Assembly: GCA_029261215.1 (NCBI GenBank)
Contig: JAJDBT010000118.1
Coordinates: forward strand, 9,121-73,120
Reading direction: 5' to 3'
Origin: Nitrospirota bacterium
GTDB taxonomy: Bacteria; Nitrospirota; Nitrospiria; SBBL01; JAADHI01
Length of the DNA stretch: 64,000 nucleotides
Part shown: one piece after another, positions 1 to 64,000 of the stretch
How the letters are laid out: each line of letters begins with the position of its first letter
Position numbering within the stretch: the first letter of the stretch is position 1
The notes under the pieces: generated by a model
Databases searched by the model: none
Told to the model about the DNA's origin: nothing
Seen by the model: only the letters and a program-made list of their open reading frames with translations
Program-made: the position numbers and the translations under genes

Positions 1-293
1 TTGTGCCCGCCTATCAAGCAGTGCGGCCTGTTTATTCCGATGAAGACATTGAACGCTTTTTAAACCGGGGCGCCATCGACATGCTCACCTTTGCCAGCGC
101 CTCCACGCTCCGCCATTTTGTAGAGATTATCGGAAAGGAACGATTTGAGCACCATCTTAAAGAGAGCGACATTGCAGCCATCGGCCCGATTACGGCACAG
201 GCCGCAGAAGAACAGGGTTTGATGGTCGCGCTCACACCGAAAGACTACACCTTCTCATCGCTCACGGAAGCGATTGTAGATTATTATCAATAA
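1..293 (+). CDS. hemD: Uroporphyrinogen-III synthase domain, C-terminal fragment (5' end lies outside the window; could be a CobA/HemD fusion)
   Basis: The ORF is open to the window edge. Its HemD-like C-terminus (FASASTLRHF...AAIGPITA) lies directly upstream of hemB. Confidence 0.6.
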   Translation, partial: VPAYQAVRPVYSDEDIERFLNRGAIDMLTFASASTLRHFVEIIGKERFEHHLKESDIAAIGPITAQAAEEQGLMVALTPKDYTFSSLTEAIVDYYQ

Positions 294-320
294 TCAGGGT
301 AAACTGAATCCTGACTTTTT

Positions 321-1310
321 TTGGAGATCCTATTGGCTTTTCCGGTTCAACGTCTACGACGATTAAGACAAAGCGGCCCCATCCGAAACATGGTGAGAGA
401 AACCCGGCTTTCGGTGGATCAACTCATCCTCCCGCTCTTTGTTCAACATGGTACGGGAAAAAATGAAATCGCGTCCATGCCCGGTCAATACCGACTCAGC
501 ATTCCGGCACTACTAAAAGAAACGACTAAAGCCTTCCGGCTCGGCATTCCCGCCGTTATTCTCTTTGGCATTCCAAAAATCAAGGATGAATTCGGCTCCG
601 AAGGGCTCGACCCCAATGGCATTGTGCAGCAGGCCGTTCGCGCAATTAAAAAAGAACTCCCCGAACTTGTGGTCATCACGGACGTCTGTGTCGATGAATA
701 CACCTCGCACGGACACTGTGGCGTGGTAAAGGATGGAAAAATCCTAAACGACGAAACGCTGGATCTGCTGGTTAAAATGGCCTTGACCCATGTAGAGGCC
801 GGGGCCGATATTGTCGCGCCCTCCGATATGATGGACGGACGTGTTGGCGCGATCCGCACAGGTCTCGACAAAAATGGATATCACGACATCCCGATTCTTT
901 CTTACGCTGTGAAATATGCGTCCTGTTTCTACGCCCCTTTCCGTGACGCCGCAGGCTCTGCCCCCGAATTTGGCGACAGGAAAGCCTATCAAATGGATCC
1001 TGCCAATCGCAGGGAAGCCTTTCGCGAAGCGGCTCTTGACATCGAAGAAGGAGCCGATATCATTATGGTGAAACCTGCCCTCCCCTATCTGGATATCATT
1101 CGGGACATTAAAGATCGTTTTGATCTTCCAGTGGCCGCATATCAGGTCAGCGGCGAATATGCGATGATTAAGGCCGCAGCGGAAAAAGGATGGCTCGACG
1201 AATCCAGGGCGATTTATGAATCTCATCTTGCCATGAAACGGGCAGGGGCGGATATATTGCTCACTTATTTTGCCAAAGAGATGGCTCAAATTCTCACTGA
1301 AGGACAATAA
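321..1310 (+). CDS. hemB: Porphobilinogen synthase (delta-aminolevulinate dehydratase)
   Basis: 329-aa ORF with a TTG start. It carries ALAD blocks [16 protein letters not shown] and [12 protein letters not shown], plus the active-site Lys region [13 protein letters not shown]. Confidence 0.93.
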
Positions 1311-1312
1311 TC

Positions 1313-2266
1313 ATGAAATTGCTAATCGGCGCATCAAATATTAAACCCAATCTGGATTACCCTGTCGTCGCTATCGGAAACTTTGATGGCGTTCATCTCG
1401 GCCATCAAGCGATTATTGCCAAGGCCATCAGCCGAGCAAAAGCAAACAACGGCAATGCCGTTCTGCTTACCTTTGAGCCGCATCCGAGACGTTATTTTTT
1501 CCCCGAACAAACCTTTAAACTGCTAAACACGTTTCAGATTAAAACACGTATTATCGAAAACTTTGGCATCGATGTGACCTATTGCACCGAATTCAACAAA
1601 AAGTTTGCGGAATTGTCCCCCGAAGAATTCGCCACAGAATTTCTCCATAAAAAAATGGGTGCCAAAGAGGTAATAGTCGGCAGTAATTTCCGATTTGGAA
1701 AAGACCGCGCGGGCACCGTCGAGGACCTGATTGGTTTTGGAACAACACTCGGCTTCACCGTCATCACTCCTGACCCTGTTATTGTAGAAAACCAGATTGT
1801 CAGTTCTTCGGTCATCAGAAAACTCCTGCACGAAGGCAATGTCACCCTCGCAGCAAAAATGCTCGGACGATACTACACGCTTGAAGGCAAGGTCATTCGA
1901 GGTGATGATGTTGCGACATCCCTCGGCTTCCCGACCGCCAATCTCCGCCTCCCCAATGAACTGATTCCCAAAGACGGTATTTATGCCGCCCGCGCCGATT
2001 TTTTAAAGACCGATGGCTACGGAACGAAAGAGGGTGTGGTCTACATCGGATCAAAACCCACCTTTGATAAAAAGGTCCTCTCTGTGGAAGTGCATCTCTT
2101 TGATTTCGAAAAAGACCTTTATGACAAACGTGTCCGGGTCACTCTGATCGACTGGATTCGGGGGGATCAACAATTTGAAAACCAGGCAGACCTGATTGAC
2201 GCCATCAAAAAAGACATCCAAAAAACACGAGAAATCCTGGCGAAAGCGGGAGTGACGCCCACTTAA
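1313..2266 (+). CDS. ribF: Bifunctional riboflavin kinase / FMN adenylyltransferase
   Basis: The N-terminal nucleotidyltransferase motif GNFDGVHLGHQ is followed by a C-terminal riboflavin kinase region (GFPTANL...). Confidence 0.93.
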   Translation: MKLLIGASNIKPNLDYPVVAIGNFDGVHLGHQAIIAKAISRAKANNGNAVLLTFEPHPRRYFFPEQTFKLLNTFQIKTRIIENFGIDVTYCTEFNKKFAELSPEEFATEFLHKKMGAKEVIVGSNFRFGKDRAGTVEDLIGFGTTLGFTVITPDPVIVENQIVSSSVIRKLLHEGNVTLAAKMLGRYYTLEGKVIRGDDVATSLGFPTANLRLPNELIPKDGIYAARADFLKTDGYGTKEGVVYIGSKPTFDKKVLSVEVHLFDFEKDLYDKRVRVTLIDWIRGDQQFENQADLIDAIKKDIQKTREILAKAGVTPT

Positions 2267-2271
2267 CGCAG

Positions 2272-3729
2272 ATGTCCTCCCTTTTAGAAAAGGTTCGGCG
2301 CGCGATCATTCGTTTTGCTGTTCAACCGAATGACAAAATCGTTGTGGCCGTTTCTGGAGGGCCGGATTCTGTCTGCCTGCTCTATCTCTTAAAAAATCTG
2401 CCTGCCCCCTATCGCCTTGACCTCCATGTCGCTCATCTCAACCACCAGTTTCGCCCCGAAGCCGCCGAGGAAGCACATTTTGTCGAAAAACTTGCGGGAC
2501 AATGGCACCTGCCCGTCACCATCGCCGAGCGGCCCGTTTCTGACATTTGCAAAACACAAAAACTTTCAAAACAGGCGGGGGCACGGATGGTCCGCTACCA
2601 ATTTTGTGAAGCGCTTGCGAAAGAGGTCGATGCCCAATGGATTGCTTTCGGACATACGGCCGATGATCAGGCCGAAACCATGCTCATGCGAATACTCCGA
2701 GGGGCCGGAGGGCCTGGACTTGGCGGCATCCCCGAAAAAAGGAATCACCTTATTCTGCGGCCAATCATTGAGTGCAGCCGGAAGGACATTATTACGACGC
2801 TTCAAAAAGAAAATATTTCATATATTGAAGACCCTTCAAACAAACAACCGATTTACCTGCGCAATCGAATCCGGCATCAGCTGATACCGGCCCTCGAACA
2901 ATACAACCCGAATATAAAAAACACGCTTTGCAGGGAAGCCGAATTACTTCAGGATGAAAATGAACTGATTGATCAATGGATGTTACAGATGATTCCTGAG
3001 CTCGGAATTCAAAGTAGACAAGACTCAGTCAGCTTTCATATTTCCGCTTTACAAAAACAGCACATTGCCCTTCAACGCAGGCTCATCCGATGGGGGATCA
3101 AGGAAGTCCTGCATCACCTGGAGGGCATCACGTTTCAACATATTGAAACCATTCGAACACAAGGGCTCAACGGAAAAAATGGCATCACCCTTCAACTGCC
3201 ACACGGGATGGTCGCCATAAAACAATATTCAAAACTGATCTTACGACAAGGGATATTGTCCGGGGCAACAAGAATCAGCAATACAAAAAGACCAGAGCGC
3301 CTTCTCCCGGAAATGACCATTGTCCCTTCAAGGGCCCGTGTTGATTTTCATGAATGGAATTTGCGTTTAAAGATCTCCCTCACACAAAATCGTTCTCCGG
3401 TCTTTTCAGCTTGCATCGCTTCTTTTGACTTTGATACTCTTTCAACACCTTTATCACTGAGAACATGGCAGGCTGGAGATCGGTTTTCACCCTTTGGGAT
3501 GGGAGGCCTGCACAAAAAAATTCAGGATTTTTTTGTTGATGCTAAAATCCCAAAGGAGAACCGTCCCCATATTCCACTTTTAAGCTCTCCACAAGGCATC
3601 TTATGGGTTGTGGGCTTCCGAACCGACGAGCGATTTAGGGCAACAGAGCATACCGTCCGAATACTGACCATTGAAGTTGAACCATTAACGACCGAACCAA
3701 TACTGAATGAGAGGAACCATGGAGAATAA
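2272..3729 (+). CDS. tilS: tRNA(Ile)-lysidine synthase
   Basis: PP-loop motif SGGPDS is present. The gene sits in the conserved tilS-hpt-ftsH-folP order. Confidence 0.9.
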   Translation: MSSLLEKVRRAIIRFAVQPNDKIVVAVSGGPDSVCLLYLLKNLPAPYRLDLHVAHLNHQFRPEAAEEAHFVEKLAGQWHLPVTIAERPVSDICKTQKLSKQAGARMVRYQFCEALAKEVDAQWIAFGHTADDQAETMLMRILRGAGGPGLGGIPEKRNHLILRPIIECSRKDIITTLQKENISYIEDPSNKQPIYLRNRIRHQLIPALEQYNPNIKNTLCREAELLQDENELIDQWMLQMIPELGIQSRQDSVSFHISALQKQHIALQRRLIRWGIKEVLHHLEGITFQHIETIRTQGLNGKNGITLQLPHGMVAIKQYSKLILRQGILSGATRISNTKRPERLLPEMTIVPSRARVDFHEWNLRLKISLTQNRSPVFSACIASFDFDTLSTPLSLRTWQAGDRFSPFGMGGLHKKIQDFFVDAKIPKENRPHIPLLSSPQGILWVVGFRTDERFRATEHTVRILTIEVEPLTTEPILNERNHGE

Positions 3730-4261
3730 ACTTTTTGGAAAACCGGTGATCCATCAGGAAGCCATGCGAAAACGGATCAAGGCGCTGGGGGCAACAATCG
3801 CTAAAGATTACGAAGGAAAAGATCTCATCCTCATTGGGGTACTCAAGGGTGCCTTCGCCTTTTTTGCAGACTTGGCACGGGCGATTCCCATTCCCTTGCA
3901 AGTCGATTTCCTTGTAGTATCGCGCCTTAGAGATAAACGGCGTAAAGACGGCGGCACGGTCAGTATCACCTCAGACCTCTCCACAGAGATAAAAGGCCGT
4001 GATGTCCTCATCGTGGAAGATATTGTGGATTCCGGGTACACACTGACCTTTTTAAAAAAAGAACTATTAAAGAAAAACCCGAACTCGCTCAAGTGCTGTA
4101 CATTGCTGAATAAACCCGAAAGACGCAAAATCCAAGTCACTGTGGATTATATTTGTTTCGAAATTCCAGATCGCTATGTTGTCGGATATGGACTCGACTA
4201 CAAGGATAAATACCGAAACCTCCCCTATATCGCGTCATTAGAAAACGTGGTCGCAGAGTAA
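3707..4261 (+). CDS. hpt: Hypoxanthine-guanine phosphoribosyltransferase
   Basis: PRPP-binding motif VLIVEDIVDSGYTL is present. The ORF overlaps the tilS 3' end; ATG 3719 is an alternative start. Confidence 0.92.
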   Translation: MRGTMENKLFGKPVIHQEAMRKRIKALGATIAKDYEGKDLILIGVLKGAFAFFADLARAIPIPLQVDFLVVSRLRDKRRKDGGTVSITSDLSTEIKGRDVLIVEDIVDSGYTLTFLKKELLKKNPNSLKCCTLLNKPERRKIQVTVDYICFEIPDRYVVGYGLDYKDKYRNLPYIASLENVVAE

Positions 4262-4349
4262 ACGGATTCAGCGCACAAGATCCTTGAATTCAATAACAAC
4301 AGTGATTATATTGGTCAAACAACATTAATGTCGTGAGAGTGACTATTGA

Positions 4350-4378
4350 TTGTCAGCTGTTTTCCAGTGTGCTAGAAT
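4350..4378 (+). promoter_or_regulatory. Sigma70-like promoter for ftsH (TTGTCA-17 nt-TAGAAT, with TGc directly upstream of the -10)
   Basis: The hexamers were read directly at 4350-4355 and 4373-4378, about 55 nt upstream of the ftsH ATG. A GGAG Shine-Dalgarno lies at 4422-4425. Confidence 0.5.
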
Positions 4379-4431
4379 GCAAAGATAGTATCTCTACATT
4401 TTTTAAGCCTATGGACTTTTAGGAGAAATAG

Positions 4432-6252
4432 ATGAATCCACGCTCAAAAAATCTTGCCCTTTGGATCGTCGTGGGGCTTTTCATGATTCTGCTGTTTAAC
4501 CTTTTTAACACCGCGCCACATCAGATCGAAGATGAAATCATCTTTTCTGAATTCATGGCAAAGACTGAAAAGGGCGAGGTGTCTGAGGTAACGATAAGAG
4601 ATAATTTTATTAGCGGAACCCTAAAAGACGGCACGAATTTCAAAACCTATACCGCAAATGATCCTGACCTTGTTAAAATACTCCGTGAAAAAAACGTACG
4701 AATCACCGCGAAGCCCCCTGAAGTGCCGCCTTGGTACATCACCTTTCTTATGACATGGGGTCCATTTATCCTCTTCATCGGACTGTGGGTTTTCTTTATG
4801 CGACAAATGCAAATGGGTGGCAACAAAGCCCTTTCATTTGGAAAAAGTAAAGCCAAACTCCTTTCCGAAGAAAAAAAGAAAGTCACTTTTGCCGATGTCG
4901 CAGGCGTTGAAGAAGCCAAGGCCGAAGTCGAAGAAATTATTGAGTTTTTGAAAGATCCGCCCAAATTCCAAAAATTGGGTGGACGTATCCCAAAAGGGGT
5001 CTTGGTCATTGGACCTCCCGGTACGGGAAAAACCCTCTTGGCCAAAGCCATCGCAGGAGAAGCGGGTGTTCCCTTTTTTTCGATTTCAGGGTCTGACTTT
5101 GTCGAGATGTTTGTCGGTGTGGGAGCCTCCCGCGTCCGAGACCTTTTTGAGCAAGGGAAAAAACATGCCCCCTGTATCATCTTCATTGATGAAATAGATG
5201 CAGTAGGTCGGCATCGTGGCGCAGGACTCGGTGGAGGTCACGACGAGCGGGAGCAGACTTTGAACCAGCTTCTGGTTGAAATGGATGGTTTTGAAACAAC
5301 AGAAGGCGTTATCTTAATCGCCGCCACAAACCGTCCCGACGTGCTTGATCCGGCGCTGCTTCGCCCTGGGCGTTTTGACCGCCAAATCACCGTAGGTCGT
5401 CCCGATGTCAAGGGAAGAGCTGAGGTATTAAAAGTTCACACGAAGAAAATCCCCCTGAACAGCGATGTTGGCTTAGATCTTATCGCACGAGGCACACCCG
5501 GTTTTGCGGGGGCTGATCTTGAAAACCTTGTCAACGAAGCAGCCCTGCTTGCCGCCAGGAGAAATAAAACCTCGGTGGAGATGGAAGATTTCGAAGACGC
5601 TAAAGATAAAGTACTAATGGGTGTCGAACGAAGAAGTATGGTCTTAACCGACGAACAAAAAAGGGTGACGGCCTATCATGAGGCAGGCCATGCCCTGATG
5701 GCCAAACTATTGCCAGGTACGGACCCGATTCACAAAGTCACGATTATTCCTCGTGGACGTGCCTTGGGTGTCACCATGCAGCTTCCCACGGACGACCGAC
5801 ACAATTATCAAAAAGACTGGCTTTACAACACCATCGCCATCATGATGGGAGGCCGCGTTGCAGAAGAACTGGTGCTCAATCAAATTACCACCGGAGCGGG
5901 CAACGACATCGAACGAGCCACTGACATGGCGAGGAAAATGGTCTGTGAATGGGGGATGAGTGACAAAATGGGCCCACTCACCTTTGGGAAAAAGGAACAG
6001 GAGATCTTTCTCGGGCGTGAGATTTCACAACATCGTGACTACTCAGAGCAGACTGCCATTGAAATTGATCATGAAGTCAGGCGCTTGATTGTCGAAAACT
6101 ACGAACGTGCAAAAACCATGATTTCGGAGAACATGAAGACACTCAAAGCCCTGGCCGAGGCGCTCCTGGAAAAAGAAACCCTGAACGCCAAAGAAGTCGA
6201 AGAAATTGTTCGAGCTTTTTCCCCAGCCCCGACCGTTCCCTCACCTGCGTAA
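4432..6252 (+). CDS. ftsH: ATP-dependent zinc metalloprotease FtsH
   Basis: Two N-terminal TM helices are followed by Walker A GPPGTGKT, Walker [31 protein letters not shown] and the zinc site HEAGHAL. Confidence 0.97.
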
Positions 6253-6258
6253 ATAAAG

Positions 6259-7185
6259 TTGACGAACATGCCACAAGAGAAGGCCTCCCGGAAACGGGGG
6301 GCCTTCTCTGTATCATCCCCTAAAACACCCTCCGGGCTTTGGCGTTGTGGTCATTTTCTCCTCAACTACAACAAGGCTCCTTTAATCATGGGAGTGCTCA
6401 ATGTGACTCCTGACTCTTTTTCTGATGGCGGGTCTTTCTCTCGTCCTGAAAAGGCCATTGCCCACGCGATGCAACTGGAAGCGGAGGGGGCTGATATCAT
6501 CGATATCGGGGGAGAATCAACACGACCTGGCGCAATGCCCGTTTCTTTAGAAGAAGAAGCACGACGCGTACTCTCCATCATAGAACAACTTTCAAAAAAA
6601 ACCGCGTTACCCATTTCAATTGATACAAAAAAAGCTGAAATTGCACAAAAAGCGATTGAAGCGGGTGCCACCATTATTAATGATGTAGGCGGCATAAACG
6701 GAGACTCAAACATGATCGCTGTGGCCGCCAGAAATAAAAAAACAGGTATTATTTTTATGCACGCAAAAGGAACACCACAAAACATGCAGCAAAACCCGCA
6801 TTATAAAAATCTCTTAAAAGAAATTCGTCTCTTTTTCATCGATAAAATCGCGCTTGCCCATGAACACAAGATTTCAAACAATAGAATCGCCCTGGACCCT
6901 GGCATCGGTTTTGGAAAAACAGTTCAGCATAACCTTCGCATTCTTCATCGAGTCCATTACTTTCAAGACCTTGGCCTGCCAATCATGCTTGGGCCATCAA
7001 GAAAATCATTTATTGGACATATCCTCGGCCTCCCGGCTTCAGATCGCATCGAAGGCACCGCAGCGGCCATTGCGATTTCGGTTTTACAGGGCGCGAAGAT
7101 ATTAAGGGTTCATGACGTTAAGGAGATGAAACGGGTCGTTACGATTGCTGAAGCCATCCGGAAAGAGGCTGTTTTTCAGCTCTAA
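6259..7185 (+). CDS. folP: Dihydropteroate synthase
   Basis: Carries GVLNVTPDSFSDGG and DIGGESTRPG motifs. The start is uncertain (TTG 6259 or ATG 6268). Confidence 0.92.
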   Translation: MTNMPQEKASRKRGAFSVSSPKTPSGLWRCGHFLLNYNKAPLIMGVLNVTPDSFSDGGSFSRPEKAIAHAMQLEAEGADIIDIGGESTRPGAMPVSLEEEARRVLSIIEQLSKKTALPISIDTKKAEIAQKAIEAGATIINDVGGINGDSNMIAVAARNKKTGIIFMHAKGTPQNMQQNPHYKNLLKEIRLFFIDKIALAHEHKISNNRIALDPGIGFGKTVQHNLRILHRVHYFQDLGLPIMLGPSRKSFIGHILGLPASDRIEGTAAAIAISVLQGAKILRVHDVKEMKRVVTIAEAIRKEAVFQL

Positions 7186-7191
7186 CTCCTT

Positions 7192-9759
7192 TTAAAAATA
7201 TTTTTTCTCTTCTTTTTTTACGTTTTTTTGAAGCCAATCCGAAAGTCCGGCGCTTTGCTTTGCTTTAAATCGGATCCCCAAGCGGATAAATTCCAGGGTT
7301 TGTGCAATCGCCCGTTCACCCATGCCTGAACGCCGCTCAGCTGGGTCAAAAAAATGCCGTACATCATCATGCCATTTTTCCGACCATAAATATCGCGCGG
7401 ACTGAATAATGCGTTGCGACCCGATACTACCGCACTTTTCGCGCAGTTGCTCCCAGCGGTTTTTTACGGTATCCCACACCTCCCCTTGAACTGAAGGATT
7501 CGCGAGCAAGGTGCGCATCGGTTTCCAGGCATCTTGAGCGCGGACTTTTTCAGACAGCGTGTAATCAATTAATTGCCGCGCTAAAGCAGGTTTATTAAAG
7601 TCAGTCAACGCCAAGAGATATTGGTCTCGAATCTCCGGCGTTTTGCTTTTTTCAAATTTTTCAAGAAACTGCTCAAATCGCTTTCCGCCATCCGAACGTG
7701 CACAAAGCCGCAATAAAGGCGTGACCATGATTGGATCAATCGAGTGAGGCTTTCTAAGGTAACGCATTTGGCGTCTTGGGAGTTCTGAAAGAATTTCTTC
7801 ATCCTGTACGATCGCGCCAAGCACCCAGAGTAAATCCGCACGCATCAGCCGACGGTCCTCATCTTCGCCTGGGGCAGCATCCCAGCCAAGCTCCCGCCAA
7901 AGTGGGCCGAACAAAGCAGAGACAAACGCCGTAAAGAGTATTCGGTCGGATGGCTCAACGAGTTGACGCGACAAGAGTTCGAGATAGGCAGATATATTCG
8001 CAATCAAAACACGGGGTTTCTCTCCATCAAAACGACGCAGGGTTTCCATGAAAAAAGAAATTGGAAGATCCCCACGACGGCTTAGCGCCCAAAAATTATC
8101 CAGAACACCGATTTTTTCGACCGATGAAAAATCGCTTAAAACCGCATTCGACACATCCTGCATTAAATCCGGCGAATAAGATGTCCGATAAAAACCCGAT
8201 TCACCCCCGTTCCCATAAAGCCATTGCACGGGACCATCACTTGAAAGATCAAGTGATGATTGTCTATCTTCAAAGACAATGCTTTTTATTTGAATACCTG
8301 AATCATCACGGTATTTGATGCGTAAGGGGATCGTCCAGGGTGGTGTCTCTTTTTCGTCTCCGGCAAAAAACCGTTTTTGGATGACTTCAAATTGGCCCAA
8401 ATTTTTATCAGTGGCGGAAAAAGTCACTAGGGGAAAACCAGGGCGTGTGAACCAATCTTTTGTAATTGCTGAAACAGGCTGCCCCGAAACTTCCTCTAAA
8501 ATGCTCCAAAGGTCCGCTGCCGTGGCATTTTGGTACTGATACTGTTTCATATATCTTCGAATACCGTCACGAAAGACCGCTTCACCCAAAAATTGCTCGA
8601 TCATGCGAAGACAGGCCCCACCTTTTTCGTAGGTCAGCACGTCGAACATTTCCTCTATCTCGGCAGCATTATGAACTTCCGAGTGAATTGCACGGCTGTT
8701 TTCAAGGGCGTCCAATTCCAGTGGAATCTCTTTTTCCTGCTGAAAAGTCCACCAAAAATGCCATTTTGGCCGCCACTGATCAACAATTTTACACGCGAGC
8801 CAGGTTGCAAAAGACTCATTCAGCCAAAGATCATCCCACCACACCATTGTCACCAAATTACCAAACCACTGATGCACAATTTCATGCGTAATGACACTTG
8901 CGACCCGGCGTTGGGTTTCAGTCGAAGAAAGGGACTCATCCAGTAAAAGACATGAATCCCGAAAAAAGATTGCGCCCCAATTCTCCATCGCCCCCATCGC
9001 AAAATCAGGCACACTGACCAAATCAAGCTTGGGTGTCGGGCAAGGCAGGTCAAAATAATCATTTAAAAGGGGCAGTACCGCAGAGGTGACCTTCAGGGCA
9101 AAACCTCCCAAAGCAAGCTGGCCTGGAATTGTCCATATCGCGACCTCAGTCTCTCCGATACGGATTGATTTTTTCTCAAGGCGCGCAACGCCAAGGGCAA
9201 GCAAATAGGTGGACATCACCGGGGTTTCGCCAAAAACAAGATGCTTCAAATCGCCTTCGACCTGCTCTGAAATAACAGGCATATTCGACAGCCCTTGCAA
9301 AGCAGCAGGAATGGTGATTTTCAAGCGAAAACGCGCCTTGAAGGCAGGCTCATCAAAACACGGGAACATGCGTCTCGCATCCGTGGCCTGAAACTGTGTA
9401 AACGCGTAAGTCTCGCCTTGGGATTTTGTTTCATACAAACCGCGCATTTGACGGTTTAAAATACCTGAGAAAGAAAGAGTAAGTGAGGCAGGCCCAGCCG
9501 GGATCGGCTCATTGAAAGAAATCGTAAGGGTTTCAGCGGCAGGGTCTAAGGAAACGGCCCCTTTTTTTGAAGCAAGCGTTGCCGCTGAAATGTCTAAATC
9601 CAGCGCATGCAGGGTAACAACCCTTGCAGGGCTTTCAAAATGAAGCTCGATTAAAACAGTTCCGGAAAAGGTCTTCTCTTCCGGAGAAACCACCAGATTG
9701 ATTGCATAAGAAACAGGGCGAACAGCGCTTAAAAGACGCCCCGAATTGTTTATAGACAC
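7192..9759 (-). CDS. pepN: M1-family aminopeptidase (aminopeptidase N-like)
   Basis: Exopeptidase motif GAMENWG and zinc site HEIVHQWFGN...WLNESFA are present. 855 aa. Confidence 0.88.
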   Translation of the reverse strand: MSINNSGRLLSAVRPVSYAINLVVSPEEKTFSGTVLIELHFESPARVVTLHALDLDISAATLASKKGAVSLDPAAETLTISFNEPIPAGPASLTLSFSGILNRQMRGLYETKSQGETYAFTQFQATDARRMFPCFDEPAFKARFRLKITIPAALQGLSNMPVISEQVEGDLKHLVFGETPVMSTYLLALGVARLEKKSIRIGETEVAIWTIPGQLALGGFALKVTSAVLPLLNDYFDLPCPTPKLDLVSVPDFAMGAMENWGAIFFRDSCLLLDESLSSTETQRRVASVITHEIVHQWFGNLVTMVWWDDLWLNESFATWLACKIVDQWRPKWHFWWTFQQEKEIPLELDALENSRAIHSEVHNAAEIEEMFDVLTYEKGGACLRMIEQFLGEAVFRDGIRRYMKQYQYQNATAADLWSILEEVSGQPVSAITKDWFTRPGFPLVTFSATDKNLGQFEVIQKRFFAGDEKETPPWTIPLRIKYRDDSGIQIKSIVFEDRQSSLDLSSDGPVQWLYGNGGESGFYRTSYSPDLMQDVSNAVLSDFSSVEKIGVLDNFWALSRRGDLPISFFMETLRRFDGEKPRVLIANISAYLELLSRQLVEPSDRILFTAFVSALFGPLWRELGWDAAPGEDEDRRLMRADLLWVLGAIVQDEEILSELPRRQMRYLRKPHSIDPIMVTPLLRLCARSDGGKRFEQFLEKFEKSKTPEIRDQYLLALTDFNKPALARQLIDYTLSEKVRAQDAWKPMRTLLANPSVQGEVWDTVKNRWEQLREKCGSIGSQRIIQSARYLWSEKWHDDVRHFFDPAERRSGMGERAIAQTLEFIRLGIRFKAKQSAGLSDWLQKNVKKEEKKYF

Positions 9760-9820
9760 ACCGATTCCTTAACAATTCCACTTAGGCGGTCAGACAAGTG
9801 GCATTCGATCTCTTTGAAAG

Positions 9821-10576
9821 CTACCTCTTTTTTGCGAGAAACTCTTTACGATAGATCGAAGGAGAAAGTCCTACCTTGTTTTGGAACACCTTGCAAAAAT
9901 AGCCTTGATCTGAAAAACCAACCTCGCTGCTGACTTGCTTGATGATCCGATGAGGATCTCTCAGGAGCTGGGTTGCACGAAAGATTCGGACTTCGATGAG
10001 ATAATCATGAAAGCCGACCCGGCATTCCTCCTTAAAAGAGGCAGAAAGATACTTAGGGTGAAGCGAAACCGCCTGTCCCACACCTTCTAGGGAAAGATCA
10101 GGAGAGCTATGGTGCCGGTCAATAAATTGAACCGCTCTAAAAATCTTGATGGAAAGGGAATGTATCGGGATATTCAGGGTTTCATGAACCTGCTGAAAAG
10201 GATTTGTTCCCACCAGCCGGGCTATTTTTTGAACTAGCGCCTCATTATCCCAAGGTTTTTCAATAAAACCGTGCGGCCTCATGTTAATCATTTGCATCAA
10301 GAGCTCTTTACTTCCATACGCGCTGATAAACAGGATCGGCGTCACACGATCTTCTTTCCGAATTTGTTTAAAAAGCTCAACTCCGTCGGTCTCGGAAAGA
10401 CGATAATCTAAAACAATCAGATTGAGTTCCTTTCGCTGCTTTAAAATATGTAAGGCATCTTCGGCCTGTTCAGCACAAAGGATTTCATATTTTTCCTGAA
10501 AAAGCTGCTTGAACGCATTCAAGATCGCTGGATCATCATCCACTAGAAGAATTACTTTTTTCAATGTCTCCGTCAT
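9821..10576 (-). CDS. Response regulator with AraC-type HTH output domain
   Basis: An N-terminal receiver (ILLVDDD..., LIVLDYRLSETDG) is joined to a C-terminal AraC HTH (GFSDQGYFCKVFQNKVGLSPSIYR). Confidence 0.85.
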   Translation of the reverse strand: MTETLKKVILLVDDDPAILNAFKQLFQEKYEILCAEQAEDALHILKQRKELNLIVLDYRLSETDGVELFKQIRKEDRVTPILFISAYGSKELLMQMINMRPHGFIEKPWDNEALVQKIARLVGTNPFQQVHETLNIPIHSLSIKIFRAVQFIDRHHSSPDLSLEGVGQAVSLHPKYLSASFKEECRVGFHDYLIEVRIFRATQLLRDPHRIIKQVSSEVGFSDQGYFCKVFQNKVGLSPSIYRKEFLAKKR

Positions 10577-11058
10577 CGAATCTGCACCTCTTCTCTACAT
10601 TTTTAAAATGAATAAGAAATTCCCGTCTTCTGCAACTCCGTCGCTCAGTGCTCCAAAAAGGATCCATCCTCTTCCAAGGCAAGAATTCGCAGCCACATTC
10701 GGAGGAAATACTAACACAAAATTTCCCGTTATAAAAGGGCTTTTAACCGATCAAAGCCCTTTAGAATCAAGGCCCTTTCTGTTTAAATCTCCCCGAAACT
10801 TCGACCCAGGCATCGTGACGAAGCGTTCAAACCATCACGGCCCCCGCTGGGTAAACCGTCTAAAACACCCTCAGAACAAGAGACAGACATCACTCCCACA
10901 TGTTTATGGTATACCTGTTTCAGTCCTTCGTGGAAGCTAAAAATGAAAAAAGGCTTCAGTGCCTCGCGCTCAAAATCAGACCCCGGCCAAATTTAGAGCA
11001 GACAATGCCAGGCATTAAAGCTTAGAATAGTGTATTAAAACACGATACAAAACCAAAA

Positions 11059-13239
11059 ATGAAAGATGATGCGATGAGAACAAAACCCGGAAAACCTTAT
11101 CCACTGGGTGCCACTTGGGACGGAGAGGGAGTCAATTTCGCAATTTTTTCTCAACACGCCACGGGCGTTTCGCTTTGCCTTTTTGAATCGGTAGACGCAA
11201 CAAAAGAATTCGAAACAATTGAGCTGACCGAGCAAATCGACATGGTTTGGCATGTCTATCTGCCCGATGCACGCCCCGGTTGGCTATATGGGTATCGGGT
11301 ACATGGCCCCTATGATCCCAGGGCCGGACATCGATTTAATGCCGCAAAATTGTTAACAGACCCCTACGCAAAAGAAATTGCCCGAAACATTCGATGGCAT
11401 AAAGCCATGTTGGCCTATCCGGACGGGACGCCTCAAAACGACCTGCTCTGCGACAAGACAGATAATGCGGCTTATGCCGCCCTCTGTAAGGTGATCGACC
11501 CGGCTTATGCCTGGCAAAATGACAAAGCCCCAAAACGACCCTGGAACGAAACCATTATCTACGAAACCCATATCAAAGGATTGACCGCCCTTCACCCAGA
11601 CATTCCTGAAGCGCTTCGCGGGACATACTCCGCCCTTGCTTCCGAACCCATGCTCGAATACTTACTGAACCTGGGTATTACAGCGGTCGAGTTGATGCCA
11701 GTTCATCATCATGTGGACGACTCCTTTCTTGTCGAGAAACACCTCACAAATTACTGGGGATACAACACACTTTCCTATTTTGCCCCTGACTTACGTTACT
11801 GCTCCGGGACACTTTCCCCGGTTGATGAATTTAAAAGAATGGTCCACGCCCTTCACAGCAAAGGCATCGAAGTGATCCTGGATGTCGTGTATAACCATAC
11901 GGCTGAAGGCAACCGTTTTGGCCCGACCCTCAGCTTTCGCGGCATCGATAATCTGTCCTATTACCGGGTTTCACCCGAATCACCCGAACAATATGTGGAC
12001 TACACCGGATGCGGAAACACCCTCAATGTACAGCAGCCTCATGTCCTGCAACTCATCATGGACAGCCTGCGGTACTGGATACTGGAGATGCATGTCGATG
12101 GATTTCGTTTTGATCTCGCCAGTACGCTCGCGCGTGAACTGCACGACGTGGATCGACTCGGTTCCTTTTTTGACATCATCCACCAGGATCCCGTCATCTC
12201 ACAGGTCAAACTCATTGCAGAACCTTGGGATTTGGGAGAAGGCGGATATCAGGTCGGCAACTTCCCCATTTTATGGACAGAGTGGAACGGCAAGTATCGG
12301 GACGCCATCCGAAAATTCTGGAAAAGCGAAGAATGTCAGGTCGCGGAGCTTGCAACCCGGCTGTCAGGAAGCAGCGACCTGTATGAAGCGGGCGGACGCA
12401 GACCGCATGCCAGCATTAACTTTGTCACCTGTCACGACGGCTTCACCCTAAGAGATTTGGTTAGCTACAATAAAAAACACAACGCGGCCAATCAGGAACA
12501 AAACAGAGACGGAGAAAATGACAACCACAGCTGGAATTGTGGCGTAGAAGGCCCGACGCAAGACCCGGACATACTCAGCCTGCGTGAGCGGCAACAACGT
12601 AATTTCATGGCGACACTGCTCATTTCCCAAGGGGTGCCCATGATCAGCGGCGGAGATGAAATCGGCCGGACACAAGGTGGAAACAACAACGCCTATTGCC
12701 AGGACAACGAAACAAGCTGGCATCATTGGCAGCTCGATCCAAAACAAAAGGCATTTTTAGAATTCACAAAAGACCTCATCGCCCTTAGAAAAAACCCGGT
12801 GCTGCGGCGACGGCATTTTTTTCAAGGGCGAAAAATCAGAGGCTCCGAAATCAAGGACATTACCTGGCTCTCCCCGACTGGAGAGGAAATGACCCATGAG
12901 GAGTGGCATGATATCTGTGCTCAATGTATGGGGATGCGGCTATCCGGAGATGCCATCATCGAGGTAGACGAAGCCGGTCATCCCATTACGGGAGAAACGC
13001 TCTTGATTTTGATGAATGCCAATTTGTGGATAGTGCCTTTTCAACTGCCCAACCATCAGAAAGATCTCCGATGGGAATTGCTCATCGATACAACACAAAG
13101 CACATTTAAGAAAACAGACAGGCCACGTTTAAAGTCGGGAGACACCTTTGAACTCATGGGACACAGCCTGGCCATTTTCCAACTGGAAGCGCCCTCACCC
13201 GCAAAAAGCGCCTCCTCTCAAAACAAAACGGATCATTGA
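11059..13239 (+). CDS. glgX: Glycogen debranching enzyme (GH13)
   Basis: The N-terminus reads PYPLGATWDGEGVNFAIFS. GH13 regions DVVYNHT, DGFRFDLA, AEPWD and FVTCHDGF are present. Confidence 0.92.
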   Translation: MKDDAMRTKPGKPYPLGATWDGEGVNFAIFSQHATGVSLCLFESVDATKEFETIELTEQIDMVWHVYLPDARPGWLYGYRVHGPYDPRAGHRFNAAKLLTDPYAKEIARNIRWHKAMLAYPDGTPQNDLLCDKTDNAAYAALCKVIDPAYAWQNDKAPKRPWNETIIYETHIKGLTALHPDIPEALRGTYSALASEPMLEYLLNLGITAVELMPVHHHVDDSFLVEKHLTNYWGYNTLSYFAPDLRYCSGTLSPVDEFKRMVHALHSKGIEVILDVVYNHTAEGNRFGPTLSFRGIDNLSYYRVSPESPEQYVDYTGCGNTLNVQQPHVLQLIMDSLRYWILEMHVDGFRFDLASTLARELHDVDRLGSFFDIIHQDPVISQVKLIAEPWDLGEGGYQVGNFPILWTEWNGKYRDAIRKFWKSEECQVAELATRLSGSSDLYEAGGRRPHASINFVTCHDGFTLRDLVSYNKKHNAANQEQNRDGENDNHSWNCGVEGPTQDPDILSLRERQQRNFMATLLISQGVPMISGGDEIGRTQGGNNNAYCQDNETSWHHWQLDPKQKAFLEFTKDLIALRKNPVLRRRHFFQGRKIRGSEIKDITWLSPTGEEMTHEEWHDICAQCMGMRLSGDAIIEVDEAGHPITGETLLILMNANLWIVPFQLPNHQKDLRWELLIDTTQSTFKKTDRPRLKSGDTFELMGHSLAIFQLEAPSPAKSASSQNKTDH

Positions 13240-15153
13240 TTGGACACTCACAACCATCATCTGACAGAAACAGACATCTACTTTTTCCATGCAGGCCGGC
13301 ATGCAAGGCTTTATGAAAAAATGGGCGCGCATCACACTCAGGAAGAAGGCAGAGACGGCACACTTTTCCGCGTTTGGGCACCCAGGGCCGATGCCGTCTC
13401 GGTGATCGGAGACTTCAACGGATGGACGCCTCATCAACATCCGCTCAAAAAACGCAAGGATCAGTCCGGAATATGGGAAAGATTTCACCCAGGGCTCATA
13501 AAAAACGAACGGTACAAATATCACATCACTTCAAAACATCACCATGAAGCCCTCGAAAAAGGCGACCCCTACGCCTTGATGTGGGAAGAGCCTCCCCGAA
13601 CAGCCTCGGTGGTGACCCAGCTAGACTACGCCTGGCTGGATCAGAAATGGATGAAAGATCGCGCAAAAAAAAATGCCTTGAATGCACCCATTTCTATCTA
13701 TGAAATGCACCTGGGTTCATGGCGACGAAAACCTGCGGAAGGAAATCGATTTCTTTCCTATCGGGAAATGGCCGAACCCTTGGTCGCCTATCTTCAGGAA
13801 ACGGGTTTCACTCATGTTGAGTTTCTCCCCGTCATGGAGCATCCATTTTACGGCTCATGGGGATACCAGGTTTCGGGTTATTTTGCCCCCAGTAACCGAT
13901 TCGGCACACCGCAAGATCTGATGTATCTCATCGACCAGTTACACCAGCATGACATCGGGGTCATCCTGGATTGGGTTCCTGCGCACTTTCCGGGGGATAA
14001 ACACGGCCTATCCTATTTTGATGGCAGCCCGCTTTATGAATATACAGAACCCACCAGACGCATTCACCCGGATTGGAACAGCCACATCTTTGATTACGGC
14101 CGCCCGGAAGTCCAGTCTTTCCTGATCAGCAATGCCTGTTTCTGGCTCGATAAATATCATATCGACGGCCTTCGCATCGACGCCGTCGCGTCCATGATCT
14201 ACCTCGACTACTCCAGAAAAGCCGGGGAATGGCAGCCCAATCAATACGGTGGAAACGAAAACCTCGAAGCCATTGCCTTCCTCAAAAAAATGAATGAAAT
14301 CATCTATCAGCACTACCCGGATGTGCAAACAATGGCGGAAGAATCCACCGCATGGCCAATGGTCTCCCGCCCGACTTATCTCGGCGGTCTGGGTTTCGGC
14401 ATAAAATGGAACATGGGCTGGATGCACGACACCCTCCTGTATTTCCAGAAAGACGCCATTTATCGAAAATATCATCAGGGAGATTTGACCTTCAGTCTGC
14501 TCTATGCCTTTTCGGAAAACTTTGTCCTCCCCCTTTCACACGATGAAGTCGTCCACGGCAAAGGCTCACTGATTGACAAAATGCCCGGTGATGACTGGCA
14601 AAAATTTGCGCAATTACGCTTGCTCTTTGGTTATATGTATGGACATCCGGGCAAAAAGCTCCTCTTTATGGGAAGTGAATTTGCCCAGCGCAGGGAATGG
14701 CATCACGACCACAGTCTTGACTGGCATCTTCTGCAATATCCCGCGCATCAGGGACTCAAAAAATGGGTTACAGACCTCAATCACCTTTACCGGTCTGAAA
14801 AAGCGCTCTATCAAAAGGATTTTCAGCCATCAGGCTTTGAGTGGATTGATGCGGCCGATCAAAACCAGTGTGTGATCAGCTTCCTCAGGCGTGCTGAAAA
14901 TGAGGAGGACTGCATCATTTTTATCTGCAACTTTACGCCAGAACCCCGCCATCACTATCAGATCGGCATGCCGCAAGCGGGCATATTTGAAGAGCTTTTA
15001 AACAGCGATGCATCGGACTACGGCGGCAGCGGCTTGGGGAACCTCGGATCAATCCAGACGATAAACGAGGCGGCGCACGGCCGGCCTTTTTCGATACGGC
15101 TGCTCCTGCCTCCGCTTTCAGTGATCATCTTAAAACAAGCGAGAGACAAATGA
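13240..15153 (+). CDS. glgB: 1,4-alpha-glucan branching enzyme (GH13)
   Basis: Carries regions [27 protein letters not shown] and [10 protein letters not shown]. Its TTG start abuts the glgX stop codon. Confidence 0.92.
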
Positions 15154-16187
15154 CACGAGTCGTGATTATCGGTGGGGGAATGGGAGGAAGCTCCTTGCTG
15201 GAAATCTTCCAAAACGACCCTTTGGTTCAAATCGTTGGAATCGCCGATGTAGACAAAAATGCACCCGCCATTAAACTGGCCAGAAAATTGAAAATTCCGG
15301 TCACTCAAAATTACAAACGGCTTCTCAAACCCCAAAAAGCAGACCTCGTTATCGATGTGACCGGCAACCAGGAAATCCAAAGCGATCTACAATCGGCGCT
15401 TTCGCCCGGAATGGCGATGATCGGCGGCCCTTCGGCAAAATTCATGTGGCAATTAATCGAAGAGCGGATCAAGAGTAAAGAACAAATCGAGCAGCACCTG
15501 CTCGAATATCAGGCCCTTTACCGTCTCTACGTCAAAGAAGTCGAGCATGCCATTGCTGAAGAACGCACCCGAATCGCCTGCGACATCCATGATGGACTTA
15601 TTCAGACCCTGGCCGGCCTGAATTACCACATTGAATTCTGTATCGACCAGATTGAAAAAAATAAAGATGGAGCCTTGAAGTCTATTCAGGAAACTCAGAA
15701 ACTGCTGAAAGAAAGCATTGTCGAGGCCAGAGAAGTGGTCTTTAACCTGCGGCCCATTACACTCGGCCGCTCCGGGTTGTATCAGGCCCTGGCGAAATAT
15801 ATGACGACCTTTGAAAAACAATACAAAATCAAAACCACTCTTCAAACCACAGGCTCGGAATCAAACATCCCCGCAGAAGCCAAAGTCTTTGTTTTTCGCA
15901 TTATTCTGGAAGCCCTGGCGAATGTGCAAAAACACTCGGAGGGCGACCGGGTTCAGGTCAAAGTGCTCACGCAAAAAACGGGACTCAAAGCCTCCATTAT
16001 CGACAACGGAATTGGATACAAGGCCCACCGCTCACAACCCGAGACGGAACACCGGACTTCCTTTGGACTTGAAGCGATCTCAGAAAGGGCACGCCTTCTG
16101 GGTGGCACGGCCAAAATCACCAGCCGCATTGGTAAGGGCACAAAGGTCGCCATTGAAATCCCCCTGACAAAAGAGGTTTTGATATGA
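15150..16187 (+). CDS. Soluble sensor histidine kinase (HisKA_3/NarL-partner type) with an N-terminal Rossmann-like input domain
   Basis: No TM segment is visible. It has GxGxxG ([10 protein letters not shown]), H-box [13 protein letters not shown] and ATPase boxes [16 protein letters not shown] and [14 protein letters not shown]. An ATGA overlap joins it to glgB. Confidence 0.85.
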
Positions 16188-16861
16188 ACAAGGTAAAACT
16201 GCTCATTGTAGATGACCATCGTGTGGTTCGCGAAGGACTTGGCGCCATTCTGAAAACCAAGGAAGATATTGATCTGATTGGGGAAGCGACCAATGGCCTT
16301 GAAGCCGTGAGCATGGCCAATACACTCCAGCCCGATGTCATTCTGATGGACATCTCTATGCCAAAAATGAACGGGATTAAAGCCACCGAGATGATTAAAC
16401 AAGCGTCCCCTGAAATCGGCATCGTGGCCCTCACCATGCACGACGACGATACAACCATACTTGAGCTGGTTCAGGCTGGCGTAGACGGGTACCTTCTAAA
16501 AGACGCAGACTCGGCAGAAATTGTGAAAGCGATTCTAACCGTGCACCGGGGCGAATCCGTAATCGACCCGCTCATCACAAAAAAGATTCTCGGGGAATTG
16601 ACGCAAAAAAAACCGCTTCAGCGAGAGCCTCGTTTGGAGAACAAGTACCATCTGAGCGGCAGGGAGCTTGAGGTTTTGCAACTGGTCGCGCGAGGAGAAA
16701 CAAACAAGGAAATTGCAAATGATCTGGGCTTGAGCGAAAAAACGATCAAGAATCATCTGCGAAATATCTTTACAAAAATGAGCGTCGATGACCGGACAAA
16801 GGCGGCCATTCAGGGGATACAGGACGGCTTGATCGACCTTGAAGCCAATCCCCTGAAATAA
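16184..16861 (+). CDS. LuxR/NarL-family response regulator
   Basis: A receiver (LIVDDH, DVILMDISMPKMNG) is joined to a LuxR HTH (LSGRELEVLQLVARGETNKEIANDLGLSEKTIKNH). It overlaps the kinase gene by 4 nt. Confidence 0.92.
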   Translation: MNKVKLLIVDDHRVVREGLGAILKTKEDIDLIGEATNGLEAVSMANTLQPDVILMDISMPKMNGIKATEMIKQASPEIGIVALTMHDDDTTILELVQAGVDGYLLKDADSAEIVKAILTVHRGESVIDPLITKKILGELTQKKPLQREPRLENKYHLSGRELEVLQLVARGETNKEIANDLGLSEKTIKNHLRNIFTKMSVDDRTKAAIQGIQDGLIDLEANPLK

Positions 16862-16886
16862 TACCCGCAGTCCGCTGAAAAAAAGC

Positions 16887-17204
16887 TTAAGACGCGCCTT
16901 GAGCTGCGCGGTGCACAACAACCGCTTTTGCAAGCAGGCCTGTTTTGTGATTTTCAAATGTGACCACAATCGTATCGTTCACATTCACTTTTTTGAGCAC
17001 ATCGCCTTCACCCACAAAAGCAATTGCTTTTTGGGACTCTGCATCAATCAAGGACATTGTGCCTTTGTCAGGGTCAACAAACTTCACAACACCCATGTGC
17101 TTTTCAGGGCCAAGACTCGAGCAGGCTAGAACAGATCCGCCCGCGAAAATTACACCAGAAAACACCGCAACAACTGCCCACATGATTTTCGTCATTTTTT
17201 TCAT
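16887..17204 (-). CDS. Small putative lipoprotein, unknown function (105 aa from ATG 17204)
   Basis: ATG 17204 is preceded by GGAGGA. The signal peptide ends in lipobox VLAC. I recognise no family. Confidence 0.6.
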   Translation of the reverse strand: MKKMTKIMWAVVAVFSGVIFAGGSVLACSSLGPEKHMGVVKFVDPDKGTMSLIDAESQKAIAFVGEGDVLKKVNVNDTIVVTFENHKTGLLAKAVVVHRAAQGAS

Positions 17205-17231
17205 GTCTTCCTCCTCATTTATCTTGTACAA

Positions 17232-17260
17232 ATCCTAGGCTTTTTTGACAGACAAGTCAA
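17232..17260 (-). promoter_or_regulatory. Sigma70-like promoter for the small lipoprotein gene (TTGACT-17 nt-TAGGAT on the minus strand)
   Basis: On the plus strand the hexamers read as agtcaa (17255-17260) and atccta (17232-17237). The -10 lies about 27 nt upstream of ATG 17204. Confidence 0.45.
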
Positions 17261-17288
17261 TTCATCCAAAACATCCGCCACATAAAAA

Positions 17289-17462
17289 TCAGGATTTTAG
17301 TGGGAAGGCTTCGTCAATCAGCATAATCGGAATATCGTCTCGTATCGGATAAATCACCTGACAGACCGAACAAATCAGTCCATCCTCTTGTTCATTCAAC
17401 TGAATTTCACCTTTACACTTTGGGCAAGCGAGTATATTTAATAAATCCGGGTTAATGGGCAT
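17289..17462 (-). CDS. Trm112/YcaR (UPF0434)-like small zinc-ribbon protein, 57 aa (not in the supplied ORF track)
   Basis: My own translation gives MPINPDLLNILACPKCKGEIQLNEQEDGLICSVCQVIYPIRDDIPIMLIDEAFPLKS. It carries the CPxC...CxxC pattern and the C-terminal PIMLxDEA signature of this family. Confidence 0.75.
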   Translation of the reverse strand: MPINPDLLNILACPKCKGEIQLNEQEDGLICSVCQVIYPIRDDIPIMLIDEAFPLKS

Positions 17463-17493
17463 CTCAGCCTCCTTATCTCATTGTTCCATCTGT

Positions 17494-19116
17494 TTATTTA
17501 TGAATCACTTCCTGTTTTAAAATCCAGTCAACCGCTTCCGAAAAATCGTTCGAGACATGGGCTGAGACATCTCCAGATGCCTCCAAAAAGGAAAGCGTGG
17601 CCAGACCTTCCCCTGTTTTTACAAGAATCGCCTTCGCTTGCTGTTCCGGCAGCAGGGCCTCCACAAGCCCCAAATCAGAACGTTTATCCCCCACAACATA
17701 GGAACACGAAAAATCGATGGGATAATCCCGCAATGCCTTTTTAATCATGCCGCCCGCAGGTTTCCGGCAATCACAGGCCATCCAGTCCGGATGGTGGGGA
17801 CATGAATAAATCCCGTCAAGATACGCCCCTTCACGCGCAAGCAGCCGCTGAAGGTAAAGATGCAATTCATCCACAAATGCCGCATCAAACAAGCCGCGTG
17901 CGACACCCGACTGATTGGTCACTAAAATAACAGGCAGTCCGGCCTGATTGAGCCGGGAGATCGATTCGGCCACACCGGGAAAAAGAGAGAATCGCGCGAT
18001 CGAATCAATATATCCATCGTCTGGATTCATCGTGCCGTCCCGGTCTATAAAAACAGCGGGCACCGTCTTCTTGGGTGCATTCATCAAACGAAGTGCCGCA
18101 CCATAAACCGCATCTGGGCTGAGTCCCGTCATGCAGCGGTGATCAATCGGGCACTCCCGATGCCGACAGGGGGCACATTCCACCTGGTTCTGGACAAGGA
18201 TATCGTATGCCCCGTTTGAAAAGGAAGCAGTCGGATTCGTAGGCCCAAAGACCGCCACCTGAGGCACTTTCAATGCCGAAGCCACATGCATCGGGCCGGA
18301 ATCATTCGAGATAAAAAGTCGGCAGGCTTGAATACACGCCATCATTTGACGCACCGTCGTTTTCCCCGTCAGGATAATCGCCTGTGACTTCATGATGGTT
18401 TGAATGTCTTCGGCAACAGGCCGTTCAGAAGGTCCGCCAAAAATCAGAATCTGGGCCTGAAATTGATCCGATAAACGGTCAGCCACTTCGGCAAAACGCT
18501 CAGGGAGCCATCGTTTTGCCGTGCCGTAGGCTGCGCCCGGATTGATGCCAATCAGGGGTTTCGAAAGGTCTGCCCCCAACATCTTCAAAAAATGTCGTGC
18601 GGCGCTTCGTTCAGTCTCTGTAAGCACCAGGTAGGGATCTTTTTTCTTCGTCTCAGCTTCGTGTTTTGCCACGGGCAGCCCGATTAGAGGGATCAGCGCA
18701 AGATATGCGTCCGAGCGATGCAGCGGAGCTGACTTTTTTTTCAGGGCCGCTGTTAACAAAATTCGCCGCCCGTCCGTCGCATAGCCTAGCCGCTGGGGAA
18801 TTCCGGCAAAAAAAGCCAATAAAGCGGCTTCCAGCGCATTTTGAAGCAAGAAGGCCAGGTCAAAACGCTCCTTTCGCAACAAACGGATTAAACGAAAAAG
18901 CCCCCGTATTCCCGAATGCGGGCCGGGATCATCATAAACCATGACCCGGTCGATATCAGGATGTGCGACAAACAGGGCCGCAACCGCCGGTTTTGCCAAA
19001 AGAACAATTTCTGCATCTTTAAAGGTATGACGCAGCGCAGAAAGCGCCGGGGTAGACATGACCGCATCCCCGATCCAGTTGGGCGCCCGAACCACTATTT
19101 TTTTTACGGCCTTCAC
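17494..19116 (-). CDS. waaF/gmhB: Fusion protein: ADP-heptose:LPS heptosyltransferase (GT9) + D,D-heptose-1,7-bisphosphate phosphatase (HAD)
   Basis: The N-terminal ~345 aa are GT9-like (VRAPNWIGDAVMSTPAL). The C-terminal ~190 aa carry GmhB motifs VFIDRDGTMN, VTNQSGVARG, CDCRKPAGGM and VGDKRSD. Confidence 0.82.
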   Translation of the reverse strand: MKAVKKIVVRAPNWIGDAVMSTPALSALRHTFKDAEIVLLAKPAVAALFVAHPDIDRVMVYDDPGPHSGIRGLFRLIRLLRKERFDLAFLLQNALEAALLAFFAGIPQRLGYATDGRRILLTAALKKKSAPLHRSDAYLALIPLIGLPVAKHEAETKKKDPYLVLTETERSAARHFLKMLGADLSKPLIGINPGAAYGTAKRWLPERFAEVADRLSDQFQAQILIFGGPSERPVAEDIQTIMKSQAIILTGKTTVRQMMACIQACRLFISNDSGPMHVASALKVPQVAVFGPTNPTASFSNGAYDILVQNQVECAPCRHRECPIDHRCMTGLSPDAVYGAALRLMNAPKKTVPAVFIDRDGTMNPDDGYIDSIARFSLFPGVAESISRLNQAGLPVILVTNQSGVARGLFDAAFVDELHLYLQRLLAREGAYLDGIYSCPHHPDWMACDCRKPAGGMIKKALRDYPIDFSCSYVVGDKRSDLGLVEALLPEQQAKAILVKTGEGLATLSFLEASGDVSAHVSNDFSEAVDWILKQEVIHK

Positions 19117-20015
19117 GAGGGTTCAGCCTTTTGTGTTTCTTCAGGCTGCGTTTTCCAGCGGCGGTGCAGCCAGAGCCAGTGGTCCGGATATTGGCGGACA
19201 TAAAATTCAATTTTTTTCGTAAAAAGGGTGGTGATATCAATCATATCCTGTTTTAAATTCCCCGTGCGCGGCAGGGTCATAGGTTTTTCAATAATCAGTT
19301 GATGCCCGCCTTTTTTACGGATAATAAACATGGGCACCACGGGTGCGCCCGTTCGAAGCGCAATCGTCGCCAAAGCTTTGTTGGTCGCGGCGGGCCGCCC
19401 AAAATAATCTACAAAAATAGCTTTCGCGCGCCCCACATCCTGATCCAATAAAAACCCGATAGACTTCCCCTGCCGTAACAGCTTGATAATTTCACCCGTT
19501 TCAGAGCGTTTATTCAGAACTACATTACCAAAACGCTCACGCATTCCCTGCACCATTTGATTCAGGTAGGGGTTATCAATCGGGCGGACGATTACATGCA
19601 TCGGGGCGCCTTCGGTTCCCAGGGCCAGGGGAATCCACTCCCAACTGCCAAAGTGTGCGCCTAGCAAAATGACCCCTTTATGCTCTTTTAGAGCCGCTCG
19701 ATAATGTTCAAGACCCACAATCTCCGTTCTCGCTTTAATTTCATCGGGAGGCATTGTAGCCAGTCGAATGGCTTCTATGCCGGAGCGGCCAATATTTTGA
19801 TAGACCCCAAGCAGAATGGCATCCAACTCCGCTTCACTTTTTTCATTTTTAAAAGATGCTCGGAGGTTGTTCAAAGCAATCAGGCGATGCCGTTTGTCAA
19901 AGCGGTGCATCAGGGAACCCAGCCGGGCCCCCAACTTTAAAGCGGCATCAAAAGACAAGGTCTCGACAAATGCGCTCAAAAGGCGCATCGCCAGATAGGT
20001 CGCTTTCTCTTTCAT
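19113..20015 (-). CDS. lpxL: Lipid A late (secondary) acyltransferase, HtrB/MsbB-type LPLAT family
   Basis: 300 aa with a family-typical length and layout. It sits between lpxK and the heptosyltransferase, with 4-nt overlaps on both sides. Confidence 0.65.
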   Translation of the reverse strand: MKEKATYLAMRLLSAFVETLSFDAALKLGARLGSLMHRFDKRHRLIALNNLRASFKNEKSEAELDAILLGVYQNIGRSGIEAIRLATMPPDEIKARTEIVGLEHYRAALKEHKGVILLGAHFGSWEWIPLALGTEGAPMHVIVRPIDNPYLNQMVQGMRERFGNVVLNKRSETGEIIKLLRQGKSIGFLLDQDVGRAKAIFVDYFGRPAATNKALATIALRTGAPVVPMFIIRKKGGHQLIIEKPMTLPRTGNLKQDMIDITTLFTKKIEFYVRQYPDHWLWLHRRWKTQPEETQKAEPS

Positions 20016-21109
20016 CGTTCAAACAGCTTTGAAAGCATCGCATCCGATCCCGATTTGAATGTCAGGGCAATGCGAAGGGCAAACACATCGAAATGGTCGG
20101 GGATGAATCTTTTTATTTTAACCGCATCCTTTTCCGTCGTCACCATTCGGGTCATGCCGCGTTTTTTAGCCGCTGCGACGATTTCGAGCATGTCTGTTTC
20201 TTTATAGTCATGGTGATCTTCAAACACAAAAGGGGATTCGAGCTTTGCGCCCAGGCCCTCCAATTGCCCCAAAAAAGCATCGGGATTTCCAATGCCACAA
20301 AAGGGCATCACAGACATACCCTGCAAATCTGAAGGGTTCGATGATGCGCCCGTTTTGACATTGATCAAGTCTGTGGCCTTAAACCGGCTTTGCAGGATTT
20401 TTTTTTGAAACGGCCGAACTTTCTGCACCATTTCATCCATCGCAAGACGATCATTCGTCCGCGTAAAAATCACATAGTCAGCCCGCGTCATCGACTTAAG
20501 CGGTTCTCTCAAACACCCTCTCGGCAAGAGGTAAGCATTCCCGAAAGGGTTTGTCGCATCAATAATCAAGAGATTTAAATCCCGGTGCAGCTTTAAATGT
20601 TGAAACCCGTCATCCAACAAAATCACATCAACCCCAAAAAGGCGGATTAATGTTTCACAGCCTTTCACACGATCCGCCGAAACGGCAATCGGAATACCCG
20701 ACAAGCGCTCGGCCATTAAGTAGGGTTCATCGCCCACAATATCAGGCCCGGACAGCGGTTTTCCGCCTTCGGAAACAACCAGGACCTCTTTTTCATTTGA
20801 GCGGCGATATCCCCGGCTCACGATGCCGACCTTCGCTCCTCTTTCTTGCCATTGCTCCGCAAGGTAGATGGTCATCGGTGTTTTTCCTGTGCCCCCGGCC
20901 GTGATATTCCCGATGCTGACAACATGGCAATTCACTTTTTTTTTCGAAAGTATCCTTTTTTCGTAAAGAAAAATCCGAAGCTGGATCACTGCGCCATAAA
21001 ACACAGAGGCCACCGTGAAGGGAAAGCGGAGCAAATTCGCAAGTCCTTTTTCTTCCCGCCACATCCACGCCAGAAAGGGATTCACCCGGTTTGTCGCTGC
21101 CTGCGCCAT
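20012..21109 (-). CDS. lpxK: Tetraacyldisaccharide 4'-kinase
   Basis: P-loop GNITAGGTGKTP is present. 365 aa. Confidence 0.9.
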   Translation of the reverse strand: MAQAATNRVNPFLAWMWREEKGLANLLRFPFTVASVFYGAVIQLRIFLYEKRILSKKKVNCHVVSIGNITAGGTGKTPMTIYLAEQWQERGAKVGIVSRGYRRSNEKEVLVVSEGGKPLSGPDIVGDEPYLMAERLSGIPIAVSADRVKGCETLIRLFGVDVILLDDGFQHLKLHRDLNLLIIDATNPFGNAYLLPRGCLREPLKSMTRADYVIFTRTNDRLAMDEMVQKVRPFQKKILQSRFKATDLINVKTGASSNPSDLQGMSVMPFCGIGNPDAFLGQLEGLGAKLESPFVFEDHHDYKETDMLEIVAAAKKRGMTRMVTTEKDAVKIKRFIPDHFDVFALRIALTFKSGSDAMLSKLFER

Positions 21110-22435
21110 TTATATCTTTTCCATTAGAAGGGCAATGCGGTCAAGATTGCGCTGTACCGCACCGCGATGATTGAATACGACATCATACGCCGCCTGGGCC
21201 CGCTGCTCATATTCTTCAGGGTGTTTAGACAACCACAATATCCGCTCAGCCAGTTCATTTCCGTCAGCCACTTGAATGCCACCGCCAGAACGTGTCAGCT
21301 GTTCTGCAATTTCCTGAAAATTCTCCATATGCCCTCCAAAAAAAACGGGCTTTTTACAGGCCGCGGGCTCCAAAGGGTTATGACCGCCAAATGGCGCAAG
21401 ACTTCCCCCCACAAAGATAAAATGCGCCAGGGCATAAAACGACGCAAGTTCACCCAGGGTGTCCATTAAAATGACCTTTGGCGTATCGACATCCTCCTTT
21501 AAACTCGGGCCTGAAATCTGCCCCTTTCGGATCGATTGAAAACCTGCGGCGCTGACCAGACCTTCCACCGCATCCAAACGCCCCAAATGGCGGGGGGCGA
21601 TCATCAACCTCAGCCCCGGCATCTTTGAGTGCAAGATACGGTACGCCTTCAGCACGGCGTCCTCTTCCCCTGGCCGAGTACTGCCCGCGATCATGAGCAA
21701 CTGATCTTCGGAGAGCCCCATCGCCGCGAAACTGGCGCATGCGCCAGAGACCTGATCCTCCGCCGAGCCTGCCTGATCATACTTCATATTTCCGGTTTCT
21801 TCCACCCGATTTAAGGGGGCGCCCAGCCTGATAAGACGTTCGGCATCCTGGGCAGACTGCATTAAAAAGAGAGACACATCATTCAATACCAGAGAAATGA
21901 AGGGGCGAAGTTTTTGATATCCGGGGAAACTCCTGGTTGAAATACGGCCGTTGGCCATGATCGAAGGGATTTTTCGTTTTGAGAGTGATCTCAAACAATT
22001 GGGCCAGATTTCTGTTTCCATAAAAATAAACAATGTGGGCGAAATCCTCCGCACCACACCCCTTGCAATCCAGAAATAATCGAAGGGGAAGTAGATAAAC
22101 GAGACCACAAAATCAGAAAGATATTCCCTGGCAGCGGCCTGACCCGTGGGGGTGATCGTCGAAAAAACGATAGCCGAATCAGGATGCCGCGCCTTGAATG
22201 AGCGGACAAAAAAACGGGACATCATCACTTCACCCACTGATGCCGCATGAATCCAAACAACCTTTTTCCCCTGAAGCAGCTTAAAAAATGTAGCGGGATA
22301 CAGGCCAAATCGCTGCGCCATATTTTTTCGATAAATTGGTTTTCTGAGTAAGGTGCCTAAAATAAAGAGCAAAAAGAAGGGAAGAAGCAGGAGCGTGATG
22401 CTTTGATAAAGACCTACAAAAAACAATTTTTTCAT
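21110..22435 (-). CDS. waaA: 3-deoxy-D-manno-octulosonic acid (Kdo) transferase
   Basis: It has an N-terminal membrane anchor and the WIHAASVGE motif. It directly abuts lpxK. Confidence 0.9.
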   Translation of the reverse strand: MKKLFFVGLYQSITLLLLPFFLLFILGTLLRKPIYRKNMAQRFGLYPATFFKLLQGKKVVWIHAASVGEVMMSRFFVRSFKARHPDSAIVFSTITPTGQAAAREYLSDFVVSFIYFPFDYFWIARGVVRRISPTLFIFMETEIWPNCLRSLSKRKIPSIMANGRISTRSFPGYQKLRPFISLVLNDVSLFLMQSAQDAERLIRLGAPLNRVEETGNMKYDQAGSAEDQVSGACASFAAMGLSEDQLLMIAGSTRPGEEDAVLKAYRILHSKMPGLRLMIAPRHLGRLDAVEGLVSAAGFQSIRKGQISGPSLKEDVDTPKVILMDTLGELASFYALAHFIFVGGSLAPFGGHNPLEPAACKKPVFFGGHMENFQEIAEQLTRSGGGIQVADGNELAERILWLSKHPEEYEQRAQAAYDVVFNHRGAVQRNLDRIALLMEKI

Positions 22436-22479
22436 GTTTTATACAACAAAAAACCATCGGAAGGGTGATATCAACAGAC

Positions 22480-24243
22480 CTATTCGATCAACATTTCATC
22501 GCTCTGGGCCAGTCCTTCGATGTCTCTGAACTGCATTTGATAGACCTTTCGATAAAGACCGTCTTGCTGGATCAACGCATCGTGGCGGCCGCTTTCCGCA
22601 ATACGCCCCTTATCAATCACATAAATACAGCTTGCCTGTTGAATGGTAGAAAGCCGGTGAGCAATAACAAAAGTCGTTCTGTTTTTCATCAAACGCGTCA
22701 GGGCTTTTCGGATAATAAATTCCGATTCAGTATCCAGTGCGGAGGTGGCTTCGTCCAAAATCAGGATCGGGGGATTCTTGAGCAGGGCGCGGGCAATCGC
22801 CAGGCGTTGACGCTCGCCGCCTGAAAAGTTTGCGCCCCCCTTTTCAATCGGGGTGTCGTACCCCAAGGGCAATTTATGAATAAAGCGATCCGCATAGGCC
22901 GCTTCGGCTGCCGCCTGCACCTGCTCATCCGTCGCACCGTCGGTGCCGTAAGCAATATTCCAGCGCACCGTTTCGTCAAATAACACAATTTCCTGACTCA
23001 CAATCCCTATTTGGGCGCGTAAAGACTCAAGCGTGACATCCTGAATCACATGCCCGTCCATTAAAATACGGCCCTCTGTCACATCATAAAAACGGGGAAT
23101 GAGATTGATCAGAGTCGTTTTTCCGGCACCGCTGCTCCCGACTAACGCAATGATATCGCCGGGAGCCGCTTCAAAACTAATCCCGGAGAGCGCCCGTGAC
23201 TTTGAAGCCGTATAGGTAAACGAAACCGCATCAAAAACCACCGCGCCTTTAAGGCGTGGCAACTCCATTTTTCCGGAATCAAGCTGACGTTCATTTTTAA
23301 GATCCATGACGGCAAAAACCCGTTCGGCGGCGGACATGGCTTGCTGAAGCTGGTTATTTGAACTACTTAGACTTTTAATCGGGGCATACATCATCGATGC
23401 GGCAGTCATAAAAGAAAAAAAGGTGCCGGGCGTCATTTCACCTAAAATCACGCGGGAGCCTCCGTACCAAATAATCGCGCCAATCGCAAAACTTAAAATG
23501 GTTTCAATCAGCGGGGAGGTGATTTCGCCAATCGCGATGGCCTTTACAACGGTTTTATAATAAGCCTCATTTTTTTTAGAAAACCGCTGGGCTTCAAAGT
23601 TTTCTCGACCAAAAGCCTTTACGATGCGAATACCGGACAAAACTTCCTGTAAAATATTCGTCAAATCGCCCGCACGCTCCTGCCCCTTTCGGGCAATGCC
23701 TCTCAGCCTTTTTCCGATACGAACGATGGGGTAGGTAATCGCGGGCATCCCCAGCAAAACAAAGCAGGCCAGCCGCCAATCCTGATAAAACACAACACCG
23801 ACCAGCGCCACCAGGGTCAGGGTTTGCTGAAAAAGATCTTTAATCACTGTCGAAACGGCATTTTGCATGACTTGCACATCGTGAATAATTCTGGAAATAA
23901 GCTGGCCAGTTGATTGTTCCGTATGATAACTCACCGGTAAAAGCAGCATGTGTTGATAAAGCGCCTTGCGAATATCGGCGATAATCCAGCTTCCGGCATA
24001 TCGCATGAGATAGGCTTGCCCATAGGTAGAAAGTCCTTTGAGCAAAGACACCACGATAATGGCCATCGGCACAAAGAAGAGCATTTCCTGATCTTTTCGG
24101 ATAAAAATGTCGTCAATCACAGGTTTAATCAGCCAGGCATATGCCGCCGTCATGGTCGAAACCACCGCTGCACAGATGACAGATCCGATCAGCCATTTGT
24201 AATACGGTTTTAGATAAGAAAGTAATCTGCGGTACAATTTCAT
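22480..24243 (-). CDS. msbA: Lipid A export ABC transporter (ATP-binding/permease)
   Basis: An N-terminal 6-TM exporter domain is followed by Walker A GSSGAGKTT, signature FSGGERQRLAIARAL and Walker B ILILDEATSALD. Confidence 0.88.
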   Translation of the reverse strand: MKLYRRLLSYLKPYYKWLIGSVICAAVVSTMTAAYAWLIKPVIDDIFIRKDQEMLFFVPMAIIVVSLLKGLSTYGQAYLMRYAGSWIIADIRKALYQHMLLLPVSYHTEQSTGQLISRIIHDVQVMQNAVSTVIKDLFQQTLTLVALVGVVFYQDWRLACFVLLGMPAITYPIVRIGKRLRGIARKGQERAGDLTNILQEVLSGIRIVKAFGRENFEAQRFSKKNEAYYKTVVKAIAIGEITSPLIETILSFAIGAIIWYGGSRVILGEMTPGTFFSFMTAASMMYAPIKSLSSSNNQLQQAMSAAERVFAVMDLKNERQLDSGKMELPRLKGAVVFDAVSFTYTASKSRALSGISFEAAPGDIIALVGSSGAGKTTLINLIPRFYDVTEGRILMDGHVIQDVTLESLRAQIGIVSQEIVLFDETVRWNIAYGTDGATDEQVQAAAEAAYADRFIHKLPLGYDTPIEKGGANFSGGERQRLAIARALLKNPPILILDEATSALDTESEFIIRKALTRLMKNRTTFVIAHRLSTIQQASCIYVIDKGRIAESGRHDALIQQDGLYRKVYQMQFRDIEGLAQSDEMLIE

Positions 24244-25412
24244 GCCACAACCCGGGCATGGGCGACATTATGATGCACAGATTTTTTTTTAAGAGAACGA
24301 TTCAAAATACGTAAAATCGCCGATGCGGCCCGATCAGAAGCCCCCGGCTGCCCCAGACGATCAGCCACCTTCAATAAGCTTTTGTGCATTGCCTCACGTC
24401 CCGCATCGTCTTTTAAAAGGCGGCTGACTTCTTTTGCAATACGCTCCGAGGTGCAATCACCCTGAATGAGCTCTGGCACGAAAGGCTCCCCTGCCACAAT
24501 ATTCACAAGACTGACCGATTTTAAATGCACCAAGCATTTCGCAAGCCAGTAGCTTAGCCAAGACACCTTGTAGACCACCACCATCGGGGTCCCCGCCAAA
24601 GCGCCCTGCAAGGTCGCTGTTCCGGAAGTAACCACCGCCAGATCCGCATCCAGTAAAACATCATAGACCGAATCATTGATCAGTTTAACGGGAAAGGGGG
24701 CTGAGGCGGTAAGGCCGGGAATCAGATCTTCTGAAAGGGAAGAGGCCACGGGAATGATCACGCTTAAGTCCGGAAACGTGGCATGGAGTTTTTCCATACT
24801 CGCAAGCATCTCCGGTAAAATGGAGACCACTTCCCGGGTTCGGCTTCCGGGAAGCAGGGCAATGACCGGAGATAACCCGACTTGTTTCCGGTAATCCGGA
24901 AGCGCTCTGCCTTGAGTCGCACGGCTAAATTCGTCTAACAAGGGATTTCCGACAAACTCGCAAGGCACATGGGCGGCATCATAAATGGCTTTCTCAAAAG
25001 GTAAAATCACCAATATTTGCTCCACCCGCTCGGCAATTGTTTTGACCCGCCCTGCGCGCCAGGCCCAGACCTGCGGGCTCACATAATAAACCACGGGAAT
25101 CCCGCGTTCATTTGCCGCTTTCGCGACCCGCAGGTTAAACCCTGAAAAATCGATTAAAACCAACAGGTCCACTGACTCTTCGAGCAAGCGAACCGCCGTT
25201 CGGTAGGCCTCCAACAGCACTCTGAAATGAAAAACAATCTCAATAATACCGACAATACCGAGCCGCTTAATATCAAAACGGATCTCCACACCCGCCGCCC
25301 GCATCGCTTTTCCACCAAATCCGACGATCTCCATCTCATGATCTTTAGAAAAAAGGGCTTCCGCCAGGGCGCCGCCGTGCAAATCGCCCGAGGCTTCTCC
25401 GGAAACAATCAT
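24240..25412 (-). CDS. lpxB: Lipid-A-disaccharide synthase (GT19)
   Basis: The N-terminus reads MIVSGEASGDLHGG. I prefer ATG 25412, which has AAGGA upstream and does not overlap the preceding gene. Longer alternatives start at 25460 or 25538. Confidence 0.88.
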   Translation of the reverse strand: MIVSGEASGDLHGGALAEALFSKDHEMEIVGFGGKAMRAAGVEIRFDIKRLGIVGIIEIVFHFRVLLEAYRTAVRLLEESVDLLVLIDFSGFNLRVAKAANERGIPVVYYVSPQVWAWRAGRVKTIAERVEQILVILPFEKAIYDAAHVPCEFVGNPLLDEFSRATQGRALPDYRKQVGLSPVIALLPGSRTREVVSILPEMLASMEKLHATFPDLSVIIPVASSLSEDLIPGLTASAPFPVKLINDSVYDVLLDADLAVVTSGTATLQGALAGTPMVVVYKVSWLSYWLAKCLVHLKSVSLVNIVAGEPFVPELIQGDCTSERIAKEVSRLLKDDAGREAMHKSLLKVADRLGQPGASDRAASAILRILNRSLKKKSVHHNVAHARVVA

Positions 25413-25437
25413 GAGCCGGGGTCCTTTGTTTGCTGCT

Positions 25438-26418
25438 TTATGCTGGGGCTGTTTGACCATCTTTGATGAGATCCACGATTTGAAGCGCGACGTCGAGCGC
25501 CTTCCGTCCATCCTCTCCGGAAACCTTCGGGATTTCATCCGTTCGAATCGCCCCGATAAAAGCGGTCAATTCCCCTTTCAAGGGTTCCTCTTTTTCAGTG
25601 AACACCTTGTCTGATGTGATCGAAGGCGTCCCGTCCGCCTGGAGAACCCGGCGGCACACCCTCATTTCCTGATTGGCATAATCCAGTGAAAAATAGGCAT
25701 CGGGTTGAAAAATTCTGATTTTACGGAGTTTTTCTAGAGAGATCCGACTGGCCGTAATATTCGCGACACAGCCATTTGCAAAAGCCAGCCTCACATTGGC
25801 GATGTCAATCATCTCGGTCATCACCGAGGTGCCGGTCGCGCGAATCTCACTCAGTTCAGAGGGGACCAGAGACAAAATGATGTCAATATCGTGAATCATC
25901 AAATCCAGGATGACATGCACATCTATCCCCCGGCCCACAAAAGGCGCCACCCTGTGGCATTCAATAAAACGCGGGTTGATCAAGTACTCCTTCAACATTT
26001 TCACCCCGGTGTTGAACTGTTCAATGTGTCCGATCTGCAACATCGCTCCGGTCCGTTTTGAAATCGCAATCAAATCATCTGCTTCTTCGAGCGTTTTGGT
26101 GATGGGTTTTTCCAGCAACAAATGGATGCCTTTTCCCAACAAGATCTTTGCAACGGCATGATGCTCTGGTGTAGGGACAACAACACTCGCCGCATCAATC
26201 TTTTCTGTCACCTGGGTAAGATCCGTGTAGTATCGACACCCAAATTTTGTGGCAATTTCCTGTGCCCGGACTTCGCTCGCGTCCACGACCGCCACCAGCT
26301 CCACATCTTCCATTTCTGAATACACCCGTGCATGGTGCTGACCCAGAGAACCTACCCCGATGACTGCAACTTTCGTTTTTTGATCCATCATTATCCTATG
26401 ACCTGCGGTATCATCCAC
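25438..26418 (-). CDS. Gfo/Idh/MocA-family NAD-dependent oxidoreductase embedded in the lpx cluster (GnnA-like candidate)
   Basis: The Rossmann N-terminus reads KVAVIGVGSLGQHH. 326 aa, located between lpxI and lpxB. Confidence 0.8.
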   Translation of the reverse strand: MDDTAGHRIMMDQKTKVAVIGVGSLGQHHARVYSEMEDVELVAVVDASEVRAQEIATKFGCRYYTDLTQVTEKIDAASVVVPTPEHHAVAKILLGKGIHLLLEKPITKTLEEADDLIAISKRTGAMLQIGHIEQFNTGVKMLKEYLINPRFIECHRVAPFVGRGIDVHVILDLMIHDIDIILSLVPSELSEIRATGTSVMTEMIDIANVRLAFANGCVANITASRISLEKLRKIRIFQPDAYFSLDYANQEMRVCRRVLQADGTPSITSDKVFTEKEEPLKGELTAFIGAIRTDEIPKVSGEDGRKALDVALQIVDLIKDGQTAPA

Positions 26419-26436
26419 ATCATTTAAAGTATGATC

Positions 26437-27258
26437 CTACTCATATTCGGACTTCCCTCGATAGCCGACAACCGCAATCTTTGCGGCTTTCGCCTCCGCT
26501 ATAAATCGTTCTTTTTCGAGAACAATCGCCTTTCCCGCTTCCACCACCAATACGGAGGCTTTGACTTCTTTCATCGCTTGAATGGTTCCCGGCCCAATGG
26601 TGGGTAAATCAAAACGTAAATCCTGCTGGGGTTTGCAAATTTTAATGACAACCGATTTCTCTCTGCCCAAGATTCCGCCCCGGCGGATCGCGGCGTCTGT
26701 GCCTTCAATCGCCTCGACTGCCAAAATCACCCCTTTTCGAAGAACCACGCACTGACCGATATCGAGTGCACCCACTTTTTTGGCCAGAGGCCATCCCCAT
26801 TCGATATCGGCTTTTTCCTCTTTTTTCAGAGGACGAGTCCACTCTCCTTCTTCGGCCAGCAGAGGGTGTAAAAGAAAGGTTGATTCTTTGACCTGAATAC
26901 CCTCTTTTTCTAATGCGTCTGCAAACGCCCGGAGCAAGACATCATCTTTTTTTTCCTTAATTTTGCTTAAAATCGCCAAAGCTTTCAAATCGGGGCGAAA
27001 ATCAAAAATACGGGTCTTTTGAATTCCGCCCGCCATGACGGCTTCCTTCACACCTCTCTTTTTAAAAAAAGAGATTAGCTTTCCGAGCTGGCCGACACGT
27101 ATCCAGAGAATTTCATCGACTTGATCGGAGAGCGCGGGGTTTGTCTCGCCTTCATGAGCCGCCGCAATAACCGATAGGCCCAAGGCTTTGGCGCGCTCTG
27201 CAAAAATCAGGGGGAATTCACCGCTCCCGGCGATGAGACCAATTTTCCCCTTGTTCAC
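26437..27258 (-). CDS. lpxI: UDP-2,3-diacylglucosamine pyrophosphatase LpxI (DUF1009 family)
   Basis: The N-terminus reads IGLIAGSGEFPL. 273 aa. It occupies the lpxA-lpxB slot typical of lpxI. Confidence 0.82.
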   Translation of the reverse strand: MNKGKIGLIAGSGEFPLIFAERAKALGLSVIAAAHEGETNPALSDQVDEILWIRVGQLGKLISFFKKRGVKEAVMAGGIQKTRIFDFRPDLKALAILSKIKEKKDDVLLRAFADALEKEGIQVKESTFLLHPLLAEEGEWTRPLKKEEKADIEWGWPLAKKVGALDIGQCVVLRKGVILAVEAIEGTDAAIRRGGILGREKSVVIKICKPQQDLRFDLPTIGPGTIQAMKEVKASVLVVEAGKAIVLEKERFIAEAKAAKIAVVGYRGKSEYE

Positions 27259-28028
27259 CGGCAGATGCCTCGTTCTGACTTTTCAACAAAGGAAAGAAAA
27301 TCGTCCACTTTGGCATTGTCCGGCCATTTGTCTTTTGCTTCTTTAATGGCCTCACGCATCGTTAAACCCGACCGAAAAAGCAGTTTGTAGGTTGCTTTTA
27401 ATGTCTGAATCTCCTCGGGAGTAAAACCATGCCGCTTTAGACCAATGCTGTTTAATCCGTATAATTTGGCATGATTCCCAGCAACACGCACATAAGGCGG
27501 AACATCCTGCGCCACGGCAGAACAGCCGCCGATCATGGCATATGATCCAATCCGCACAAACTGATGCACACCGGAAAGTCCGCCAACAATGGCGTTGCTG
27601 CCGACCGTAATCGAACCCGCGAGCGTTGCGGCATTCGACATAATAATATGATCTCCCAGAATACAGTCATGCGCCACATGGACATAGGCCATCAGAACAT
27701 TGTGACTTCCGATTTGCGTTATCCCGCCGCCTGAGGCTGTGCCCCGGTGCAAAGTGACATACTCTCGAATCATATTATGATTGCCCACCTCTAGCCGGGT
27801 CTTTTCCCCCTTAAACTTCAAATCTTGCGGCTCAAGACCAATCGAGGCAAAAGGGTAAATGGTATTCGATTCACCCAGGGTCGTCCATCCGTCGATGACA
27901 ACGTGGGATCGAATGACTGTTCCTTTTCCAATACGGACATGCTCACCGATAATTGAATACGGGCCGACTTCGACAGACGAATCGAGCTCTGCTTTTTTAT
28001 GAATAATGGCTGTTGAATGAATGTTCAC
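27255..28028 (-). CDS. lpxA: Acyl-ACP:UDP-N-acetylglucosamine O-acyltransferase
   Basis: Hexapeptide-repeat left-handed beta-helix with a C-terminal helical domain. 257 aa, in the order fabZ-lpxA. Confidence 0.93.
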
Positions 28029-28474
28029 TTCTCGGGGTCCTTTTTGTCCTTTTCAAGCATGGCTTTTAATTCGGCCTCGGAAACCAATTGGTCATTCACA
28101 TAGGCCATCCCTTTGAGTTTCCAGTATGGCGGACGTTGATGTAATACTTCCACTTCAATTCTCAGTTGATCACCCGGCAGCACAGGCTTTCTGAATTTGG
28201 CTTTATCAATGCCCAAAAAATAGACCAGCTGGCCCTCTCTGCCCTTGGCTGATTTCACCGCAAGTACGCCGCCAATCTGAGCCATCGCTTCGATAATCAA
28301 GACCCCCGGCATAATCGGGTGACCTGGAAAATGCCCTTGAAAAAAAGGCTCATTCATCGACACATTCTTCAACCCGACCATCTTTTTCCCCGGCTCAAAA
28401 GAAAGTATGCGATCCACCAGTAAAAAAGGATAACGATGGGGTAAAATTGCCATGATTTCCTGGATGTCCATCAT
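28025..28474 (-). CDS. fabZ: 3-hydroxyacyl-ACP dehydratase
   Basis: Carries motifs [13 protein letters not shown] and [12 protein letters not shown]. Confidence 0.95.
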
Positions 28475-29529
28475 AATGATGTTCCCTTCTTCTTTTTGAG
28501 TGCTTCGAGTTCCTTTTTCAATTGCGCGACCTCGCCACTTAAAGATTTAAGGTGGGTTTTTAATGCCGGAAGATGCTGAAAAACCACCTGCGATTTCAAC
28601 CACTGTTTGTGCGAAAAATGGGGAAAACCCGAAATCATTTCCCCATCAGCCACATCCTTCGACACACCGGTTTTCGCTGCCGCAACCACGTTGTCCCCAA
28701 TACTCAAATGCCCGACGACACCGACTTGCCCTGCCAGGGTCACATGGTTTCCAATCGTCACGCTGCCGGAAATCCCGACCTGAGCGACCAGAATGGTATC
28801 GCTGCCCACTTTGACGTTATGCCCCACATGCACTTGATTATCAAGCTTTGTCCCGCGCCCGAGTTCTGTTTTTCCAAGCGCGCCGCGATCAATCGTCACA
28901 TTCGCCCCAATCTCCACATCATCTGCAATCACCACGCTTCCCACTTGCGGGATTTTATGGTATTTCCCCTGGTGAAAGGCGAAACCAAAACCATCACTAC
29001 CAATGACTGCGCCACAGTGGATAATGACCCGTTCGCCAATCTCCACCCCTTCGCGAATGCTGACATTGGGGTAAACCAAGCTATCTGCTCCGATACGACT
29101 GCCAGCCCCGATAAAAACGCCCGCGCCGATTTGCACCCGATTACCAATAACCACGCCTGCTTCAATTGTGGCGTTTGGGCCGATGGAAACGGCCTCGCCC
29201 AAAGTCACATTTTCTTCGACATAGGCCTTGTGATGAACACCCACGGGCATCCGTTTTGGCGGATAAAAAAAGGCCAGAAGCTGTGCAAATGAAAAATAGG
29301 GATCCTTGACGATCAAAAATGTTTTTGAAACATTTTCGAACACCTTCTGCGTAATCAGAACAGAAGCTTGCGTAAAAGCGACCTTTTTCTCGTACTTTGG
29401 GTTCGAGATAAAAGAGATCTCTCCAGGTTTGGCTTCATCAAGCGGAGCCACTCCCTCAATCAATATCGATGCTTCCCCAACAACCTGCGCACCGAGACGT
29501 TCTGCGATGTCTTTAAGCGGGATGGCCAT
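28471..29529 (-). CDS. lpxD: UDP-3-O-acylglucosamine N-acyltransferase
   Basis: An N-terminal UDP-binding domain (FISNPKY) is followed by long hexapeptide repeats and a C-terminal coiled coil. Confidence 0.93.
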
Positions 29530-29562
29530 TTAGACCTTTCTATCCAAAGAACCTTAAGAGCC

Positions 29563-30090
29563 TTATTTTTTGGTCATCGTATTCAGCTGACTGACGACTT
29601 TATCTGTGATATCGCCACTTTCTTCCGAATACAACACCGGGCCGCCTTCCTTATTTTTATCCAGCACAAGGGTATAGCCTTCTTTTTTGGCCGTTTCCTG
29701 AATCGCTTTTTCTAAAGTCTGAAAAAAAGTCCGGTTTGTTTCAACTTTTTTGTCCTGAACTTCTTTGTTCATTGCCCTTGCTTTTTGCTGATAATCCGTG
29801 AACTTCTTCTGCATTTCATCCTGCTTCATCTTCGAGGCCTCCGGAGAAAGCAGGGCCGCTTGTTTTCTGAGGTCTTCTTCCATTTGTCGAAGTTCTTTTT
29901 CTTCGATGTCGATAATTTTTTGACGGCTCTCGACATATTCCTGAACGTTCGCCTGCACGCGTTTACCTTCATCCGAGATCTCAAATACTTTTTGCGCATC
30001 CACAAATCCAACCTTGAAAGAAGCGGCCGTGACCGACGATACGAACACTAATGACACCATCAAAACAAAATAAAAACTGACTCTTTTCAT
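29563..30090 (-). CDS. skp: Periplasmic chaperone Skp (OmpH family)
   Basis: It has a signal peptide and a K/E/Q-rich coiled-coil body. It lies between bamA and lpxD. Confidence 0.88.
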   Translation of the reverse strand: MKRVSFYFVLMVSLVFVSSVTAASFKVGFVDAQKVFEISDEGKRVQANVQEYVESRQKIIDIEEKELRQMEEDLRKQAALLSPEASKMKQDEMQKKFTDYQQKARAMNKEVQDKKVETNRTFFQTLEKAIQETAKKEGYTLVLDKNKEGGPVLYSEESGDITDKVVSQLNTMTKK

Positions 30091-30129
30091 CTTTTCTCCT
30101 TCGTTGTTTATCCGATAAAATAATTTAGC

Positions 30130-32520
30130 TTAAAAGAGTGAACCAATTGAAAACTCAACCGTTCTTTTAGGTTCACCCGGTCTGGGGTTCAGATTATGCC
30201 CCCACTCCAATCGCAGCGGCCCGACGGGGGAGATCCAACGAATGCCATACCCTGCGGACTCTCGCATACCACTTAGGGTAATCTGCTCCCCTTCGTCAAA
30301 TGCTGCACCATAGTCATAAAAAAGCAACAGCTTCACTTTGGCCTCTTTAACGATCGGGATGAGGTACTCAAAGTTAAAATAGGCTTCCTTGTTTCCACCC
30401 AAAATTTCACCACGGATTGGGCCCGTAGGAGGAGTTGCCAACGGGTCTCCGGGAATATCGGGAGCCCGAGGTCCGGCTTCACCAAAATCAAAACCTCTGA
30501 CCGTATTGATTCCGCCTACAAAAAAACGTTCCCCCAATGGAATTTCTTTTCCGTCAAGGCCTTCTGCAAACCCGAAGCGGCCATGCAAAGAAAAAATATG
30601 ATCCCACCACAAGGGAAAAAAGCGGCTTGAATCCACAATGACTTTGTAATACGCATTATCACCGCCTAAAACTGTTCCAGCATACTCAAAAGAGACAGAG
30701 TCCCGGCCCCCTTCTTTCGGGTCAAAAAAGAAATCCCGCGTGTCTCGTGAAACAGAAAAACCCAAGGCACTGGTTAAGGTCTCACCTAAGGCTTCCTGTC
30801 GAATCACCTGTAATGGCACCCTGGGATCCACTGATTGTGTCAGAACACCAACAGTTTCATCCGTGGTGACTAGACCTGTAGCAGGATCAATCAAGCGAAC
30901 CAACTGATCCAAGTCTGAAATTTCGAGCGTTTCAATGGTATAGCTGATACTACCTTTCACATATTCCCCGAACGATTTTCCCAGGATCATGTCGCCACCC
31001 GTTCGTTTTTCTTCATAGACACCAAAATCACGGACTTGATTGAAAAGATTGACCGTCCCGGAAAGCTCCCGGTCAAACAAATAGGGTTCTCGAAAGGTCA
31101 GGGTATAGGTATCGCGCCGTCCACCGGTTTCGACTTTAAATTTCACCAGCTGGCCTTTTCCCAAAAAATTTCCCATCGTAATGTCAAATGTGGCTACAAA
31201 TTTATCGACCGAGCTGTACCCTCCACCAATACTGAAGGTCCCTGTGGGTTTTTCCTTCACCTCAACATCAATGTCCACCCATCCCGGCGCAATCCGTCGG
31301 GGAACAAGATTAATGTCTTCAAAATAGTTCAGGTTGTTTAAGCGCTGAAAACTGCGACGCAGGGCCTTTGTATTGACCAATTCCTGCTCATTCACACGAA
31401 TTTCCCGACGAATCACCTTATCGCGTGTTTTATTATTTCCGGCGATGTGAATTTCCCGTACCTTCACCGGCTCGCCTTCAATAATATGAAAGGTCACATC
31501 AACTGTTAGGTCATCAGGGTTTGGCCGAAGATCCGGAACGATATTGGTATAAATATAGCCTTTCTCACCATAATGATCCGTCATTTCTCCGATATCATGC
31601 CTTAATTTTTCCCGGTTAAAAATCTCACCGGGTTGACTCTCTGTTAGAGCGGAAAGCGCTGTCGTATCAAAAAGTTCACCCCCCTCAAACCCGATTTCGC
31701 CAATCTTAAACTGCTCTCCTTCGCTGATTGAAAGCGTAATGTCAAAGTTGGCTTTATCTTCACTCAGTGTGACTTTGGGTTCCCCAACCTCGATATTTAA
31801 ATAACCGTTATTCAAGTAAAGATCTTTTATTCTCTCCCGATCAAAGGCCAACTGTTCTTTTTTGTAGCGGCCAGATTCCGTCATCCATGAACTCAACCAA
31901 AAATAAGTATCTGTTTCCATCTGCTTTCGGATTTTTTTTGTCTTGAAAACCTTGTTGCCTTCAATTTCGATATTTCGAATATAGACCTGATCACCTTCTT
32001 CAATTAAAAATGTGAGTACCACCTGATTTTCGGGCAGTTTTTGAATGACTGGAATGACAGATGCGTTGTAATAGGCATCTGCTTCATAAGTGGCCTGAAC
32101 CTGTTTTACATAACTTTTAATCGCCTTTTTATCGAAAAAAGTATTTGTCTTTATTTGCAAGGCTTCATTGAGGCTGTCCTTCTCAATATTTTCATTGCCC
32201 TCAAAGACAACCTCCATGAGAAAAGGTTTTTCGTGAACAATAAAATGGAGTGCAAGACCGCCTTCAAGTCCTTCAGATTCGACTTCTACAAGATCAAAAA
32301 ATCCCATTCGATAGATATTTTTAATATTCGATTGCACCTTCTCAGGTGAGAAAAAATCACCTTCCGCAATTGAAAGATGAGACAAAATCGTCATACGGTC
32401 AATTCGGCGATTTCCTTTAATCTCAACTGATTTGATTTCAATCGCTTTATCTTCTGCATACACTGCACTGGATACGAAGAGTAGGATCAAACAAACGAAC
32501 AACTGCCAAGGTTTTGTCAA
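30130..32520 (-). CDS. bamA: Outer membrane protein assembly factor BamA (Omp85)
   Basis: A signal peptide and POTRA-type N-terminal repeats precede an Omp85 barrel ending in FSIGSLF. 796 aa with a TTG start. Confidence 0.93.
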   Translation of the reverse strand: MTKPWQLFVCLILLFVSSAVYAEDKAIEIKSVEIKGNRRIDRMTILSHLSIAEGDFFSPEKVQSNIKNIYRMGFFDLVEVESEGLEGGLALHFIVHEKPFLMEVVFEGNENIEKDSLNEALQIKTNTFFDKKAIKSYVKQVQATYEADAYYNASVIPVIQKLPENQVVLTFLIEEGDQVYIRNIEIEGNKVFKTKKIRKQMETDTYFWLSSWMTESGRYKKEQLAFDRERIKDLYLNNGYLNIEVGEPKVTLSEDKANFDITLSISEGEQFKIGEIGFEGGELFDTTALSALTESQPGEIFNREKLRHDIGEMTDHYGEKGYIYTNIVPDLRPNPDDLTVDVTFHIIEGEPVKVREIHIAGNNKTRDKVIRREIRVNEQELVNTKALRRSFQRLNNLNYFEDINLVPRRIAPGWVDIDVEVKEKPTGTFSIGGGYSSVDKFVATFDITMGNFLGKGQLVKFKVETGGRRDTYTLTFREPYLFDRELSGTVNLFNQVRDFGVYEEKRTGGDMILGKSFGEYVKGSISYTIETLEISDLDQLVRLIDPATGLVTTDETVGVLTQSVDPRVPLQVIRQEALGETLTSALGFSVSRDTRDFFFDPKEGGRDSVSFEYAGTVLGGDNAYYKVIVDSSRFFPLWWDHIFSLHGRFGFAEGLDGKEIPLGERFFVGGINTVRGFDFGEAGPRAPDIPGDPLATPPTGPIRGEILGGNKEAYFNFEYLIPIVKEAKVKLLLFYDYGAAFDEGEQITLSGMRESAGYGIRWISPVGPLRLEWGHNLNPRPGEPKRTVEFSIGSLF

Positions 32521-32555
32521 GGGACCCGCTACTCCTTCAGACTCAAAATCTGCTT

Positions 32556-32584
32556 ATGCTATCATATGCATCAGGGCCTGTAAA
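32556..32584 (-). promoter_or_regulatory. Possible sigma70-like promoter upstream of bamA (TTTACA-17 nt-TAGCAT on the minus strand)
   Basis: The hexamers lie at 32579-32584 and 32556-32561. The match is only moderate. Confidence 0.3.
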
Positions 32585-32741
32585 CAGATTGAACCCGGAG
32601 ATAAAAACCGGAATTTTCGCCCCTGTGCGTAAACATTACCCCACCGGTTTTTACACGACAAACAAGAACATTCATAAAGAACAGCTTAAGTCTCAGGAGA
32701 ACTGAGCAGGATCTGAATATCCTAATCAGGAACGATCAAGC

Positions 32742-35700
32742 CTAAGGGGATGAAGTATTTACAGTAATGGCCACAGGACTTTGTAAGCCCGTTTTATCAC
32801 CGGCAAGGGTTTTAAGGGGAGATTGCCCAGTTGCGGTACTCGCATCCGGGAAAATATAAACTGCGTTTGCATCACGATCCGCGACGTACAGGATATCTTT
32901 ACCAGCGTCCACAAAAATACCGGAAAGCTTAACCATAAAATTATTTCCGTTCCCGTCTCGACCGGTAATGACTCGCGAAGGCGAGGCATTACCACTTAAG
33001 CTGGAGGCATTTTCAAAAACAAGCACTTCGGTTTTACCCTGATTCAAGACATATAAAATGTCACGGACAGAATCAAGGGCAAGGCCAGCGGGCTCATCCA
33101 ATCCGCTCTGGACACCGCTTAAAAAAAGACTTCGGGCGGCTGCCCCTTCCACAGAAAAAACAAGGACGGCATTGTTTCCATGACTCGCAATATAAAGTCG
33201 CTTCCGAAGCCCATCCACAGCAAGTCCGCGCGGGCTGATTAAATCAGGATCAGAGATGGTTTCACTTGGCGTTTGCCCATCAAGCAAAGTACTTGCATCG
33301 TTAAACACCAATACGGCATTGCAGGGTAAGGTGCCGCAACTGATGGATTCACTATTTGATACATACAGCCGATCCAGAGCACTGTCGATCACCAGTCCTG
33401 CGGGACGATTGAGCTGAAGATTATTCAAGTCCCTTTTTCCCGTTGTGGCATCCAGTGTGACATCCACTTTATCGGCTTTTTCGAGGATCGAAAGCGTATT
33501 GCTTCCTTGATTGGCAACATACAGCACATTTTTTATCGGGTCGAGCGCGAGGGCTTCCGGCGAAACAAAACCGCCACTGCCATCAGACCAAATCTTGCTG
33601 GGCGGCACCCGGCCTTCAATGCCATACACAAGCAAGGCCCCACCCGAACAGCCCGAAACACAATTTTTTTGAGCCGACTGGGCCACATAAAGCGTGTCGT
33701 TATTTTTATGTTTTGAAAGGAAAACAGCGCCGGTATAGCGCCTGAGCGGGGTGGTTCCCGCGTCCTGCCAAAACGCCAGCCGGGTTTTATCCCCGCTGAG
33801 TTTTTTTACTTTAGTTAAATCGACATCCGCACAAACACCCGTCCGATCAAGGCAAGCACTCGTCGCATCGCCGAGGGTACTGGCTTCCTGAAAGGTGAGC
33901 ACCGCTTCCGGATACGTGACAGAACCTTCAACATGAGAAGCCGATTTAATGAGGAAAAGCCGGTTCGTCGCAAGATCCACATAGGGCGAAATAGGCGCTT
34001 TTAATTTTTTCTGAGGATCTGCAAAACCTTCCGTTGAAATAATCCGGTCCGGTAAACAAGGTGCAGCAAAACAGGCAGTCCCACCGTCTCCCTTGGTACT
34101 GGCATTTTCATAAACGTACACCGTGTTGTCGCTTGAGACTCCGGTTTCGACGCCGTTGTTTGTAACATAAAGAATGTCGCGCTGGGTATCGATAAAAACA
34201 CCATAGGGTTTTTTCAAGCCTGTAATTTCACGTTCTTTCAACCACGGACCCGCCGGCGGCGGTAATTTAAAGACCACGACACTATTGTTGTTTTTATCCG
34301 CGACATAAACTTCGCCCCTGGCCTCATCGACCGTCATTGCCGTCGGACCACCTGGACTTAAACCATCTGTACCCCGATTCAGGGCACCCGGAGCCTGGAG
34401 ATCAACCTTAGAGGTTTCTGAACCTGAAGGGCCATCCGCATTATTTATCGGAAAAGGCACAGGGGTCACACCGTTAGAAAAGCTCGTATTCAAATTGTAA
34501 GCAATCAAACCATACTTTGCCGGAGAACCAACAGAAGAACCATCCGCGACAAGCATCAAATTTCGGGTTTTATCGATATACACGCCTCTTGGCATATTGA
34601 AGGAACTGCCGCCAATCGTCCAATCCGGGGCTTTGGAAACATTAAAACTTTCGTCACTGACATGATTATAAACAGTGATTGGATATAACGAAGGAGTCAT
34701 GCCATTTCCGGCGTTTGAGATATACAGACGATCCAGCGCGAGGTCATAAAAAACACCACTGGGCACATTTAGAAGCGTTGTCGTCGCAGCCCCAAAATTT
34801 TCTTTCAAGGGTGCGGTGTTTTCCTCCACGACATAAATAAAAATATTATTCGCACCCGTATTGGCGATATAAGCAGTGTCCCGTGTTGGATCAAAAGCGA
34901 GCCCGACCGGACTTGAAAGGGTGGTGCCGGTCTCAGGGCTGACATCGCCTCCTATTCTGGAGTCTGGAGACAGCTCGCAAGAAGATGGGCTCGCAAGAAG
35001 AGGACAGACCATATCGATCTCGTTAAATACCACCACGGAAGGACTGTCCACATTATTTCCTGTTGATGAATTCACATTATTAGGACTGTTATTATTGACG
35101 ACAATCACCCTTCCCCGCGTCTCATCCACGGCAATGCCCGCAGGCACCGTCAATCCGCTATTGAGTCCGGTAATCACTCGTTCAGGAACCACGCCGCCAT
35201 TCAGTGTGCTGGCATCTTCATAAATCAAAACCGCAGGCTGATTTAGACCGGTATTCACAACGTAAAGCCGGTCATTCACACGATCGAGGGCAATACCAAA
35301 GGGCAATTCAAGCTTGCTCACACTCTTGTCGAGATCCTCATGTGGAGAAATGATCCGTGTCGGGGGGATGTTACAGCTTGTAAAATCGTTTATGCAGGAG
35401 GCGGGCGAGGCACCAAGGGCATTTGCATTGTCATACACTAAGATTGAATCGCTTCCTGCATTGGAGATGTAAAGGAGGTTCTTGCTAGGATCAATCGCAA
35501 GCGCCCGTGGAAAATCGAGCTGGGTCTGATCACCCACCAAAAGAGTACAAGGCAGAATGTCTCCATCAAGTGGAGCCGCTGAGATACAACTGGAGTGAAA
35601 GGCAGTGATGGTATTTCCGCCTCTGTTTGCGACAAAAAGACGCTCCGTGACACCATCAAAGGCCACGGCATAAGGCTCGTCCATCAACGTTTTGCTTCCC

Positions 35701-36146
35701 GATATCACACGAGTGGGCTGGGGGGAACCGGTTAGAGTGCTAGCGTTTTCATAAATTTGAATGGCATTTTGGGCTGTATTGGCCACATAAAGCGTGTCAT
35801 TGCTTCGATCCAAAAAGACCCCGGTCGGACCCGTGATCGCATTCGGGAACTGACGGTCAGGAAAGACATTTCCATCTGGTACGCGGGGAACGATTTTTGA
35901 CTGGGCCGTTTTTGAGTTGGAAGATAAAGGGTCAAAAGCAAGGAGCCGACCATCGCCCCCATTGGCCACATAGAGCGAGCCTCCAAAGGTAAAGGTCTCC
36001 TGAGCGGCTGTTTTCGGAGCAGGTCCTGCTGTTTCACCACAAGCAGAGAGAATAAAATAAAAGAGAATGAGCAAACAGAGAGGAAACCTCCGTTTGAACC
36101 CTTCGATGAGAACGTCTACTGTTTCAATCCTGCTTCTCAATATCAT
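32742..36146 (-). CDS. Giant beta-propeller-repeat lipoprotein (YVTN/NHL-like blades, about 18 repeats), unknown function
   Basis: Lipobox ILSAC is present. About 18 copies of a blade core occur, such as DTLYVAN..N.I.IY and DRLYVSN.... A linker motif (Y/F)ENAS(T/S)L...P.R.I.G recurs. Seven short Cys pairs sit in the loops. Confidence 0.8.
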   Translation of the reverse strand: MILRSRIETVDVLIEGFKRRFPLCLLILFYFILSACGETAGPAPKTAAQETFTFGGSLYVANGGDGRLLAFDPLSSNSKTAQSKIVPRVPDGNVFPDRQFPNAITGPTGVFLDRSNDTLYVANTAQNAIQIYENASTLTGSPQPTRVISGSKTLMDEPYAVAFDGVTERLFVANRGGNTITAFHSSCISAAPLDGDILPCTLLVGDQTQLDFPRALAIDPSKNLLYISNAGSDSILVYDNANALGASPASCINDFTSCNIPPTRIISPHEDLDKSVSKLELPFGIALDRVNDRLYVVNTGLNQPAVLIYEDASTLNGGVVPERVITGLNSGLTVPAGIAVDETRGRVIVVNNNSPNNVNSSTGNNVDSPSVVVFNEIDMVCPLLASPSSCELSPDSRIGGDVSPETGTTLSSPVGLAFDPTRDTAYIANTGANNIFIYVVEENTAPLKENFGAATTTLLNVPSGVFYDLALDRLYISNAGNGMTPSLYPITVYNHVSDESFNVSKAPDWTIGGSSFNMPRGVYIDKTRNLMLVADGSSVGSPAKYGLIAYNLNTSFSNGVTPVPFPINNADGPSGSETSKVDLQAPGALNRGTDGLSPGGPTAMTVDEARGEVYVADKNNNSVVVFKLPPPAGPWLKEREITGLKKPYGVFIDTQRDILYVTNNGVETGVSSDNTVYVYENASTKGDGGTACFAAPCLPDRIISTEGFADPQKKLKAPISPYVDLATNRLFLIKSASHVEGSVTYPEAVLTFQEASTLGDATSACLDRTGVCADVDLTKVKKLSGDKTRLAFWQDAGTTPLRRYTGAVFLSKHKNNDTLYVAQSAQKNCVSGCSGGALLVYGIEGRVPPSKIWSDGSGGFVSPEALALDPIKNVLYVANQGSNTLSILEKADKVDVTLDATTGKRDLNNLQLNRPAGLVIDSALDRLYVSNSESISCGTLPCNAVLVFNDASTLLDGQTPSETISDPDLISPRGLAVDGLRKRLYIASHGNNAVLVFSVEGAAARSLFLSGVQSGLDEPAGLALDSVRDILYVLNQGKTEVLVFENASSLSGNASPSRVITGRDGNGNNFMVKLSGIFVDAGKDILYVADRDANAVYIFPDASTATGQSPLKTLAGDKTGLQSPVAITVNTSSP

Positions 36147-36238
36147 CCCATCGAGAAAACCCGAGCTGGCCTATAGGAGCACACAGAACGAGCAGGTTGC
36201 ATCACCCAGAAATGTGACACCCTGTAAAGGGGAGCAAA

Positions 36239-36841
36239 TCAGGCTTCACCTTCACCCAATTGATACCGGACAAACCGTCTAACCTGAATATTCTCTCCTA
36301 CCTTTGCAACCGTTTCTGCAACAAACTCCAATACGGTAATCTCTGGATTTTTGAGATACGGTTGCTCCAGTAGACAAATAGATTGAAGAAACTTGGTGAC
36401 CTTGCCTTCTGCAATTTTTTCGATCACCGCTTCAGGTTTTTTTGATTCCATGGCTTGTGCTTTAAAAATCGCACGTTCCTTTTCGATGAGCTCTTCAGGA
36501 ACCTCTTCTTTACGAACATAAAGCGGGGGTGGGTTTGAACCGGCGATTTGCATCCCCAGATCCTTCACCAATCCCTGAAATTCAGGATTACGGGCTACAA
36601 AGTCCGTCTCACAATTTACCTCGACCATAACGCCAATTTTTCCGCCTGCATGGATGTAAGACCCGATTAGGCCCTCTTCTGTGCTTCGGCCTGATTTCTT
36701 GGACGCTGTTGCAAGACCCTTCTTTCGAAGAAAAACGATCGCCTTTTCGACATCTCCATCCGATTCCTGGAGCGCGACTTTGCAATCCATAATACCGGCT
36801 CCCGTTTTCTCTCGGAGCGACTTTATTGCATTAACTCCCAA
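36239..36841 (-). CDS. tsf: Translation elongation factor Ts
   Basis: The N-terminus reads IKSLREKTGAGIMDCKVAL. This is the short 200-aa form, located downstream of rpsB. Confidence 0.93.
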   Translation of the reverse strand: MGVNAIKSLREKTGAGIMDCKVALQESDGDVEKAIVFLRKKGLATASKKSGRSTEEGLIGSYIHAGGKIGVMVEVNCETDFVARNPEFQGLVKDLGMQIAGSNPPPLYVRKEEVPEELIEKERAIFKAQAMESKKPEAVIEKIAEGKVTKFLQSICLLEQPYLKNPEITVLEFVAETVAKVGENIQVRRFVRYQLGEGEA

Positions 36842-36900
36842 ACTCCCCTCCTTACCCTTCTAATATCCATCTGATCAACTTCACCGAGGTGTTGAGGTGT

Positions 36901-37746
36901 TCAGGATGCAGCATCCTTCGCTTCCGTCGCAGCTACAGCAACTTCCACTGGGGGCACCTCCTCGGGGACTGTTTTTTTAATCTCTTCGGCGACCTTCGTC
37001 GCGGCCTCTGACGACGTTTCGACGGGAGCTACAATCTCGGCATCGCCCTTTTCTTGCAGGCGGAAACCCTCTATCGCCGCATCCGCAATCCGGCTTGTGA
37101 TCAGTCGAATGGCGCGAATCGCATCATCATTTCCAGGGATCGGATAATCAATTTCGTCCGGGTTGCAATTCGTATCAACAATCGCGATTATTGGAATCCC
37201 CAATCGTCTGGCTTCGAGAACAGCTGTTTTTTCTTTAATCGTATCAATAATAAACAATGCTGAGGGGAGACGTTTTAGGTTTTTCATACCGCCCAACGTT
37301 TTATCCAGCTGAACCCGGGCCTTTTCAAGTTTGATCACTTCTTTTTTGGGCAAACGATCATACGTCCCGTCTTTATCGGCTTCTTCAAGCGCCTTGAGTT
37401 TCTTTATGCTTTGTTTGATCGTCGCATAGTTCGTCAGCATCCCGCCGAGCCAACGATGATTCACAAAAAACATATTACAACGACTGGCTTCTTCCCCAAT
37501 AATTTCTTGCGCCTGCCGTTTTGTCCCGACAAACAAAACCGACTCACCGGCCTCAGCCAATCCACGAACAAATGCATACGCTTTGGTAAAGGCCTTCACT
37601 GTTTTTTGAAGGTCAATAATATAGACGTTGTTGCGCTCTCCAAAGATATATTTCTCCATCTTTGGGTTCCATCGTTTTGTTTGGTGACCAAAATGGACAC
37701 CGGCTTCTAATAACTCCCCTACTTCAATAACAGGCATATCAAACAC
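36901..37746 (-). CDS. rpsB: 30S ribosomal protein S2
   Basis: Carries [15 protein letters not shown] and IDTNCNPD blocks, with an acidic C-terminal tail. Confidence 0.96.
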
Positions 37747-37979
37747 TCCTTTTTTGGTCTCATCCTCCGCTCCTTCTTAACATGACCTTAAGATATCATG
37801 AACACCGGAAACCTGCGTCTCAATCTAAGAATGAGGCAGGGACCAAACCGGATGTTAGAGCGTGTGTATTTTAGTTAACGCGCCTAAGCGCACGAAGGCG
37901 GAAGGATAGCATAAAAATAAATTAAATTACAACAGGAAAGGCAGGATTTAAGGCTACGGAAAAAGGCCTTCGTCTTTTT

Positions 37980-38588
37980 TTAATGAAGAGGCGGCGGGAT
38001 CTTCAGGCGTTTCAGCTCATACTGCTGGATTGCATCTTCCTGGGCCAGCGTTAAAGCAATATCATCCAATCCATTCAACAAGCTGGTTCGCCGAAAAGGA
38101 CTAATATCGATTTTAAACGACAGGCCGTCGTCCGAGAAGATTTTCTCTTGCTCAAGATCCACAGTCAGCATATAACCAGGGTTTTTCTGAACGGCCTTAA
38201 AAAGAGATTCGACCTCGGATTCTGTTAATCGGACAGGAAGAATTCCATTTTTAAAACAATTGTTGTAAAAAATATCGGCAAAAGAAGGGGCGATAATACA
38301 CTTAAATCCATAATCCAGTAATGCCCAGGGTGCATGCTCCCGTGAAGACCCGCATCCAAAATTGTCACGCGCAACCAAAATGGAGGCCCCTCGATAAGAA
38401 ACCGCGTTCATTTCAAAATCAGAATTTAGTTGCCCGTCTTTCGTAAACCGCCAATCATAGAACAGAAATTCACCAAAGCCGGTTCGCTCAATCCGCTTTA
38501 AAAACTGCTTGGGAATGATTTGGTCGGTGTCTACGTTGGGAAGATCAAGCGGGGCGACAACCCCCGTCATTACCTTAAAAGGTTCCAT
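37980..38588 (-). CDS. leuD: 3-isopropylmalate dehydratase small subunit
   Basis: Aconitase swivel domain with [13 protein letters not shown]. Adjacent to leuC. Confidence 0.93.
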
Positions 38589-38603
38589 AGTGATTCTCCT
38601 GCC

Positions 38604-40013
38604 TCAAACAACTTGATCCGATTGACGAATATCCACAAAATGGCCTGCTAATGCGGCCGCGGCCGCCATGACCGGACTCACCAAATGCGTCCGGCCTCCG
38701 GCCCCCTGCCGACCTTCAAAATTCCTGTTTGAAGTCGAAGCGCAGCGCTCTCCCGGCTTCAACACGTCTGGGTTCATCGCAAGACACATCGAACAGCCCG
38801 ATTCGCGCCAATCAAAGCCCGCAGCCTTTAGGATGAGGTCAATCCCCTCTTCTTCCGCAGCCTTTTTGACCGCCTGGGAACCGGGGACCACCATCGCATA
38901 CACCTTTGAGGAAACCTGCTTTCCTTTCACAAAATGGGCGACACGCCGGAGATCTTCAATCCGGGAATTGGTACAGGACCCGATAAAAACATGGTCCACT
39001 TCAATCGATTCAATCGGGGTACCCCCTCTTAAACCCATATACTCCAAAGCGCGTTCTGCAGATTTTCTATCGTTTTCGTTCATAAAGTCTTCCGGGCTCG
39101 GAACCCTTGCATCCACAGAAATCACCTGACCGGGGTTTGTCCCCCAAGTCACCTGCGGGGCAAGCGAAGCGGCGCTGATTTGAATCGTCTTGTCAAAAAC
39201 CGCGCCCGGATCCGAAGGCAGCTGACGCCACGCTTCTGCTGACGCCTTAAAATCAACAGGGGCATACATTCTGCCTTGAAGGTATTCAATCGTTTTTTCG
39301 TCCGGGGCAATCATTCCCGCACGTGCCCCAGCCTCAATGGCCATGTTGCAGACTGTCATACGCTCTTCCATACTAAGATCCCGAATCGCTTCACCCGCAA
39401 ACTCAACAACTGAGCCGGCACCGCCACTGGTACCAATTTGACCAATAATGGACAGAATTAAATCTTTCGCTTCCACGCCACGAGGACGCTTTCCCTGTAC
39501 CTCTATCAAGAATGTTTTGGGCTTTTCCTGAATCAAACACTGGGTGGCGAGCACATGCTCGACCTCACTCGTCCCAATACCAAAAGCCAATGCGCCAAAA
39601 GCGCCATGTGTCGAGGTATGACTGTCGCCGCACACCACGGTCAAGCCCGGCAAGGTCAAACCCAGCTCAGGGCTAATCACATGGATAATGCCCTGATGCG
39701 GACTGGTCAAATCAAATAAAGTCACCCCGAAGCTTCGACAGTTTTCGGAAAGCGCATCCATTTGTCGGACGGATATTCCATCCTCTATCGGCAAAGAGCG
39801 GTCTGAAGTGGGCACATTGTGATCCATTGTGGCAAAGGTCAGCTCCGGCCGCCGAACCGAGCGACCCGCCAGGCGGAGCCCTTCAAAGGCTTGGGGCGAG
39901 GTCACTTCGTGGATTAAATGCCGGTCAATATAAATCAACGAGGGTTTACCCGGCTCATCATGGACCAAGTGGGCCTGCCAGATTTTTTCAAACATGGTTT
40001 TTGGTGTATTCAT
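38604..40013 (-). CDS. leuC: 3-isopropylmalate dehydratase large subunit
   Basis: Aconitase-family Fe-S cluster Cys motifs are present ([24 protein letters not shown]). Confidence 0.95.
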
Positions 40014-40035
40014 AGTATCACTTCTACTTTCAAGA

Positions 40036-40452
40036 TTATCTCAGGTCCAGTAATTCGACTTCAAAAATCAGTGTCGCGTTTGGCGGAATCACACCTCCAG
40101 CTCCTCGCGCACCGTAGCCCAGCTTTGGAGGAATGATCAACTTCCGTTTGCCGCCCACCTTCATCGACATCACACCTTCATCCCAGCCCCGGATCACCTG
40201 GCCCACGCCAACACGAAAAGGGAAAGGCTGATTTCGATCTACAGAACTGTCAAACTTCGTTCCGTCCTGCAGCCAGCCCGTATAATGCACCAGAATATTT
40301 TGTCCTTTTTTCGGGCTTGGCCCTGTGCCTTCTTTCAAATCAACATACTTTAAACCGGAAGCCGTGGTCGTCTCCGGGGCTTCCGCAGACACTCCCGAAA
40401 TAGGCGAGATGAAGACACCCATAAAAAAAATGGTCATAAAAATTCTGGACAT
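40036..40452 (-). CDS. Secreted FKBP-type peptidyl-prolyl cis-trans isomerase
   Basis: The FKBP core reads [16 protein letters not shown]...[12 protein letters not shown]...[14 protein letters not shown]. The likely start is ATG 40452 ([10 protein letters not shown]... signal peptide); the maximal ORF extends to 40515. Confidence 0.88.
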
Positions 40453-40613
40453 CACAAACAGTTCCCCCTTCTTCCATTTTAAAAGCTCAAATACAAGCGA
40501 TAAAAATACAGGCAATTTTTTGCGCAGTATAAGTTGAATGCCTGCTGATAATCAAGCACGATGCCCAATCCAAAGAATATAAGGAAAGCCCAAAACCTTT
40601 CCCTGATTATCAG

Positions 40614-40642
40614 TTGACATTTTTTTTGAGGGATGATAGTTA
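40614..40642 (+). promoter_or_regulatory. Possible extended -10 promoter for the delta-60-repeat gene (TTGACA-17 nt-TAGTTA, with TGa before the -10)
   Basis: The hexamers lie at 40614-40619 and 40637-40642, about 95 nt upstream of the TTG 40739 start. GAGAGGGAG acts as the Shine-Dalgarno. Confidence 0.35.
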
Positions 40643-40738
40643 AAACGCTGCATTTTTACTACATAAAAAGGCTTTATCAAAACCATTTTCCTGCTTTCTT
40701 GCGGGCGCTTCTTTAAAATAATCAGAGAGGGAGCATCG

Positions 40739-43549
40739 TTGTCCAGCAATAAAACGCTACATTTCGCCGCGCTTCTGCTTGTAACCATCTTCCTTTCATC
40801 TTGCATTGACGATAAAACAGCCCCCTCGTCGGATGTCGCGGCCACAACCGTTGCGGTCTCAATCGAACCAAATCTAAGCACCACAGTGCCGAAAAGTGGA
40901 GCGATCGCATACACCGCTTCGGTCACTGGATCTGGCAATACCGCTGTAAAATGGAGTATCCAGGAAGGCGCCTCCGGCGGAAACATTACCAATAAAGGAT
41001 TGTATACGGCACCCGCAACAGTAGGCACATTTCATGTGATCGCCACCAGCCAGGCCGACCCCGGAAAAAGCGCCACGGCGACTGTGACCGTATCTTCCAT
41101 TCTAGATGCCAGCTTTGCCTCAAACGGCAGTATTTCGACGCCTTTTACAAGTATCGACATTATTAACAGCATTGCACAACAAGCCGACGGGAAAATTGTC
41201 GTCGGAGGATACTCACTCAACGGAACAGAAACGGATTTCGCACTGGCCCGTTATCTTAGCAACGGCATCCTCGATACTTCTTTCGGAACCAATGGCATTG
41301 TGGTGACTTCTCTGGGAGGAAGTACCGAAATCAAAGCAATCACCTTGCAGGATGACGGAAAAATCCTGGCGGGTGGGAACACCTCCAACACTGAAAACAG
41401 CAATTTTGTACTGGCCCGGTATTTGAAAAATGGGACACTTGATCCCGATTTTGGAAACAACCGTACTGGTTTCATTAAAACCAGCATTAATGTGGGGAAT
41501 GACAAGCTAAATGCCATCGCGCTTTTGCCAAACGGAAAGATCGTTGCAGGTGGATTTTCCGCCGTGACCACAACCAACGATATTGGCAGCGTGAGGAATA
41601 AATTTGCCCTGGTGCAATATCAATCCAACGGAACGCTTGATCCGACTTTCGACACCGACGGCATGCTCACCACCGCCATCGGAACAGGCAATGAAGAAAT
41701 TCTTGCTCTGACCATTGATTCTAACGGAAAAATTATCGCAGGAGGCTTCTCATCCAATGGCAGCAATAATGATTTTGCGCTTGCGCGCTACAACAGTGAT
41801 GGCAGCTTAGACACCAGTTTTGACGCCGATGGAAAACTCACCACGCCCATCGGAACAGGCAATGAACGCATCACCAGCTTGGCCATTGATTCTAGCGGAA
41901 AAATTGTCGCAGGAGGCTTTGCAGCAATTGGCGCAACGAACGATTTTGCGCTTGCGCGCTACGACAGTAATGGTAGCTTGGACACCACCTTTGACACCGA
42001 CGGAAAACTCACCACCGCCATCGGGACCAGCGACGAAGAAATCAGGGCTTTGGCTGTGCGTTCTAACGATAAAATCATTGCCGGGGGATTTGCTTCATTC
42101 TCAGGAAACAGAGACTTCGCACTCGTCGCATACAATGCCGATGGCAGTTTAGACACCAGCTTCGATACGGATGGCAAGCTGACCACCACAATTGGAACAG
42201 GAACCGATGAAATCAACACCCTGCTTCTCCAGCCGGATGACAAGATCGTCGTTGGCGGATTTTCCTTCGTCGGAACAAGTCCAGCCTTCGCCCTCGCAAG
42301 ATACACTGCTAACGGCAGCCTGGACACCACCTTCCACACGGACGGAAAACTAAGCACATTGATTGGGGGCGGGGCAGATGAAATTAATGCGGTGGCCCTT
42401 CAAGCCGACAATAAAATCATCGCCGCCGGATTTACCTTCGGGACCAACAATATCAGAAACAAGGATTTTGCATTGACCCGTTACAATAGCGACGGCACCC
42501 TCGACACGACCTTTGGAAACAACGGGAAAGTCACCACGGCAATCGGGAGTACCGCCAGCAATGGGCATGACATTATCAATGATATTTCCATTCAAAGCGT
42601 CGATGAAAAAATCGTCGCCGCCGGGTCTTATCGCAATGGGAGTAATGGGGACGATTTTGTTCTGGCAAGATACACCGTCAACGGCACCCTTGACACCAGC
42701 TTCGGCACAGGCGGCCTTGTCAAAACCACGATCAACACTAACGATGAAACAATCAATGCCCTTGTCCTGCAGCCAGACGGCAAAATTGTTGCGGCGGGAA
42801 CCTCCTTTACAACCGGAACCGCACCGAACCATCACGACTTTACCCTCGCACGTTACAACACCAATGGCACGCTCGACACCAGCTTTGGCGCAAGCGGCAT
42901 ACAAAAAACGCCGATTGACAATGGGAGCTTTGCGGAAGCGGTCGTACTTCAGTCCGACGGAAAAATTGTCGTGGCGGGCTCCTCAGAAAGCAATACCGGC
43001 TTTGACTTTGCGCTCGCTCGATATAACCTTGATGGCACGATTGATACGAGCTTTGGTATTGACGGAATCGTCAGAACCCCCGTCAGCACAGGGCATGATT
43101 TTGCAAACGCGATAAAAATTCAAAGCGACGGAATGATCGTCGTTTCGGGAACAAGCTTTTCAGGGGCATCGCCCGAACAATTCGCTGTCGTGCGTTATAA
43201 CAGTGATGGAAGTCTCGACAGCAGTTTTGGCACAGGCGGAATGGTCACAACAGCAATTGCCAACGGGGCACAGCCCTTTGCCCTTGTCATTCAAGATGGG
43301 AAAATTGTGCTGGGCGGCTTTTCGATCAGCATACTCAACAACCGTGATTTCACGCTCGTCCGCTATCTATCGGATGGCACATTGGACCCCGCATTTGGTG
43401 TAAATGGCATTGAGATCTCGCCCTTTAGCCCTGCGATAGACGAGATCCACGACCTTATCCTCTCGGATGGCCAGATTCTCGCCGCCGGGTTTTCCGTCAA
43501 CGGCTATGGGGAGAATACGGATTTCCATTTAGCCCGTTACGCGCCTTAA
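40739..43549 (+). CDS. Delta-60-repeat beta-propeller lipoprotein with an N-terminal Ig-like domain, unknown function
   Basis: Lipobox LSSC is present and an Ig-like segment ends ...GKSATATVTV. About 14 units of roughly 57 aa follow, of the form DFALARY..DGSLDTSFDTDGKLTT.IGTG.DEI.AL...DGKIV.GGF. Confidence 0.82.
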   Translation: MSSNKTLHFAALLLVTIFLSSCIDDKTAPSSDVAATTVAVSIEPNLSTTVPKSGAIAYTASVTGSGNTAVKWSIQEGASGGNITNKGLYTAPATVGTFHVIATSQADPGKSATATVTVSSILDASFASNGSISTPFTSIDIINSIAQQADGKIVVGGYSLNGTETDFALARYLSNGILDTSFGTNGIVVTSLGGSTEIKAITLQDDGKILAGGNTSNTENSNFVLARYLKNGTLDPDFGNNRTGFIKTSINVGNDKLNAIALLPNGKIVAGGFSAVTTTNDIGSVRNKFALVQYQSNGTLDPTFDTDGMLTTAIGTGNEEILALTIDSNGKIIAGGFSSNGSNNDFALARYNSDGSLDTSFDADGKLTTPIGTGNERITSLAIDSSGKIVAGGFAAIGATNDFALARYDSNGSLDTTFDTDGKLTTAIGTSDEEIRALAVRSNDKIIAGGFASFSGNRDFALVAYNADGSLDTSFDTDGKLTTTIGTGTDEINTLLLQPDDKIVVGGFSFVGTSPAFALARYTANGSLDTTFHTDGKLSTLIGGGADEINAVALQADNKIIAAGFTFGTNNIRNKDFALTRYNSDGTLDTTFGNNGKVTTAIGSTASNGHDIINDISIQSVDEKIVAAGSYRNGSNGDDFVLARYTVNGTLDTSFGTGGLVKTTINTNDETINALVLQPDGKIVAAGTSFTTGTAPNHHDFTLARYNTNGTLDTSFGASGIQKTPIDNGSFAEAVVLQSDGKIVVAGSSESNTGFDFALARYNLDGTIDTSFGIDGIVRTPVSTGHDFANAIKIQSDGMIVVSGTSFSGASPEQFAVVRYNSDGSLDSSFGTGGMVTTAIANGAQPFALVIQDGKIVLGGFSISILNNRDFTLVRYLSDGTLDPAFGVNGIEISPFSPAIDEIHDLILSDGQILAAGFSVNGYGENTDFHLARYAP
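41600..42370 (+). repeat. In-frame 171-nt tandem DNA repeats inside the delta-60-repeat gene (approximate bounds)
   Basis: The same phase marker (ggaacaggcaatgaa / gggaccagcgacgaa / ggaacaggaaccgat) occurs at 41681, 41852, 42023 and 42194, exactly 171 nt apart. The run gattttgcgcttgcgcgctac is identical in adjacent units. Confidence 0.8.
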
Positions 43550-43575
43550 AAAAATTGCCGCATCAGTAATCCACA

Positions 43576-43617
43576 ATGTCTCCCAAGGTCAAACCACTTA
43601 TTCTAACCTTGAGACAT
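43576..43617 (+). other. Imperfect long hairpin downstream of the delta-60-repeat gene (12-bp stem with a 2-nt bulge and a 16-nt loop, no U tract)
   Basis: ATGTCTCccAAGGT at 43576-43589 pairs with ACCTTGAGACAT at 43606-43617. It may be a terminator or processing structure. No T run follows it. Confidence 0.3.
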
Positions 43618-43650
43618 GGTGATCCACATCCTTAAAAAAGGGAGCGTTTC

Positions 43651-44157
43651 ATGCCAGATAAAAAAAATCTTCAACAAAAAAAAAGAACCGGCCCCCTCAT
43701 TGGCATTGTCGGAGGCAGCAAAAGTGATTTCCCCATTCTGGAAAATGCCGTCAAAATGCTAAAAGCACTCAAGATTCGCTCTGAACTACAAGTGGTTTCA
43801 GCTCACAGGACTCCGGACTACCTTTTCGAATATGCCGAATCGGCGGAAGCCCGCGGCATAGAGATCATCATTGCCGGTGCGGGCGGCGCAGCTCACTTAC
43901 CAGGCATGATTGCGGCAAAAACACATTTACCCGTTATCGGGGTGCCCATTCCCACGGAAAACCTCAAGGGGATAGACTCCCTGCTTTCGATTGTTCAGAT
44001 GCCGCGCGGCATTCCGGTTGCAACGATGGCCATCGGCGGGGCTCAAAATGCGGCGCTTTTTGCCGCAGCCATTTTAGCCTTAAAATACGATGCCATCCGC
44101 GAACAACTCATTGCCTATCGGACAAAACAGACCCAAGATGTGCTTTCCGGGAAATAG
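43651..44157 (+). CDS. purE: N5-carboxyaminoimidazole ribonucleotide mutase
   Basis: Carries GGSKSDFPIL and AGGAAHLPGM blocks and is followed by purK. Confidence 0.94.
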   Translation: MPDKKNLQQKKRTGPLIGIVGGSKSDFPILENAVKMLKALKIRSELQVVSAHRTPDYLFEYAESAEARGIEIIIAGAGGAAHLPGMIAAKTHLPVIGVPIPTENLKGIDSLLSIVQMPRGIPVATMAIGGAQNAALFAAAILALKYDAIREQLIAYRTKQTQDVLSGK

Positions 44158-44159
44158 GT

Positions 44160-45323
44160 ATGATTCCAGCCGGGGAACAGATTGGATTGCTGGGTGGCGG
44201 ACAGCTGGGGACCTTCTTTACCATCGCCGCGAAACGTCTGGGGTATCAGGTCATGGTTTGGGATCCCGACCCAAGGGCACCCGCCCACGCCTGGGCCGAT
44301 ACCTCGCTAAAAAGTGATTTTCAAAACCCGGCTGCACTTCAGACATTTTTAAATAAAAATGCGGTGATCACTTTTGAATGGGAAAATATCCCTGTTGATC
44401 TGGTAACCAAGATTGAAGCAAAACGCCCGGTCTATCCGGGCAGTGATATCCTCTCCCTGCTCCAAAATAGAATACAAGAAAAAACCTTTCTCTCGTCACA
44501 CGGTTTTCCCGTAACTCCCTATCGCGCCGTTTTAAAACCGGAAGACCTAAAAAAACAGGTAAAACAGATGAATCTGCCACTCATCTGCAAAACAGCAACC
44601 GCGGGATATGACGGTCAGGGGCAATGGCGGCTCACAAACACAAGTGAAGTGGGTTCACTCATGAACACGCTTGAGCCTCGCAAAACAGGTTGGGTTATAG
44701 AGCAAGTCGCTCCCTTCATTAAAGAATTATCGATCCTGGCGGCACGAAACGCCTCAGGAGAAGTCGTCACCTACCCCGTCACCGAAAACAGTCATGAAAG
44801 GGGAATTTTACGTCTTTGCCGCATTCCTGCAGAGATTGCGACAGCTCTTTCAGAAAAAATATCGACGCTCGCAGTGGACGTTTTATCAGCGCTTCAAGGG
44901 GTTGGACTCTTTTGTATTGAACTATTTTTACTAGAAAACGACGAATTGCTGATCAATGAAATCGCACCACGTCCCCACAACTCCGGACACTACACACTGG
45001 ACGTCGCCAGCCCCTCACAATACGAACAGCAGGTTCGGGCAATCTGTGGACTGCCATTACAAAAACCGGTGATTTTGAGTCCTGCGGTCATGGTCAATGT
45101 CCTTGGGTCTGAGATATCAGCCCTCAGAAAGAACCCATTGCGCCAAAAACTCCTCTCCATGACCGGGGTAAGCCTCTATGATTACCGAAAAGAAGAGATT
45201 AAGGATCGTCGAAAAATGGGACATGTCACCTTGATTGGCTCAGATCCGAATGCATTACTCGCACGGGCAGAGGAGGTGCGGGAAATACTGGAAAAGACTC
45301 AAAACCAGATAAACAGATGTTAA
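44160..45323 (+). CDS. purK: N5-carboxyaminoimidazole ribonucleotide synthase (ATP-grasp)
   Basis: The N-terminus reads IGLLGGGQLG. It has an ATP-grasp body with ...INEIAPRPHNSGH. Confidence 0.92.
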   Translation: MIPAGEQIGLLGGGQLGTFFTIAAKRLGYQVMVWDPDPRAPAHAWADTSLKSDFQNPAALQTFLNKNAVITFEWENIPVDLVTKIEAKRPVYPGSDILSLLQNRIQEKTFLSSHGFPVTPYRAVLKPEDLKKQVKQMNLPLICKTATAGYDGQGQWRLTNTSEVGSLMNTLEPRKTGWVIEQVAPFIKELSILAARNASGEVVTYPVTENSHERGILRLCRIPAEIATALSEKISTLAVDVLSALQGVGLFCIELFLLENDELLINEIAPRPHNSGHYTLDVASPSQYEQQVRAICGLPLQKPVILSPAVMVNVLGSEISALRKNPLRQKLLSMTGVSLYDYRKEEIKDRRKMGHVTLIGSDPNALLARAEEVREILEKTQNQINRC

Positions 45324-45715
45324 AAAGTCGGCGCGAGTCGGCTTTGGGAAATCACAGATAATCGCATCGGGGAGGATGTCACAAAAATAGTCACCTGGGT
45401 TTGTGGCGGGTTTGCGATGGGATAGTAGCGCCGCCCAACAGCCCAAAATGTGAGCGGGCCATAATAATCCGGCGGAACCGTAATCATCCAAGAAAAGGGC
45501 GCCAGGGAATCCAGACTCCCTTCCACTACGCCCCGCGAAGTCATCAGTAATACCCCAAAAAGCGTCGGAATATCTCCGGGATCAACCTCAACCTTTATCG
45601 TTGCGCCAGCCGCGACCACCTCTCCTTCAGACAGTGTACTAAATTGAAACGCGAAGACAGGAGAAACACTTAAAGTCATGACGAGCAACATAATCGGGGG
45701 AACTCTTTTCCACAT
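45320..45715 (-). CDS. Small secreted hypothetical protein
   Basis: The likely start is ATG 45715 (MWKRVPPIMLLVMTLSVSPVFA signal peptide). Its stop overlaps the purK stop by 4 nt in convergent orientation. I recognise no family. Confidence 0.5.
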   Translation of the reverse strand: MWKRVPPIMLLVMTLSVSPVFAFQFSTLSEGEVVAAGATIKVEVDPGDIPTLFGVLLMTSRGVVEGSLDSLAPFSWMITVPPDYYGPLTFWAVGRRYYPIANPPQTQVTIFVTSSPMRLSVISQSRLAPTF

Positions 45716-46038
45716 ATCATTGCAATCCCAAGTGCGCTGTTTAGCGGAACCTGTTCTCCAACCCATTTTCTCCGACAAATGATAAGATGTCAATCCGATC
45801 GAAAAAGGCAGGGGACTTCATTAGAAAATTTCCCAATACGTCTTTGGCTATAAAAAGACGAATCCAAAGACTTTACCCAACTGGATTCCCAACAGCCTGA
45901 GAATCACGACCTTAATGCGCGGATCGTTCTACAGGAAATTGAGACACCCCAGAAAATGAGGATTAGATCAAAACAACCATTGATATGACCTGAGAAATAG
46001 ACAAACAGCGCTTTTAAACTTTTCAGGCGGGGTTCTCT

Positions 46039-47391
46039 CTAATACTCATAAAAGCGAACCTGATTTCGACCTTCGTGCTTGGCTTGATATAAGGCTTTGT
46101 CCGCGTATTGAATAAACTCATTGGGCGTGATCGCCCCTTTTGCAGTCCCTGGCAAGGTACATACCCCAAAACTACAAGTTACTTTGGCGTGATCCGGGAG
46201 AAGTTCAAGCTCCGACACCACTTTTCTTAAACGTTCCGCCGATGCGACAGCCTCCCCTTGCCCTGTTTCAGACATCAGAATCACAAACTCTTCACCCCCG
46301 AAGCGTGATAAGACGTCATAGGGCCTTAGAATCGATTCAAAATATTTTGACAATTCCTGAAGCACATGATCACCCATCACATGTCCATAGAAGTCGTTAA
46401 CCTGCTTAAACTTATCGATATCAAATAAAATGAGGGACAAGGGGCGATTTAAACGTAAGGCCCTTTCTATTTCAGAGCCAAGAACTTTATTTAAATATCG
46501 TCGATTATAAAGCCCGGTTAATGGGTCCCGAATCGAGAGATCCTTGATTTGCTCAAAAGCCTGTTGTTTCTGGATCGCAATCACAGCCTGGGTGGCCAGC
46601 ATCCTCAAACTATCCGTCAATGTCGGCGCGAAACGACTCGGTTTAAAATCATCACTGTATAAAATACCGACAGGCCCCTTGTCCGAGATCAATGGAATCG
46701 CAATAAGCGAACGAATCCCCTCCTTTAAAATGATGGGATTGTTGAATGTCGGAAAATCAACGAGATCTGGCACAAGAATGGGGTCTTTATTGGAAAGAAT
46801 ATGTTCGGTTAAACCCCCAGGCCGGACGGGATACACTGCATTTTGATAAAATTCAGAAGAAAGCCCCTTTGTCGCCACCAAAAAAAGTTTATTATTGTGC
46901 TTGTTGTAGACAGAAAGCGACCCGGCTGGCATGCCCGTAATCCGCATGCCGCCCTCAACAATCGCTTGAAAAATTTCATCAGGCGTTTCGGAACGGGAAA
47001 GCATGAGACTAATATCGAGCAAAACCTGGTTTTCCAGCAGCTTTTTCTTTATCCCCAGTTCCCGATCTTCGAGCTCCTGAATCACATCCCACAGCACATG
47101 GGCGACTTCACCGGTCGCTACATCAAATCGATTACCTGAAATTTGAACCAGTTGACTGCGAACCTCAGGATTGTCCGTTAAATCAAAAACAAGGTCGATC
47201 TCCATTTCTCCTAAAAAAGGAATCGGGTCTTCAAGGTATACGGGGAGATTGGCCTCTCTGGCCAGAGCAATGGCCGGGGCATCAGGGTTCAAATCGGCTA
47301 CGCCGACAACCTGAAACCAGTCAAACTGTAAAAGGCGGCTTAACACCGCCTTTCCACCATTTCCTGCCCCGATAATAAAGACCTGAACCAT
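46039..47391 (-). CDS. Diguanylate cyclase with an N-terminal Rossmann-like domain and a central GAF-like domain
   Basis: It has GxGxxG (FIIGAGNGG) and a GGDEF domain. The GGDEF domain has active site GGEEF and an I-site RPYD five residues upstream. The maximal ORF reaches TTG 47436; I prefer ATG 47391 by analogy with the kinase at 15150. Confidence 0.85.
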   Translation of the reverse strand: MVQVFIIGAGNGGKAVLSRLLQFDWFQVVGVADLNPDAPAIALAREANLPVYLEDPIPFLGEMEIDLVFDLTDNPEVRSQLVQISGNRFDVATGEVAHVLWDVIQELEDRELGIKKKLLENQVLLDISLMLSRSETPDEIFQAIVEGGMRITGMPAGSLSVYNKHNNKLFLVATKGLSSEFYQNAVYPVRPGGLTEHILSNKDPILVPDLVDFPTFNNPIILKEGIRSLIAIPLISDKGPVGILYSDDFKPSRFAPTLTDSLRMLATQAVIAIQKQQAFEQIKDLSIRDPLTGLYNRRYLNKVLGSEIERALRLNRPLSLILFDIDKFKQVNDFYGHVMGDHVLQELSKYFESILRPYDVLSRFGGEEFVILMSETGQGEAVASAERLRKVVSELELLPDHAKVTCSFGVCTLPGTAKGAITPNEFIQYADKALYQAKHEGRNQVRFYEY

Positions 47392-47459
47392 AAATTTTAG
47401 TGTAACGCCATCCGATGCCTTGTCAAGTACGCGCAAAGTATCTGAATCAGCACATTGTA

Positions 47460-47489
47460 TTGACCTTCGTGGGCTTCACTCGCTATACT
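47460..47489 (+). promoter_or_regulatory. Sigma70-like promoter for the O-methyltransferase-DUF420-PilZ operon (TTGACC-18 nt-TATACT)
   Basis: The hexamers lie at 47460-47465 and 47484-47489. A GAGGA Shine-Dalgarno sits 5 nt before ATG 47532. Confidence 0.45.
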
Positions 47490-47531
47490 CGCCCACAAAA
47501 ACTTGAACTGATAGAAACAAATGAGGATCAT

Positions 47532-48515
47532 ATGCCACGCGAAATATCAGCCCCTTCCCTCTTTCAACTCGGATATTACTGGGAAGCAAAAATTTTCCTG
47601 ACCTCGGTTAAACTGGATCTTTACACGCCTTTGGCGGATGGCCCCAAAACAGCGAAACAACTCGCAGACACGATTCAATCCGACCCGGACGCGCTCAGCC
47701 GCTTACTGGATGCACTGGTTTCAATTGGCCTGCTGCGGCGTGAAGGCGAAGCGTATGTCAATATTCCTGAGCTCGCGGAATTTCTGGTCAAAACAAGCCG
47801 GTTTTACATGGGCGAACTGATGTTGCTTCAGGATGCGGAGTGGGACCATTGGGGAAAACTCGAAGAAATTGTCAAAACAGGTCAGCCTGCCGTAAAAGAC
47901 AATATCTTTATGAATCATCCTGAACTCGGGGCAACGGTCTCAAGAGTGCTTCACCGCATGGCCAAAAGAGTTGCCCCCGCATTAGCGGAAAAAATCGACC
48001 TTTCGAGTTACAAGACTTTTATCGATGTCGGCGGCGGCGGCGGGGCTTTTTCTATCGCTTTTGCCCAGCGCTATCCTCATTTAAAAATCACCTTGTTTGA
48101 CCTTGCCCAAACACTCAAGGTGAGTAAAGAAAATATCGAACACGAACAATTGCATGATCGCATTGAACTGGTTGAGGGAAATTTTAACACCGGTCCACTT
48201 CCCGCCTCTTACGATGTGGTTTTCGCATCCGACATTCTCCACTATCAAACGGACGCGGAAAACGCGGCACTCATACAACGACTTTATCATGCGACACAAC
48301 CCGGCGGTGTCGTCATCATTAAAGACATGTTTATTGGAGATGATGACAGCGAGCCGGGATGGAATGCTGTTTTTTCGATCCATATGATGGTCTATTCAGA
48401 AAAAGGCCGCTGCTTTAAAGGGGAACGTATTCGGGAGTGGATGACAAAAGCAGGCTTTGATCATATCGTGGAAATGGAAAAAAATACCATTTTAGCTGGC
48501 ACAAAAGGGATCTAG
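47532..48515 (+). CDS. SAM-dependent O-methyltransferase, family 2 (winged-helix dimerisation domain + Methyltransf_2)
   Basis: The N-terminal dimerisation/wHTH segment reads LDLYTPLADGPKTAKQLA...LLDALVSIGLL. SAM motif FIDVGGGGGAF is present. The maximal ORF starts at 47415. Confidence 0.8.
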   Translation: MPREISAPSLFQLGYYWEAKIFLTSVKLDLYTPLADGPKTAKQLADTIQSDPDALSRLLDALVSIGLLRREGEAYVNIPELAEFLVKTSRFYMGELMLLQDAEWDHWGKLEEIVKTGQPAVKDNIFMNHPELGATVSRVLHRMAKRVAPALAEKIDLSSYKTFIDVGGGGGAFSIAFAQRYPHLKITLFDLAQTLKVSKENIEHEQLHDRIELVEGNFNTGPLPASYDVVFASDILHYQTDAENAALIQRLYHATQPGGVVIIKDMFIGDDDSEPGWNAVFSIHMMVYSEKGRCFKGERIREWMTKAGFDHIVEMEKNTILAGTKGI

Positions 48516-48577
48516 ACAATGGACAGTCTAAAGGCAGTTCCGCCCTTACTTTTTATCGGGATCGGCAGGAGGTTCGC

Positions 48578-49282
48578 ATGAAAGAATTTTTAACGGCTCC
48601 TGGGTTTCTCTCTCCTTATGGAACATTCGGGGCCGATTTTTCCTCAATCATGGCCTGGTTTTTTACCGCACTTTTCATTTACGGCTGGCAGCAAGGCCGC
48701 AAACACCGAGGACAACGACACCACCTCGTGACCTTGTGGGGCATGGTGGCCATGCTTGCCTATTTCACCATTTATTATCTCGCACGGGGATTGGGTGCCC
48801 TTTCTGTGGAAGGCCGGGAAGGATTTGGTGGACCCGACTGGGTTTATAATTACATTTTTTCTCCCATTTTACTCGTTCATATTGTCGTGATTTCAGTCGG
48901 TCTCGTTCTCGCTATTTACATGATTATCCTGGGCTACCGCTCCTCCGTGCTGAAAAACAAAAACCGTCTGCTCACCACAGGCCCCCTCAAAATGCAGTCA
49001 AAAACCTTTAAGAAAGTCCTTTTAGGATCCGCGCTGGTTTTGGGCCTCATTGCCGTGATTCGCGGCGGTCCTTTGGGCCGGGTGATGGTCTGGGTCACCA
49101 GCTTTATTATCATCGCAGTCGTCCTGCTTCTTGAGCGTACGATAGAGCGGATTTTTCCGGACGGCGCAAATCGGCATCGCAAAATAGGGACACTGACAAT
49201 GGTGCTTTATGTCATCGCGCTCATTACCAGTACGGCAACCTATGTCATGCTTTATTACATCTACCCGGTCATTGACACATAG
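48578..49282 (+). CDS. Polytopic membrane protein, DUF420-like
   Basis: It has 5-6 predicted TM helices and a C-terminal HRKIGTLTMVLYVIALITSTATYVMLY segment that resembles DUF420. The family call is from memory only. Confidence 0.55.
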   Translation: MKEFLTAPGFLSPYGTFGADFSSIMAWFFTALFIYGWQQGRKHRGQRHHLVTLWGMVAMLAYFTIYYLARGLGALSVEGREGFGGPDWVYNYIFSPILLVHIVVISVGLVLAIYMIILGYRSSVLKNKNRLLTTGPLKMQSKTFKKVLLGSALVLGLIAVIRGGPLGRVMVWVTSFIIIAVVLLLERTIERIFPDGANRHRKIGTLTMVLYVIALITSTATYVMLYYIYPVIDT

Positions 49283-49294
49283 AAAAGGACGCTT

Positions 49295-49636
49295 ATGCAG
49301 GAACAGAGAGAAAACCCACGAAGTTCTTTTCATTTAAGAACAGACGTATTGCTTAATGAAGGGAAGGAACACATCAGCCTTTTGAGAGCCAATATCGGCT
49401 TTGGCGGCATCGGAGGCTATACGCGGGATTTGGTCAAGGCAGGAAGCGATGCCCTGGTTCAAATTCATTTTGTCCAGCGTGAAGGCGGGGAAAGCATTGA
49501 ATCCGCCCAGGGACAAATCATCTGGCAAAAACAGGATGGCAACTTCACTGCGCTTGGCATTGGTTTTTCAGAACTAAAATCCGAGCGGCACCCGCAACTG
49601 ATCTCCTACCTGAGATACGCAGAACAATTCGACTAA
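49295..49636 (+). CDS. Stand-alone PilZ-domain protein (putative c-di-GMP receptor)
   Basis: 113 aa. An RxxxR motif (RENPR) lies at the N-terminus and a D/NxSxxG-like motif (NIGFGG) about 30 aa later. The third position of the second motif deviates from the consensus. Confidence 0.6.
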   Translation: MQEQRENPRSSFHLRTDVLLNEGKEHISLLRANIGFGGIGGYTRDLVKAGSDALVQIHFVQREGGESIESAQGQIIWQKQDGNFTALGIGFSELKSERHPQLISYLRYAEQFD

Positions 49637-49666
49637 ACGGCTTGGAGATTTTTGAGACCCCAAACC

Positions 49667-50134
49667 TTAAGACACTTGCATATCCAAAACAGTAAAAAAG
49701 ATCACAAGCAGTCCCGCCAATAAAACCACCAAATTTAAAAGCATCGAAAAGCCATGAAACCGCCGAAAGCGCTTTGATTTTTCTGCTTCATCAGAGCAAT
49801 CCGTTGAGGCCCTGAGATCGTTCTTGAGCTGTCTCACTTTTGGCACAACAATAAATGCGGCATAAAATGTCGAGAGCATCATAAAACTTAATGTGATAAG
49901 CCGCGCCCTGTGCCATTCAAACACGACAGATGACATGGCCAATGTCCCCAAACTTAAAACACTGCACAGACATCCCACTTGATAGTATTTTGGAAATATT
50001 TTAGCCACAATTTCGCCCGCAGTTTCTTTGGGAAAGGCTTTAAAAATCGACGGTGCGGCAATCAATGAAAAAAACACCATGGACCCGACCCAAACCGAGA
50101 GAGACAGGAGATAGAGAAACTGCAGTAAAATCAT
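49667..50134 (-). CDS. DUF4149 (TMEM205-like) four-TM membrane protein
   Basis: The N-terminus reads LLSLSVWVGSMVFFSLIAAPSIFKAF...AGEIVAKIFPKYY, typical of DUF4149. It starts 15 nt downstream of the FG-GAP gene stop. Confidence 0.6.
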   Translation of the reverse strand: MILLQFLYLLSLSVWVGSMVFFSLIAAPSIFKAFPKETAGEIVAKIFPKYYQVGCLCSVLSLGTLAMSSVVFEWHRARLITLSFMMLSTFYAAFIVVPKVRQLKNDLRASTDCSDEAEKSKRFRRFHGFSMLLNLVVLLAGLLVIFFTVLDMQVS

Positions 50135-50149
50135 ACTATTATCACCTGA

Positions 50150-53100
50150 TCAAGGTCCTTCAAGTCGGCTAGAATTTGTTGGTTTCGTCAAAACGGGTTT
50201 ACCGGAAGGGATTCCATCGCAAGCGTTTCCAATACCGTCTCGATCATCATCTTCCTGTCCGAAATTTGCCACAAAAGGACAGTTATCCACATCATCGTTA
50301 AAGCCATCGCCGTCTCCATCCAAAATCGAGAGCTCACAGGCATCCCCTATGTCGTTTCCATTCACATCAACTTGATCCGGGTTTGCAATATTGGCACAAT
50401 TGTCTATTTGATCCGGAACCCCGTCCCCATCACTGTCTCCCGGTAGATCCGCATCCGGCCCCAGCATGCGCACCACATAGGTGCTGTTCGGATCAAGACG
50501 TACAGCATATTGGGCCCCAACTTCATTAGAAATACACTTAGGCCCCGGAGGACAAAACTCTTCCGCTCTTGAACCCAAAAATGAAATTTCAGCTTGTCCC
50601 ACCTTCGTACACGTTTCTCCCACCACCCGGCATGTCACTCCGACAGCCGTGACATTTCCCGGCATACCTGTATCGACATTTAAATGAGTATAAAACAGAC
50701 TGTTAAAAGCGGTAATATTCACCAGGGAATTGCCCGTGAGCGGTGTCACTGAGGGAGAAACCGCATTTCGTGTCCCTTTGAGGATGTTTAAACCAAAGGG
50801 CAGATCAAAAATAATAAAACGCCCACTATTTCCCGTTTGATTCAGCAAGGGATCCACGTCCAGTGCATCGTTCAAATACCGCACAACGCCGACCGGGTTT
50901 CCATCCAGATCACGAGGGTCAACAAGCACATCCTTGACCGAACTGCGTTGACTTAACAGAATCGAAAGGTTGTCAGAACCCGAGTTAAGCGCGATCAGGT
51001 CATTATGCCCGTCCTGATTCAAATCACTCATTAGCAACGCTTTTGGCGCACTGCCCACGGTAAAAGATTTTGAAGGGAGATCAAATCGGCCATCGCCTTT
51101 TCCTGCCACCACAGAAAGGGTGCCGCTTCCTTCATTCGCAATTACGATATCAAGGGTCCCGTCTTGCTCAAAATCAAGTACGAGCAGTGCGCGTGGCATC
51201 GTTCCGGGTGTCAGGGGACAATTTTCATTGATGGGGTCTGTCGCAGGGTTCGGGCCGGGGAAACAATCAACCTTGTCAAAACGATCATTCCCATCCCCTT
51301 TAAAAATAGACAAATCATCAGAACCCGCGTTAAGCACAACAATATCAAGAAGACCATCCGCGTTGAAGTCCCCAACCCCGATGTCGCTCGGATTGTCTCC
51401 CGCGACAAGTGCGGTATTGATTGATCCGTCCCCACTCCACAAAAGGGAGACAACTCCCGAATTGGTCGCCACCGCGAGATCCAGAATATTGTCATCATTA
51501 AAATCCCCTGTCGCAATCCCTGTCGGCGAACCCGCGACCGCACAAGGGGTCGGGCAGGGTGAGTTATTGACAGAGAATCCTCCTCTCCCGTCACCCACCA
51601 GGACCGAAAGGTTGTTTGAGCCCTCATTCGCAATCACAAGGTCAAGCCGCCCATCCCGGTTTAAATCAGCCACCTTGATATGCCCAGGCGCCGTACCCAG
51701 ACCCGCTGTGATGGGCGTAAGAGTCGAAAACGCGCCATTCCCTGTCCCCCACAAACGTGAAATAGAGTTTGATCCCCGGTTGACAACGACGAGATCCGTG
51801 AAACCATCCTGATTAAAATCTCCCGCAGCAATCGCCGCCGGATCGTTTTCAACACCAATTGAAGCGGGCGTCGCCGGAATAAACCCGCCATTCGCCTGAC
51901 CTAAAAAAATCTGCACCTGATCCGGCGCGTGCACAACGGCCACATCAGGATAAACATCCTCATTAAAAAAACCTGCCGTCATGGCCTTCACACCTGAACC
52001 TGTCGAAAGAGTACTGACCGCATCGACAATCGTCTGCGCAACCACCTCACCCGCCACAAGGCCCTTTTGTAAATCAAGACTCACGCCCGCCTGAACCGCC
52101 AGCTGAGACAACTCTGGTTCCGATGTCACATAAAATTGAGCGTCCGTCTGTGGGTTCAATCCGGTTTTGAGTTGATCATTATATGTATCGATGAACCCAT
52201 TTTTAACCACCTTGGTTAAAAATGAACCATTTGCAGGAATCGGCACCCCGGGTGAAACCGTCAAGGATTCGGATGTAAAACGACTTCGCTCTCCCAATAA
52301 TGAAAGCGCTGCACCCGAAACCGGATGATTGTGCAGATCACTCAGATTGCCTCTTACAGGCACATTCAAGGGAACATGGTTCAGCGCAATATCCACCTTG
52401 TGCACACTGTCCGGAAAAACACGGATAATTTGATTGCCAGAATCATCCGAACCGGCAGTCTTGAGCATGACCAGTCCGGGAGGAATGTTTCGGATTAAAA
52501 ACAGACCATTATCTGTTGTTTCAGTTAATGCAAAATCCAGAACCCCGGCGGCATTAAAATAGCTGATATTCCCCACAGGATTTCCGCTTGTCATCACATG
52601 ACCATTCTGATCGATCATCTGCGTCGTCAAAAGCTGTACTTCGTTGTTTCTGCCTCCCAGGCGTCGGTTAATCACGCGCCCCAGAATCGCCCCAGAGCCA
52701 TTTGTCGCACCAATGAATCCGTTTGAGACCAAGGTCAGATCGAGGTTAAGATCCTGGCCTCCGGTATTCACCGACTGATAGGTTGTCACATGTGTGCCGC
52801 CTGACTTTTCAAGGCGAATCAAAATCGTATTATTTGCGAGCAAAGGGGCGATTGCTTCCGAATCTGTTCCGGCTGCAATCGCATATGTCCCTGTCGCAGC
52901 ATCTGAATTAGCGAAGATCTCTGAAAGCCCCATCACACGCATTGAGACACCGCCCACAGGGGTCAACCCATCTTCCTCTAAAACAGTGCCTGACAGGCCA
53001 ACGGTATACCATGTCGGAGGCAATGCCGAGACGGAAGCGGGGTCTACCCGAAGCGCCGTTTCCATCCGCATGTTCAGGAGGGTCAGGCTATTCGGAAACA

Positions 53101-54382
53101 CGGAGGCAAGCGCATTACCCGTTGACTTCACCCTTAAGCCCGAGCCGTCGGTCGCATCAACCACTGCGTAAGCCTTTAAATAAACATCACCCGGAGGCAG
53201 GTTCAGAATCAGAAAGATCCCTTCCGTCGAGGTTTGCACCTGACATCCCGAAATACTCGCATTGTTGCAGACCGGAAAATCGCTGCCCGTGGGAAAATAA
53301 AAGGTCTCGCCAATGGGATTTCCTTCAGCATCCGTTGCGATGACCACAGCCCCGTCTTTTCTGCCTACATTTCCTTCAATCCCGACGGCCTCGGAAATAT
53401 TACCCAATAACATGCCCCGGCCGGAAATCAAGGAAGCTCCAGCAGCCAGAACCAACTGCTGGACATCTTGATTGGCAACACTCGAAAAATCGATTGTGAT
53501 CTCCGGAGTTACGGCGTTCGCTGTTAAGTCGGCCAGGTCGGTAAAAACAGTCTGATAGGTATCTATGTGTCCTGCCGCAGCGACCTTGGAGAGAAATACA
53601 CTTTCGGAACCCAGCCCTGAAGCACTGAAAGCACCGCGTCCCGTCGTCGTAATCGAACCCGCCAGTCCGGGAAAACTGATTTGGCTTGGGCCAACACCGG
53701 TTTCTTTATCCCTTTCCCGCACCACCCCGGCAATATTAGAGGTCGGGAGGGCGACAGGAAAAACAGACATATCGAGCAAGGAGACACTTCCCGCATAAAT
53801 GTTCACCCGTCCGTTTCCTCTGCCGCCTTGCACCGCCTTGACAAAGTGCTGTCCGGGCGGCACATTCAAAGCGGTGAAACTCCCTGAAACTGCGGTTCCC
53901 GTGGTATTAATAAATTCAGGGATGCCGTTAATCCCGTTAAACAAAATAGATGCGACCAATTCGCCATCCGCATTGGTCACTCCGCCTTTGACGGAACCAT
54001 CTATGTTCCTAATAATGCGTCCGGCTTTATCTGTTCCGCCGATTGAAACACTGGGGAGCGGGCGACCGAGGCGGTCCACAACAACCCCACTCAACACTCC
54101 CAGATCTGCCGATTGCTCAGCAGTGCCAGGAACAGCGGTGATCAGGTTTTTAACATCCGCACCGGAAACAATTCGAAGATTACTTAATGTGCCCAGTATT
54201 TCGCTGGTGCCTGTTTTAAAATTGAATGTATAGGTTGGAACCAAAGGAACTTGAAAGCGGCCACCCGTTCGCTCTCCGACGGGGAAGGGGTCTGAGTTGC
54301 ATCCCTGAAAAATAAAGAGACCCCCCAACAGCGTTAAGATAAGTCCTTTAAAAAAAAGAGGGGTTTTCAAGTACTTCAACAT
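50150..54382 (-). CDS. Giant mosaic lipoprotein: CarboxypepD_reg-like beta-sandwich modules + seven FG-GAP/VCBS repeats + C-terminal thrombospondin type-3 (Ca-binding) repeats
   Basis: Lipobox FQGC is present. At least four modules end in the motif N(V/L/I)PPG...(L/V)K. Seven GDFN.DG..D(L/I)V..N.GS..LS(V/I) repeats span aa ~798-1146 (nt 50945-51991). TSP3 motifs DSDGDGVPDQIDNC..NPDQ.D and DGDGDGFNDDVDNCP span nt 50213-50440. Confidence 0.85.
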   Translation of the reverse strand: MLKYLKTPLFFKGLILTLLGGLFIFQGCNSDPFPVGERTGGRFQVPLVPTYTFNFKTGTSEILGTLSNLRIVSGADVKNLITAVPGTAEQSADLGVLSGVVVDRLGRPLPSVSIGGTDKAGRIIRNIDGSVKGGVTNADGELVASILFNGINGIPEFINTTGTAVSGSFTALNVPPGQHFVKAVQGGRGNGRVNIYAGSVSLLDMSVFPVALPTSNIAGVVRERDKETGVGPSQISFPGLAGSITTTGRGAFSASGLGSESVFLSKVAAAGHIDTYQTVFTDLADLTANAVTPEITIDFSSVANQDVQQLVLAAGASLISGRGMLLGNISEAVGIEGNVGRKDGAVVIATDAEGNPIGETFYFPTGSDFPVCNNASISGCQVQTSTEGIFLILNLPPGDVYLKAYAVVDATDGSGLRVKSTGNALASVFPNSLTLLNMRMETALRVDPASVSALPPTWYTVGLSGTVLEEDGLTPVGGVSMRVMGLSEIFANSDAATGTYAIAAGTDSEAIAPLLANNTILIRLEKSGGTHVTTYQSVNTGGQDLNLDLTLVSNGFIGATNGSGAILGRVINRRLGGRNNEVQLLTTQMIDQNGHVMTSGNPVGNISYFNAAGVLDFALTETTDNGLFLIRNIPPGLVMLKTAGSDDSGNQIIRVFPDSVHKVDIALNHVPLNVPVRGNLSDLHNHPVSGAALSLLGERSRFTSESLTVSPGVPIPANGSFLTKVVKNGFIDTYNDQLKTGLNPQTDAQFYVTSEPELSQLAVQAGVSLDLQKGLVAGEVVAQTIVDAVSTLSTGSGVKAMTAGFFNEDVYPDVAVVHAPDQVQIFLGQANGGFIPATPASIGVENDPAAIAAGDFNQDGFTDLVVVNRGSNSISRLWGTGNGAFSTLTPITAGLGTAPGHIKVADLNRDGRLDLVIANEGSNNLSVLVGDGRGGFSVNNSPCPTPCAVAGSPTGIATGDFNDDNILDLAVATNSGVVSLLWSGDGSINTALVAGDNPSDIGVGDFNADGLLDIVVLNAGSDDLSIFKGDGNDRFDKVDCFPGPNPATDPINENCPLTPGTMPRALLVLDFEQDGTLDIVIANEGSGTLSVVAGKGDGRFDLPSKSFTVGSAPKALLMSDLNQDGHNDLIALNSGSDNLSILLSQRSSVKDVLVDPRDLDGNPVGVVRYLNDALDVDPLLNQTGNSGRFIIFDLPFGLNILKGTRNAVSPSVTPLTGNSLVNITAFNSLFYTHLNVDTGMPGNVTAVGVTCRVVGETCTKVGQAEISFLGSRAEEFCPPGPKCISNEVGAQYAVRLDPNSTYVVRMLGPDADLPGDSDGDGVPDQIDNCANIANPDQVDVNGNDIGDACELSILDGDGDGFNDDVDNCPFVANFGQEDDDRDGIGNACDGIPSGKPVLTKPTNSSRLEGP

Positions 54383-54494
54383 TTTTCACCTAAGAAATAA
54401 AATCTTACGATATTACCAACACGATTTTACAACACTGCTTTATCGAAATGCCAGTTTATCGGATAATCAGCCTCTTTATATCTCTATACGGCCC

Positions 54495-57400
54495 CTAAAA
54501 ACTGTAACTCAGTTCCAAATAAATACGGTTGCTGTCTTTAAAAAAGCCGATAAAATCAAACTGCCCAACCTCTTCCCCGCGGTCACCCACAAAAATATCA
54601 CTGCCAAAAATAGCTTTCACATTGTCGCTCAGCCTCGTCTCAAGCGCTGGCCGGAAGAGAAAATCCGCTTCGTTAATAAAATAGAGGGACAGGATTCTAA
54701 GTACGAGTTCTTCATTCATGAATGTTTTTCTCATAAAATGAGCGGCAACGGTATCAATGCGATCCTGTAATATTGTGGCGTTCCAGCCCGGAATGTACTG
54801 TTGAATAAACTGCAGGGACATATCCGCACCCAAAAGGGAAAAATCAAGACCGACGGCATATTTCATATAATCGCGCTGTAGTTCACCCAGCAGCGGGGAT
54901 TGATCTTCACTCAGATCAGCGCTGGCGGCAGCAGCCGCATCGATATCCAGTAATGTCCCAAAGAGTTTTCCAAAAACATAGGCATATTCGGCATTCAGCA
55001 CAACACGGCCAAAACTTTTTGAAAGAGTCGTGCCTACGGTGGTAATACGGTGCATCCTTGGCTCAAATTGGACTTCTGGCGGGTCAGAAAATGGATTTAG
55101 GCCCGCGCCGAGGATCGACCGGAAACTCGCAGGAAAATCATCCCATTGATAAAAAACAGTCATTCCGACTTCCCAGTCTTTTATCGTCTGAACGAGCCGT
55201 CCGGCAATTTCTGTATTTTGAAAAGCATTCACATTCAAGTTCAAGGAATCATCCAGAAAAGCTTCTGGGGCAATAAACCCCGGCAGAATCTGAAACTGCT
55301 CAAATTCTGAACCGGACGGGGCCGGTTTATGCGGGACGGCTTCGGTAATCCAAATGAGCTCCAATCGCGCATCCCCTGGGAAAAAGTCTGCCTTCAGCAT
55401 CATCAAGGGAATAAAGCGATCTTCAACTTCTCGTAAAATAAATTCACCAAAATCAAAAGGGTTAATCTCGTCCGTCACCCGCGCACCAGGGACAACCCCC
55501 CAGCGCACGATCTGCTTTCCGATACGAAGATCCATATTTTTAAAATGTGCATCAATATAAAATTCTCTCAAATCAACACTATGCCGATTCTGCTCCACCG
55601 CACGTGAATTTTCGACATCCACGCCAGCGACTTCTTCTCTTGTCGGCGATTGCGGAAGCGTCGTCAGGATTGTATTGTCAAAGCGCCTTGGACTAATCGT
55701 GTCCACATCGACAAAATCATAAATCGCATCATAAAATGTGCGCCCACGGCCGGTAATTTGATATCTTGGAGAAAATGCATACCGACCGTTTAAACGAAGT
55801 AATGTCAGCGCTTTTGTAAAAGTGACCGGACTGTTAATCCGGTAAGCCACTTCATGTTTTAGGGTACCGTCCCATTGGAAATCCTGGAGTAACAAAGGAG
55901 AGTCCTCGGTTGCAAGGTCGGCCTCATCACCCCAATTCAGCCATTTTTCGAATATAGTTTGGTCTGAACTCCCTTTCCCAAAATGAAACCGGAGCGCCAT
56001 TCGGGCTTCAAAACCATCCAGATTTATTCTCAAAATCCGAGGCCGTGTCCCCTCACGCACTTGATCATTGTCACAGGTAATGGTGGTCAGGGTTTGCCCT
56101 CTTGTCTGGTTGTCTCCTAATTGAAAACAGGGATTGACCGATACGCCAGGCTGGCCCGCCGTAGAACCCCGAAAGCCGGATGGAAATTCCCGCTCGACCC
56201 TGAGTTTTGTCACCGTTCCCCAAAGATAGTTGACGCCTAAACCCACTGAAAACCAGGGACGGATAAAAACTTCCCCTCCCAGTCCGGCCCGCGTTGTAAA
56301 ACTCCGACCTCTTGCTTCAAAAGACCCCAGAGAAACAAAAGGCCCGCCGGTTGGATTTTCTTCTGCGCGAATCAGAGCATCCGCTGTTAAATTAACAAAT
56401 GAGCCGCCCAATAGTCCGAGATCCATATAAATACGACCGATTTCAGGGTCGTTCAAGAGGGCATACCGCCATGAAAGGAAAACTTGATTGATGCTCAGGT
56501 TATATCGGGCGCTTCTTGGCAGCAGGCCAGATCGTGTGGGTGAGAATTGAAAAGGGATCAAATCAGTTCTGACGGTGTTGCTTTGCCATTCCGAAAGGCT
56601 CAATACCAGACCATTTCGCTCATTGATGCTCCACTCTGCTTCTATTCCGAGTGTTTCACTGCCTTTAATTTCTTCCATCGCCAAATTTCTTACTTCTGAT
56701 ACAAAACCTGGATTTGAAGGGAGAATATGATTTGGGTCTTGAGCAATGACTGTTTTTGGGTCACTCAACACCTGATTTAGATTTTCCAGAGAAGGTTTGT
56801 AATACCCCGTAGTGAGGCTGACGCTCAGTTGCGTCGCGCCCGACTTCCATTTGGGATAAAGAAATTCCAGATCTGTCGCCGCCGTCAATCCAAAGGTCAC
56901 GATGTCCTGATCATAGGCGCCCAAAGATTGAACTTGGCCACTATTAATATCGACTAAATCAATGTCCGAAGCCACGGGAAGGTTTGAAAGGTTTTTGTTT
57001 CGCGCAAAATTGGCAAAAAAAGTCACTCCAGGCTGAAGGTCATAAGAAAAACCTGCCGTTGCGCTGTACAGCTGATTCTGACGCTTGCGGCGAATTCCTC
57101 GGCTTAGGGCAAATGAATCGGCATTTAAATAATCGGACACGGCATAACTTGCGCCCAGTGTCAATGTTAAGTCGGGACCCAGGTCACGGATGTAATTTCC
57201 AGAGAGGGTTTGCGTGATTCTTTCCTGATCGTTCGCGAGCACATGACTCAGCCCATAGGTATATGATCCCTGAACCCGGCCTAAATCAAAGCCAAACAGA
57301 GAAAGATTCTGCGCCAGAATGCCACTGCCCGTTGCCGTTTTGGTACTAAAAATCGGGTTACTATAGATCTCGATATCCTGATAACTCAGACGGAGTGTAA

Positions 57401-59231
57401 CCGAGGAGGGGAAAACAGCCTGGCGTGATACTTCGGCCGTGTAGCCATTGATCCGAATAAACTTCCCTTTACTTAGGGTATCGCCATACATCGTCCCCAT
57501 TCTAAAATTGTAACCCAATACCACACTATAGGATGAAATAAACTGCGCATATAAAAGACTTGCGCCAGTATTGACAAAATAAAGCTGAGAATGGTGAAGC
57601 AGGCGCGTATTGAAATTAATCTGAAAAGGAATTTTGAGCAGTTCCTTTTTTTTCAAATAATAGGTTAATGCAAGATTGGATTCAGAGCTTACTTCACTGA
57701 TCGGCACCTGACTCCGCGTACTATTGCTATCAAACGAGACGGCCATGTCGGAATAGCTGACATTGAACTTTTTTTCATATAAATCAACGCGACCCTGTGC
57801 AATTTTTTTCATCCTTGCTTCTCTGTCTTTAGACAAGTCGAGTACCGCGTGATACGCATCCAATGCGTTTTGAATCTCATCTTTTTTTTCATACAGAATG
57901 CCAAGCCGCATATGTGCCCCGGCTTCCAATGGCCTTACAGTCACCGCATCTTTGTAGATTAAAATGGCCTTATCAAGGTCGTTCATCTTTTCATAAATTT
58001 CACCCAGCAGGAAATAACTGAGATAATGATTCCGATCAATTTCAATGGCCGCTTTGAGCTTTTGCTCCGATTCCTTCAAATCGCCTTCTTCCAGGGCGAT
58101 CTGGCCCAGATGGTAGTGGACAAGCACCTGTTTCGGTAAATACGTAAGCACAACAAGAAATGCTGCCCGCGCACCTTCAAAATCTTTCCTGGAAAGTAAT
58201 CGGCCTCCTTCTCTCAAAAGTGATTGAACCAGAATTCCGATTTCCGGGGTTTCCCCTATTTGGGATAGCTTTTGCCTCGCAATCATCACTTCTTGTTGCT
58301 TTGGATCGCTAACTTCCTGTAACAACCCCTGATATTCGCTAATCGCCTTGTCAATTTCACCTTTATTTTCATAGGTTTGTCCTAGAAATAATCGTGCTGA
58401 AAATAAATCGGGCTTTTGCTCAAGCGCTTTTCTTAATCTATCAACCGCTTCATCCAATTGTCCTTTCTGAATCGCAATGATCCCCAGACTAAAAAGCGCC
58501 TTTGGATTTTCGGGGTCGAGAATTAATCCTTTTTGAAACAGATCTGTTGCCTCTGCAATCAAACCTTGTTTTAAGTGCGCTGTCCCATTTTGGAAGAAAG
58601 CTTCTGCATGTTTTTTCAGAAGAGCAATTTGGGACTCTGCCTGCTTTTTTTCAGGGCCCTCACCTTTAGACGCAACGGCAGCACGATATCGCTCAATGGC
58701 TTTAAATATTTCCCCCTGACTTTGGAACAATAAGCCCAAATAATAGTGGCCCCCCGGATAGTCAGGGTTGACATCAATCGCACGTTCAAAGGCAGCGATG
58801 GCTTTTTTATTTTCTTTCGTTGCGGCATAAGCCTGCCCGAGTAAAAGGTGTCCTGCTAATAAACTCTCGTCTATTTCAACAGCCTGCCTAAGCACCTCTA
58901 TTGCCCGATCAATCTCACCTTTTCGAGTATAGATAATCCCAAGCAGAAGATAGGAGGGTGTATGCCTCGGGTTTACCAACAAAACGTCCTGAAAAGCAGA
59001 GATAGCCTGGCTCAATTTTCCCTCACCCATCAAGGCCCTTCCTTCCTCAAAGATGGCCCGCTCAGTTAGGTTAGGGCTTGTTTGGGCCTGTACAGGAGAG
59101 GGAATAAAGAAGAATAATCGTCCGACTAAAAAGAGAATACCCACGAAAGCAATGAACGCTTTCTTTGGGACAAGATCCTTAAAGATCGGTTTTTGAGGTC
59201 GCACCTTCACTAAAAAATCAAGTCTCCACAA
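54495..59231 (-). CDS. Giant outer-membrane protein: signal peptide + ~415-aa TPR array + up to three tandem beta-barrel-like modules (the C-terminal one DUF1302-like)
   Basis: TPR repeats span aa 55-470. After that, the pattern is amphipathic beta strands. Segments end ...GLTAATDLEF (aa 790), ...FEARMALRFHF (aa 1084) and ...RIYLELSYSF (aa 1578). The block LREFYIDAHFKNMDLRIGKQIVRWG resembles DUF1302. The TTG start is uncertain. Confidence 0.8.
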   Translation of the reverse strand: MWRLDFLVKVRPQKPIFKDLVPKKAFIAFVGILFLVGRLFFFIPSPVQAQTSPNLTERAIFEEGRALMGEGKLSQAISAFQDVLLVNPRHTPSYLLLGIIYTRKGEIDRAIEVLRQAVEIDESLLAGHLLLGQAYAATKENKKAIAAFERAIDVNPDYPGGHYYLGLLFQSQGEIFKAIERYRAAVASKGEGPEKKQAESQIALLKKHAEAFFQNGTAHLKQGLIAEATDLFQKGLILDPENPKALFSLGIIAIQKGQLDEAVDRLRKALEQKPDLFSARLFLGQTYENKGEIDKAISEYQGLLQEVSDPKQQEVMIARQKLSQIGETPEIGILVQSLLREGGRLLSRKDFEGARAAFLVVLTYLPKQVLVHYHLGQIALEEGDLKESEQKLKAAIEIDRNHYLSYFLLGEIYEKMNDLDKAILIYKDAVTVRPLEAGAHMRLGILYEKKDEIQNALDAYHAVLDLSKDREARMKKIAQGRVDLYEKKFNVSYSDMAVSFDSNSTRSQVPISEVSSESNLALTYYLKKKELLKIPFQINFNTRLLHHSQLYFVNTGASLLYAQFISSYSVVLGYNFRMGTMYGDTLSKGKFIRINGYTAEVSRQAVFPSSVTLRLSYQDIEIYSNPIFSTKTATGSGILAQNLSLFGFDLGRVQGSYTYGLSHVLANDQERITQTLSGNYIRDLGPDLTLTLGASYAVSDYLNADSFALSRGIRRKRQNQLYSATAGFSYDLQPGVTFFANFARNKNLSNLPVASDIDLVDINSGQVQSLGAYDQDIVTFGLTAATDLEFLYPKWKSGATQLSVSLTTGYYKPSLENLNQVLSDPKTVIAQDPNHILPSNPGFVSEVRNLAMEEIKGSETLGIEAEWSINERNGLVLSLSEWQSNTVRTDLIPFQFSPTRSGLLPRSARYNLSINQVFLSWRYALLNDPEIGRIYMDLGLLGGSFVNLTADALIRAEENPTGGPFVSLGSFEARGRSFTTRAGLGGEVFIRPWFSVGLGVNYLWGTVTKLRVEREFPSGFRGSTAGQPGVSVNPCFQLGDNQTRGQTLTTITCDNDQVREGTRPRILRINLDGFEARMALRFHFGKGSSDQTIFEKWLNWGDEADLATEDSPLLLQDFQWDGTLKHEVAYRINSPVTFTKALTLLRLNGRYAFSPRYQITGRGRTFYDAIYDFVDVDTISPRRFDNTILTTLPQSPTREEVAGVDVENSRAVEQNRHSVDLREFYIDAHFKNMDLRIGKQIVRWGVVPGARVTDEINPFDFGEFILREVEDRFIPLMMLKADFFPGDARLELIWITEAVPHKPAPSGSEFEQFQILPGFIAPEAFLDDSLNLNVNAFQNTEIAGRLVQTIKDWEVGMTVFYQWDDFPASFRSILGAGLNPFSDPPEVQFEPRMHRITTVGTTLSKSFGRVVLNAEYAYVFGKLFGTLLDIDAAAAASADLSEDQSPLLGELQRDYMKYAVGLDFSLLGADMSLQFIQQYIPGWNATILQDRIDTVAAHFMRKTFMNEELVLRILSLYFINEADFLFRPALETRLSDNVKAIFGSDIFVGDRGEEVGQFDFIGFFKDSNRIYLELSYSF

Positions 59232-59271
59232 AAAAATAGGTCATGAAGCAGTTCATGCTCGATAAACAGAT

Positions 59272-59303
59272 AAAAAAAAGGGGAAGACTTTTAAGTCTCC
59301 CCC
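59272..59303 (-). terminator. Rho-independent terminator after the 287-aa secreted-protein gene
   Basis: The minus strand reads GGGGGAGAC-TTAAAA-GTCTTCCCC followed by TTTTTTTT. This is a 9-bp stem with one G-U pair, starting 38 nt after the stop codon. Confidence 0.85.
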
Positions 59304-59340
59304 TTTAAAATAGCTTAATTTCGCTTTTTTTACGATTTTC

Positions 59341-60204
59341 TTACTGCGGAATTCTTTGCAGATCAGGATCTTGACCTGCGGACTGCCCTGGACCTGTCGG
59401 GGTACTTGCCCCAAAGGTACTGTCAAAGGCAAGAGCGGTCGTGTTGTTGTAATCAAACGACCCTTGCAATGGACCGAGCGCAAAACCGCCTTCCACAATA
59501 GACTGCTCCCAATTAATGGTGCCACCACCGTTGGCGACCGACGAACTCTGCTGACCGACAGAACTGGCTGCAATAGTGACCACTTGCAGTTCATCCCCAT
59601 TCAAGCCTTCAGTAAAGGTTGTCTGCGAGACTGCCTGATCAAAAGAAATGGTGCTGTCCGTCGCACTGTAGGTAAAGGTGTTTGAAAAATCGATCAAAAC
59701 ACCGGCTCTTCCCACAGGCGATGTGCTGGGGGGCACAGTCGTGGCGATAGGCGTCCCTTCCGACAGAAAATCCTGAGTCGGAACGGGCAAACTGAACACA
59801 AAATCCCCAGAGTCGTTACACCCTACCGTATTACACGATGTGGCAGTGGGAATCGTCATACCCTGTACAACGGGATTAAACGCTTTATCCCCTAAATCCG
59901 CATCGCTGTTAAGACGAATGACACCAAACATACTGGCCGTCAATGCGCCCGCTGTCGTTCCGCCTGCATTTGAATTCACACAAGTAAAACAGGGACCTGC
60001 TGAAGCATCTGTATTGCTTACAGCATCCATCAAACTCACGGTTGGATCAAAACCCAACTCGGTACTCCCCATTGTATTTGTTTCATTCGTACAGACAATA
60101 TTGCCAGTACCACCGCCTGTACAAACCTGAGCGGAAGCTTCAGTTCCCGGCAACAATGCATAGGACCCAACAACTAACGCTAATAAAAAGACTTTTTTTA
60201 ACAT
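59341..60204 (-). CDS. Secreted Thr/Ser/Gly-rich protein with three Cys pairs, unknown function
   Basis: The signal peptide reads MLKKVFLLALVVGSYALLPGTEASA. The mature part is almost free of Lys and Arg. Cys pairs are CTGGGTGNIVC, CFTC and CNTVGC. A strong Shine-Dalgarno (GGAGGTGG) is present. I recognise no family. Confidence 0.8.
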   Translation of the reverse strand: MLKKVFLLALVVGSYALLPGTEASAQVCTGGGTGNIVCTNETNTMGSTELGFDPTVSLMDAVSNTDASAGPCFTCVNSNAGGTTAGALTASMFGVIRLNSDADLGDKAFNPVVQGMTIPTATSCNTVGCNDSGDFVFSLPVPTQDFLSEGTPIATTVPPSTSPVGRAGVLIDFSNTFTYSATDSTISFDQAVSQTTFTEGLNGDELQVVTIAASSVGQQSSSVANGGGTINWEQSIVEGGFALGPLQGSFDYNNTTALAFDSTFGASTPTGPGQSAGQDPDLQRIPQ

Positions 60205-60277
60205 AAGCTCTCCACCTCCCTCTACTTCACTTCTTTTAAAGAATGGAATGAAGACTTCTCTTAAAAGAAGATCATTG

Positions 60278-60314
60278 TCATATGACTCTATTTAGAAAAA
60301 CTACAGTCATATGA
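60278..60314. promoter_or_regulatory. Pair of TCATATGA palindromes forming a perfect 10-bp inverted repeat (TCATATGACT / AGTCATATGA); candidate operator
   Basis: The arms lie at 60278-60287 and 60305-60314. They sit immediately downstream of the proximal -10 element of the secreted-protein gene, so they overlap the predicted transcription start and early leader. Confidence 0.45.
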
Positions 60315-60320
60315 GCTTGA

Positions 60321-60349
60321 ATACTAGTGAAATACCATCTCCCTGTCAA
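60321..60349 (-). promoter_or_regulatory. Strong sigma70-like promoter of the 287-aa gene (TTGACA-17 nt-TAGTAT on the minus strand)
   Basis: On the plus strand tgtcaa lies at 60344-60349 and atacta at 60321-60326. The -35 is consensus and the spacing is optimal. Confidence 0.6.
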
Positions 60350-60367
60350 CCCCCTCTTTTGAGGGGG
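60350..60367. other. GC-rich hairpin CCCCCTC-(4 nt)-GAGGGGG abutting the -35 element
   Basis: 7-bp perfect stem with no flanking U tract on either strand. It may mark the end of the LolA-like transcript or insulate the promoter. Confidence 0.4.
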
Positions 60368-60458
60368 AAGAACGGTTTCGATATGCCGTTTATGGGGATC
60401 AACGAAATAAGCAGAACATCCTTACGAATACGCTAACTTGCTTAACATAATCGAAAAG

Positions 60459-60488
60459 ATATTACTGCTTCAGCTTGATTAATGTCAA
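60459..60488 (-). promoter_or_regulatory. Second, distal sigma70-like promoter (TTGACA-18 nt-TAATAT on the minus strand)
   Basis: On the plus strand tgtcaa lies at 60483-60488 and atatta at 60459-60464. It would give a ~250-nt leader that contains the hairpin and the palindromes. Confidence 0.35.
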
Positions 60489-60547
60489 CAGTACTTTAAT
60501 GTATGATGAAAGACAATGCCTCGCGATACAGATTTTTTCAGCTTGTC

Positions 60548-61369
60548 TTAGCGGTTGGGTCCTCGTAATAACATCCGATCTGAAAATCGCGAATCTTCCA
60601 AACCTGTATCATTCTTTACATCGGTAATTTCGAAAATCGTCTTGTGCTTGGATTGAACATTTGTAATCTCTGATCGTTTCCAAACCAAGACATCCCCCAC
60701 TTTTTGCCAGGAGGTCAATTGCAGTTTTAAAGGCTTCATTGTTCGATCATAGAATTCTACTTTTCGGGCCACCCAGTCTTTTCTTGAAATGAAATAGCGT
60801 TTTTTTCCATAAGGGCTGTCTTGTTCCTTTGGAATACTGTCCACGACATAACACGGTTCATTCAAGCCTCTGCAGACACCCGGCTTATCGAATACCATTT
60901 GATGTTCGTCTTCATCCAGGCGGCGGGCCCCCATATCTGCAAAAGTCAGGTCTGAGCCCATAAAAGAATCATTTTGATCACGAGTGGTCATACGCCTCAC
61001 ACTTCTAAGACTGGGAAGGTATAACCATAGGTCATCCGGTTTCCCTTCAATGGAATAGTCCCAAATTAAAAACCCCGTCCCTTTTTGATCTGGCGGATGC
61101 TCTGTGTAAAATACGCTTTTACTATCCAGCCCCTCTTTTCCGGCAAAGTGCTTATGGAACCGCAAGGTGACAATTTTGCGTTCATTGCCCAGCGCATCAA
61201 TTAAAATCATTGTGACAATCGAAGTTTGATCCATCGTCATATTTGCATGGCTGACCTTTTCCATGACTTCCGCCGCAGTCAACTTCTCTTCTTGGGCCCA
61301 AGCTCGGTCAAATCCTGGGGTGAGCATCAGAATCAAAAAGAAGAGTGCCAATACCGTTTTTTTATTCAT
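60548..61369 (-). CDS. Outer-membrane lipoprotein-sorting (LolA-like / DUF1329-clan) periplasmic protein
   Basis: A signal peptide is present. The family-typical block DDLWLYLPSLRSVRRM......DSFMGSDLTFADM is present. 273 aa. Confidence 0.72.
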   Translation of the reverse strand: MNKKTVLALFFLILMLTPGFDRAWAQEEKLTAAEVMEKVSHANMTMDQTSIVTMILIDALGNERKIVTLRFHKHFAGKEGLDSKSVFYTEHPPDQKGTGFLIWDYSIEGKPDDLWLYLPSLRSVRRMTTRDQNDSFMGSDLTFADMGARRLDEDEHQMVFDKPGVCRGLNEPCYVVDSIPKEQDSPYGKKRYFISRKDWVARKVEFYDRTMKPLKLQLTSWQKVGDVLVWKRSEITNVQSKHKTIFEITDVKNDTGLEDSRFSDRMLLRGPNR

Positions 61370-61535
61370 CTTATATTCCGCTCCTGTCTCATCATAATGT
61401 ATTAGAGCTCCATCTAAAGGCAGGGGTCACCCACCTCAACAATCCTCTTTCGAGTATATGCAATTGAGGCTTAAAGCGCAAGATTGACAGACAGAACCTC
61501 ACAGGAATAACCCCTTTTCAGGGCACTTCCGTTGC

Positions 61536-61565
61536 TTTACATCCTTTCATTTTAAATGGTATAAG
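61536..61565 (+). promoter_or_regulatory. Possible extended -10 promoter for the ferredoxin gene (TTTACA-18 nt-TATAAG, preceded by TGg)
   Basis: The hexamers lie at 61536-61541 and 61560-61565. Confidence 0.35.
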
Positions 61566-61610
61566 CCTGACATGAAATCGAATGCCGCCACCATAAAGTA
61601 AGGATCTTTT

Positions 61611-61907
61611 TTGCCCTCTGAATATTACCATCTCTTTGTATGTACTGGGACCACTTGCGAACATCAGGGGGCCGAAGAGATTCTGCAAACGCTTCAAAAT
61701 GAGCTTAAACAAAACGGCTTACTAAAAAAAACCCGAACGACGCTCTGCCGATGCCTGGGACAATGCGGGAATGGCCCGAATATGGTCGTTTATCCAGAGG
61801 GTATCTGGTATGGCGGGCTCGGTGAGGGGGAGATCAAACAGATTGTTGTAGAACATTTAATCGAGGGAAAGGCGGTAAAAAAACTCATTCAAATCCCGGT
61901 GGATTAA
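61611..61907 (+). CDS. Thioredoxin-like [2Fe-2S] ferredoxin
   Basis: The Cys pattern is HLFVCTGTTCEHQG ... CRCLGQCGNGPNMVVYPEGIWYG (CxxxxC ... CxxxC). TTG start. Confidence 0.8.
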   Translation: MPSEYYHLFVCTGTTCEHQGAEEILQTLQNELKQNGLLKKTRTTLCRCLGQCGNGPNMVVYPEGIWYGGLGEGEIKQIVVEHLIEGKAVKKLIQIPVD

Positions 61908-61953
61908 CCCCTTGCCCTTTTGCCGCCTTACGCCGGCTCTCATTCATGAATCC

Positions 61954-64000
61954 TTAATTTTCAAACTGCGACTTCATCTCACGCAACAAATGATCCTTAA
62001 TCCCCTGGATGGCATCCGGCGACTCAATCTTTTTCTGATCCGCGCCCAAAACATAAAAAACATCAACCACCTGATCCAGGCGCGTTGCAATTTTTGCCGC
62101 ATGCACCACAAGACCCAGCTCCAGAATTCCTTTCGCAATAACAAAAAGTAACCCTTTTTTATCCATCGCAAATATGTCGATAATTGTAAATGTTTTGGAA
62201 CTCTCATTATCCACTTCGACGCGGGTATCCCGCGACGAAACAGGTTCCTTTTTTTGTGGAAACCGGCGGCCCTTCTCAAAAAGGGCCTCAACAGAAACCT
62301 TTCCCGCAAGAACCTTTCGAACATCTTTTCTGATTCCTGCAATACGTTCTTTTGGTGCCGCTTTTTTATGATCAGGATCGATTACCTTGAACGTATCGAT
62401 CACCATGCCATTCGGATGCGTAAACACTTGAGCGCCCAAAATCTCGAGCCCCTTTGCTGAGAGCACCCCCGCCATGGCGGCAAAAATGCCGGCAGTCAAC
62501 CAATCATAGGTGTACAGGGTGTACTCACTCACCCCCTGAGTCGGAAGATAACGGGCCTCCACCTGGATCGGCTCCGTCTGGAGCCGCGACAAAGCCCCCA
62601 GATCCAAAACCACCTGATCAAAAGGCGTCACCAGATAATAGCGCGGAATAAGCGTTTGCAAGGTTTCCTTTAACCAGGATTCGGAATATTTTCCCTTTAG
62701 GGTTTTGAACAATTGTTGTGTGATTTCCTCAACCTGGCTGGCTTCAGAATCGACTTCTTCTCCAATTAAAACCTTTGAAGCTTCTTCAAAAAAGGTTAAC
62801 AACAGTTCCTGTTTCCAGGCCGTCCACATCCCCGGCGCTGTCGCAGCCATATCGGCACAAGTCAGAATAAACAGCTTTCTCAGGGTCTTGAGATCAGCGA
62901 CGGCTTCAGTAAACTGTCTTAGAATGGGCTCATCTGCAAAGTCCCGATAGAGCGCAATTTCAGAGAGAATCAGGTGCTGATGCACCAAAAAAACCAAGAC
63001 ATCCTGCTGGGGTTTGGCATACCCCATTCGATCGGCCACAAGCCCTGCGACTTTTGCCCCCGCTTCGCTGTGATTTTCCAGTCCGCCCTTGCCGATGTCA
63101 TGTAACAAAATCGACAAATGCAGCACATCTTTCCTCTGAACCTTGCTATAAATCTCTTGAAGCGGCCCTGCCTCATTTAAAAAATGCTCTGCTGTTTCAA
63201 GCGCACGAAAACTGTGTTCATCGACCGTGAAGGCATGAGATCGACTTTCCTGAACCAGGCAATTGACCGCCTCAAACTCTGGAATAATCCGCCATAAAAA
63301 ATGGGTCCGGTGCATCATTCGGAGCGTTTTGGCGATGCCTCCGGGTTCTGTCATCAAGGTTTTAAAGAGTGCGTAGGCCCCTGGAGACAAGGGAAGCGTC
63401 TTTTTCTTTTCCGAAATCTGATAAATGGTTTCCAAAACAGCATCCTGAATCCGGAGCGAATGTGTTTTTGAAAGCAAGAACAGCCTTAAAATGTTTTCAT
63501 CCTGGTCAAAAAATTGAAAGGGCTTATCGGATTGAATGGACAACTCTTCTGAAAAGACTTCAAAGCCCGGCGAGATCTGACGTGTCCGCCACGACCGCCG
63601 CCAGCGCTGCCCTCGGCTGACAGGATAGGCCTCGCGAATAAAACGCTTCGAAATCTCCAGCACTCTCCCCGTGTGCAAATAGTAGGCATGCATGAGGCCA
63701 CGGCGATCCTCCAGCTGGAAAAACGGTGCGATTTCTTCCTGTAGCTCAATCGTTAAATGGTCGGAGGCTTTTTTGTCCAAAAAGTGGAGATGGTTTCTCA
63801 GCCGCCATAAAAAGTCCTGCGCCTGAACAAGACTCGTATATTCAATATTTGAAAGATAGCCCCATTGATGGATTTGGGGAAGGTGATGGGTGTGATAACG
63901 CGCAGACGACACCCATTTCAGATAATGAATATCCCGCAAGCCGCCGGGGCTCTGTTTTAAATTGGGCTCCAGCAGGTAGGGTGTTGCGCCATATTCCCGC
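61954..64000 (-). CDS. glnD: [Protein-PII] uridylyltransferase/uridylyl-removing enzyme (N-terminus beyond the window edge)
   Basis: My translation upstream of the ORF-track start continues in frame to nt 64000 (REYGATPYLLEPNLKQSPGGLRDIH, the nucleotidyltransferase signature). It also has the HD motif LLHDIGKG and two C-terminal ACT-like domains. Confidence 0.9.
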   Translation of the reverse strand, partial: REYGATPYLLEPNLKQSPGGLRDIHYLKWVSSARYHTHHLPQIHQWGYLSNIEYTSLVQAQDFLWRLRNHLHFLDKKASDHLTIELQEEIAPFFQLEDRRGLMHAYYLHTGRVLEISKRFIREAYPVSRGQRWRRSWRTRQISPGFEVFSEELSIQSDKPFQFFDQDENILRLFLLSKTHSLRIQDAVLETIYQISEKKKTLPLSPGAYALFKTLMTEPGGIAKTLRMMHRTHFLWRIIPEFEAVNCLVQESRSHAFTVDEHSFRALETAEHFLNEAGPLQEIYSKVQRKDVLHLSILLHDIGKGGLENHSEAGAKVAGLVADRMGYAKPQQDVLVFLVHQHLILSEIALYRDFADEPILRQFTEAVADLKTLRKLFILTCADMAATAPGMWTAWKQELLLTFFEEASKVLIGEEVDSEASQVEEITQQLFKTLKGKYSESWLKETLQTLIPRYYLVTPFDQVVLDLGALSRLQTEPIQVEARYLPTQGVSEYTLYTYDWLTAGIFAAMAGVLSAKGLEILGAQVFTHPNGMVIDTFKVIDPDHKKAAPKERIAGIRKDVRKVLAGKVSVEALFEKGRRFPQKKEPVSSRDTRVEVDNESSKTFTIIDIFAMDKKGLLFVIAKGILELGLVVHAAKIATRLDQVVDVFYVLGADQKKIESPDAIQGIKDHLLREMKSQFEN

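Follow-up and report, generated by a model that had tools for sequence, protein, structure and literature searches.

A histidine kinase and a diguanylate cyclase encoded in one 64-kb window (i.e., the whole stretch of Nitrospirota DNA that was analysed) both begin with a homologous domain, which makes up the first ~105 aa of each protein. This N-terminal domain is a Rossmann fold of ~93 residues, probably derived from the NAD/CoA-binding domain of DmpF-like or Gfo/Idh/MocA-like dehydrogenases, with the catalytic half lost. Taking sequence, structural model, and analogy together, the domain family is probably a Rex-like NAD(H) sensor input that feeds two-component, c-di-GMP, sigma54, and chemotaxis outputs.

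Comparison of the full proteins with BLASTP yielded kinase aa 1–142 versus cyclase aa 16–166 as the sole significant segment (33% identity, E = 6e-18). No third copy was detected in the 64 kb by tblastn, as the N-domains matched only each other's loci (E = 7e-17 and 4e-13) and all remaining matches of either domain had E > 0.2. Leave-out HMMs, for which only family members less than 45% identical to the query were used and the query itself was left out, scored the kinase N-domain at 147.8 bits and the cyclase N-domain at 96.5 bits (E = 4.5e-32). The glycine loop reads GGGMGG in the kinase and GAGNGG in the cyclase, both of which fit GxGxxG. No hydrophobic segment was present in the kinase or the cyclase (highest Kyte–Doolittle 19-residue mean 1.15–1.18). 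A preliminary description of this DNA had placed the two domains at the coordinates listed below, had aligned them along their whole length with a GxGxxG fingerprint in each, and had proposed a formal alignment of the pair as a check. This alignment was significant (E = 6e-18; leave-out profiles of 96–148 bits) and both loops were found; the kinase coordinates agree with an ORF at 15150–16187 (+), and those of the cyclase are in keeping with an ATG at 47391 and with how the family members align. Its wording that the kinase is soluble is also correct, since a hydrophobic segment is lacking. The copies are classified by their sequences as distant paralogues (33% identity) within a large family, which makes a common ligand class likely; identical specificity does not follow from it.

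Table 1 Coordinates of the features in the window (aa, amino acid positions)
Feature	Position	Strand	Evidence
Rossmann-type input domain, kinase aa 1–105	15150..15464	+	AF2, Foldseek, profile matches, Pfam, conservation table
One continuous helix, kinase aa 94–170	15429..15659	+	Full-length AF2 model, pLDDT 79.9
Kinase core: HisKA_3 (aa 138–204) and HATPase_c (aa 246–340)	15561..16169	+	Pfam
Cognate NarL/LuxR-type response regulator, REC and GerE HTH	16184..16861	+	Pfam
Promoter-like site TTGACA-16-TACACT, ending 7 nt before ATG 47391	47399..47426	−	Consensus scan
Rossmann-type input domain, cyclase aa 1–105 from ATG 47391	47077..47391	−	BLASTP, leave-out profile, NCBIfam
GAF domain of the cyclase	46570..46989	−	Pfam GAF_2, E = 2.9e-14
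GGDEF catalytic domain of the cyclase	46060..46533	−	Pfam GGDEF (PF00990), E = 2e-44

The kinase ORF encodes 345 aa. Its input domain starts with strand b1 (aa 2–7), the glycine loop (G8–G13), helix aA, strand b2 (26–32), D33, helix aB (39–46), and strand b3, and continues with b4 (66–69), T71–G72, aC (74–83), b5 (89–92), and the start of a long helix (G93, A96, W100). In the full-length AF2 model, this 77-residue helix runs from strand b5 into DHp helix 1, and the phospho-acceptor His147 (codon 15588–15590) lies on it. In an alignment of 45 kinase orthologues, both His147 and a linker motif (E114..L117..Y120..L123 Y124..L126 Y127..E130) were invariant. The kinase core was matched in Pfam by HisKA_3 (E = 1.7e-15) and HATPase_c (E = 6.1e-11), and the regulator, whose start overlaps the kinase stop codon, by Response_reg (E = 7.8e-30) and GerE (E = 1.2e-20); the kinase is assigned to the two-component HisKA_3 class with an adjacent NarL/LuxR-type partner. 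No other candidate sensor domain was found in the window kinase or in its 805 orthologues (E ≤ 1e-30).

The cyclase ORF extends over 46039–47436 (−). Based on the promoter-like site (10/12 consensus positions; a consensus match only) and the family alignment, ATG 47391 is favoured over TTG 47436 as the start, which would give a cyclase of 46039–47391 (−) with the input domain at the extreme N-terminus. Besides its GAGNGG loop, this domain shows VADLN (with the Asp after b2), DLT after b4, and TGEVAHVLW at the helix start, as well as weak NCBIfam matches to acetaldehyde dehydrogenase. The GAF domain sits between the input domain and GGDEF. In a motif search, the active site was read as GGEEF, with the I-site (RxxD) lying five residues upstream of it (RPYDVLSRFGGEEF), and the protein is classified as a GGDEF diguanylate cyclase with predicted activity.

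The AF2 model of the kinase N-domain (pLDDT 92.5, pTM 0.81) is a five-stranded Rossmann fold with the topology b1-aA-b2-aB-b3-b4-aC-b5-helix. In a Foldseek search against the PDB, 44/44 matches at E ≤ 1e-3 were Rossmann-type nucleotide-binding domains, nearly all of them from NAD(P)-dependent enzymes, with DmpF (1nvm) as the best match (E = 1e-5, TM 0.64, rmsd 2.5 Å across 100 columns) and with Gfo/Idh/MocA structures (6nor, 3e18, 7x1x, 6z3b) included. The family profile matched PDB sequences of acetaldehyde dehydrogenases at E-values of 1.5e-7 to 4e-6 (7z3s 1.5e-7; DmpF 1nvm_B 7.7e-7); Gfo/Idh/MocA proteins, DapB, and homoserine dehydrogenase were further relatives behind these, and Rex (5zz5) was matched at E = 1.9e-5. 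Family Asp33 pairs with the Asp of ‘FD’ after b2 in Rex; in HMMER alignments with acetaldehyde dehydrogenases, D33 stands opposite Gly and N35 opposite their Asp, so that the register after b2 is uncertain. In the model, the glycine loop, D33, T71–G72, and G93/A96 are located at the C-terminal ends of b1, b2, b4, and b5, and these strand ends with their conserved residues represent, as modelled, the canonical dinucleotide crevice. Strand b6 and the C-terminal helix, which complete the NAD site in DmpF, are absent from the N-domain. Downstream of aa ~105, the helix, HisKA_3, and HATPase_c follow in the kinase, GAF and GGDEF in the cyclase, and a catalytic oxidoreductase domain in neither.

An exhaustive search at E ≤ 1e-10 returned 777 clusters (50% identity) of this family. 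The domain begins within 30 aa of the N-terminus in 131/145 cases, and some proteins contain it two or three times in tandem; Geob_0907 of Geotalea daltonii is a stand-alone member. Among 96 full-length representatives, HATPase_c was counted in 44, GGDEF in 21, Sigma54_activat in 6, MCPsignal in 2, PAS in ~47, and GAF in 25; of 35 families matched in all, the 25 most frequent included no oxidoreductase catalytic domain. In sigma54 activators, the domain stands directly ahead of the AAA+ module in place of the usual regulatory domain, and in examples such as P0014 and P0016 no other domain precedes that module. Conservation was computed on 147 diverse family domains, members being 20–40% identical. 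The glycine loop was nearly invariant (G8 100%, G10 99%, G12 97%, G13 93%), the residue after b2 was D33 in 85% and E in a further 10%, and other conserved positions were A38 (94%), G40 (86%), A44 (98%), T71 (91%), and G72 (92%), followed by G93 (88%), A96 (87%), and W100 (93%) at the helix start. The family loop is G-A-G-K/R-G-G, in which position 11 is basic in 74%, but Met in the kinase and Asn in the cyclase; further deviations in the window are Asp for G72 in the cyclase and Ala for G40 in both proteins.

We propose to define the family by a ~93-aa b1–b5 Rossmann core with GxG(K/R)GG, D/E after b2, and (D/N)VTG after b4, which leads into a long C-terminal helix starting with GGxSAKxxW and is placed upstream of signalling outputs; going by their sequences, both window copies belong to it, the cyclase with the deviation G72D. 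No dedicated model exists in Pfam-A or NCBIfam, where only sub-threshold or borderline matches to dehydrogenase N-domains were obtained, and members are named ‘Gfo/Idh/MocA oxidoreductase’ (some, by NCBI) or ‘DegS’ in databases. PF24820 (‘Diguanylate cyclase-like sensor domain’) was matched in 6 family members and was rejected as a name for the module: in the inspected member P0090 it covers aa 509–554, a PAS-like region distant from the N-domain. The preliminary description had likened the domain to the N-domains of acetaldehyde dehydrogenases, had suggested a structure prediction and a survey for other fusions, and had known of no such sensor module. The likeness was recovered in both sequence (7z3s, 1nvm_B) and structure (1nvm), the prediction gave a Rossmann-type dinucleotide-binding fold whose conserved residues line the canonical crevice, the survey found the domain joined to many signalling outputs, and neither a dedicated Pfam or NCBIfam model nor, in the full-text literature searched, a paper on the domain was found.

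For genomic context, 80 related Nitrospirota kinase loci (the best 80 of 511 genome matches) were examined. In 78 of these best 80, the kinase match is directly followed by a response regulator-like match, and in the remaining 2/80 the contig ends before the regulator position; the kinase–regulator pair is kept across Nitrospiria, also in Nitrospira moscoviensis, which can be cultivated. In the window, the genes are arranged as glgX-glgB-HK-RR, and their stop and start codons overlap. The kinase was discarded as a candidate glycogen regulator because the glgX-glgB linkage is kept in only 7/80 related loci (best 80 of 511) and the kinase neighbours in N. moscoviensis are rplI-glyA-nrdR. The genomic context yields no functional clue to the domain.

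In the proposed mechanism, the crevice would bind a dinucleotide, most likely NAD(H), which is favoured as the ligand because Asp or Glu follows strand b2. Classically, an acidic residue at this position determines binding of the diol of the adenosine ribose and speaks against a 2′-phosphate (NADP). Ligand occupancy or redox state would then shift the N-terminus of the signalling helix, whose start, the conserved motif G93-x-S-A-K..W100, would lie at the crevice rim, and in a parallel dimer this shift could pass down the coiled coil. In the kinase, it would alter autophosphorylation of His147 and hence the NarL-type regulator; in the cyclase, it would alter GAF–GGDEF dimer geometry and hence c-di-GMP synthesis. 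The AF2 model is a monomer, and the dimer and the conformational switch lie outside its scope. From sequence and analogy, we infer that a shared redox or metabolic cue may act on kinase and cyclase. As a separate observation, the loop G-A-G-K/R-G-G is atypical and counts against the NAD(H) reading in that the ligand could differ from NAD(H); the missing b6 and C-terminal helix, G72D in the cyclase, and G40A in both proteins were also counted against it.

It is unlikely that the ligand of this sensor family is not NAD(H) but CoA or an acyl-CoA, NADP(H), ADP-ribose, or a different adenine nucleotide, in which case the cue would be the status of carbon or acyl-CoA, or some other nucleotide signal, rather than the NADH/NAD+ ratio. 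In structure, acylating acetaldehyde dehydrogenases come closest to the domain, and for one of them, DmpF, NAD+ and CoA reportedly use one shared site (Lei et al. 2008, as quoted in PMC4762007); a weak Pfam CoA_binding match (E = 0.07 in the kinase), PF02629 precomputed on two family members, and a loop that is basic in 74% with Gly12 in 97%, which could fit an extra phosphate, also speak for such a ligand. D/E in 95% directly after b2 disfavours NADP, however, the significant fold matches are nearly all NAD(P) enzymes, and the true NADH sensor Rex is matched (E = 1.9e-5) with its Asp aligned. Quite improbable is a degenerate pseudo-dehydrogenase with a dimerisation or scaffold role or a permanent structural nucleotide, in which sensing would be left to PAS/GAF domains or partners. 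PAS or GAF are indeed present in many members, and the cyclase GAF lies before GGDEF, but neither the kinase nor any of its 805 orthologues (E ≤ 1e-30) has another candidate sensor domain, and in sigma54 activators such as P0014 and P0016 this domain alone precedes AAA+. Likewise, the fold is truncated (without b6) and occurs in some proteins as two- or three-copy tandems, as scaffolding repeats sometimes do, whereas the four near-invariant loop glycines and the b2 acid are predicted by ligand binding and not by a dimer interface.

Hardly credible is a trivial resemblance, whether through Rossmann-like composition of a generic kind or because part of an oxidoreductase gene was wrongly called as fused to a signalling gene; the weak Pfam matches of the N-domain and the NCBI label ‘Gfo/Idh/MocA family oxidoreductase’ on some members might point to it. 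The two copies match pairwise at E = 6e-18, 777 clusters at E ≤ 1e-10 have the domain in the same N-terminal position, the kinase architecture is identical in 78/80 Nitrospirota loci (best 80 of 511), the reading frame is unbroken and the helix continuous in the model, and the oxidoreductase C-domain is absent from the 25 most frequent of 35 families in 96 representatives. Homology, cluster count, architecture census, locus conservation, and leave-out profiles effectively refute this explanation.

Direct pyridine-nucleotide sensing is established for Rex repressors and K+ transport (KTN/RCK). In the full-text literature searched, from which subscription journals are mostly missing, neither a description of this domain nor an NADH-binding Rossmann input for histidine kinases was found, nor pyridine-nucleotide sensing as an input to c-di-GMP cyclases, sigma54 activators, or chemoreceptors; a 2022 census of the sensory domains of c-di-GMP enzymes is without any Rossmann input (PMC8846402). 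The chances appear evenly balanced that the family is an unrecognised, widespread class of cytoplasmic sensors, in which a truncated DmpF/Rex-like Rossmann fold reads NAD(H), a related dinucleotide, or CoA and steers four output types via a continuous helix. If so, Nitrospirota and Desulfobacterota would gain a direct metabolic-redox input to four major signalling systems. Were the family to bind NAD(H), the known repertoire of signal-transduction domains would grow by one new input domain of about 800 sequence clusters, and the recurrent misannotation of full-length kinases as ‘Gfo/Idh/MocA oxidoreductase’ would be corrected. Nitrospirota include nitrite and manganese oxidisers. The conserved kinase–regulator pair offers a testable handle on the coupling of energy state to gene expression and to the choice between biofilm and motility in such slow-growing chemolithoautotrophs (nitrite oxidisers and the manganese-oxidiser lineage Manganitrophaceae), and the compact domain with its direct helical output could be of interest as a biosensor scaffold.

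Among known systems, KTN/RCK (TrkA_N) domains share the concept of a Rossmann fold reused as a regulatory ligand module with non-enzymatic outputs. KTN domains control K+ channels and transporters by ring assemblies, not by a signalling helix, and TrkA_N (PF02254) was not matched in the window proteins (E ≤ 1), in 20 representatives, or among the 25 most frequent families of 96. CARF domains, whose ligands are cyclic oligonucleotides or tRNA fragments, belong to an unrelated lineage with a Rossmann-like fold and lack the GxGxxG dinucleotide loop, and neither a sequence nor a fold match between CARF and the family was seen in this analysis. The parallel to P0014 and P0016 is one of position, as the CARF domain of RtcR, a sigma54 activator, is the Rossmann-like N-terminal sensor of a bacterial enhancer-binding protein (PMC12754779).

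The NAD/CoA-binding domain of DmpF, HsaG, and PheF (TIGR03215) provides the best sequence and structure matches of the family, with a common aB motif (N-P-x-A-P-G-I-x-L-A in the family versus D-x-x-S-D-G-L-x-R-A in DmpF). The family domain corresponds to DmpF residues ~3–104 only, without the dimerisation/catalytic domain, on which the catalytic residue Cys132 of DmpF lies. NCBIfam models (TIGR03215/PRK08300) gave 14–21 bits versus cut-offs of 282 and 166, covering model positions ~2–99; an identity as acylating acetaldehyde dehydrogenase was rejected based on these scores far below the cut-offs and the absence of the domain that bears the catalytic Cys. For Gfo/Idh/MocA oxidoreductases, PF01408 scored 28.7 bits in the kinase (cut-off 24) and 12.9 bits in the cyclase and was matched at E ≤ 1e-5 in only 7/96 family representatives. 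Their C-terminal substrate-binding domain is absent from both window proteins and was not among the 25 most frequent families in the 96 representatives; going by domain content, the label ‘oxidoreductase’, under which most databases list these proteins, is a misnomer for full-length kinases.

In Rex, a non-catalytic Rossmann domain likewise senses a dinucleotide within a dimer, with a C-terminal helix at the dimer interface, and the dimer reads NADH/NAD+ through this domain (PMC2883068). Rex, a one-component repressor, has its DNA-binding domain at the N-terminus and its Rossmann domain at the C-terminus, whereas in the family the Rossmann domain is N-terminal and the signalling helix follows; a Rex-type winged-helix before it was not found, the domain beginning at residue 1–3. 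The family fold is shorter than that of Rex (five strands), its sequence is nearer to DmpF-type enzymes than to Rex, and its glycine loop is GxGK/RGG as opposed to GxGNxG in Rex (G-x-G-N-I-G in both Rex and DmpF). Nevertheless, GxGxxG and the Asp after b2 of Rex align with the family (profile E = 1.9e-5), and the NAD(H)-type signature of Rex is present in the 147 domains (G8/G10/G13 and D33 85–100% conserved) as a prediction of binding only.

The soluble histidine kinase and the cyclase, i.e., the GAF-GGDEF protein, were compared by BLASTP, which aligned kinase aa 1-142 significantly with cyclase aa 16-166 (33% identity, E=6e-18) and showed no similarity elsewhere. Leave-out hidden Markov models, built from family members less than 45% identical to the query and omitting the query itself, scored the cyclase N-domain (the first ~105 aa shared with the kinase) at 96.5 bits (E=4.5e-32) and the kinase N-domain at 147.8 bits; the homology of the two N-termini claimed in the preliminary description is thus borne out. 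Using either N-domain as tblastn query, no third copy was detected in the 64-kb window, and neither protein contains a membrane-spanning segment. The ATG at 47391 is very probably the start codon of the cyclase, as already assumed, because the family domain begins there and a near-consensus sigma70-type site (TTGACA-16-TACACT) ends 7 nt upstream; use of the longer, TTG-initiated ORF (47436) is improbable. The gap between this site and the ATG is too short to hold a Shine-Dalgarno sequence, so the cyclase mRNA may be leaderless. A motif search found the GGEEF site intact, together with an RxxD I-site.

Pfam assigned HisKA_3 and HATPase_c to the kinase and GAF and GGDEF to the cyclase. On the first ~100 residues of both proteins it gave weak dehydrogenase N-domain matches only (kinase: GFO_IDH_MocA 28.7 bits with a cut-off of 24, NAD_binding_3 26.2, DapB_N 23.2; cyclase: GFO_IDH_MocA 12.9 bits), and a dedicated model is absent from both Pfam (2025 copy) and NCBIfam release 20. 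Kinase aa 1-121 were modelled with AlphaFold from a 50-sequence alignment (pLDDT 92.5, pTM 0.81), yielding the Rossmann topology b1(2-7)-aA-b2(26-32)-aB-b3-b4(66-69)-aC-b5(89-92) and then a long helix starting at residue 93; b6 is missing. All 44 matches of this model in the PDB (Foldseek, E<=1e-3) were Rossmann-type nucleotide-binding domains, nearly all from NAD(P)-dependent enzymes. DmpF, an acylating acetaldehyde dehydrogenase (1nvm, E=1e-5, query TM 0.64, rmsd 2.5 A), headed the list together with the homologues 4jn6, 4lrt, 8ih7, and 7z3s, ahead of Gfo/Idh/MocA enzymes, biliverdin reductase, homoserine dehydrogenase, and PYCR1. Searching PDB sequences with the family profile gave an agreeing ranking (7z3s 1.5e-7, 1nvm_B 7.7e-7, 8ih7 4.4e-6) and additionally retrieved the NADH-sensing repressor Rex (5zz5, 1.9e-5). 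Structure prediction and both searches therefore agree with the likeness to acetaldehyde dehydrogenase NAD(P)/CoA-binding domains noted from sequence. Since the matched part of DmpF comprises residues ~3-104 only, and PDB matches revealed no counterpart of its catalytic/dimerisation domain in N-domain proteins, the domain is, as modelled, a non-catalytic, shortened Rossmann fold.

HMMER was run exhaustively over 1.84 billion cluster representatives; 1470 proteins passed E<=1e-3, of which 777 also passed E<=1e-10, and lengths were ~65 to 1291 aa. In 131 of 145 full-coverage domains (best 150 plus first matches), the domain started within 30 residues of the N-terminus. The proposed survey for other outputs was carried out with Pfam on 96 full-length representatives, and fusions to several output types were found: HATPase_c (44 members), HisKA (42), PAS families (~47), GAF (25), GGDEF (21), Response_reg (13), Sigma54_activat (6), MCPsignal (2), and GerE (2). 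Of the 35 Pfam families matched, the 25 most frequent included no oxidoreductase catalytic domain. The domain is thus a large family of signalling input modules. The Rossmann-GAF-GGDEF layout of the window's cyclase was shared by 9 of the 10 GGDEF representatives inspected, HD-GYP accompanies GGDEF in one member, and in sigma54 activators the domain sits immediately ahead of the AAA+ module, the usual place of REC, GAF, or PAS regulatory domains. By name, members belong to Nitrospirota (Nitrospira, Manganitrophaceae, Thermodesulfovibrionales, Dissulfurispira) and Deltaproteobacteria/Thermodesulfobacteriota (Desulfobacterales, Syntrophobacterales); Geotalea daltonii Geob_0907 (130 aa) is a stand-alone form. 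Two or three tandem copies precede PAS-HisKA-HATPase in the representatives P0012 (811 aa), P0023 (763 aa), P0038, and P0074, and such copies could integrate several ligands or work cooperatively.

In Rossmann folds, the dinucleotide sits in a crevice at the C-terminal strand ends, where the pyrophosphate is bound by GxGxxG, and the adenosine ribose diol by an acidic residue after b2 that is unfavourable for NADP. Conservation in 147 domains, many of which share only 20-40% identity, was as follows (kinase numbering): G8 (100%), G10 (99%), G12 (97%), G13 (93%), G30 (92%), D33 (85%, plus E 10%), A38 (94%), G40 (86%), A44 (98%), T71 (91%), G72 (92%), G93 (88%), A96 (87%), and W100 (93%). The model places the Gly loop, D33, T71-G72, and G93/A96 at the C-terminal ends of b1, b2, b4, and b5, respectively. 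D33 aligns with the Asp of Rex and is two positions out of register with the acidic residue of DmpF; the Gly loop reads G-A-G-K/R-G-G, compared with G-x-G-N-I-G in Rex and DmpF.

CoA or acyl-CoA is a serious alternative to NAD(H) as crevice ligand, because in DmpF both NAD+ and CoA reportedly occupy a single shared site (Lei et al. 2008, cited in PMC4762007). That the domain is only structural or serves dimerisation is less likely: conservation centres on the crevice, and the kinase and some sigma54 activators lack any further sensor domain. The BLASTP E-value, the 777 proteins, the leave-out models, and the conserved kinase-regulator arrangement described below exclude chance similarity and an artefact of gene fusion.

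For ligand sensing at the crevice, a coupling route can be proposed from the conservation, the D33-Rex match, and a full-length kinase model (45 orthologues, pLDDT 79.9). There, residues 94-170 form one unbroken helix that begins at the crevice rim and includes the phospho-acceptor His147, with the ATPase domain beyond DHp helix 2 (172-200). All kinase orthologues aligned keep the linker motif E114/L117/Y120/L123/Y124/L126/Y127/E130. We infer that ligand occupancy or redox state would shift the N-terminus of this helix, and that in a parallel dimer the shift would travel down the coiled coil to the DHp of the kinase or the GAF-GGDEF dimer of the cyclase. Rex offers a precedent: it is a dimer in which NADH binding by the Rossmann domains reorients the attached output domains (PMC2883068).

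The best 80 of 511 genome matches to the kinase were all from Nitrospirota, the closest (89% identical) from a Nitrospiria MAG. In 78 of these 80 loci a NarL/LuxR-type regulator match lies directly downstream, and in the remaining 2 the contig ends before that position; kinase and regulator are a conserved core two-component system of Nitrospiria. The 805 proteins matching the full kinase at E<=1e-30 are deposited as 'histidine kinase', 'DegS', 'hypothetical protein', or 'Gfo/Idh/MocA family oxidoreductase', the last also for the Nitrospira defluvii orthologue. This label and the KEGG label 'DegS' are misleading on full-length orthologues, which contain no catalytic domain of an oxidoreductase and whose sensor part bears no relation to DegS. 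The glgX-like gene, glgB, kinase, and regulator (11059-16861) are translationally coupled, with stop and start codons that touch or overlap, which suggests a single operon. Gene context does not reveal the regulon, because linkage to glycogen genes occurs in only 7 of the 80 loci, and in N. moscoviensis rplI, glyA, and nrdR lie upstream of the pair. The 114-aa ORF has no Pfam match, and most of the closest related loci, L002-L014, retain it in the corresponding place (35-60% identity). The PilZ protein, 2 kb from the cyclase, could be its local effector.

Features of the two N-domain loci
Feature	Position	Strand	Remark
REC + AraC-type HTH response regulator	9821-10576	-	upstream of glgX-like gene; without adjacent kinase
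glgX-like debranching enzyme (CBM48 + alpha-amylase)	11059-13239	+	
glgB	13240-15153	+	
Soluble histidine kinase, 345 aa	15150-16187	+	ORF
NarL/LuxR-type response regulator	16184-16861	+	partner gene, 3' of kinase
114-aa ORF, lipoprotein-like N-terminus (…VLAC…)	16887-17231	-	convergent to response regulator
ADP-heptose:LPS heptosyltransferase (Glyco_transf_9) + HAD-type phosphatase (GmhB-like) fusion, 540 aa	17494-19116	-	adjoins lipid A acyltransferase gene; unrelated to N-domain
GAF-GGDEF protein, longer ORF	46039-47436	-	ORF
Promoter-like site	47399-47426	-	ends 7 nt before cyclase ATG
O-methyltransferase	47415-48515	+	just past cyclase gene, divergent from it
DUF420 membrane protein	48578-49282	+	just past cyclase gene, divergent from it
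PilZ-domain protein, small, c-di-GMP receptor type	49295-49636	+	just past cyclase gene, divergent from it

No description of the domain was found in full-text literature, in line with the earlier impression that it is no described sensor module; an earlier account is possible in literature beyond that coverage. Rossmann inputs are absent from a comprehensive 2022 census of c-di-GMP sensory domains (PMC8846402). With Pfam and NCBIfam models also lacking, we rate the domain as a new, sizeable family of putative sensor domains with a predicted ligand. The literature yielded just one Rossmann-like bEBP sensor, the CARF domain of RtcR, which is unrelated to it. The N-domain differs from Gfo/Idh/MocA and DmpF enzymes in the missing catalytic domain and, from the latter, in scores far under family cut-offs, from KTN domains (TrkA_N) in the absence of PF02254 matches in Pfam tables of the two window proteins, 20 representatives, and the 25 most frequent census families, and from Rex in lacking a winged helix and in its opposite domain order. 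Like Rex and KTN domains, it appears to be a Rossmann fold put to new use as a nucleotide sensor, the ligand here being predicted.

Follow-up and report, generated by a model that had tools for sequence, protein, structure and literature searches.

A predicted lipoprotein with 18 NHL-type blades beside rpsB-tsf in Nitrospirota: a candidate binding scaffold in the envelope

In the window, i.e. the whole stretch of 64,000 nucleotides of Nitrospirota DNA analysed here, the interval between tsf and bamA is occupied by a gene, hereafter gene X (32742..36146, (-) strand; stop codon at 32742-32744 in the ORF call), encoding a 1134-aa prolipoprotein. In the reading that is favoured here with moderate confidence, X would be a lipid-anchored envelope protein with 18 NHL-type blades acting as a non-catalytic binding scaffold, its gene belonging to the rpsB-tsf unit and bamA being juxtaposed to it by lineage. 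The chain would comprise a tether of about 18 residues followed by the 18 NHL-type blades, most likely arranged as three six-bladed propellers. Regarding novelty, X is of a known NHL-type propeller kind in a new, triple-module and lipid-anchored form, which is an ordinary-to-moderate finding.

Export signal and propeller architecture

Residues 1-35 form the signal peptide, which together with Cys36, the predicted lipidation site, spans 36039..36146 (-); a long charged n-region, MILRSRIETVDVLIEGFKRR, is followed by an h-region and the lipobox LSAC (FILSAC). Taking as the hallmark of a lipoprotein a lipobox [LVI][ASTVI][GAS]C that closes a hydrophobic h-region and is preceded by a positively charged n-region, X, which reads KRR-FPLCLLILFYFI-LSAC, corresponds to the type II signal peptide pattern, with lipidation predicted. 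Cys36 is kept in 43 of 44 homologues, and an n-region peptide, L-R-x-x-I-E-T or R-S-x-R-D-N-T-V, recurs throughout the family. Its type II signal peptide and conserved lipobox Cys mark X, by prediction, as an envelope protein exported through Sec and modified by lipid. The outer membrane is its probable destination, as suggested by a +2 residue that is mostly Gly or Ser when the E. coli sorting rule is transposed to a Nitrospirota host. Tat export, a possibility prompted by the KRR residues, was rejected as most homologues have no twin-arginine motif. A public entry 100% identical to X (P0001) is annotated 24 codons shorter (1110 aa); since KRR lies just ahead of the h-region, the ATG/TTG start further upstream is preferred over this database call.

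Beyond the flexible tether (residues 37-54; 35985..36038, (-); pLDDT <50 for residues 29-53), 18 repeat units are counted, 17 of them having all four strands and one being made up of a B-C-D part at the N-terminus (57-100) and an A strand at the C-terminus (1124-1130). The about 18 propeller blades announced by the sequence-only reading are thereby recovered as 17 full units and a split one, in agreement with the full-length AlphaFold2 (AF2) model, which is all-beta (pLDDT 84, pTM 0.77) with 72 strands in regular A-B-C-D order. Pfam NHL (PF01436) is matched with 91.3 bits for a cut-off of 20. Residues 405-795, that is the six central units, are predicted to fold alone into six closed four-stranded blades (pLDDT 85, pTM 0.89), with the caveat that AF2 might close any six similar blades. 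In Foldseek comparisons, this fragment model aligned with the six-bladed Pizza6 (TMt 0.70-0.73, covering all of Pizza6), with the Brat NHL domain (TMt 0.60-0.66) and with the seven-bladed YncE (TMt 0.56, below the six-bladed NHL matches). Because the six central units fold alone and superpose on six-bladed NHL propellers, X is most likely composed of three six-bladed NHL-type propellers (3 x 6), and the HMM and structure prediction that had been proposed as a check on propeller number come out, as a prediction, on that side.

Strand order, loop lengths and the prediction for a single fragment are what suggests a 6+6+6 split with closure by the terminal strand. Proposed propeller 1 (residues 55-404; 34935..35984, (-)), the boundary of which is inferred, would hold the N-terminal B-C-D part-blade and five full blades. 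Proposed propeller 2 (residues 405-795; 33762..34934, (-)), delimited from the AF2 fragment, Foldseek and conservation, would hold six complete blades and is the least conserved third of the protein, while proposed propeller 3 (residues 796-1134; 32745..33761, (-)), delimited from strand order and conservation, would hold six blades and the terminal A strand. Judging by strand order, this strand 1124-1130 probably completes the N-terminal part-blade. The YWTD propeller of the LDL receptor is built in the same order as X: a part-blade of strands B-C-D opens the chain, five full blades follow, and an A strand at the C-terminus closes the ring. The blade-by-blade similarity matrix of X contains no period-6 signal of triplication, and larger homologues (1375-1450 aa) carry loop insertions of ~65 aa instead of extra blades or propellers. 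A 680-aa homologue (P0049) was discarded as a guide to module boundaries, since it aligns only to X residues 23-640 and is perhaps a truncated or disrupted copy; the chromosome that bears it (L013) holds X-like matches in several broken pieces.

The 14 Cys of X are distributed in seven close pairs, exactly as quoted in the sequence-only reading. Proposed propeller 1 contains the pairs 187/200 and 381/390, about 86-95% conserved in X homologues, together with the variable pair 251/258; proposed propeller 2 contains the variable pairs 692/697 and 765/772, these three variable pairs being conserved in 50% of the homologues at most; proposed propeller 3 contains 829/833 and 937/942, about 70-80% conserved. 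Several C-D and B-C loops would be stapled by short, putative disulfides, which fits with folding in an oxidising periplasm or at the cell surface.

Among known systems, the six-bladed NHL propellers (PF01436; the designed Pizza6 proteins, Brat/TRIM-NHL, plant SOQ1, human NHLRC2) share with X the blade motif (P-x-G-v-a-v-D, L-Y-V-A-D/N, third strand), and Pizza6 comes first in a PDB profile search with X (1.6e-23). X differs from them by having three modules head to tail without spacer domains, blades of about 52 aa instead of about 42, an extended C-D loop with N-A-S-T-L..G...P-x-R, putatively disulfide-stapled loops, a lipoprotein anchor and, probably, a single split blade contributed by both chain ends. 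For the full X model, the top Foldseek matches are the YWTD propellers of LRP2/LRP4/LRP6 and DDB1 (E 1e-25 to 1e-16), the latter a triple propeller; all are eukaryotic multi-propeller arrays, yet their global TM-scores against X are low (0.13-0.24). Unlike the modules of X, YWTD propellers have EGF modules between them and form rings that are closed individually, and the Pfam model for YWTD/LDL-receptor class B repeats (Ldl_recept_b) scores 18.5 bits, under its cut-off of 21. E. coli YncE, a periplasmic and non-enzymatic propeller binding ssDNA, is the best NCBIfam match of X (NF052280, 80.8 bits, far under the cut-off of 400) and shares its LYV(A/T)N strand motif, but has seven blades, is not a lipoprotein and gives a weaker fold match.

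Genomic neighbourhood and expression signals

All the identified neighbours of X lie on the (-) strand, namely rpsB (36901-37746; NCBIfam), tsf (36239..36841; NCBIfam and synteny), a short 200-aa form that is the conserved upstream neighbour, and bamA downstream (30130..32520; NCBIfam TIGR03303, 679 bits), followed by skp, lpxD, fabZ and lpxA, also identified with NCBIfam, in a cluster that runs on into lpxI, lpxB, msbA, kdtA, lpxK and more. The ORF calls and NCBIfam neighbours bear out that the lipoprotein stands alone between tsf and bamA, as first read from the sequence, with no credible ORF besides X in this interval; coordinates likewise give 92 nt from tsf to X and, as previously reported, 221 nt from the X stop to the bamA start. 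Neither pyrH, frr nor paralogues of X occur within the window.

Across lineages, X travels with rpsB-tsf and not with bamA, the adjacency of the latter being a lineage-specific juxtaposition. In the nine related lineages bearing X, the conserved block is FKBP-leuC-leuD-rpsB-tsf-X, so that tsf lies upstream of X in 9/9 of these type-1 lineages, and the downstream gene varies. Where this downstream gene is readable (eight type-1 lineages), it is bamA in three: the window itself and, with identities of 67% and 53%, L020/L021 and L007. After X, L004/L017 have an RNase H-like gene and lgt, and L006, L008 and L009 a gene for a cytochrome c-domain protein. Deeper homologues occur as two to three tandem copies after panC in Manganitrophaceae-like genomes, and the canonical order rpsB-tsf-pyrH-frr is retained in relatives with a tsf 65-70% identical to that of the window. 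With some 13 clusters at 50% identity, the family of 18-blade proteins is small; all its named members belong to Nitrospirota and, as far as these sequences go, it is limited to a small group of this phylum.

An element overlapping the X start codon, GTTTTCTCGAT-N9-ATTGAGAA-N7-T/CGAAACA (36119..36160, (-)), was delineated by cross-lineage conservation, with the same or almost the same letters in L020, L004/L017, L005, L016 and the window. It contains an inverted repeat, UUCUCGAU / AUUGAGAA, every stem pair of which is invariant, hence there is no covariation signal to read, and an Rfam scan of 32400-38100 (E <= 1) gave no match, this element included. Given the 92-nt gap devoid of a terminator-like site and followed by the conserved start region, X would be joined to the rpsB-tsf transcription unit. 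The scan for terminator-like sites found none in the tsf-X or X-bamA gaps, with counts equal to those in shuffled sequence, and the two gaps, when folded as RNA, did not exceed shuffled sequence in stability (z = -0.86 and +0.91).

Ahead of bamA stands a sigma-70-like motif (TTTACA, 17 nt, TG-n-TAGCAT; 32556..32584, (-)), recognised by consensus match and conservation. All three lineages in which bamA adjoins X share it, and it is retained in the window, L019, L020/L021 and L007, the rest of the X-bamA gap having diverged; bamA appears to have its own conserved promoter. The motif occurs once in the window versus 0 expected; the scans for promoters and terminators register matches to a consensus only, with counts no higher than in shuffled sequence. 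When metagenomes were scanned with this motif for bamA loci lacking X, none encoding bamA was found among the matches listed, which were at least 120 and were chance matches.

Candidate roles

Over 44 homologues, the ~185 columns of the X family that are invariant or at least 90% conserved include no His, Glu or Lys; P, G, D, L, Y and N, located at repeat positions, make up most of them. This composition argues against an enzyme, with the proviso that it leaves room for catalysis by Asp, Asn, Arg or bound metals, and X would most likely be a non-catalytic platform binding other envelope components. A periplasmic hydrolase of the lactonase/arylesterase/SMP-30 type, in which the centres of the propellers would provide as many as three active sites, is very unlikely in comparison, even though Pfam Lactonase PF10282 and Arylesterase PF01731 each score 68 bits and SGL PF08450 44 bits, and the PGAP label 'beta-propeller fold lactonase family protein' is attached to some X homologues. 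The best stretches amount to one or two blades (profile 257-320 of 344, 52-85 of 86, 130-211 of 246), so that X lacks a match to the whole seven-bladed Lactonase domain (257-320 of 344) and matches the SMP-30/gluconolactonase/arylesterase profiles only in part. The NCBIfam scores are 27 bits for 6-phosphogluconolactonase (NF008258; cut-off 370) and 81 for YncE (cut-off 400). Moreover, the conserved Asp residues occupy the same structural position in every blade, and the best fold match is with non-enzymatic NHL domains. A clear assignment to a characterised enzyme family, which the sequence-only reading had named as fatal to its view, is therefore not what emerged, the lactonase, arylesterase and SGL similarity being confined to single blades.

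The same reading had seen in the position next to bamA a hint of a role in outer-membrane biogenesis. X would then be a BAM accessory lipoprotein, i.e. a BamB analogue docking on the POTRA domains of BamA and aiding outer-membrane protein assembly. Like BamB, X is a propeller lipoprotein, anchored by inference in the same membrane, and in three lineages it lies directly upstream of bamA-skp-lpxD-fabZ-lpxA and the long lipid A cluster. However, bamA is adjacent in only those three of the eight readable lineages, this adjacency being absent from at least five other X-bearing lineages and from every panC-type locus, and a conserved promoter-like motif separates it from X. The comparison of the tsf-bamA interval in relatives, which had been suggested as decisive, thus reveals no conserved bamA linkage and largely undoes the proposal. 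BamB itself is eight-bladed and PQQ-like, hence of another blade number and type, with no sequence similarity to X, and no PQQ-like or BamB match was obtained in Pfam (E <= 1) or NCBIfam (E <= 0.001). Every outer-membrane bacterium needs BAM, yet the X family is limited to a small group within Nitrospirota. These sequence comparisons lend no support to a part for X in assembling outer-membrane proteins, the probability of a BAM accessory is slight indeed, and X matters little for outer-membrane biogenesis, as the evidence fails to link its gene to BamA.

X could also sit at the cell surface or in the outer periplasm and there contribute to an adhesive or structural layer, or serve, in Mn/Fe-oxidising relatives, as the scaffold of porin-cytochrome complexes for extracellular electron transfer, which is rather unlikely although several observations point this way. 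Its blade type also fills giant multi-repeat proteins of 2000-6600 aa, typical of surface proteins, and FG-GAP/RHS giants are found among the neighbours of X homologues. In L025 and L027, the neighbours include a multihaem cytochrome of ~1010 aa with a 356-aa NHL propeller and an FGE-sulfatase-like protein, besides the cytochrome c-domain protein of L006/L008/L009. A preprint (10.1101/2022.05.06.490989) reports that NHL propellers occur in clusters for electron uptake and stabilise cytochromes of the outer membrane, and porin-cytochrome complexes have been proposed for Manganitrophaceae (PMC9040806). Yet the cytochrome and giant neighbours differ from locus to locus and are for the most part encoded on the other strand, X has no cytochrome nearby in the window, and these two publications do not mention the X family; a literature search of Manganitrophus/Manganitrophaceae papers found no mention either. 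Very improbable as a whole is a more elaborate combination, in which X would form a closed trimer of propellers and a Troglogloeales/Nitrospirota-specific part of an outer-membrane machine (BAM/LPS-assembly accessory or periplasmic porin-cytochrome scaffold for Mn/Fe oxidation), with the start-codon hairpin coupling its translation to rpsB-tsf expression. If the favoured reading as a non-catalytic scaffold is true, the X family would mark a lineage-specific envelope feature of a Nitrospirota group including manganese oxidisers.

The blade motif and its occurrence

In the DSSP assignment of the model, the motif Y/F-x-N/D-A-S-T-L-x-G-x3-P-x-R-x-I-x-G corresponds to the loop after strand C and to strand D of each blade. 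The recurrence of a motif that the sequence-only reading did not recognise therefore stands, but it is not a linker between blades, nor is it unusual, since it is common in metagenomic proteins. Neither Pfam nor NCBIfam has a dedicated model for the X-type blade found in lipoproteins of ~345 aa, and by sequence the motif would be part of a widespread but uncurated NHL-like blade subtype. With such abundance in metagenomes and no curated family, a dedicated profile would better annotate thousands of 'lactonase-like' hypothetical proteins. The metagenomic lipoproteins of ~345 aa (such as P0108, P0140, P0178 and P0197) have a consensus identical to that of X, LYVAN-G-NSI-VF-NAST--GN-AP-R-I-G--T-L--P-G--VD. 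These 'NAST' proteins have six blades, hence one propeller versus the three of X, many of them carry a lipobox and their range, as far as one can judge, extends beyond Nitrospirota.

Architecture and distribution of the propeller lipoprotein

The protein encoded between tsf and bamA (hereafter X; 1134 residues, 32742-36146, minus strand) is an NHL-type propeller lipoprotein of fixed, most likely triple-propeller form and limited to one bacterial group. As the sequence-only reading had proposed a large Cys-stapled propeller lipoprotein, its ORF, lipobox, blades and Cys pairs were all recovered. The N-terminus, MILRSRIETVDVLIEGFKRR-FPLCLLILFYFI-LSAC, has a lipobox behind a charged n-region and an h-region; the lipobox Cys is kept in 43 of 44 full-length homologues. 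This n-region (36087-36146, minus strand) is unusually long, about 20 aa, and its peptide is shared by homologues from both genomic contexts described below (MILRSRIETV.., LRNHIET.. or MIRSQRDNTVTSYSF); P0001, an identical protein in public data, was annotated from a start 24 codons too far downstream (1110 aa) and lacks the charged n-region. The seven short Cys pairs previously claimed are all present, built from 14 Cys besides that of the lipobox, with conservation of about 86-95% for pairs 187/200 and 381/390, about 70-80% for 829/833 and 937/942, and at most 50% for the remaining three.

As established by motif search and DSSP of the AlphaFold2 model (mean pLDDT 84, pTM 0.77), strand order is strictly regular, namely A (P-x-G-v-a-v-D), B (L-Y-V-A-N), C (i-l-V-Y/F) and D (R-v-I). 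Ahead of seventeen complete units comes a partial one with strands B-C-D (residues 57-100), and a single A strand (1124-1130) ends the series, i.e. 18 blades with the one made of both chain ends, in agreement with the earlier estimate of about 18. Since the A-to-B turns are uniformly short (all 4 residues, except one of 6), no propeller boundary can fall within an A-B turn. Just one blade is split, that formed by the two chain ends, and its N-terminal part is therefore inferred to be completed by the C-terminal strand.

Regarding the number of propellers, residues 405-795, comprising six complete units, were folded apart from the rest of X, alongside the corresponding segments of 17 homologues, and gave a pLDDT of 85 and a pTM of 0.89, with the caveat that AF2 may make a ring of any six blades that resemble one another. 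In Foldseek searches of the PDB, this module matched the six-bladed Pizza6 designs over the whole target (TMt 0.70-0.73), the NHL domains of Brat (TMt 0.60-0.66) and SOQ1 (TMq 0.53), and the seven-bladed YncE (TMt 0.56). For the full model, the matches were multi-propeller proteins (LRP2/4/6, DDB1), whose low global TM is in line with a chain of several domains. Together with single-propeller relatives of about 345 aa and longer homologues that carry loop insertions of about 65 aa instead of extra blades, these matches make three six-bladed propellers the best-supported predicted architecture. No period-six signal was found in blade-to-blade similarity; mean column conservation is 0.61 in the first third, 0.49 in the middle and 0.60 in the last. 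The homologues P0074, P0076 and P0077 contain one to three of the insertions, whose common pattern (..VTVT.G...V.G.GT.F...L..GD.I.I......V..I..D..LTL..P..) looks like a small beta domain set in propeller loops.

The recurrent motif Y/F-x-N/D-A-S-T-L-x-G-x3-P-x-R-x-I-x-G, initially taken for an unfamiliar linker, is indeed no textbook YVTN or NHL repeat but covers the loop between strands C and D, where A-S-T makes a one-turn helix, and then strand D itself. Pfam and NCBIfam hold no dedicated model for this blade, which is weakly detected by the NHL, Lactonase, Arylesterase, SGL and YncE models. Searched against 1.84 billion cluster representatives, the X-family profile retrieved 1556 at E < 1e-30, including giants of 2000-6600 aa and six-blade proteins of about 345 aa; the blades of the latter, several of which have a lipobox, follow LYVAN-G-NSI-VF-NAST--GN-AP-R-I-G--T-L--P-G--VD with hardly a deviation. 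Judged from these matches, the motif is not peculiar to X and the blade subtype is common, though uncurated.

Full-length collinear relatives amount to about 50 sequences (1064-1212 aa, 29-67% identity; about 13 clusters at 50% identity). All those named by organism belong to Nitrospirota (Nitrospiria, Candidatus Manganitrophaceae, or MAGs labelled 'Nitrospira sp.'), as do 13 of 14 genome loci; the remaining one, L018, is a weak match (21% identity) in an Acidobacteria MAG.

Genomic context and linkage to bamA

The tsf-X-bamA interval described beforehand is borne out by ORF coordinates and NCBIfam neighbour calls. On the same strand as X, leuC, leuD, rpsB and tsf (36239-36841) lie upstream, the latter separated by 92 nt, and bamA (30130-32520; TIGR03303, 679 bits) follows after 221 nt, then skp, lpxD, fabZ and lpxA. 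Further downstream, Pfam identified lpxI, a GFO/IDH/MocA oxidoreductase, lpxB, an MsbA-like ABC exporter, kdtA and lpxK, the block ending with a lipid A acyltransferase and a heptosyltransferase; neither pyrH nor frr was found within the window. The lipid A/LPS cluster that follows bamA-skp, from lpxD to the heptosyltransferase (17494-28028, minus strand), is contiguous and unusually complete, with lpxI and not lpxH, and its oxidoreductase between lpxI and lpxB may resemble GnnA, which occurs in organisms whose lipid A contains a diamino-sugar (GlcN3N).

Among relatives, two contexts occur. In type 1, FKBP-leuC-leuD-rpsB-tsf-X is found in the window and in loci L020/L021, L007, L004/L017, L005, L006, L008, L009 and L016. 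What follows X differs between loci: L004/L017 have an RNase H-like gene and lgt, L006, L008 and L009 a cytochrome c-domain protein of about 390 aa, and bamA-skp-lpxD-fabZ-lpxA is confined to the window, L020/L021 and L007. In type 2, hosted by Manganitrophaceae-like genomes, dapF-dapA-dapB-aminotransferase-folK-dNK-panC precedes two or three tandem X paralogues, themselves followed by an FGE-sulfatase-like protein, a multihaem cytochrome of about 1010 aa and a 356-aa NHL protein, by an RHS/FG-GAP giant or by znuABC. The canonical rpsB-tsf-pyrH-frr order is encountered in Nitrospirota whose tsf is 65-70% identical to that of the window, one such genome carrying X homologues at the panC locus. 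Given this canonical order and the variable gene after X, gene-order comparison indicates that the tsf-X adjacency is a clade-specific rearrangement and that the X-bamA adjacency is narrower still. Linkage to bamA is largely not kept among relatives, and the suggested role with BamA finds no support in comparative evidence.

Several neighbours deserve mention. Divergently upstream of FKBP-leuCD-rpsB-tsf-X lies a protein of 936 aa (40739-43549, plus strand) that contains 12 beta-propeller repeats of the DUF5122 type; this arrangement recurs in L019, L020 and L004, so that another large propeller protein is conserved nearby. Two further envelope-type proteins of very large size are encoded at 50150-59231 (minus strand). 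One, of 1410 aa, contains thrombospondin type 3 as well as FG-GAP repeats; the other is a TPR protein of 1578 aa whose C-terminal part is outer-membrane-like (DUF1302). Adjoining the tandem paralogues on the opposite strand, L025 (16739-23381) and L027 (20127-23354) hold the FGE-sulfatase-like gene, the multihaem cytochrome c (about 1010 aa), the 356-aa single NHL propeller and a 630-aa protein, which may form a porin-cytochrome-type cluster.

Putative function

Pfam and NCBIfam matches revealed neither a tie to a characterised enzyme nor similarity to BamB/PQQ proteins; the lactonase, arylesterase and SGL matches span one or two blades, and scores against equivalog models are far below cut-offs. 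His, Glu and Lys are all missing from the about 185 invariant or nearly invariant columns, and where Asp is conserved it falls at the same structural position in every blade. The family is not mentioned in the literature searched. With moderate confidence, X is considered a putative non-catalytic binding platform anchored in the envelope, which fits with the lipid anchor, the flexible tether, the loops stapled by disulfides, the three rigid propellers predicted, the frequent tandem paralogues and the neighbours, often large surface proteins or cytochromes. A role as electron-transfer scaffold is a minor but live alternative, favoured by the reported occurrence of NHL propellers in electron-uptake clusters (10.1101/2022.05.06.490989) and by the porin-cytochrome complexes proposed for Manganitrophaceae (PMC9040806).

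Elements flanking and overlapping the gene

The X-bamA gap has diverged in the three bamA-adjacent lineages except for TTTACA, 17 nt, TG-n-TAGCAT, then AGGAG. This sigma-70-like motif (32556-32584, minus strand) occurs once in the window, for none expected, and is a probable promoter for bamA and its lipid A cluster. No terminator-like site was detected in either the tsf-X or the X-bamA gap by a scan without statistical power here. GC content of X resembles that of its flanks (0.47-0.51; 32500-36500), and plus-strand GC skew is about zero over the gene (-0.08 to +0.02) compared with -0.10 to -0.19 in same-strand flanking genes, which probably reflects the amino-acid composition of the repeat, foreign origin being a conceivable alternative cause.

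Overlapping the start codon of X, an element of about 42 nt (36119-36160, minus strand; GTTTTCTCGAT-N9-ATTGAGAA-N7-(T/C)GAAACA) shares its conserved nucleotide sequence with the tsf-X gaps of L020, L004/L017, L005 and L016, with zero synonymous changes over seven codons. It had no match in Rfam, and showed no covariation because the stem is invariant. By way of an inverted repeat, a Shine-Dalgarno-like loop, GG(G/A), and the conserved TTG come to lie in a hairpin of 9-10 bp, and the element may control translation initiation.

Follow-up and report, generated by a model that had tools for sequence, protein, structure and literature searches.

A fused TPR multi-barrel gene and its lipoprotein partner in Nitrospirota, related to DUF1302/LolA-like/RND envelope-transport systems

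What kind of envelope machine is encoded by five neighbouring genes whose products are all predicted to lie in or beyond the cytoplasmic membrane? The window analysed here is a stretch of 64,000 nucleotides from a Nitrospirota bacterium (GCA_029261215.1 JAJDBT010000118.1:9121-73120), in which five minus-strand ORFs were found between positions 49667 and 61369, exactly where the initial annotation had placed them (Table 1). Judged by homology, the locus supplies those parts of an envelope machine that lie in the periplasm and the outer membrane, and this machine descends from the LolA-like/DUF1302/MMPL family.

Gene content and conservation of the locus

All domain assignments of the initial annotation were reproduced by Pfam/NCBIfam profile searches. 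Glycosyltransferase, ATPase, secretin, usher and autotransporter domains were absent from the five products in a domain search, and no pump or ATPase was found in the 64-kb window or in about 7 kb past its right-hand end. The window locus (L014 in the locus set) was compared within a set of 12 fused and 33 unfused loci, the latter carrying the barrels as separate genes.

Table 1 Features of the locus and its neighbourhood, in window coordinates
Feature	Position	Strand	Basis
GAF-GGDEF gene	46039-47436	-	
PilZ gene	49295-49636	+	
DUF4149 membrane protein	49667-50134	-	PF13664 E 2e-22
Lip, lipoprotein, 1410 aa	50150..54382	-	lipobox ending at Cys28; Pfam
Lip TSP3 Ca-binding repeats	50213-50449	-	TSP_3
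Lip FG-GAP propeller	50843-52015	-	six FG-GAP_3 matches
TPR multi-barrel outer-membrane protein, 1578 aa	54495-59231	-	TPR + three barrels
Barrel module C, aa 1085-1578, DUF1302-type, ends ..SYSF	54498..55979	-	PF06980 E 4e-14
Barrel module B, aa 798-1084, internal beta-signal ALRFHF	55980..56840	-	stand-alone homologues
Barrel module A, aa 480-797, porin-like	56841..57794	-	homology to the barrel at the C-terminus of stand-alone TPR proteins
Periplasmic TPR domain, aa ~50-470, after signal peptide ...SPVQA/Q	57822..59084	-	TPR_2 E 2e-47
Strong intrinsic terminator between S287 and TPR-barrel gene, 13-bp stem + T-run	59277..59306	-	
S287, secreted protein, 287 aa	59341..60204	-	signal peptide ASA/Q; without known family
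S287 promoter, sigma-70-type, TTGACA-17-TAGTAT	60321..60349	-	promoter scan
G/C hairpin directly next to the -35 box, CCCCCTC-AAAA-GAGGGGG	60350..60367	-	read from sequence
LolA-like periplasmic protein, 273 aa, accessory	60548..61369	-	PF17131 E 3e-46; SPI signal AWA/Q

The fixed core, found in about 11 related Nitrospirota genomes, consists of the 1578-aa TPR multi-barrel gene and the gene of the 1410-aa lipoprotein (Lip), which occur as a pair in all 11 related loci that reach far enough. The gene of the secreted 287-aa protein (S287) precedes the fused gene in 10 of the 11 loci with downstream sequence; two fused loci (L004, L005) lack it. The window locus, L003, L015 and L020 carry the LolA-like gene, which amounts to about half of the loci whose upstream sequence is long enough; the DUF4149 gene is confined, among the related loci, to the window and L006. 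The five genes had been regarded as a single locus; with this distribution of the LolA-like and DUF4149 genes they do not form one conserved unit, and conservation of the neighbourhood extends to the core pair and mostly to S287, not to the LolA-like, DUF4149, PilZ and GGDEF genes. Found in only two loci, the DUF4149 gene is weakly linked to the system and probably lies outside it. The variable genes, together with one S287 homologue that stands by itself amid housekeeping genes (L101), would fit a purely coincidental adjacency of five genes that do not work together. This is most improbable, considering the invariant core pair, the position of S287 and the presence of equivalent component types in the 33 unfused loci; conserved synteny refutes coincidence for the core, and the adjacency of DUF4149 may be coincidental.

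Control by c-di-GMP had been suggested from a PilZ and a GGDEF gene described as immediately adjacent. The PilZ gene does directly adjoin the locus; the GAF-GGDEF gene is separated from it by 2.2 kb and three genes. A PilZ gene in this position is unique to the window among the related loci, a GGDEF gene is found near only one other locus (directly upstream in L005, with a product 31% identical to that of the window), and a search for a c-di-GMP riboswitch found none, so that the suggestion is not upheld. The PilZ and GAF-GGDEF genes of the window and the GGDEF gene of L005 would fit a c-di-GMP-controlled, synthase-dependent exopolysaccharide exporter of the PgaA/BcsC/PelB type, and the TPR-plus-barrel layout is common to the locus, PgaA, BcsC, PelB and AlgK/AlgE. 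Beyond this layout, nothing was found in support of the analogy drawn initially. Those exporters differ from the locus, which lacks a synthase, a glycosyltransferase and a conserved c-di-GMP receptor and is not a member by sequence; no glycosyltransferase or synthase was found in or near it or the related loci, and the BcsC model scored 44 bits against a cutoff of 858. An exporter of this type is thus very unlikely.

The multi-barrel protein and its lipoprotein partner

The idea of a fused multi-barrel protein was correct, as every module was found to have stand-alone outer-membrane homologues with signal peptides and terminal beta-signals. By these homologies, the 1578-aa protein is a TPR arm followed by three barrels, each of which is a separate gene in other Nitrospirota and in Gammaproteobacteria. 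Its start codon is uncertain; one assembly calls a protein of 1511 aa, a start with which the signal peptide would be lost, and all orthologues have N-termini resembling signal peptides. The TPR domain matched TPR_Slam (PF24575) with 46.3 bits against a cutoff of 35.2, which says little about Slam membership because TPR models cross-match.

Module A shares 23-28% identity with the last ~300 aa of TPR proteins that stand alone and end in ..SF. Among 14 members of its family, Pfam gave Porin_4 for six, BBP2_2 for four and SlipAM/DUF560 for two; a gammaproteobacterial homologue reached 30.3 bits with SlipAM (cutoff 22) and another 19 bits. The module A of the window itself gave no SlipAM/DUF560 (PF04575) match and only Porin_4 at E 0.03, which suggests at most a distant kinship with the Slam barrel family. 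Module B, a small barrel, belongs to no Pfam family. Its stand-alone homologues are 300-440 aa long, carry a signal peptide and end in HF or YF; two of them have weak OMP_b-brl matches. An RFHFG motif at the barrel junction is invariant in nine orthologues of the fused protein. Module C matched DUF1302 (PF06980) over aa 1142-1439 with 48-53 bits against a cutoff of 23.2, and it shares up to 48% identity with DUF1302 proteins that stand alone. The AF2 model of the barrels was poor (mean pLDDT 47) and too weak for strand counting; in module A, beta hairpins were modelled with pLDDT 60-85.

Multi-barrel outer-membrane proteins have been predicted earlier, e.g., GfcD/YjbH, and architectures of at least three barrels were reported to consist mostly of 8-stranded units (Solan et al., PNAS 2021, PMC8346858). 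The present protein resembles these in having several barrels per chain, each kin to single-barrel proteins, and differs from that set in joining three unrelated barrel families behind a TPR domain. The main text of that study makes no mention of DUF1302, TPR or a Nitrospirota architecture.

Lip follows directly after the DUF1302 barrel module or gene in the 11 fused loci that reach far enough and in the 33 unfused loci, often with a gap of 4 bp or an overlap, and several paralogous copies of the barrel-Lip pair can be present within one genome. Its lipobox and a post-Cys motif C-N-S-D/E-P-F-P-x-G are kept across fused and unfused loci, and its N-terminal part gave a sub-threshold CarboxypepD_reg-like match. 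By this gene order, Lip is the obligate partner of the barrel genes.

A strict pairing of barrel and lipoprotein is typical of SusCD-like pairs. It could point to a gate through which hydrophobic or polymeric substrates are taken up, in which the DUF1302 barrel would be the channel, Lip a SusC/SusD-like surface lid that binds the substrate and the LolA-like protein the periplasmic acceptor. Growth of P. putida on Tween 20 and fatty esters requires DUF1302 and DUF1329 genes (10.1101/2020.07.04.188060), and the DUF1302 fold is reported to be akin to Occ and AlgE channels (PMC13499233), both of which are in line with uptake. Given that the host is a member of the Nitrospirota, that the locus has no catabolic genes, TonB box or plug domain, and that the TPR arm, the three barrels and S287 would be left unexplained, we regard this reading as improbable.

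The secreted protein and the LolA-like protein

No match to S287 was found in Pfam, NCBIfam or PDB. The protein contains 1.5% K+R, 48% S/T/N/G/Q and three Cys pairs, and its family has 29 members, of which every one whose source is named comes from Nitrospirota. In its AF2 model, five long strands form a sheet at the C-terminus that is predicted with confidence, and a comparison of the model with known folds, including the Slam-cargo-type barrel, gave no match. The unfused loci encode further secreted proteins (u217/u232, u354 and u557) which, like S287, are K/R-poor, S/T/N/G-rich and provided with a signal peptide; a GS..GFDP motif near the N-terminus is common to S287, u217/u232 and u354. 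By composition and position, these proteins look like cargo.

The genes of all these proteins lie directly upstream of the TPR gene, with strong terminators in between. An alignment of the S287 promoter from six relatives has an invariant TTGAC and a conserved -10 box; the terminator occurs at the same position with differing stem sequences in L001, L003, L015, L016 and L023, and analogous terminators are present in the unfused loci. The secreted-protein gene is therefore transcriptionally insulated, as had been proposed, by a promoter and a terminator which are both conserved. Such a layout is that expected for the gene of an abundant subunit ahead of its machinery, which makes S287 a candidate abundant cargo or subunit. 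The G/C hairpin next to the promoter occurs only where the LolA-like gene sits upstream (the window, L003, L015, L020), is absent from L001 and L016, and is probably the terminator of the LolA-like gene.

The LolA-like protein of the window is 67-73% identical to its counterparts in L003, L015 and L020. It scored 45.8 bits with DUF1329 (PF07044, cutoff 23.1) over a partial stretch only, and represents a sister family of DUF1329 rather than a full-length member. The closest solved structure is LolA3 of P. gingivalis (9TP6, E 2e-34), a protein with a hydrophobic groove that forms no pair with the housekeeping LolB. LolA3 and the F. johnsoniae paralogues are counted among the paralogous LolA proteins with dedicated roles; unlike these, the LolA-like gene is tied to DUF1302-type barrels and not to LolCDE or LolB, neither of which was found within the 64-kb window. 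Half of the fused loci lack the gene, as do all 33 unfused ones.

Pump operons and a possible route to the cell surface

The echo of DUF1302/DUF1329 pairs that had been noticed initially proved to be real homology, as unfused relatives of the locus were found in LolA-like/DUF1302/MMPL operons. Type I operons of this kind, which consist of LolA-like, DUF1302, MMPL and barrel B genes and in some cases also an FG-GAP propeller or TPR-A gene, were found in 28 loci. In Gammaproteobacteria, a single operon holds LolA-like, C, MMPL, B and TPR-A genes, which indicates that the parts belong together. In L093 and L094 an MMPL::LolA_like fusion protein is followed by a DUF1302 gene, and in L007, L028, L030, L040 and L052 a pump operon directly adjoins the unfused barrel/Lip set. 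The LolA-like protein of the window is 43-53% identical to those of MMPL-type operons. The locus, initially a candidate for an undescribed one, is not without relatives. It derives by fusion from gene sets that are widespread in Nitrospirota, and is kin to AmeABCD-type tetrapartite RND systems (PMC6394551).

AmeABCD-type systems are exemplified by AmeABCD of Castellaniella, PP_0765/0766 with PP_2018/2019 of P. putida and Sama_1588-1591 of Shewanella, and consist of a DUF1302 barrel, a DUF1329/LolA-superfamily protein, a COG4447 propeller and a COG1033 HAE3-RND pump. The locus likewise encodes a DUF1302 barrel, a LolA-superfamily protein and a beta-propeller protein together. It differs in that no pump is encoded in the window or in the sequence read past its right-hand end; the DUF1302 barrel is fused to two more barrels and a TPR arm; the propeller, the sole one encoded, is of the FG-GAP type within a 1410-aa Ca-repeat lipoprotein and not of the BNR/Ycf48 type (no BNR or PSII_BNR match was found); the LolA-like protein belongs to PF17131 with only a partial PF07044 match; and there is an additional, separately transcribed secreted protein.

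The main rival to the reading that we prefer arises from this kinship. According to it, the locus is the outer-membrane end of an AmeABCD-like exporter of lipids or hydrophobic molecules, whose MMPL/HAE3 pump is encoded elsewhere: the pump would load the LolA-like carrier, which would dock on the TPR arm and release its cargo through the DUF1302 barrel, with the Lip propeller as the AmeC/BNR propeller subunit and S287 as an accessory. Besides the type I operons, the MMPL::LolA_like fusions, the adjoining pump operons and the identity of the LolA-like proteins, it agrees with reports that DUF1302/DUF1329/BNR/RND genes are cofit and sometimes split across two loci (10.1101/072470), that AmeABCD exports hydrophobic compounds (PMC6394551), and that DUF1329 is predicted to contact both barrel and pump (PMC10866462). 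It is doubtful nevertheless: only four of the 33 unfused loci and none of the 12 fused ones have an MMPL gene, Lip has no homology to the COG4447 propeller, and the K/R-poor, separately transcribed secreted proteins and the 1:1 pairing with a lipoprotein of more than 1300 aa would be left unexplained.

A second comparison is with Slam proteins and type XI secretion, which handles lipidated and soluble cargo encoded beside the machinery (PMC8406197). The locus shares with these an N-terminal periplasmic TPR domain followed by a ~300-aa barrel, the lack of an ATPase, adjoining genes for an SPII lipoprotein and an SPI secreted protein, and, at the level of profiles, TPR_Slam above the Pfam cutoff and one module-A homologue above that of SlipAM. 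Unlike in Slam systems, which have been described from Proteobacteria, barrel A of this Nitrospirota locus gave no match to the 14-stranded DUF560 barrel and has two further barrels attached, and the candidate cargo, Lip and S287, lacks the C-terminal 8-stranded TbpBBD barrel; no TbpB-type domain was found in either protein.

The explanation that we tentatively prefer is a pump-independent, Slam-like two-step route which would place Lip and S287 on the cell surface. It is favoured by the fusion of barrels that are separate elsewhere, the obligate Lip, the cargo-like secreted proteins, the Slam-like layout and the lack of a pump nearby. S287 would be exported by Sec, and Lip by Sec with subsequent lipidation; the LolA-like protein would act as a dedicated chaperone covering the acyl chains of Lip. 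The cargo would then be taken up by the TPR arm, and the tri-barrel platform would pass or anchor Lip and S287 at the surface. The strong promoter of S287, with a terminator restricting read-through to the machinery, would yield many subunits per translocon. That transport runs outward, that Lip and S287 are its cargo and that both are exposed at the surface is what we infer from this arrangement. Several points argue against a pump-free route: the LolA-like and DUF1302 ancestry points to MMPL-driven transport of hydrophobic molecules and not of proteins, five unfused loci adjoin an MMPL operon, module A of the window has no Slam-family match, Lip and S287 have no 8-stranded Slam-cargo barrel, the LolA-like protein and S287 are not universal, the AF2 barrel model is poor, and surface exposure of Lip and S287 is putative.

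No characterised pathway was found to explain the locus, in agreement with the initial annotation. If the preferred route applies, the TSP3 Ca-binding repeats and FG-GAP propeller of Lip may form an adhesive or structural layer at the surface of these Nitrospirota. Its gene content, barrel fusion, homologies, constant pairing with Lip and conserved promoter and terminator are established; the locus is an offshoot, so far unstudied, of DUF1302/LolA-like/RND envelope-transport systems that are themselves poorly understood.

The locus and its fused barrel protein

All five minus-strand genes of the initial annotation were recovered at their places, and every one of its domain calls was upheld by Pfam (Table). 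The 1578-aa gene has an uncertain start, placed at 59231 in the window versus 59030 in one public assembly, which uses an ATG 67 codons downstream and so gives a protein of 1511 aa. This shorter call would drop the signal peptide common to all orthologues of the 1578-aa protein; a GTG at about 59210 is plausible as the true start.

Table. Features of the window considered here (Lip, giant lipoprotein; S287, secreted protein)
Feature	Position	Strand	Matches and remarks
LolA-like protein, 273 aa	60548-61369	-	PF17131 (E 3e-46); DUF1329 match partial; signal peptide
Operator-like inverted repeat	60275-60316	-	TCATATGAC...GTCATATGA; just downstream of S287 -10 box
S287, 287 aa	59341-60204	-	signal peptide; without Pfam or NCBIfam match
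1578-aa protein	54495-59231	-	TPR repeats at aa ~50-470; DUF1302 match at aa 1142-1439
Lip, 1410 aa	50150-54382	-	lipobox Cys 28; FG-GAP_3 x6; thrombospondin type-3 repeats; CarboxypepD_reg weak
DUF4149 protein	49667-50134	-	
O-methyltransferase	47415-48515	+	
Beta-propeller protein, 936 aa	40739-43549	+	twelve DUF5122 repeats
Beta-propeller protein, 1134 aa	32742-36146	-	NHL repeats; adjoins BamA
Envelope-biogenesis block	17494-32520		BamA, Skp, LpxB, Kdo transferase, MsbA-like ABC exporter, heptosyltransferase

The locus is flanked on one side by GlnD, the rest of which lies past the right-hand end of the window, as does an Mrp antiporter operon, and on the other by PilZ, DUF420, O-methyltransferase and GAF-GGDEF genes. 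The remaining genes of the window are concerned with housekeeping and the envelope (BamA, Skp, LpxB, KdtA and others), and the block with BamA, Skp, LpxB and the Kdo transferase confirms the host as a diderm with LPS. No RND pump was found in the 64 kb. Giant propeller proteins abound in the genome, two very large ones being present in the window besides Lip. Control by c-di-GMP, which had been proposed from the neighbouring genes, was not borne out: PilZ occurs in the window only, the two GGDEF proteins are just 31% identical, and neither a c-di-GMP riboswitch nor any other known RNA was found in the leaders.

Residues 480-1066 of the 1578-aa protein gave no significant family match, and a word-index search for homologues of the barrel part gave no more than 7 matches and missed relatives, so that an exhaustive search of representatives and a genome scan were required. 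An exhaustive HMMER search with aa 480-1578 against 1.8 billion representatives divided this part into three modules. Module A (aa ~480-797), which is porin-like, was matched among the representatives only by full-length relatives; module B (aa ~798-1084), a small barrel, by stand-alone proteins of 300-440 aa; and module C (aa ~1114-1578) by stand-alone DUF1302 proteins of 430-540 aa, at up to 48% identity. The stand-alone B proteins carry a signal peptide and have HF or YF as their last residues, which is the classic C-terminal signal for barrels of the outer membrane, and module B retains ALRFHF at its end within the fused protein, RFHFG being invariant in nine orthologues. Module A shares 23-28% identity with the last ~300 residues of stand-alone TPR proteins ending in ..SF. 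When members of its family were scanned singly, Porin_4 was matched by 6/14, BBP2_2 by 4/14 and SlipAM/DUF560, the barrel family of Slam, by 2/14; the best SlipAM score (30.3 bits, cutoff 22) came from a gammaproteobacterial member, and the window's own module A gave no SlipAM match. These homologies indicate that each module was formerly an independent outer-membrane protein and that the 1578-aa protein is their fusion. The wording of the initial annotation, "fused and combined", is accurate.

An AF2 model of aa 480-1578, built from 15 sequences, had a mean pLDDT of 47, with beta hairpins in modules A and B only and module C unmodelled, and Foldseek related it to generic outer-membrane barrels at TM <= 0.26, which is to be read solely as outer-membrane barrel-like; homology, and not the model, is therefore the basis of the multi-barrel reading. 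No significant match among PDB sequences was obtained with profiles of modules A, B and C or of S287. That no module has a solved relative detectable by sequence agrees with a 2026 paper, according to which DUF1302 has no solved structure (PMC13499233).

Three layouts of related loci

On reading 103 related loci (handles beginning with L) and mapping the modules of the window onto their ORFs, three recurrent layouts were observed. Type I (28 loci; Nitrospirota, Gammaproteobacteria and a few Alpha- and Deltaproteobacteria) has the order O-methyltransferase, LolA-like protein, DUF1302 barrel, MMPL (RND-type) pump and barrel B, to which some loci add an FG-GAP propeller or TPR-A, a stand-alone TPR and module-A protein. 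The methyltransferase is CrtF-like (Dimerisation + Methyltransf_2) and comes first in 18/28 loci from two phyla (e.g. 3125-4198 of the type I locus L007), a hint of a methylated hydrophobic cargo. The O-methyltransferase of the window was rejected as an orthologue, since its identity is 27-31% versus 45-98% within the true set. The FG-GAP propeller, seen after barrel B in some Nitrospirota type I operons (606 aa; L007 10997-12817), occupies the same slot as the BNR propeller of proteobacterial AmeABCD-type clusters; BLAST detected no homology between it and the propeller of Lip. Two alphaproteobacterial MAGs carry a single ORF for MMPL with a C-terminal LolA_like domain (PF17131, E ~1e-51; L093 6299-9613, L094 5422-8655), directly followed by a DUF1302-like barrel gene, and this natural fusion ties pump, carrier and barrel together.

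Type II (33 loci, up to three per genome) is of Nitrospirota type throughout, including Ca. Manganitrophus, and consists of barrel B with one to three small secreted proteins (u217/u232, u354, u557), followed by TPR-A, DUF1302 and a lipoprotein of 1260-1480 aa that is 25-30% identical to Lip. Five genomes have a type I operon directly upstream of the type II set, and type II paralogues also occur in genomes carrying type III. The Ca. Manganitrophaceae chromosomes OY970371.1 and CP114561.1 (loci L025, L031, L032, L082, L083 and L088), from manganese-oxidiser relatives, each hold DUF1302-family loci at three sites, of which one or two are full TPR-A, DUF1302 and giant-lipoprotein sets. On the GAC4 chromosome, L088 and, less severely, L031 are split into several ORFs, through either pseudogenisation or assembly errors. 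No literature was found on these genes in Nitrospirota, Ca. Manganitrophus included.

Type III is the layout of the window, with TPR, A, B and C fused (12 loci in about 11 genomes, each a Nitrospirota MAG of marine or hydrothermal origin). The five-gene arrangement proved to be conserved in part: Lip follows the fused gene in 11/11 loci that reach far enough and S287 precedes it in seven, sometimes as two tandem copies, being clearly missing from two others (L004, L005), while the LolA-like gene is present in four (the window, L014, with the fused-type relatives L003, L015 and L020) and DUF4149 in two (the window and L006). Adjacency by mere coincidence was rated the least probable of all the explanations weighed. 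MMPL was found in 0 of the 12 loci.

The lipobox of Lip and the motif C-N-S-D/E-P-F-P-x-G that comes after it are conserved across types II and III, and the barrel and Lip genes often overlap or lie 4 bp apart, which is suggestive of either a fixed complex or a dedicated substrate. The LolA-like protein of the window shares 67-73% identity with other type III copies and 43-53% with type I copies. Its nearest solved relative is LolA3 of P. gingivalis (9TP6, E 2e-34), a paralogue that has a hydrophobic groove and is not a partner of the housekeeping LolB (PMC13103446).

The secreted protein and its transcription

The S287 family comprises 29 proteins, and every member with a named source is from Nitrospirota. 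Where downstream sequence is available, the fused gene comes next in 10/11 homologues. One homologue (52% identity; L101 7544-8395) stands alone between the housekeeping genes for glutamate dehydrogenase and a PLP enzyme; no barrel gene lies within 10 kb of it, and a BNR/Ycf48-like propeller gene is found 4.4 kb upstream (1193-3136).

Mature S287 is acidic, with 1.5% K+R, 48% S/T/N/G/Q and three cysteine pairs, and a similar composition is common to u217/u232, u354 and u557 of the type II loci. The motif GS..(F/L)GFDP is located about 20 residues past the signal peptide in S287, u217/u232 and u354. It was considered whether S287 might be a diverged copy of u217, u354 or u557, and this homology is unproven beyond the shared N-terminal motif: hhalign gave 93% probability for u354 only, over the N-terminal 54 columns only. 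AF2 was confident solely in a C-terminal sheet of five long strands, for which no PDB fold match was found.

The S287 gene is its own transcription unit, as the initial annotation had implied in calling it insulated. It is preceded by the promoter TTGACA-17-TAGTAT, with a -35 box invariant in six relatives, and a terminator with a 13-bp stem lies 35 nt past its stop codon; the position of the latter is kept in five relatives with differing stem sequences. Terminators of equal strength stand between the last small secreted-protein gene and the TPR gene in type II. The next start codon lies only about 50-70 nt past the terminator, and a promoter scan of this interval found none, so the machinery genes are probably expressed by terminator read-through. 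The placing of a major subunit ahead of assembly genes is an arrangement known from fimbrial operons. The 256-nt leader of S287 folds more stably than its shuffled versions (z -4.0), and the operator-like inverted repeat within it is not conserved in relatives.

Relation to known systems and possible working

The closest known kind is AmeABCD, a tetrapartite DUF1302/DUF1329/propeller/HAE3-RND system (PMC6394551). The locus has 2/4 of its defining parts, the BNR-type propeller and the pump being missing, and is thus a relative and not a member. The interpretation first offered is supported in part: the fusion and the insulation are kept, and the five-gene unit, the c-di-GMP link and a wholly undescribed status are unsupported. 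It is well supported that a machine derived from the LolA-like/DUF1302/MMPL family has its outer-membrane and periplasmic half encoded here. Equally well supported are the action of the three barrels as one unit, since they are fused here and encoded in one operon in Gammaproteobacteria, and their one-to-one pairing with the giant lipoprotein.

The material moved by this machine we infer, and the reading favoured, tentatively and at somewhat less than even chances, is a pump-independent, Slam-like two-step route that would deliver Lip and S287 to the surface. It is suggested by the lack of both pump and ATPase in the locus, the cargo-like composition and common N-terminal motif of the secreted proteins, the gene order of subunit, terminator and machinery, and the presence of one SPII and one SPI gene beside a TPR arm and barrel; pairs of exactly this sort are handled by type XI secretion (PMC8406197). 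Slam would be the most similar system in its working, but the locus has neither its DUF560 match nor its cargo domain. The main rival, possible but less probable than the Slam-like route, takes the locus for the outer terminus of an AmeABCD-like system that exports a hydrophobic molecule and has its MMPL pump encoded elsewhere, a view backed by the descent of its components, by the MMPL::LolA_like fusions and by published work on split loci. Both readings were rated above an uptake gate, which is improbable, and above a polysaccharide exporter, which is very improbable.

More broadly, it is conceivable, though doubtful, that the fused and unfused relatives together make up an unrecognised Nitrospirota system of outer-membrane protein secretion or surface assembly, in which a three-barrel translocon, made from a Slam-like TPR barrel joined to LolA-like/DUF1302 lipid-exporter barrels, would export K/R-poor proteins with a common N-terminal GS..GFDP signal and display a giant Ca-binding lipoprotein. 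If so, the fusion would be the first direct clue to DUF1302 barrels working in multi-barrel complexes. DUF1302/DUF1329 proteins are widespread, including in Pseudomonas aeruginosa, and after a decade of mutant phenotypes are still without a mechanism. A natural-fusion (Rosetta-stone) argument suggests that the DUF1302 barrel acts in concert with a TPR arm and two further barrels, and the same logic connects carrier to pump through the MMPL::LolA_like fusions. Multi-barrel outer-membrane proteins were predicted earlier (PMC8346858), the main text of that study having none with DUF1302 or TPR or from Nitrospirota; the locus adds a Nitrospirota case with three unrelated barrel families to this short list. 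It also raises the possibility that lipid export gave way to protein display, with candidate cargo proteins clearly marked. Nitrospirota, Ca. Manganitrophus among them, carry many unfused paralogues, and these environmentally important and for the most part uncultured bacteria may rely on them for their cell surface.

Follow-up and report, generated by a model that had tools for sequence, protein, structure and literature searches.

A large FG-GAP propeller lipoprotein of Nitrospirota and its conserved linkage to TPR and DUF1302 outer-membrane barrel genes

INTRODUCTION

Proteins of the DUF1302 family are predicted to be outer-membrane barrels of 18 strands, and they act together with lipoproteins. 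In the proteobacterial DUF1302/DUF1329/BNR-propeller/RND cluster, for which an action on the cell envelope has been proposed, the barrel is encoded beside LolA/LolB-like and beta-propeller proteins. Slam, which defines type XI secretion, is likewise an outer-membrane protein with TPR and barrel parts, and it handles surface lipoproteins. Lipoproteins sorted by the Lol system by default sit in the outer membrane facing the periplasm, and BamB is a propeller lipoprotein that serves its barrel from the periplasm. Propellers of the FG-GAP/VCBS type are also found in proteins with an adhesive, matrix-organising role, namely Bap1 and RbmC of Vibrio cholerae. The integrins belong to the VCBS supercluster.

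Here we analyse a gene for a 1410-aa lipoprotein within a 64,000-nt stretch of a Nitrospirota contig (the window). A first-pass annotation, made from the letters of the window, had proposed adhesion or matrix organisation as the function, with Bap1/RbmC as the functional model behind the idea; by analogy this is plausible. The domain set itself is ordinary, the protein being built of known non-enzymatic modules only in a clade-specific architecture. Its one notable feature, and the new result reported here, is a conserved partnership with TPR and DUF1302 barrel genes.

RESULTS

At 13 of 13 independent loci, genes encoding a TPR protein and an outer-membrane barrel of the DUF1302 family lie directly upstream of the lipoprotein gene on the same strand, and this linkage is kept down to ∼30% identity. 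TPR and DUF1302 are separate genes in most lineages; in the clade of the window they form one fused 1578-aa protein, colinear with the two unfused proteins. Of the six split loci, five (L015–L019) show spacings of −23 to +8 nt between the genes; the sixth, L013, gives no distance because its lipoprotein ORF passes the contig end. The linkage includes stop/start codon overlaps and two paralogous copies in one genome. The connection to the TPR-barrel gene, originally proposed from this one locus, is thus much stronger than could have been known at the time. Its invariance across the Nitrospirota suggests that the lipoprotein, the TPR protein and the DUF1302 barrel form an undescribed outer-membrane complex.

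The gap between the two genes in the window contains a Shine–Dalgarno sequence (AGGUGA) ahead of the lipoprotein gene. On this strand it holds no terminator-like hairpin and no promoter-like site, and no significant RNA structure was found in it (fold z-score +0.9). The gap sizes of 112 and 15 nt given previously are exact, and the earlier reading of the former as terminator-free holds. The hairpin upstream of the TPR/DUF1302 gene (Table 1) likely marks the 5′ limit of the transcription unit. Beyond it, the 287-aa protein has no Pfam and no PDB match; homologues with 36–61% identity occupy the same position at L001, L003 (two copies), L004 and L005, and L012 has a 287-aa ORF without a Pfam family there, matched by position and length alone. 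The LolA-like gene is also present at L003 and L012 (three of 13 loci, counting the window) and is missing from L001, L005 and the split-gene loci. On the downstream side, the DUF4149 gene is possibly co-transcribed with the lipoprotein gene in the window, but this link proved peculiar to the window's genome, the gene being convergent at L003 and missing at the remaining loci. Neither an RND exporter nor another inner-membrane partner is conserved near the lipoprotein gene in the loci examined.

The lipoprotein ORF begins with ATG. Its product is identical to protein P0001 in public data and has 12 full-length orthologues (41–68% identity). From the lipid anchor at Cys28, the order of domains is a tether, six beta-sandwiches, a seven-bladed FG-GAP propeller, two further beta-sandwiches and two TSP3 repeats. 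The AF2 model of residues 29–790 has a pLDDT of 80.8 and a pTM of 0.76. The 14 non-anchor cysteines are arranged as seven local pairs, which fits an oxidising extracytoplasmic compartment. HMM scans, structure prediction and fold search revealed no catalytic domain in the protein, an unrecognised one being the case that the first-pass annotation had named against itself; its calls of a lipoprotein with beta-sandwiches, a closed seven-bladed FG-GAP propeller and TSP3 repeats came through the tests it had set beforehand. No catalytic family recurs among 34 distant relatives.

Table 1. Positions of the lipoprotein gene, its domains and its neighbours in the window
Feature	Residues	Coordinates	Strand	Evidence or remark
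DUF4149 membrane protein, 15 nt downstream of lipoprotein gene		49667..50134	−	PF13664 1.9e-22
Lipoprotein gene, stop codon included		50150..54382	−	ORF list and translation
Two thrombospondin type-3 repeats, putative Ca-binding	1313–1390	50213..50446	−	TSP_3 HMM, motifs
Module B4, four conserved Cys	1236–1312	50447..50677	−	hhalign vs B1–B3 69–84%
Module A4, IIFDLPFGLNILKG	1138–1232	50687..50971	−	hhalign vs A1–A3 96–99%; pLDDT ∼80
Seven-bladed FG-GAP beta-propeller	796–1137	50972..51997	−	HMM, repeat anchors, AF2, Foldseek
Module B3	670–740	52163..52375	−	hhalign; pLDDT ∼90
Module A3, LIRNIPPGLVMLKT, invariant DDSGN 646–650	556–668	52379..52717	−	hhalign, alignment columns
Module B2	455–545	52748..53020	−	hhalign vs B1 98.9%, vs B3 97.2%
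Module A2, LILNLPPGDVYLKA, Cys372/Cys380	318–445	53048..53431	−	hhalign vs A3 99.5%; AF2 model
Module B1	213–285	53528..53746	−	hhalign vs B2/B3 98–99%; pLDDT 87–95
Module A1, ...ALNVPPGQHFVKA	92–212	53747..54109	−	hhalign vs A2/A3/A4, 96–98.5% probability
N-terminal tether, CNSDPFPVGE...VPLVPTYTFNFKTG	29–68	54179..54298	−	conserved, predicted disordered
Signal peptide and lipobox FQGC, lipidated Cys28	1–28	54299..54382	−	read from sequence
112-nt gap, lipoprotein gene to upstream TPR/DUF1302 gene		54383..54494	−	no terminator
Partner gene, 1578 aa: TPR, beta-rich region, DUF1302 outer-membrane barrel		54495..59231	−	TPR families, PF06980 DUF1302
Strong terminator-like hairpin, 13-bp stem and T run		59277..59306	−	upstream of TPR/DUF1302 gene
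287-aa secreted Thr/Ser/Gly/Asn-rich protein		59341..60204	−	conserved upstream in fused-gene subclade
273-aa LolA-like / DUF1329-related periplasmic protein		60548..61369	−	PF17131 2.8e-46, PF07044 45.8 bits

The lipobox is preceded by K3/K6 and then an uncharged hydrophobic stretch. The original lipobox call is borne out by the relatives, as Cys28 is invariant in all 14 that were aligned and 35 of the 39 full-length family members have a lipobox. The ∼30 residues after the anchor belong to the best-conserved parts of the lipoprotein (0.78, 0.55 and 0.86 by 10-residue block) and are predicted to be disordered (pLDDT 27–30). Their motif, C-x4-F-P followed by VP..T..F.F[KR]TG, is retained across the wide family, and the tether may serve in sorting or in binding a partner.

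The eight beta-sandwich domains form four pairs in which A-type and B-type modules are interleaved. The four A-type modules are mutually homologous (hhalign probability 96–99.5%) and correspond to the four motifs on which the earlier claim of ‘at least four homologous modules’ had been based. The homology therefore stood but the count was too low, since the B-type modules had been missed. B4 is the weakest domain call because its hhalign probability against B1–B3 reaches only 69–84% and its model is of low confidence (pLDDT ∼50), and the TSP3 region after it is also modelled with low confidence. A CarboxypepD_reg-like signature had also been claimed. In the 1410-aa protein itself the match is below threshold (18.8 bits versus the Pfam cut-off of 32.3), falling at residues 130–197 of A1, which is all-beta in the AF2 model (pLDDT 80–88). 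At the level of the family the signature is clear, being found in 12 of 14 relatives (best 2.7e-19) and in 27 of 34 distant relatives, and the fold matches the transthyretin-like domain of carboxypeptidase D (5aq0_B, TM 0.76). The fold matches of the stalk are extracellular stalk proteins: Gram-positive pilins, B. anthracis TIE, cohesins, S-layer proteins and teneurin.

‘Exactly seven’ FG-GAP repeats, enough for one closed propeller, had been counted by eye, and this agrees with seven repeat anchors (residues 805, 855, 906, 960, 1005, 1070 and 1120), with the HMM matches (FG-GAP_3, E 1.5e-43; FG-GAP, 3.6e-15) and with a confident AF2 propeller (pLDDT ∼90) that fits seven-bladed propellers. Five or six of the repeats carry Ca-loop motifs: D-x-N-x-D-G-x-x-D in repeats 2, 3, 5 and 7, D-x-E-x-D-G-x-x-D in repeat 6 and the variant D-x-N-x-D-N-x-x-D in repeat 4, with repeat 1 being degenerate. 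Across the wide family, the Asp residues of these putative Ca-binding loops hardly vary. Two Cys pairs are inserted into the propeller.

Foldseek matched the propeller to CRTAC1, integrin alpha, LGI1 EPTP and BBS propellers. CRTAC1 (ASPIC-UnbV) belongs to the same family of VCBS-superfamily propellers (9etn, Foldseek 1.3e-12, profile 2.5e-09) but has no lipid anchor, A/B stalk or TSP3. In the integrin alpha ectodomain, too, the FG-GAP propeller is seven-bladed, has Ca loops of the form D-x-[DN]-x-D-G-x-x-D and is directly followed by beta-sandwiches, and the Foldseek alignments to alphaV, alpha5 and alphaIIb extend over ∼750 columns. However, sequence identity is 11–13%, the lipoprotein is anchored by an N-terminal lipid rather than a C-terminal transmembrane helix, six extra beta-sandwich domains precede its propeller, and it has no beta-subunit or VWA partner gene.

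The two TSP3 units at the C-terminus (residues 1316–1350 and 1355–1389, with Cys 1329/1349 and 1368/1388) had been recognised previously, and score well above threshold (Pfam TSP_3, 42.6 bits versus a cut-off of 25; 4.6e-11 over two stretches), with matches of the family profile to COMP (7e-40) and TSP-2 (3e-35). As in the type-3 ‘wire’ of thrombospondin and COMP, D-x-D-x-D-G-x-x-D-x-x-D-N-C is combined with a C-type half-repeat and paired cysteines. Unlike those proteins, the lipoprotein has only two repeats, and lacks the TSP C-terminal lectin-like domain, EGF repeats and coiled coil. TSP3 was found in five of 34 distant members of the family; judged from these sequences, it is an add-on limited to one subclade and not a core part.

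The lipoprotein family is small, with 68 matches among 1.84 billion representative proteins. All named members are from Nitrospirota, including Ca. Manganitrophus, and no work on any member was found in the searchable literature.

DISCUSSION

We tentatively favour a non-enzymatic, Ca-dependent binding lipoprotein with its anchor in the outer membrane, which acts together with the TPR/DUF1302 barrels and is probably displayed at the surface. With the TPR-plus-barrel protein and the DUF1302 barrel as the other two components, it would make up an outer-membrane module specific to Nitrospirota. Most likely, the conserved tether would be the part by which the barrels take up the lipoprotein, to hold or display it at the cell surface, where the Ca-stabilised propeller and TSP3 region could bind an external ligand such as a matrix polymer, a mineral or another cell surface. 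The default Lol location, the precedent of BamB and the propeller protein encoded in the canonical DUF1302 cluster all count against surface display.

The same gene linkage would serve a lipoprotein facing the periplasm, as a structural or scaffolding subunit of a TPR-barrel and DUF1302 transport complex that moves an envelope component or substrate. Such a complex would resemble BAM, where BamB and the TPR lipoprotein BamD serve the BamA barrel, or the proteobacterial cluster with its BNR-propeller protein. We consider this rather unlikely, although periplasmic-face anchoring is the established default, canonical DUF1302 clusters, which include propeller and LolA/LolB-like proteins, have been proposed to export an envelope component, and the window has a LolA-like/DUF1329-related gene at a distance of two genes upstream, as well as such a gene occurring at L003 and L012. 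The lipoprotein is very large (∼150 kDa), and its CnaB/transthyretin-like stalks and TSP3 are domain types that are typically extracellular. The Nitrospirota loci also depart from the proteobacterial cluster in that the propeller is of the FG-GAP rather than the BNR/Ycf48-like type and belongs to a giant lipoprotein, there is an additional TPR-barrel protein, the LolA-like gene occurs at three of 13 loci only, and no RND exporter or other conserved inner-membrane partner is linked.

The idea of an autonomous adhesin or biofilm-matrix protein, with the barrel genes merely co-regulated and having no physical or mechanistic link to it, draws on the matrix adhesins Bap1 and RbmC and on the stalk domains and Ca-binding type of TSP3, which fit adhesion. 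Bap1 and RbmC are, however, eight-bladed, carry beta-prism lectin domains, are secreted in soluble form rather than as lipoproteins and have no DUF1302 or TPR partner. Moreover, linkage at every locus, through ∼30% identity, fusion and fission, stop/start overlaps and paralogous copies within one genome, is hard to explain by chance or co-regulation alone, and makes independent action improbable. An enzyme, e.g. a polysaccharide lyase, esterase or dehydratase with its active site on the propeller or a beta-sandwich, is very unlikely: some FG-GAP-type propellers do belong to enzymes, and aldos-2-ulose dehydratase (4a7y) and a ‘secreted esterase’ (9oee/8w20) are among the structural and profile matches, but these span the propeller scaffold only, binding-type modules account for the whole length, catalytic families are missing as described above, and the residues conserved family-wide are Gly, Ca-loop Asp and core aromatics.

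For a surface-displayed lipoprotein working with the barrels, Slam may provide a working analogy. As in Slam and SusC/SusD-type pairs, the gene for an outer-membrane protein, here with N-terminal TPR and a barrel, adjoins a lipoprotein gene. The Nitrospirota loci differ in having neither a DUF560 barrel nor a TonB-dependent barrel, and the lipoprotein does not have the C-terminal barrel domain of Slam-type cargo. The TPR region of the partner matches PF24575 TPR_Slam with 46 bits, as one among many overlapping TPR matches.

Anchor signal and conserved tether

The reading frame of the lipoprotein was confirmed, with 1410 codons, an ATG start and a preceding Shine-Dalgarno sequence (AGGUGA). Public data hold an identical protein and 12 full-length orthologues (41–68% identity), one of which is titled 'FG-GAP-like repeat-containing protein [Nitrospiria bacterium]'. 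The lipobox rule that we applied calls for a positively charged n-region, a hydrophobic h-region and the motif [LVI..][ASTVIQ..][GAS]C, with the cysteine within ~15–35 residues of the start. The N-terminus conforms to this rule: K3 and K6 precede an uncharged hydrophobic stretch, after which comes I-F-Q-G-C28. Cys28 is invariant in all 14 relatives of a 14-sequence alignment, and of 39 full-length proteins in the wider family, 35 have a lipobox. By these sequence criteria the protein is predicted to be a lipoprotein, as the first-pass annotation had proposed, and a signal peptidase II substrate.

The 30 residues that follow Cys28 (CNSDPFPVGE...VPLVPTYTFNFKTG), here called the tether, are among the most conserved of the protein. 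The ten-residue blocks scored 0.78, 0.55 and 0.86 for conservation, the mean over the protein being 0.53, and the motif across the wide family is C-x4-F-P followed by VP..T..F.F[KR]TG. In the AlphaFold2 (AF2) monomer model the pLDDT of the tether was only 27–30. High conservation without an autonomous fold makes the tether a candidate partner-binding segment or sorting signal. Extended peptides are bound by TPR domains, and surface-sorting information sits in the tether regions of other lipoprotein systems.

Eight beta-sandwich domains, a propeller and TSP3 repeats

Profile-profile comparison of sub-alignments resolved two interleaved types of beta-sandwich module, A and B, and two homologous helix-containing linkers (coordinates are collected in the table). 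The architecture is (A-B)x3, propeller, (A-B), TSP3, with eight beta-sandwich domains in all. The first-pass annotation had noticed at least four homologous modules (ALNVPPGQHFVKA and others); the four A modules account for these, but the total doubles once the interleaved B modules are counted. It had also read a CarboxypepD_reg-like signature. In the lipoprotein itself the Pfam profile (PF13620) stays below threshold, at 18.8 bits against a gathering score of 32.3, but 12 of 14 orthologues match it (best 2.7e-19), as do 27 of 34 distant relatives (best 1.3e-105), and the predicted fold agrees.

The AF2 model of residues 29–790, built from the 14-sequence alignment, was all-beta, with a mean pLDDT of 80.8 and a pTM of 0.76. 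Foldseek searches with this model returned tandem Ig/CnaB/transthyretin-like proteins, among them B. anthracis TIE (1.7e-11). Further matches were Gram-positive pilins with CnaB-type domains, cohesin scaffoldins, S-layer proteins, teneurin and, at TM 0.76, the transthyretin-like domain of carboxypeptidase D; none of the matches had a catalytic fold. A phmmer search of the PDB gave no match for the N-terminal region.

The FG-GAP repeats scored well above the Pfam cut-offs (FG-GAP_3, PF13517: 1.5e-43, 147.7 bits, cut-off 26.9; FG-GAP, PF01839: 3.6e-15, 55.9 bits, cut-off 22.1). The strict calcium loop D-x-N-x-D-G-x-x-D is present in repeats 2, 3, 5 and 7, repeat 6 has glutamate at position 3 (DFEQDGTLD), repeat 4 has the close variant D-x-N-x-D-N and repeat 1 is degenerate. 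The aspartates of these loops are nearly invariant across the wider family, and the propeller carries candidate Ca-binding loops of the form D-x-[DN]-x-D-G-x-x-D. The AF2 model of residues 771–1410 had pLDDT values of ~90 for the propeller, ~80 for A4 and ~50 for B4 and the TSP3 region, with ~28 strands in the propeller. Foldseek matched the propeller model to seven-bladed propellers, namely BBS proteins, CRTAC1 (1.3e-12), the EPTP propeller of LGI1 and integrins alphaV, alpha5 and alphaIIb. TM scores were 0.75–0.78 to the seven-bladed BBS1 and LGI1 EPTP propellers (0.78 for LGI1 EPTP), and the integrin alignments ran to ~750 columns, taking in the propeller and the next beta-sandwich. The seven repeats are thus predicted to form one closed propeller.

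Pfam TSP_3 scored 42.6 bits (cut-off 25) over two stretches, and the family profile matched COMP (7e-40) and thrombospondin-2 (3e-35). Both repeat types named in the first-pass annotation, the seven FG-GAP repeats and the TSP3 units, were therefore recovered above their cut-offs. Besides the anchor residue there are 14 cysteines, arranged as seven local pairs, which fits an oxidising extracytoplasmic compartment. Incidental Pfam and NCBIfam matches were set aside, as they partially overlap the FG-GAP or TSP3 repeats: Glyco_hydro_30C, BBS1 and a T9SS M6-like inactivated protease were all far under their cut-offs, and the MtsC equivalog reached 55.7 of 350 bits.

Coordinates of the features discussed (aa, residues of the lipoprotein; L numbers, loci of its relatives in other genomes)
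Feature	Sequence	Position	Strand	Remarks
Lipoprotein gene	window	50150..54382	-	
A modules	lipoprotein	aa 92-212, 318-445, 556-668, 1138-1232		mutually homologous, profile-profile 96-99.5% probability
B modules	lipoprotein	aa 213-285, 455-545, 670-740		profile-profile 97-99%
Fourth B copy	lipoprotein	aa 1236-1312		weaker, profile-profile 69-84%
Seven FG-GAP anchors	lipoprotein	aa 805, 855, 906, 960, 1005, 1070, 1120		spacing 45-65 residues
TSP3 units	lipoprotein	aa 1316-1350, 1355-1389		two complete; D-rich motif, DNC, paired Cys
Fused TPR-DUF1302 gene	window	54495..59231	-	1578 aa
Split TPR and DUF1302 genes	L013; L015 (Ca. Manganitrophus noduliformans, split-gene module at 5139-13837); L016; L017; L018; L019			
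287-aa protein	window	59341..60204	-	
Homologues of 287-aa protein	L001	3999-4877		
	L003	1296-2123, 2228-3073		duplicated
	L004	1139-1990		
	L005	4034-4876		
LolA-like/DUF1329-related protein	window	60548..61369	-	PF17131
Region after split module, with ~436-456-aa protein	L015	14319-17442		compared by size/position only
	L016	11898-13268		compared by size/position only
	L017	12349-14681		compared by size/position only
NHL/lactonase-like repeat protein	window	32742..36146	-	1134 aa, giant beta-propeller
DUF5122 repeat protein	window	40739..43549	+	936 aa, 13 repeats, giant beta-propeller
GAF-GGDEF diguanylate cyclase	window	46039..47436	-	
Small PilZ-domain protein	window	49295..49636	+	
Envelope-biogenesis cluster	window	17494..32520	-	heptosyltransferase, WaaA, MsbA-like ABC transporter, LpxB, LpxD, Skp, BamA

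A Nitrospirota family with an invariant genomic partner

When one genome of each species was scanned, relatives came only from Nitrospirota, Nitrospiria and Nitrospira MAGs. We searched 1.84 billion representative proteins exhaustively with HMMER, taking the N-terminal 767 residues as query, and obtained only 68 matches at E <= 1e-3. Of these, 32 had E <= 1e-30, most being 1226–1433 aa long. All named family members are from Nitrospirota, including Ca. Manganitrophus noduliformans and Ca. M. morganii. Among 34 HMMER relatives, FG-GAP_3 was found in 30, CarboxypepD_reg in 27 and TSP_3 in only 5. The family core is therefore the lipobox, tether, stalk, propeller and A-B pair, and TSP3 is an addition of a subclade, absent for example from the relative P0016.

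The fused gene adjoins the lipoprotein gene upstream across a gap of 112 nt. Its product has ~nine TPRs, a beta-rich middle and a DUF1302 domain (PF06980, 48–53 bits, cut-off 23.2). The gap contains no terminator-like or promoter-like site and no significant RNA structure, and a strong terminator-like hairpin lies directly upstream of the fused gene, so that the two genes look like one transcription unit. The same fused gene is directly upstream in the orthologous loci L001/L002, L003, L004, L005 and L012. In more distant relatives (26–34% identity) the partner is split into a TPR protein of 817–1054 aa and a DUF1302 protein of 475–539 aa, both encoded directly upstream on the same strand. The distance from DUF1302 to the lipoprotein gene is then −23 to +8 nt, stop-start overlaps included (L015–L019; the L013 reading frame runs off its contig). 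Fused L012 and split L017 both come from MAG GCA_029261165.1, and a single genome can therefore hold paralogous copies of both kinds; the three-part module sometimes occurs twice per genome.

Linkage to TPR and DUF1302 was found in all 13 independent loci, which bears out the association with the TPR-barrel gene made in the first-pass annotation. The DUF4149 gene that it had noted next fared less well: it is 15 nt downstream in the window, where it perhaps belongs to the same transcription unit, but in L003 its orientation is convergent and the other loci lack it. On this synteny evidence DUF4149 was rejected as a conserved operon partner.

In BLAST comparisons the separate DUF1302 proteins align to fused residues ~1110–1578 at 41–45% identity; each has a signal peptide of its own and a C-terminus of the form ...Y-S/T/G-F. 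The separate TPR proteins align to fused residues ~55–783 and end in an aromatic residue, L018 being the sole exception. This match, together with the aromatic C-terminus, suggests that they are themselves TPR-plus-barrel outer-membrane proteins. The fused protein appears to join two outer-membrane proteins for which most Nitrospirota have separate genes. It also has internal relic barrel ends, '...TDLEF' near residue 790 and '...ALRFHF' near residue 1083, which bound a beta-rich segment of ~300 aa (790–1083) that the split versions lack. Two or three barrel segments in one polypeptide would be unusual. A phmmer search of the PDB gave no match for the barrel region. Exopolysaccharide export, for which a TPR protein with an AlgE-like barrel is used (cf. 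AlgK/AlgE, BcsC, PgaA), was weighed but not taken up as a reading, as no conserved adjacent synthase or glycosyltransferase was present at any locus.

Comparison with known systems

We compared the lipoprotein with four families by a defining feature of each, and it falls outside all of them. Thrombospondin and COMP have a long T3 wire and the TSP C-terminal lectin-like domain, whereas the lipoprotein has two repeats only and gave no TSP_C or EGF domain in the Pfam scan. Integrin alpha chains have a transmembrane helix at the C-terminus and pair with a beta subunit; the lipoprotein lacks such a helix, its only anchor is the N-terminal lipobox, and no VWA or beta-integrin-like gene lies in its neighbourhood. 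In Slam/type XI systems a DUF560 barrel is adjacent and the cargo has a C-terminal eight-strand barrel domain. Here, the neighbour is TPR plus DUF1302 without DUF560 and the C-terminus is TSP3, so that the resemblance ends with the adjacency and the TPR-plus-barrel layout.

DUF1302 is a predicted 18-strand AlgE/Occ-like barrel without a solved structure; its proteobacterial members share cofitness and genomic location with DUF1329 (LolB-like), a BNR propeller protein and an RND exporter, a cluster for which export of an envelope component has been proposed (bioRxiv 10.1101/072470; PMC13499233). The linked DUF1302 barrel is common to this cluster and to the Nitrospirota module (13/13 loci). However, the proteobacterial propeller is of the BNR (Ycf48-like) type and that of Nitrospirota is FG-GAP, and no COG1033 RND exporter gene was present in any locus examined. 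The barrel and, loosely, the idea of a propeller are thus common, and the other parts are replaced.

The family of every module is already known, and the protein is generically annotated in databases. What is new is an architecture specific to this clade, (A-B)x3, propeller and A-B, to which TSP3 may or may not be added, together with the conserved tether and the invariant partnership with the TPR-barrel and DUF1302 barrel. We found no description of the lipoprotein family, or of this architecture, tether or partnership, in the searchable literature.

Possible roles of the three-part module

We infer that the lipoprotein, the TPR-barrel and the DUF1302 barrel form one outer-membrane module, in which the barrels would hold or display the lipoprotein and the predicted Ca-stabilised propeller and TSP3 region would bind an external ligand. 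In its fullest form, the three parts would be a Nitrospirota-specific outer-membrane display or secretion machine, analogous to Slam/type XI or SusCD-type pairs and made of unrelated parts, with the disordered tether as recognition or translocation signal. We hold this fullest form to be doubtful; if it is true, the 'dark' DUF1302 family would have a defined client for the first time.

A periplasm-facing scaffold role for the lipoprotein, of the BamB/BamD kind, is a tentative possibility. Taken alone, the lipoprotein combines known adhesion-type modules in an ordinary way; that it acts as an autonomous adhesin is rather improbable. It is unlikely to be an enzyme, since no catalytic domain family, recognised or previously overlooked, was found in it and none recurs among the 34 relatives.

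The main nitrite oxidisers belong to Nitrospirota, as do the comammox bacteria and the manganese-oxidising Ca. Manganitrophus; these bacteria grow in tight aggregates or on mineral surfaces. To our knowledge, almost nothing is known of their envelope machinery. The outer-membrane module proposed here, found phylum-wide, is a candidate for presenting a large, predicted Ca-dependent binding protein at the cell surface or, alternatively, for moving something across the outer membrane. DUF1302, an uncharacterised barrel family flagged as important by several studies, gains a very consistent new genomic partner, and its function thereby becomes testable.

Other neighbouring genes

Directly upstream of the fused gene, in the window and in L001, L003, L004 and L005, is a gene for a secreted Thr/Ser/Gly/Asn-rich protein with conserved cysteines (287 aa in the window; homologues of 275–292 aa), which had no match in Pfam or, by phmmer, in the PDB. 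A role in the module, as cargo or as a fibre subunit, is conceivable. A same-size reading frame without a Pfam family is in the same place in L012, matched by size and position alone. The LolA-like/DUF1329-related periplasmic protein, encoded two genes upstream, occurs at just 3 of the 13 loci; the L003 version is a lipoprotein, whereas that of the window carries a signal of the signal peptidase I type.

Downstream of three split modules is a protein of ~436–456 aa, the three being compared by size and position only; that of L017 is annotated as OprB. ZnuA-type metal ABC transporter genes come next in L015 (Ca. Manganitrophus) and L017. The OprB-annotated gene and the transporter genes hint that the module may be connected with the uptake of metals or solutes.

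The GAF-GGDEF and PilZ genes are <4 kb downstream of the lipoprotein gene, and a PilZ gene is near the module in L003 too; a c-di-GMP connection to surface or biofilm functions is possible. The genome is rich in large repeat proteins, the window itself encoding two further giant beta-propellers. The envelope-biogenesis cluster confirms a diderm, LPS-containing organism, and the window is ordinary chromosome of such a bacterium.
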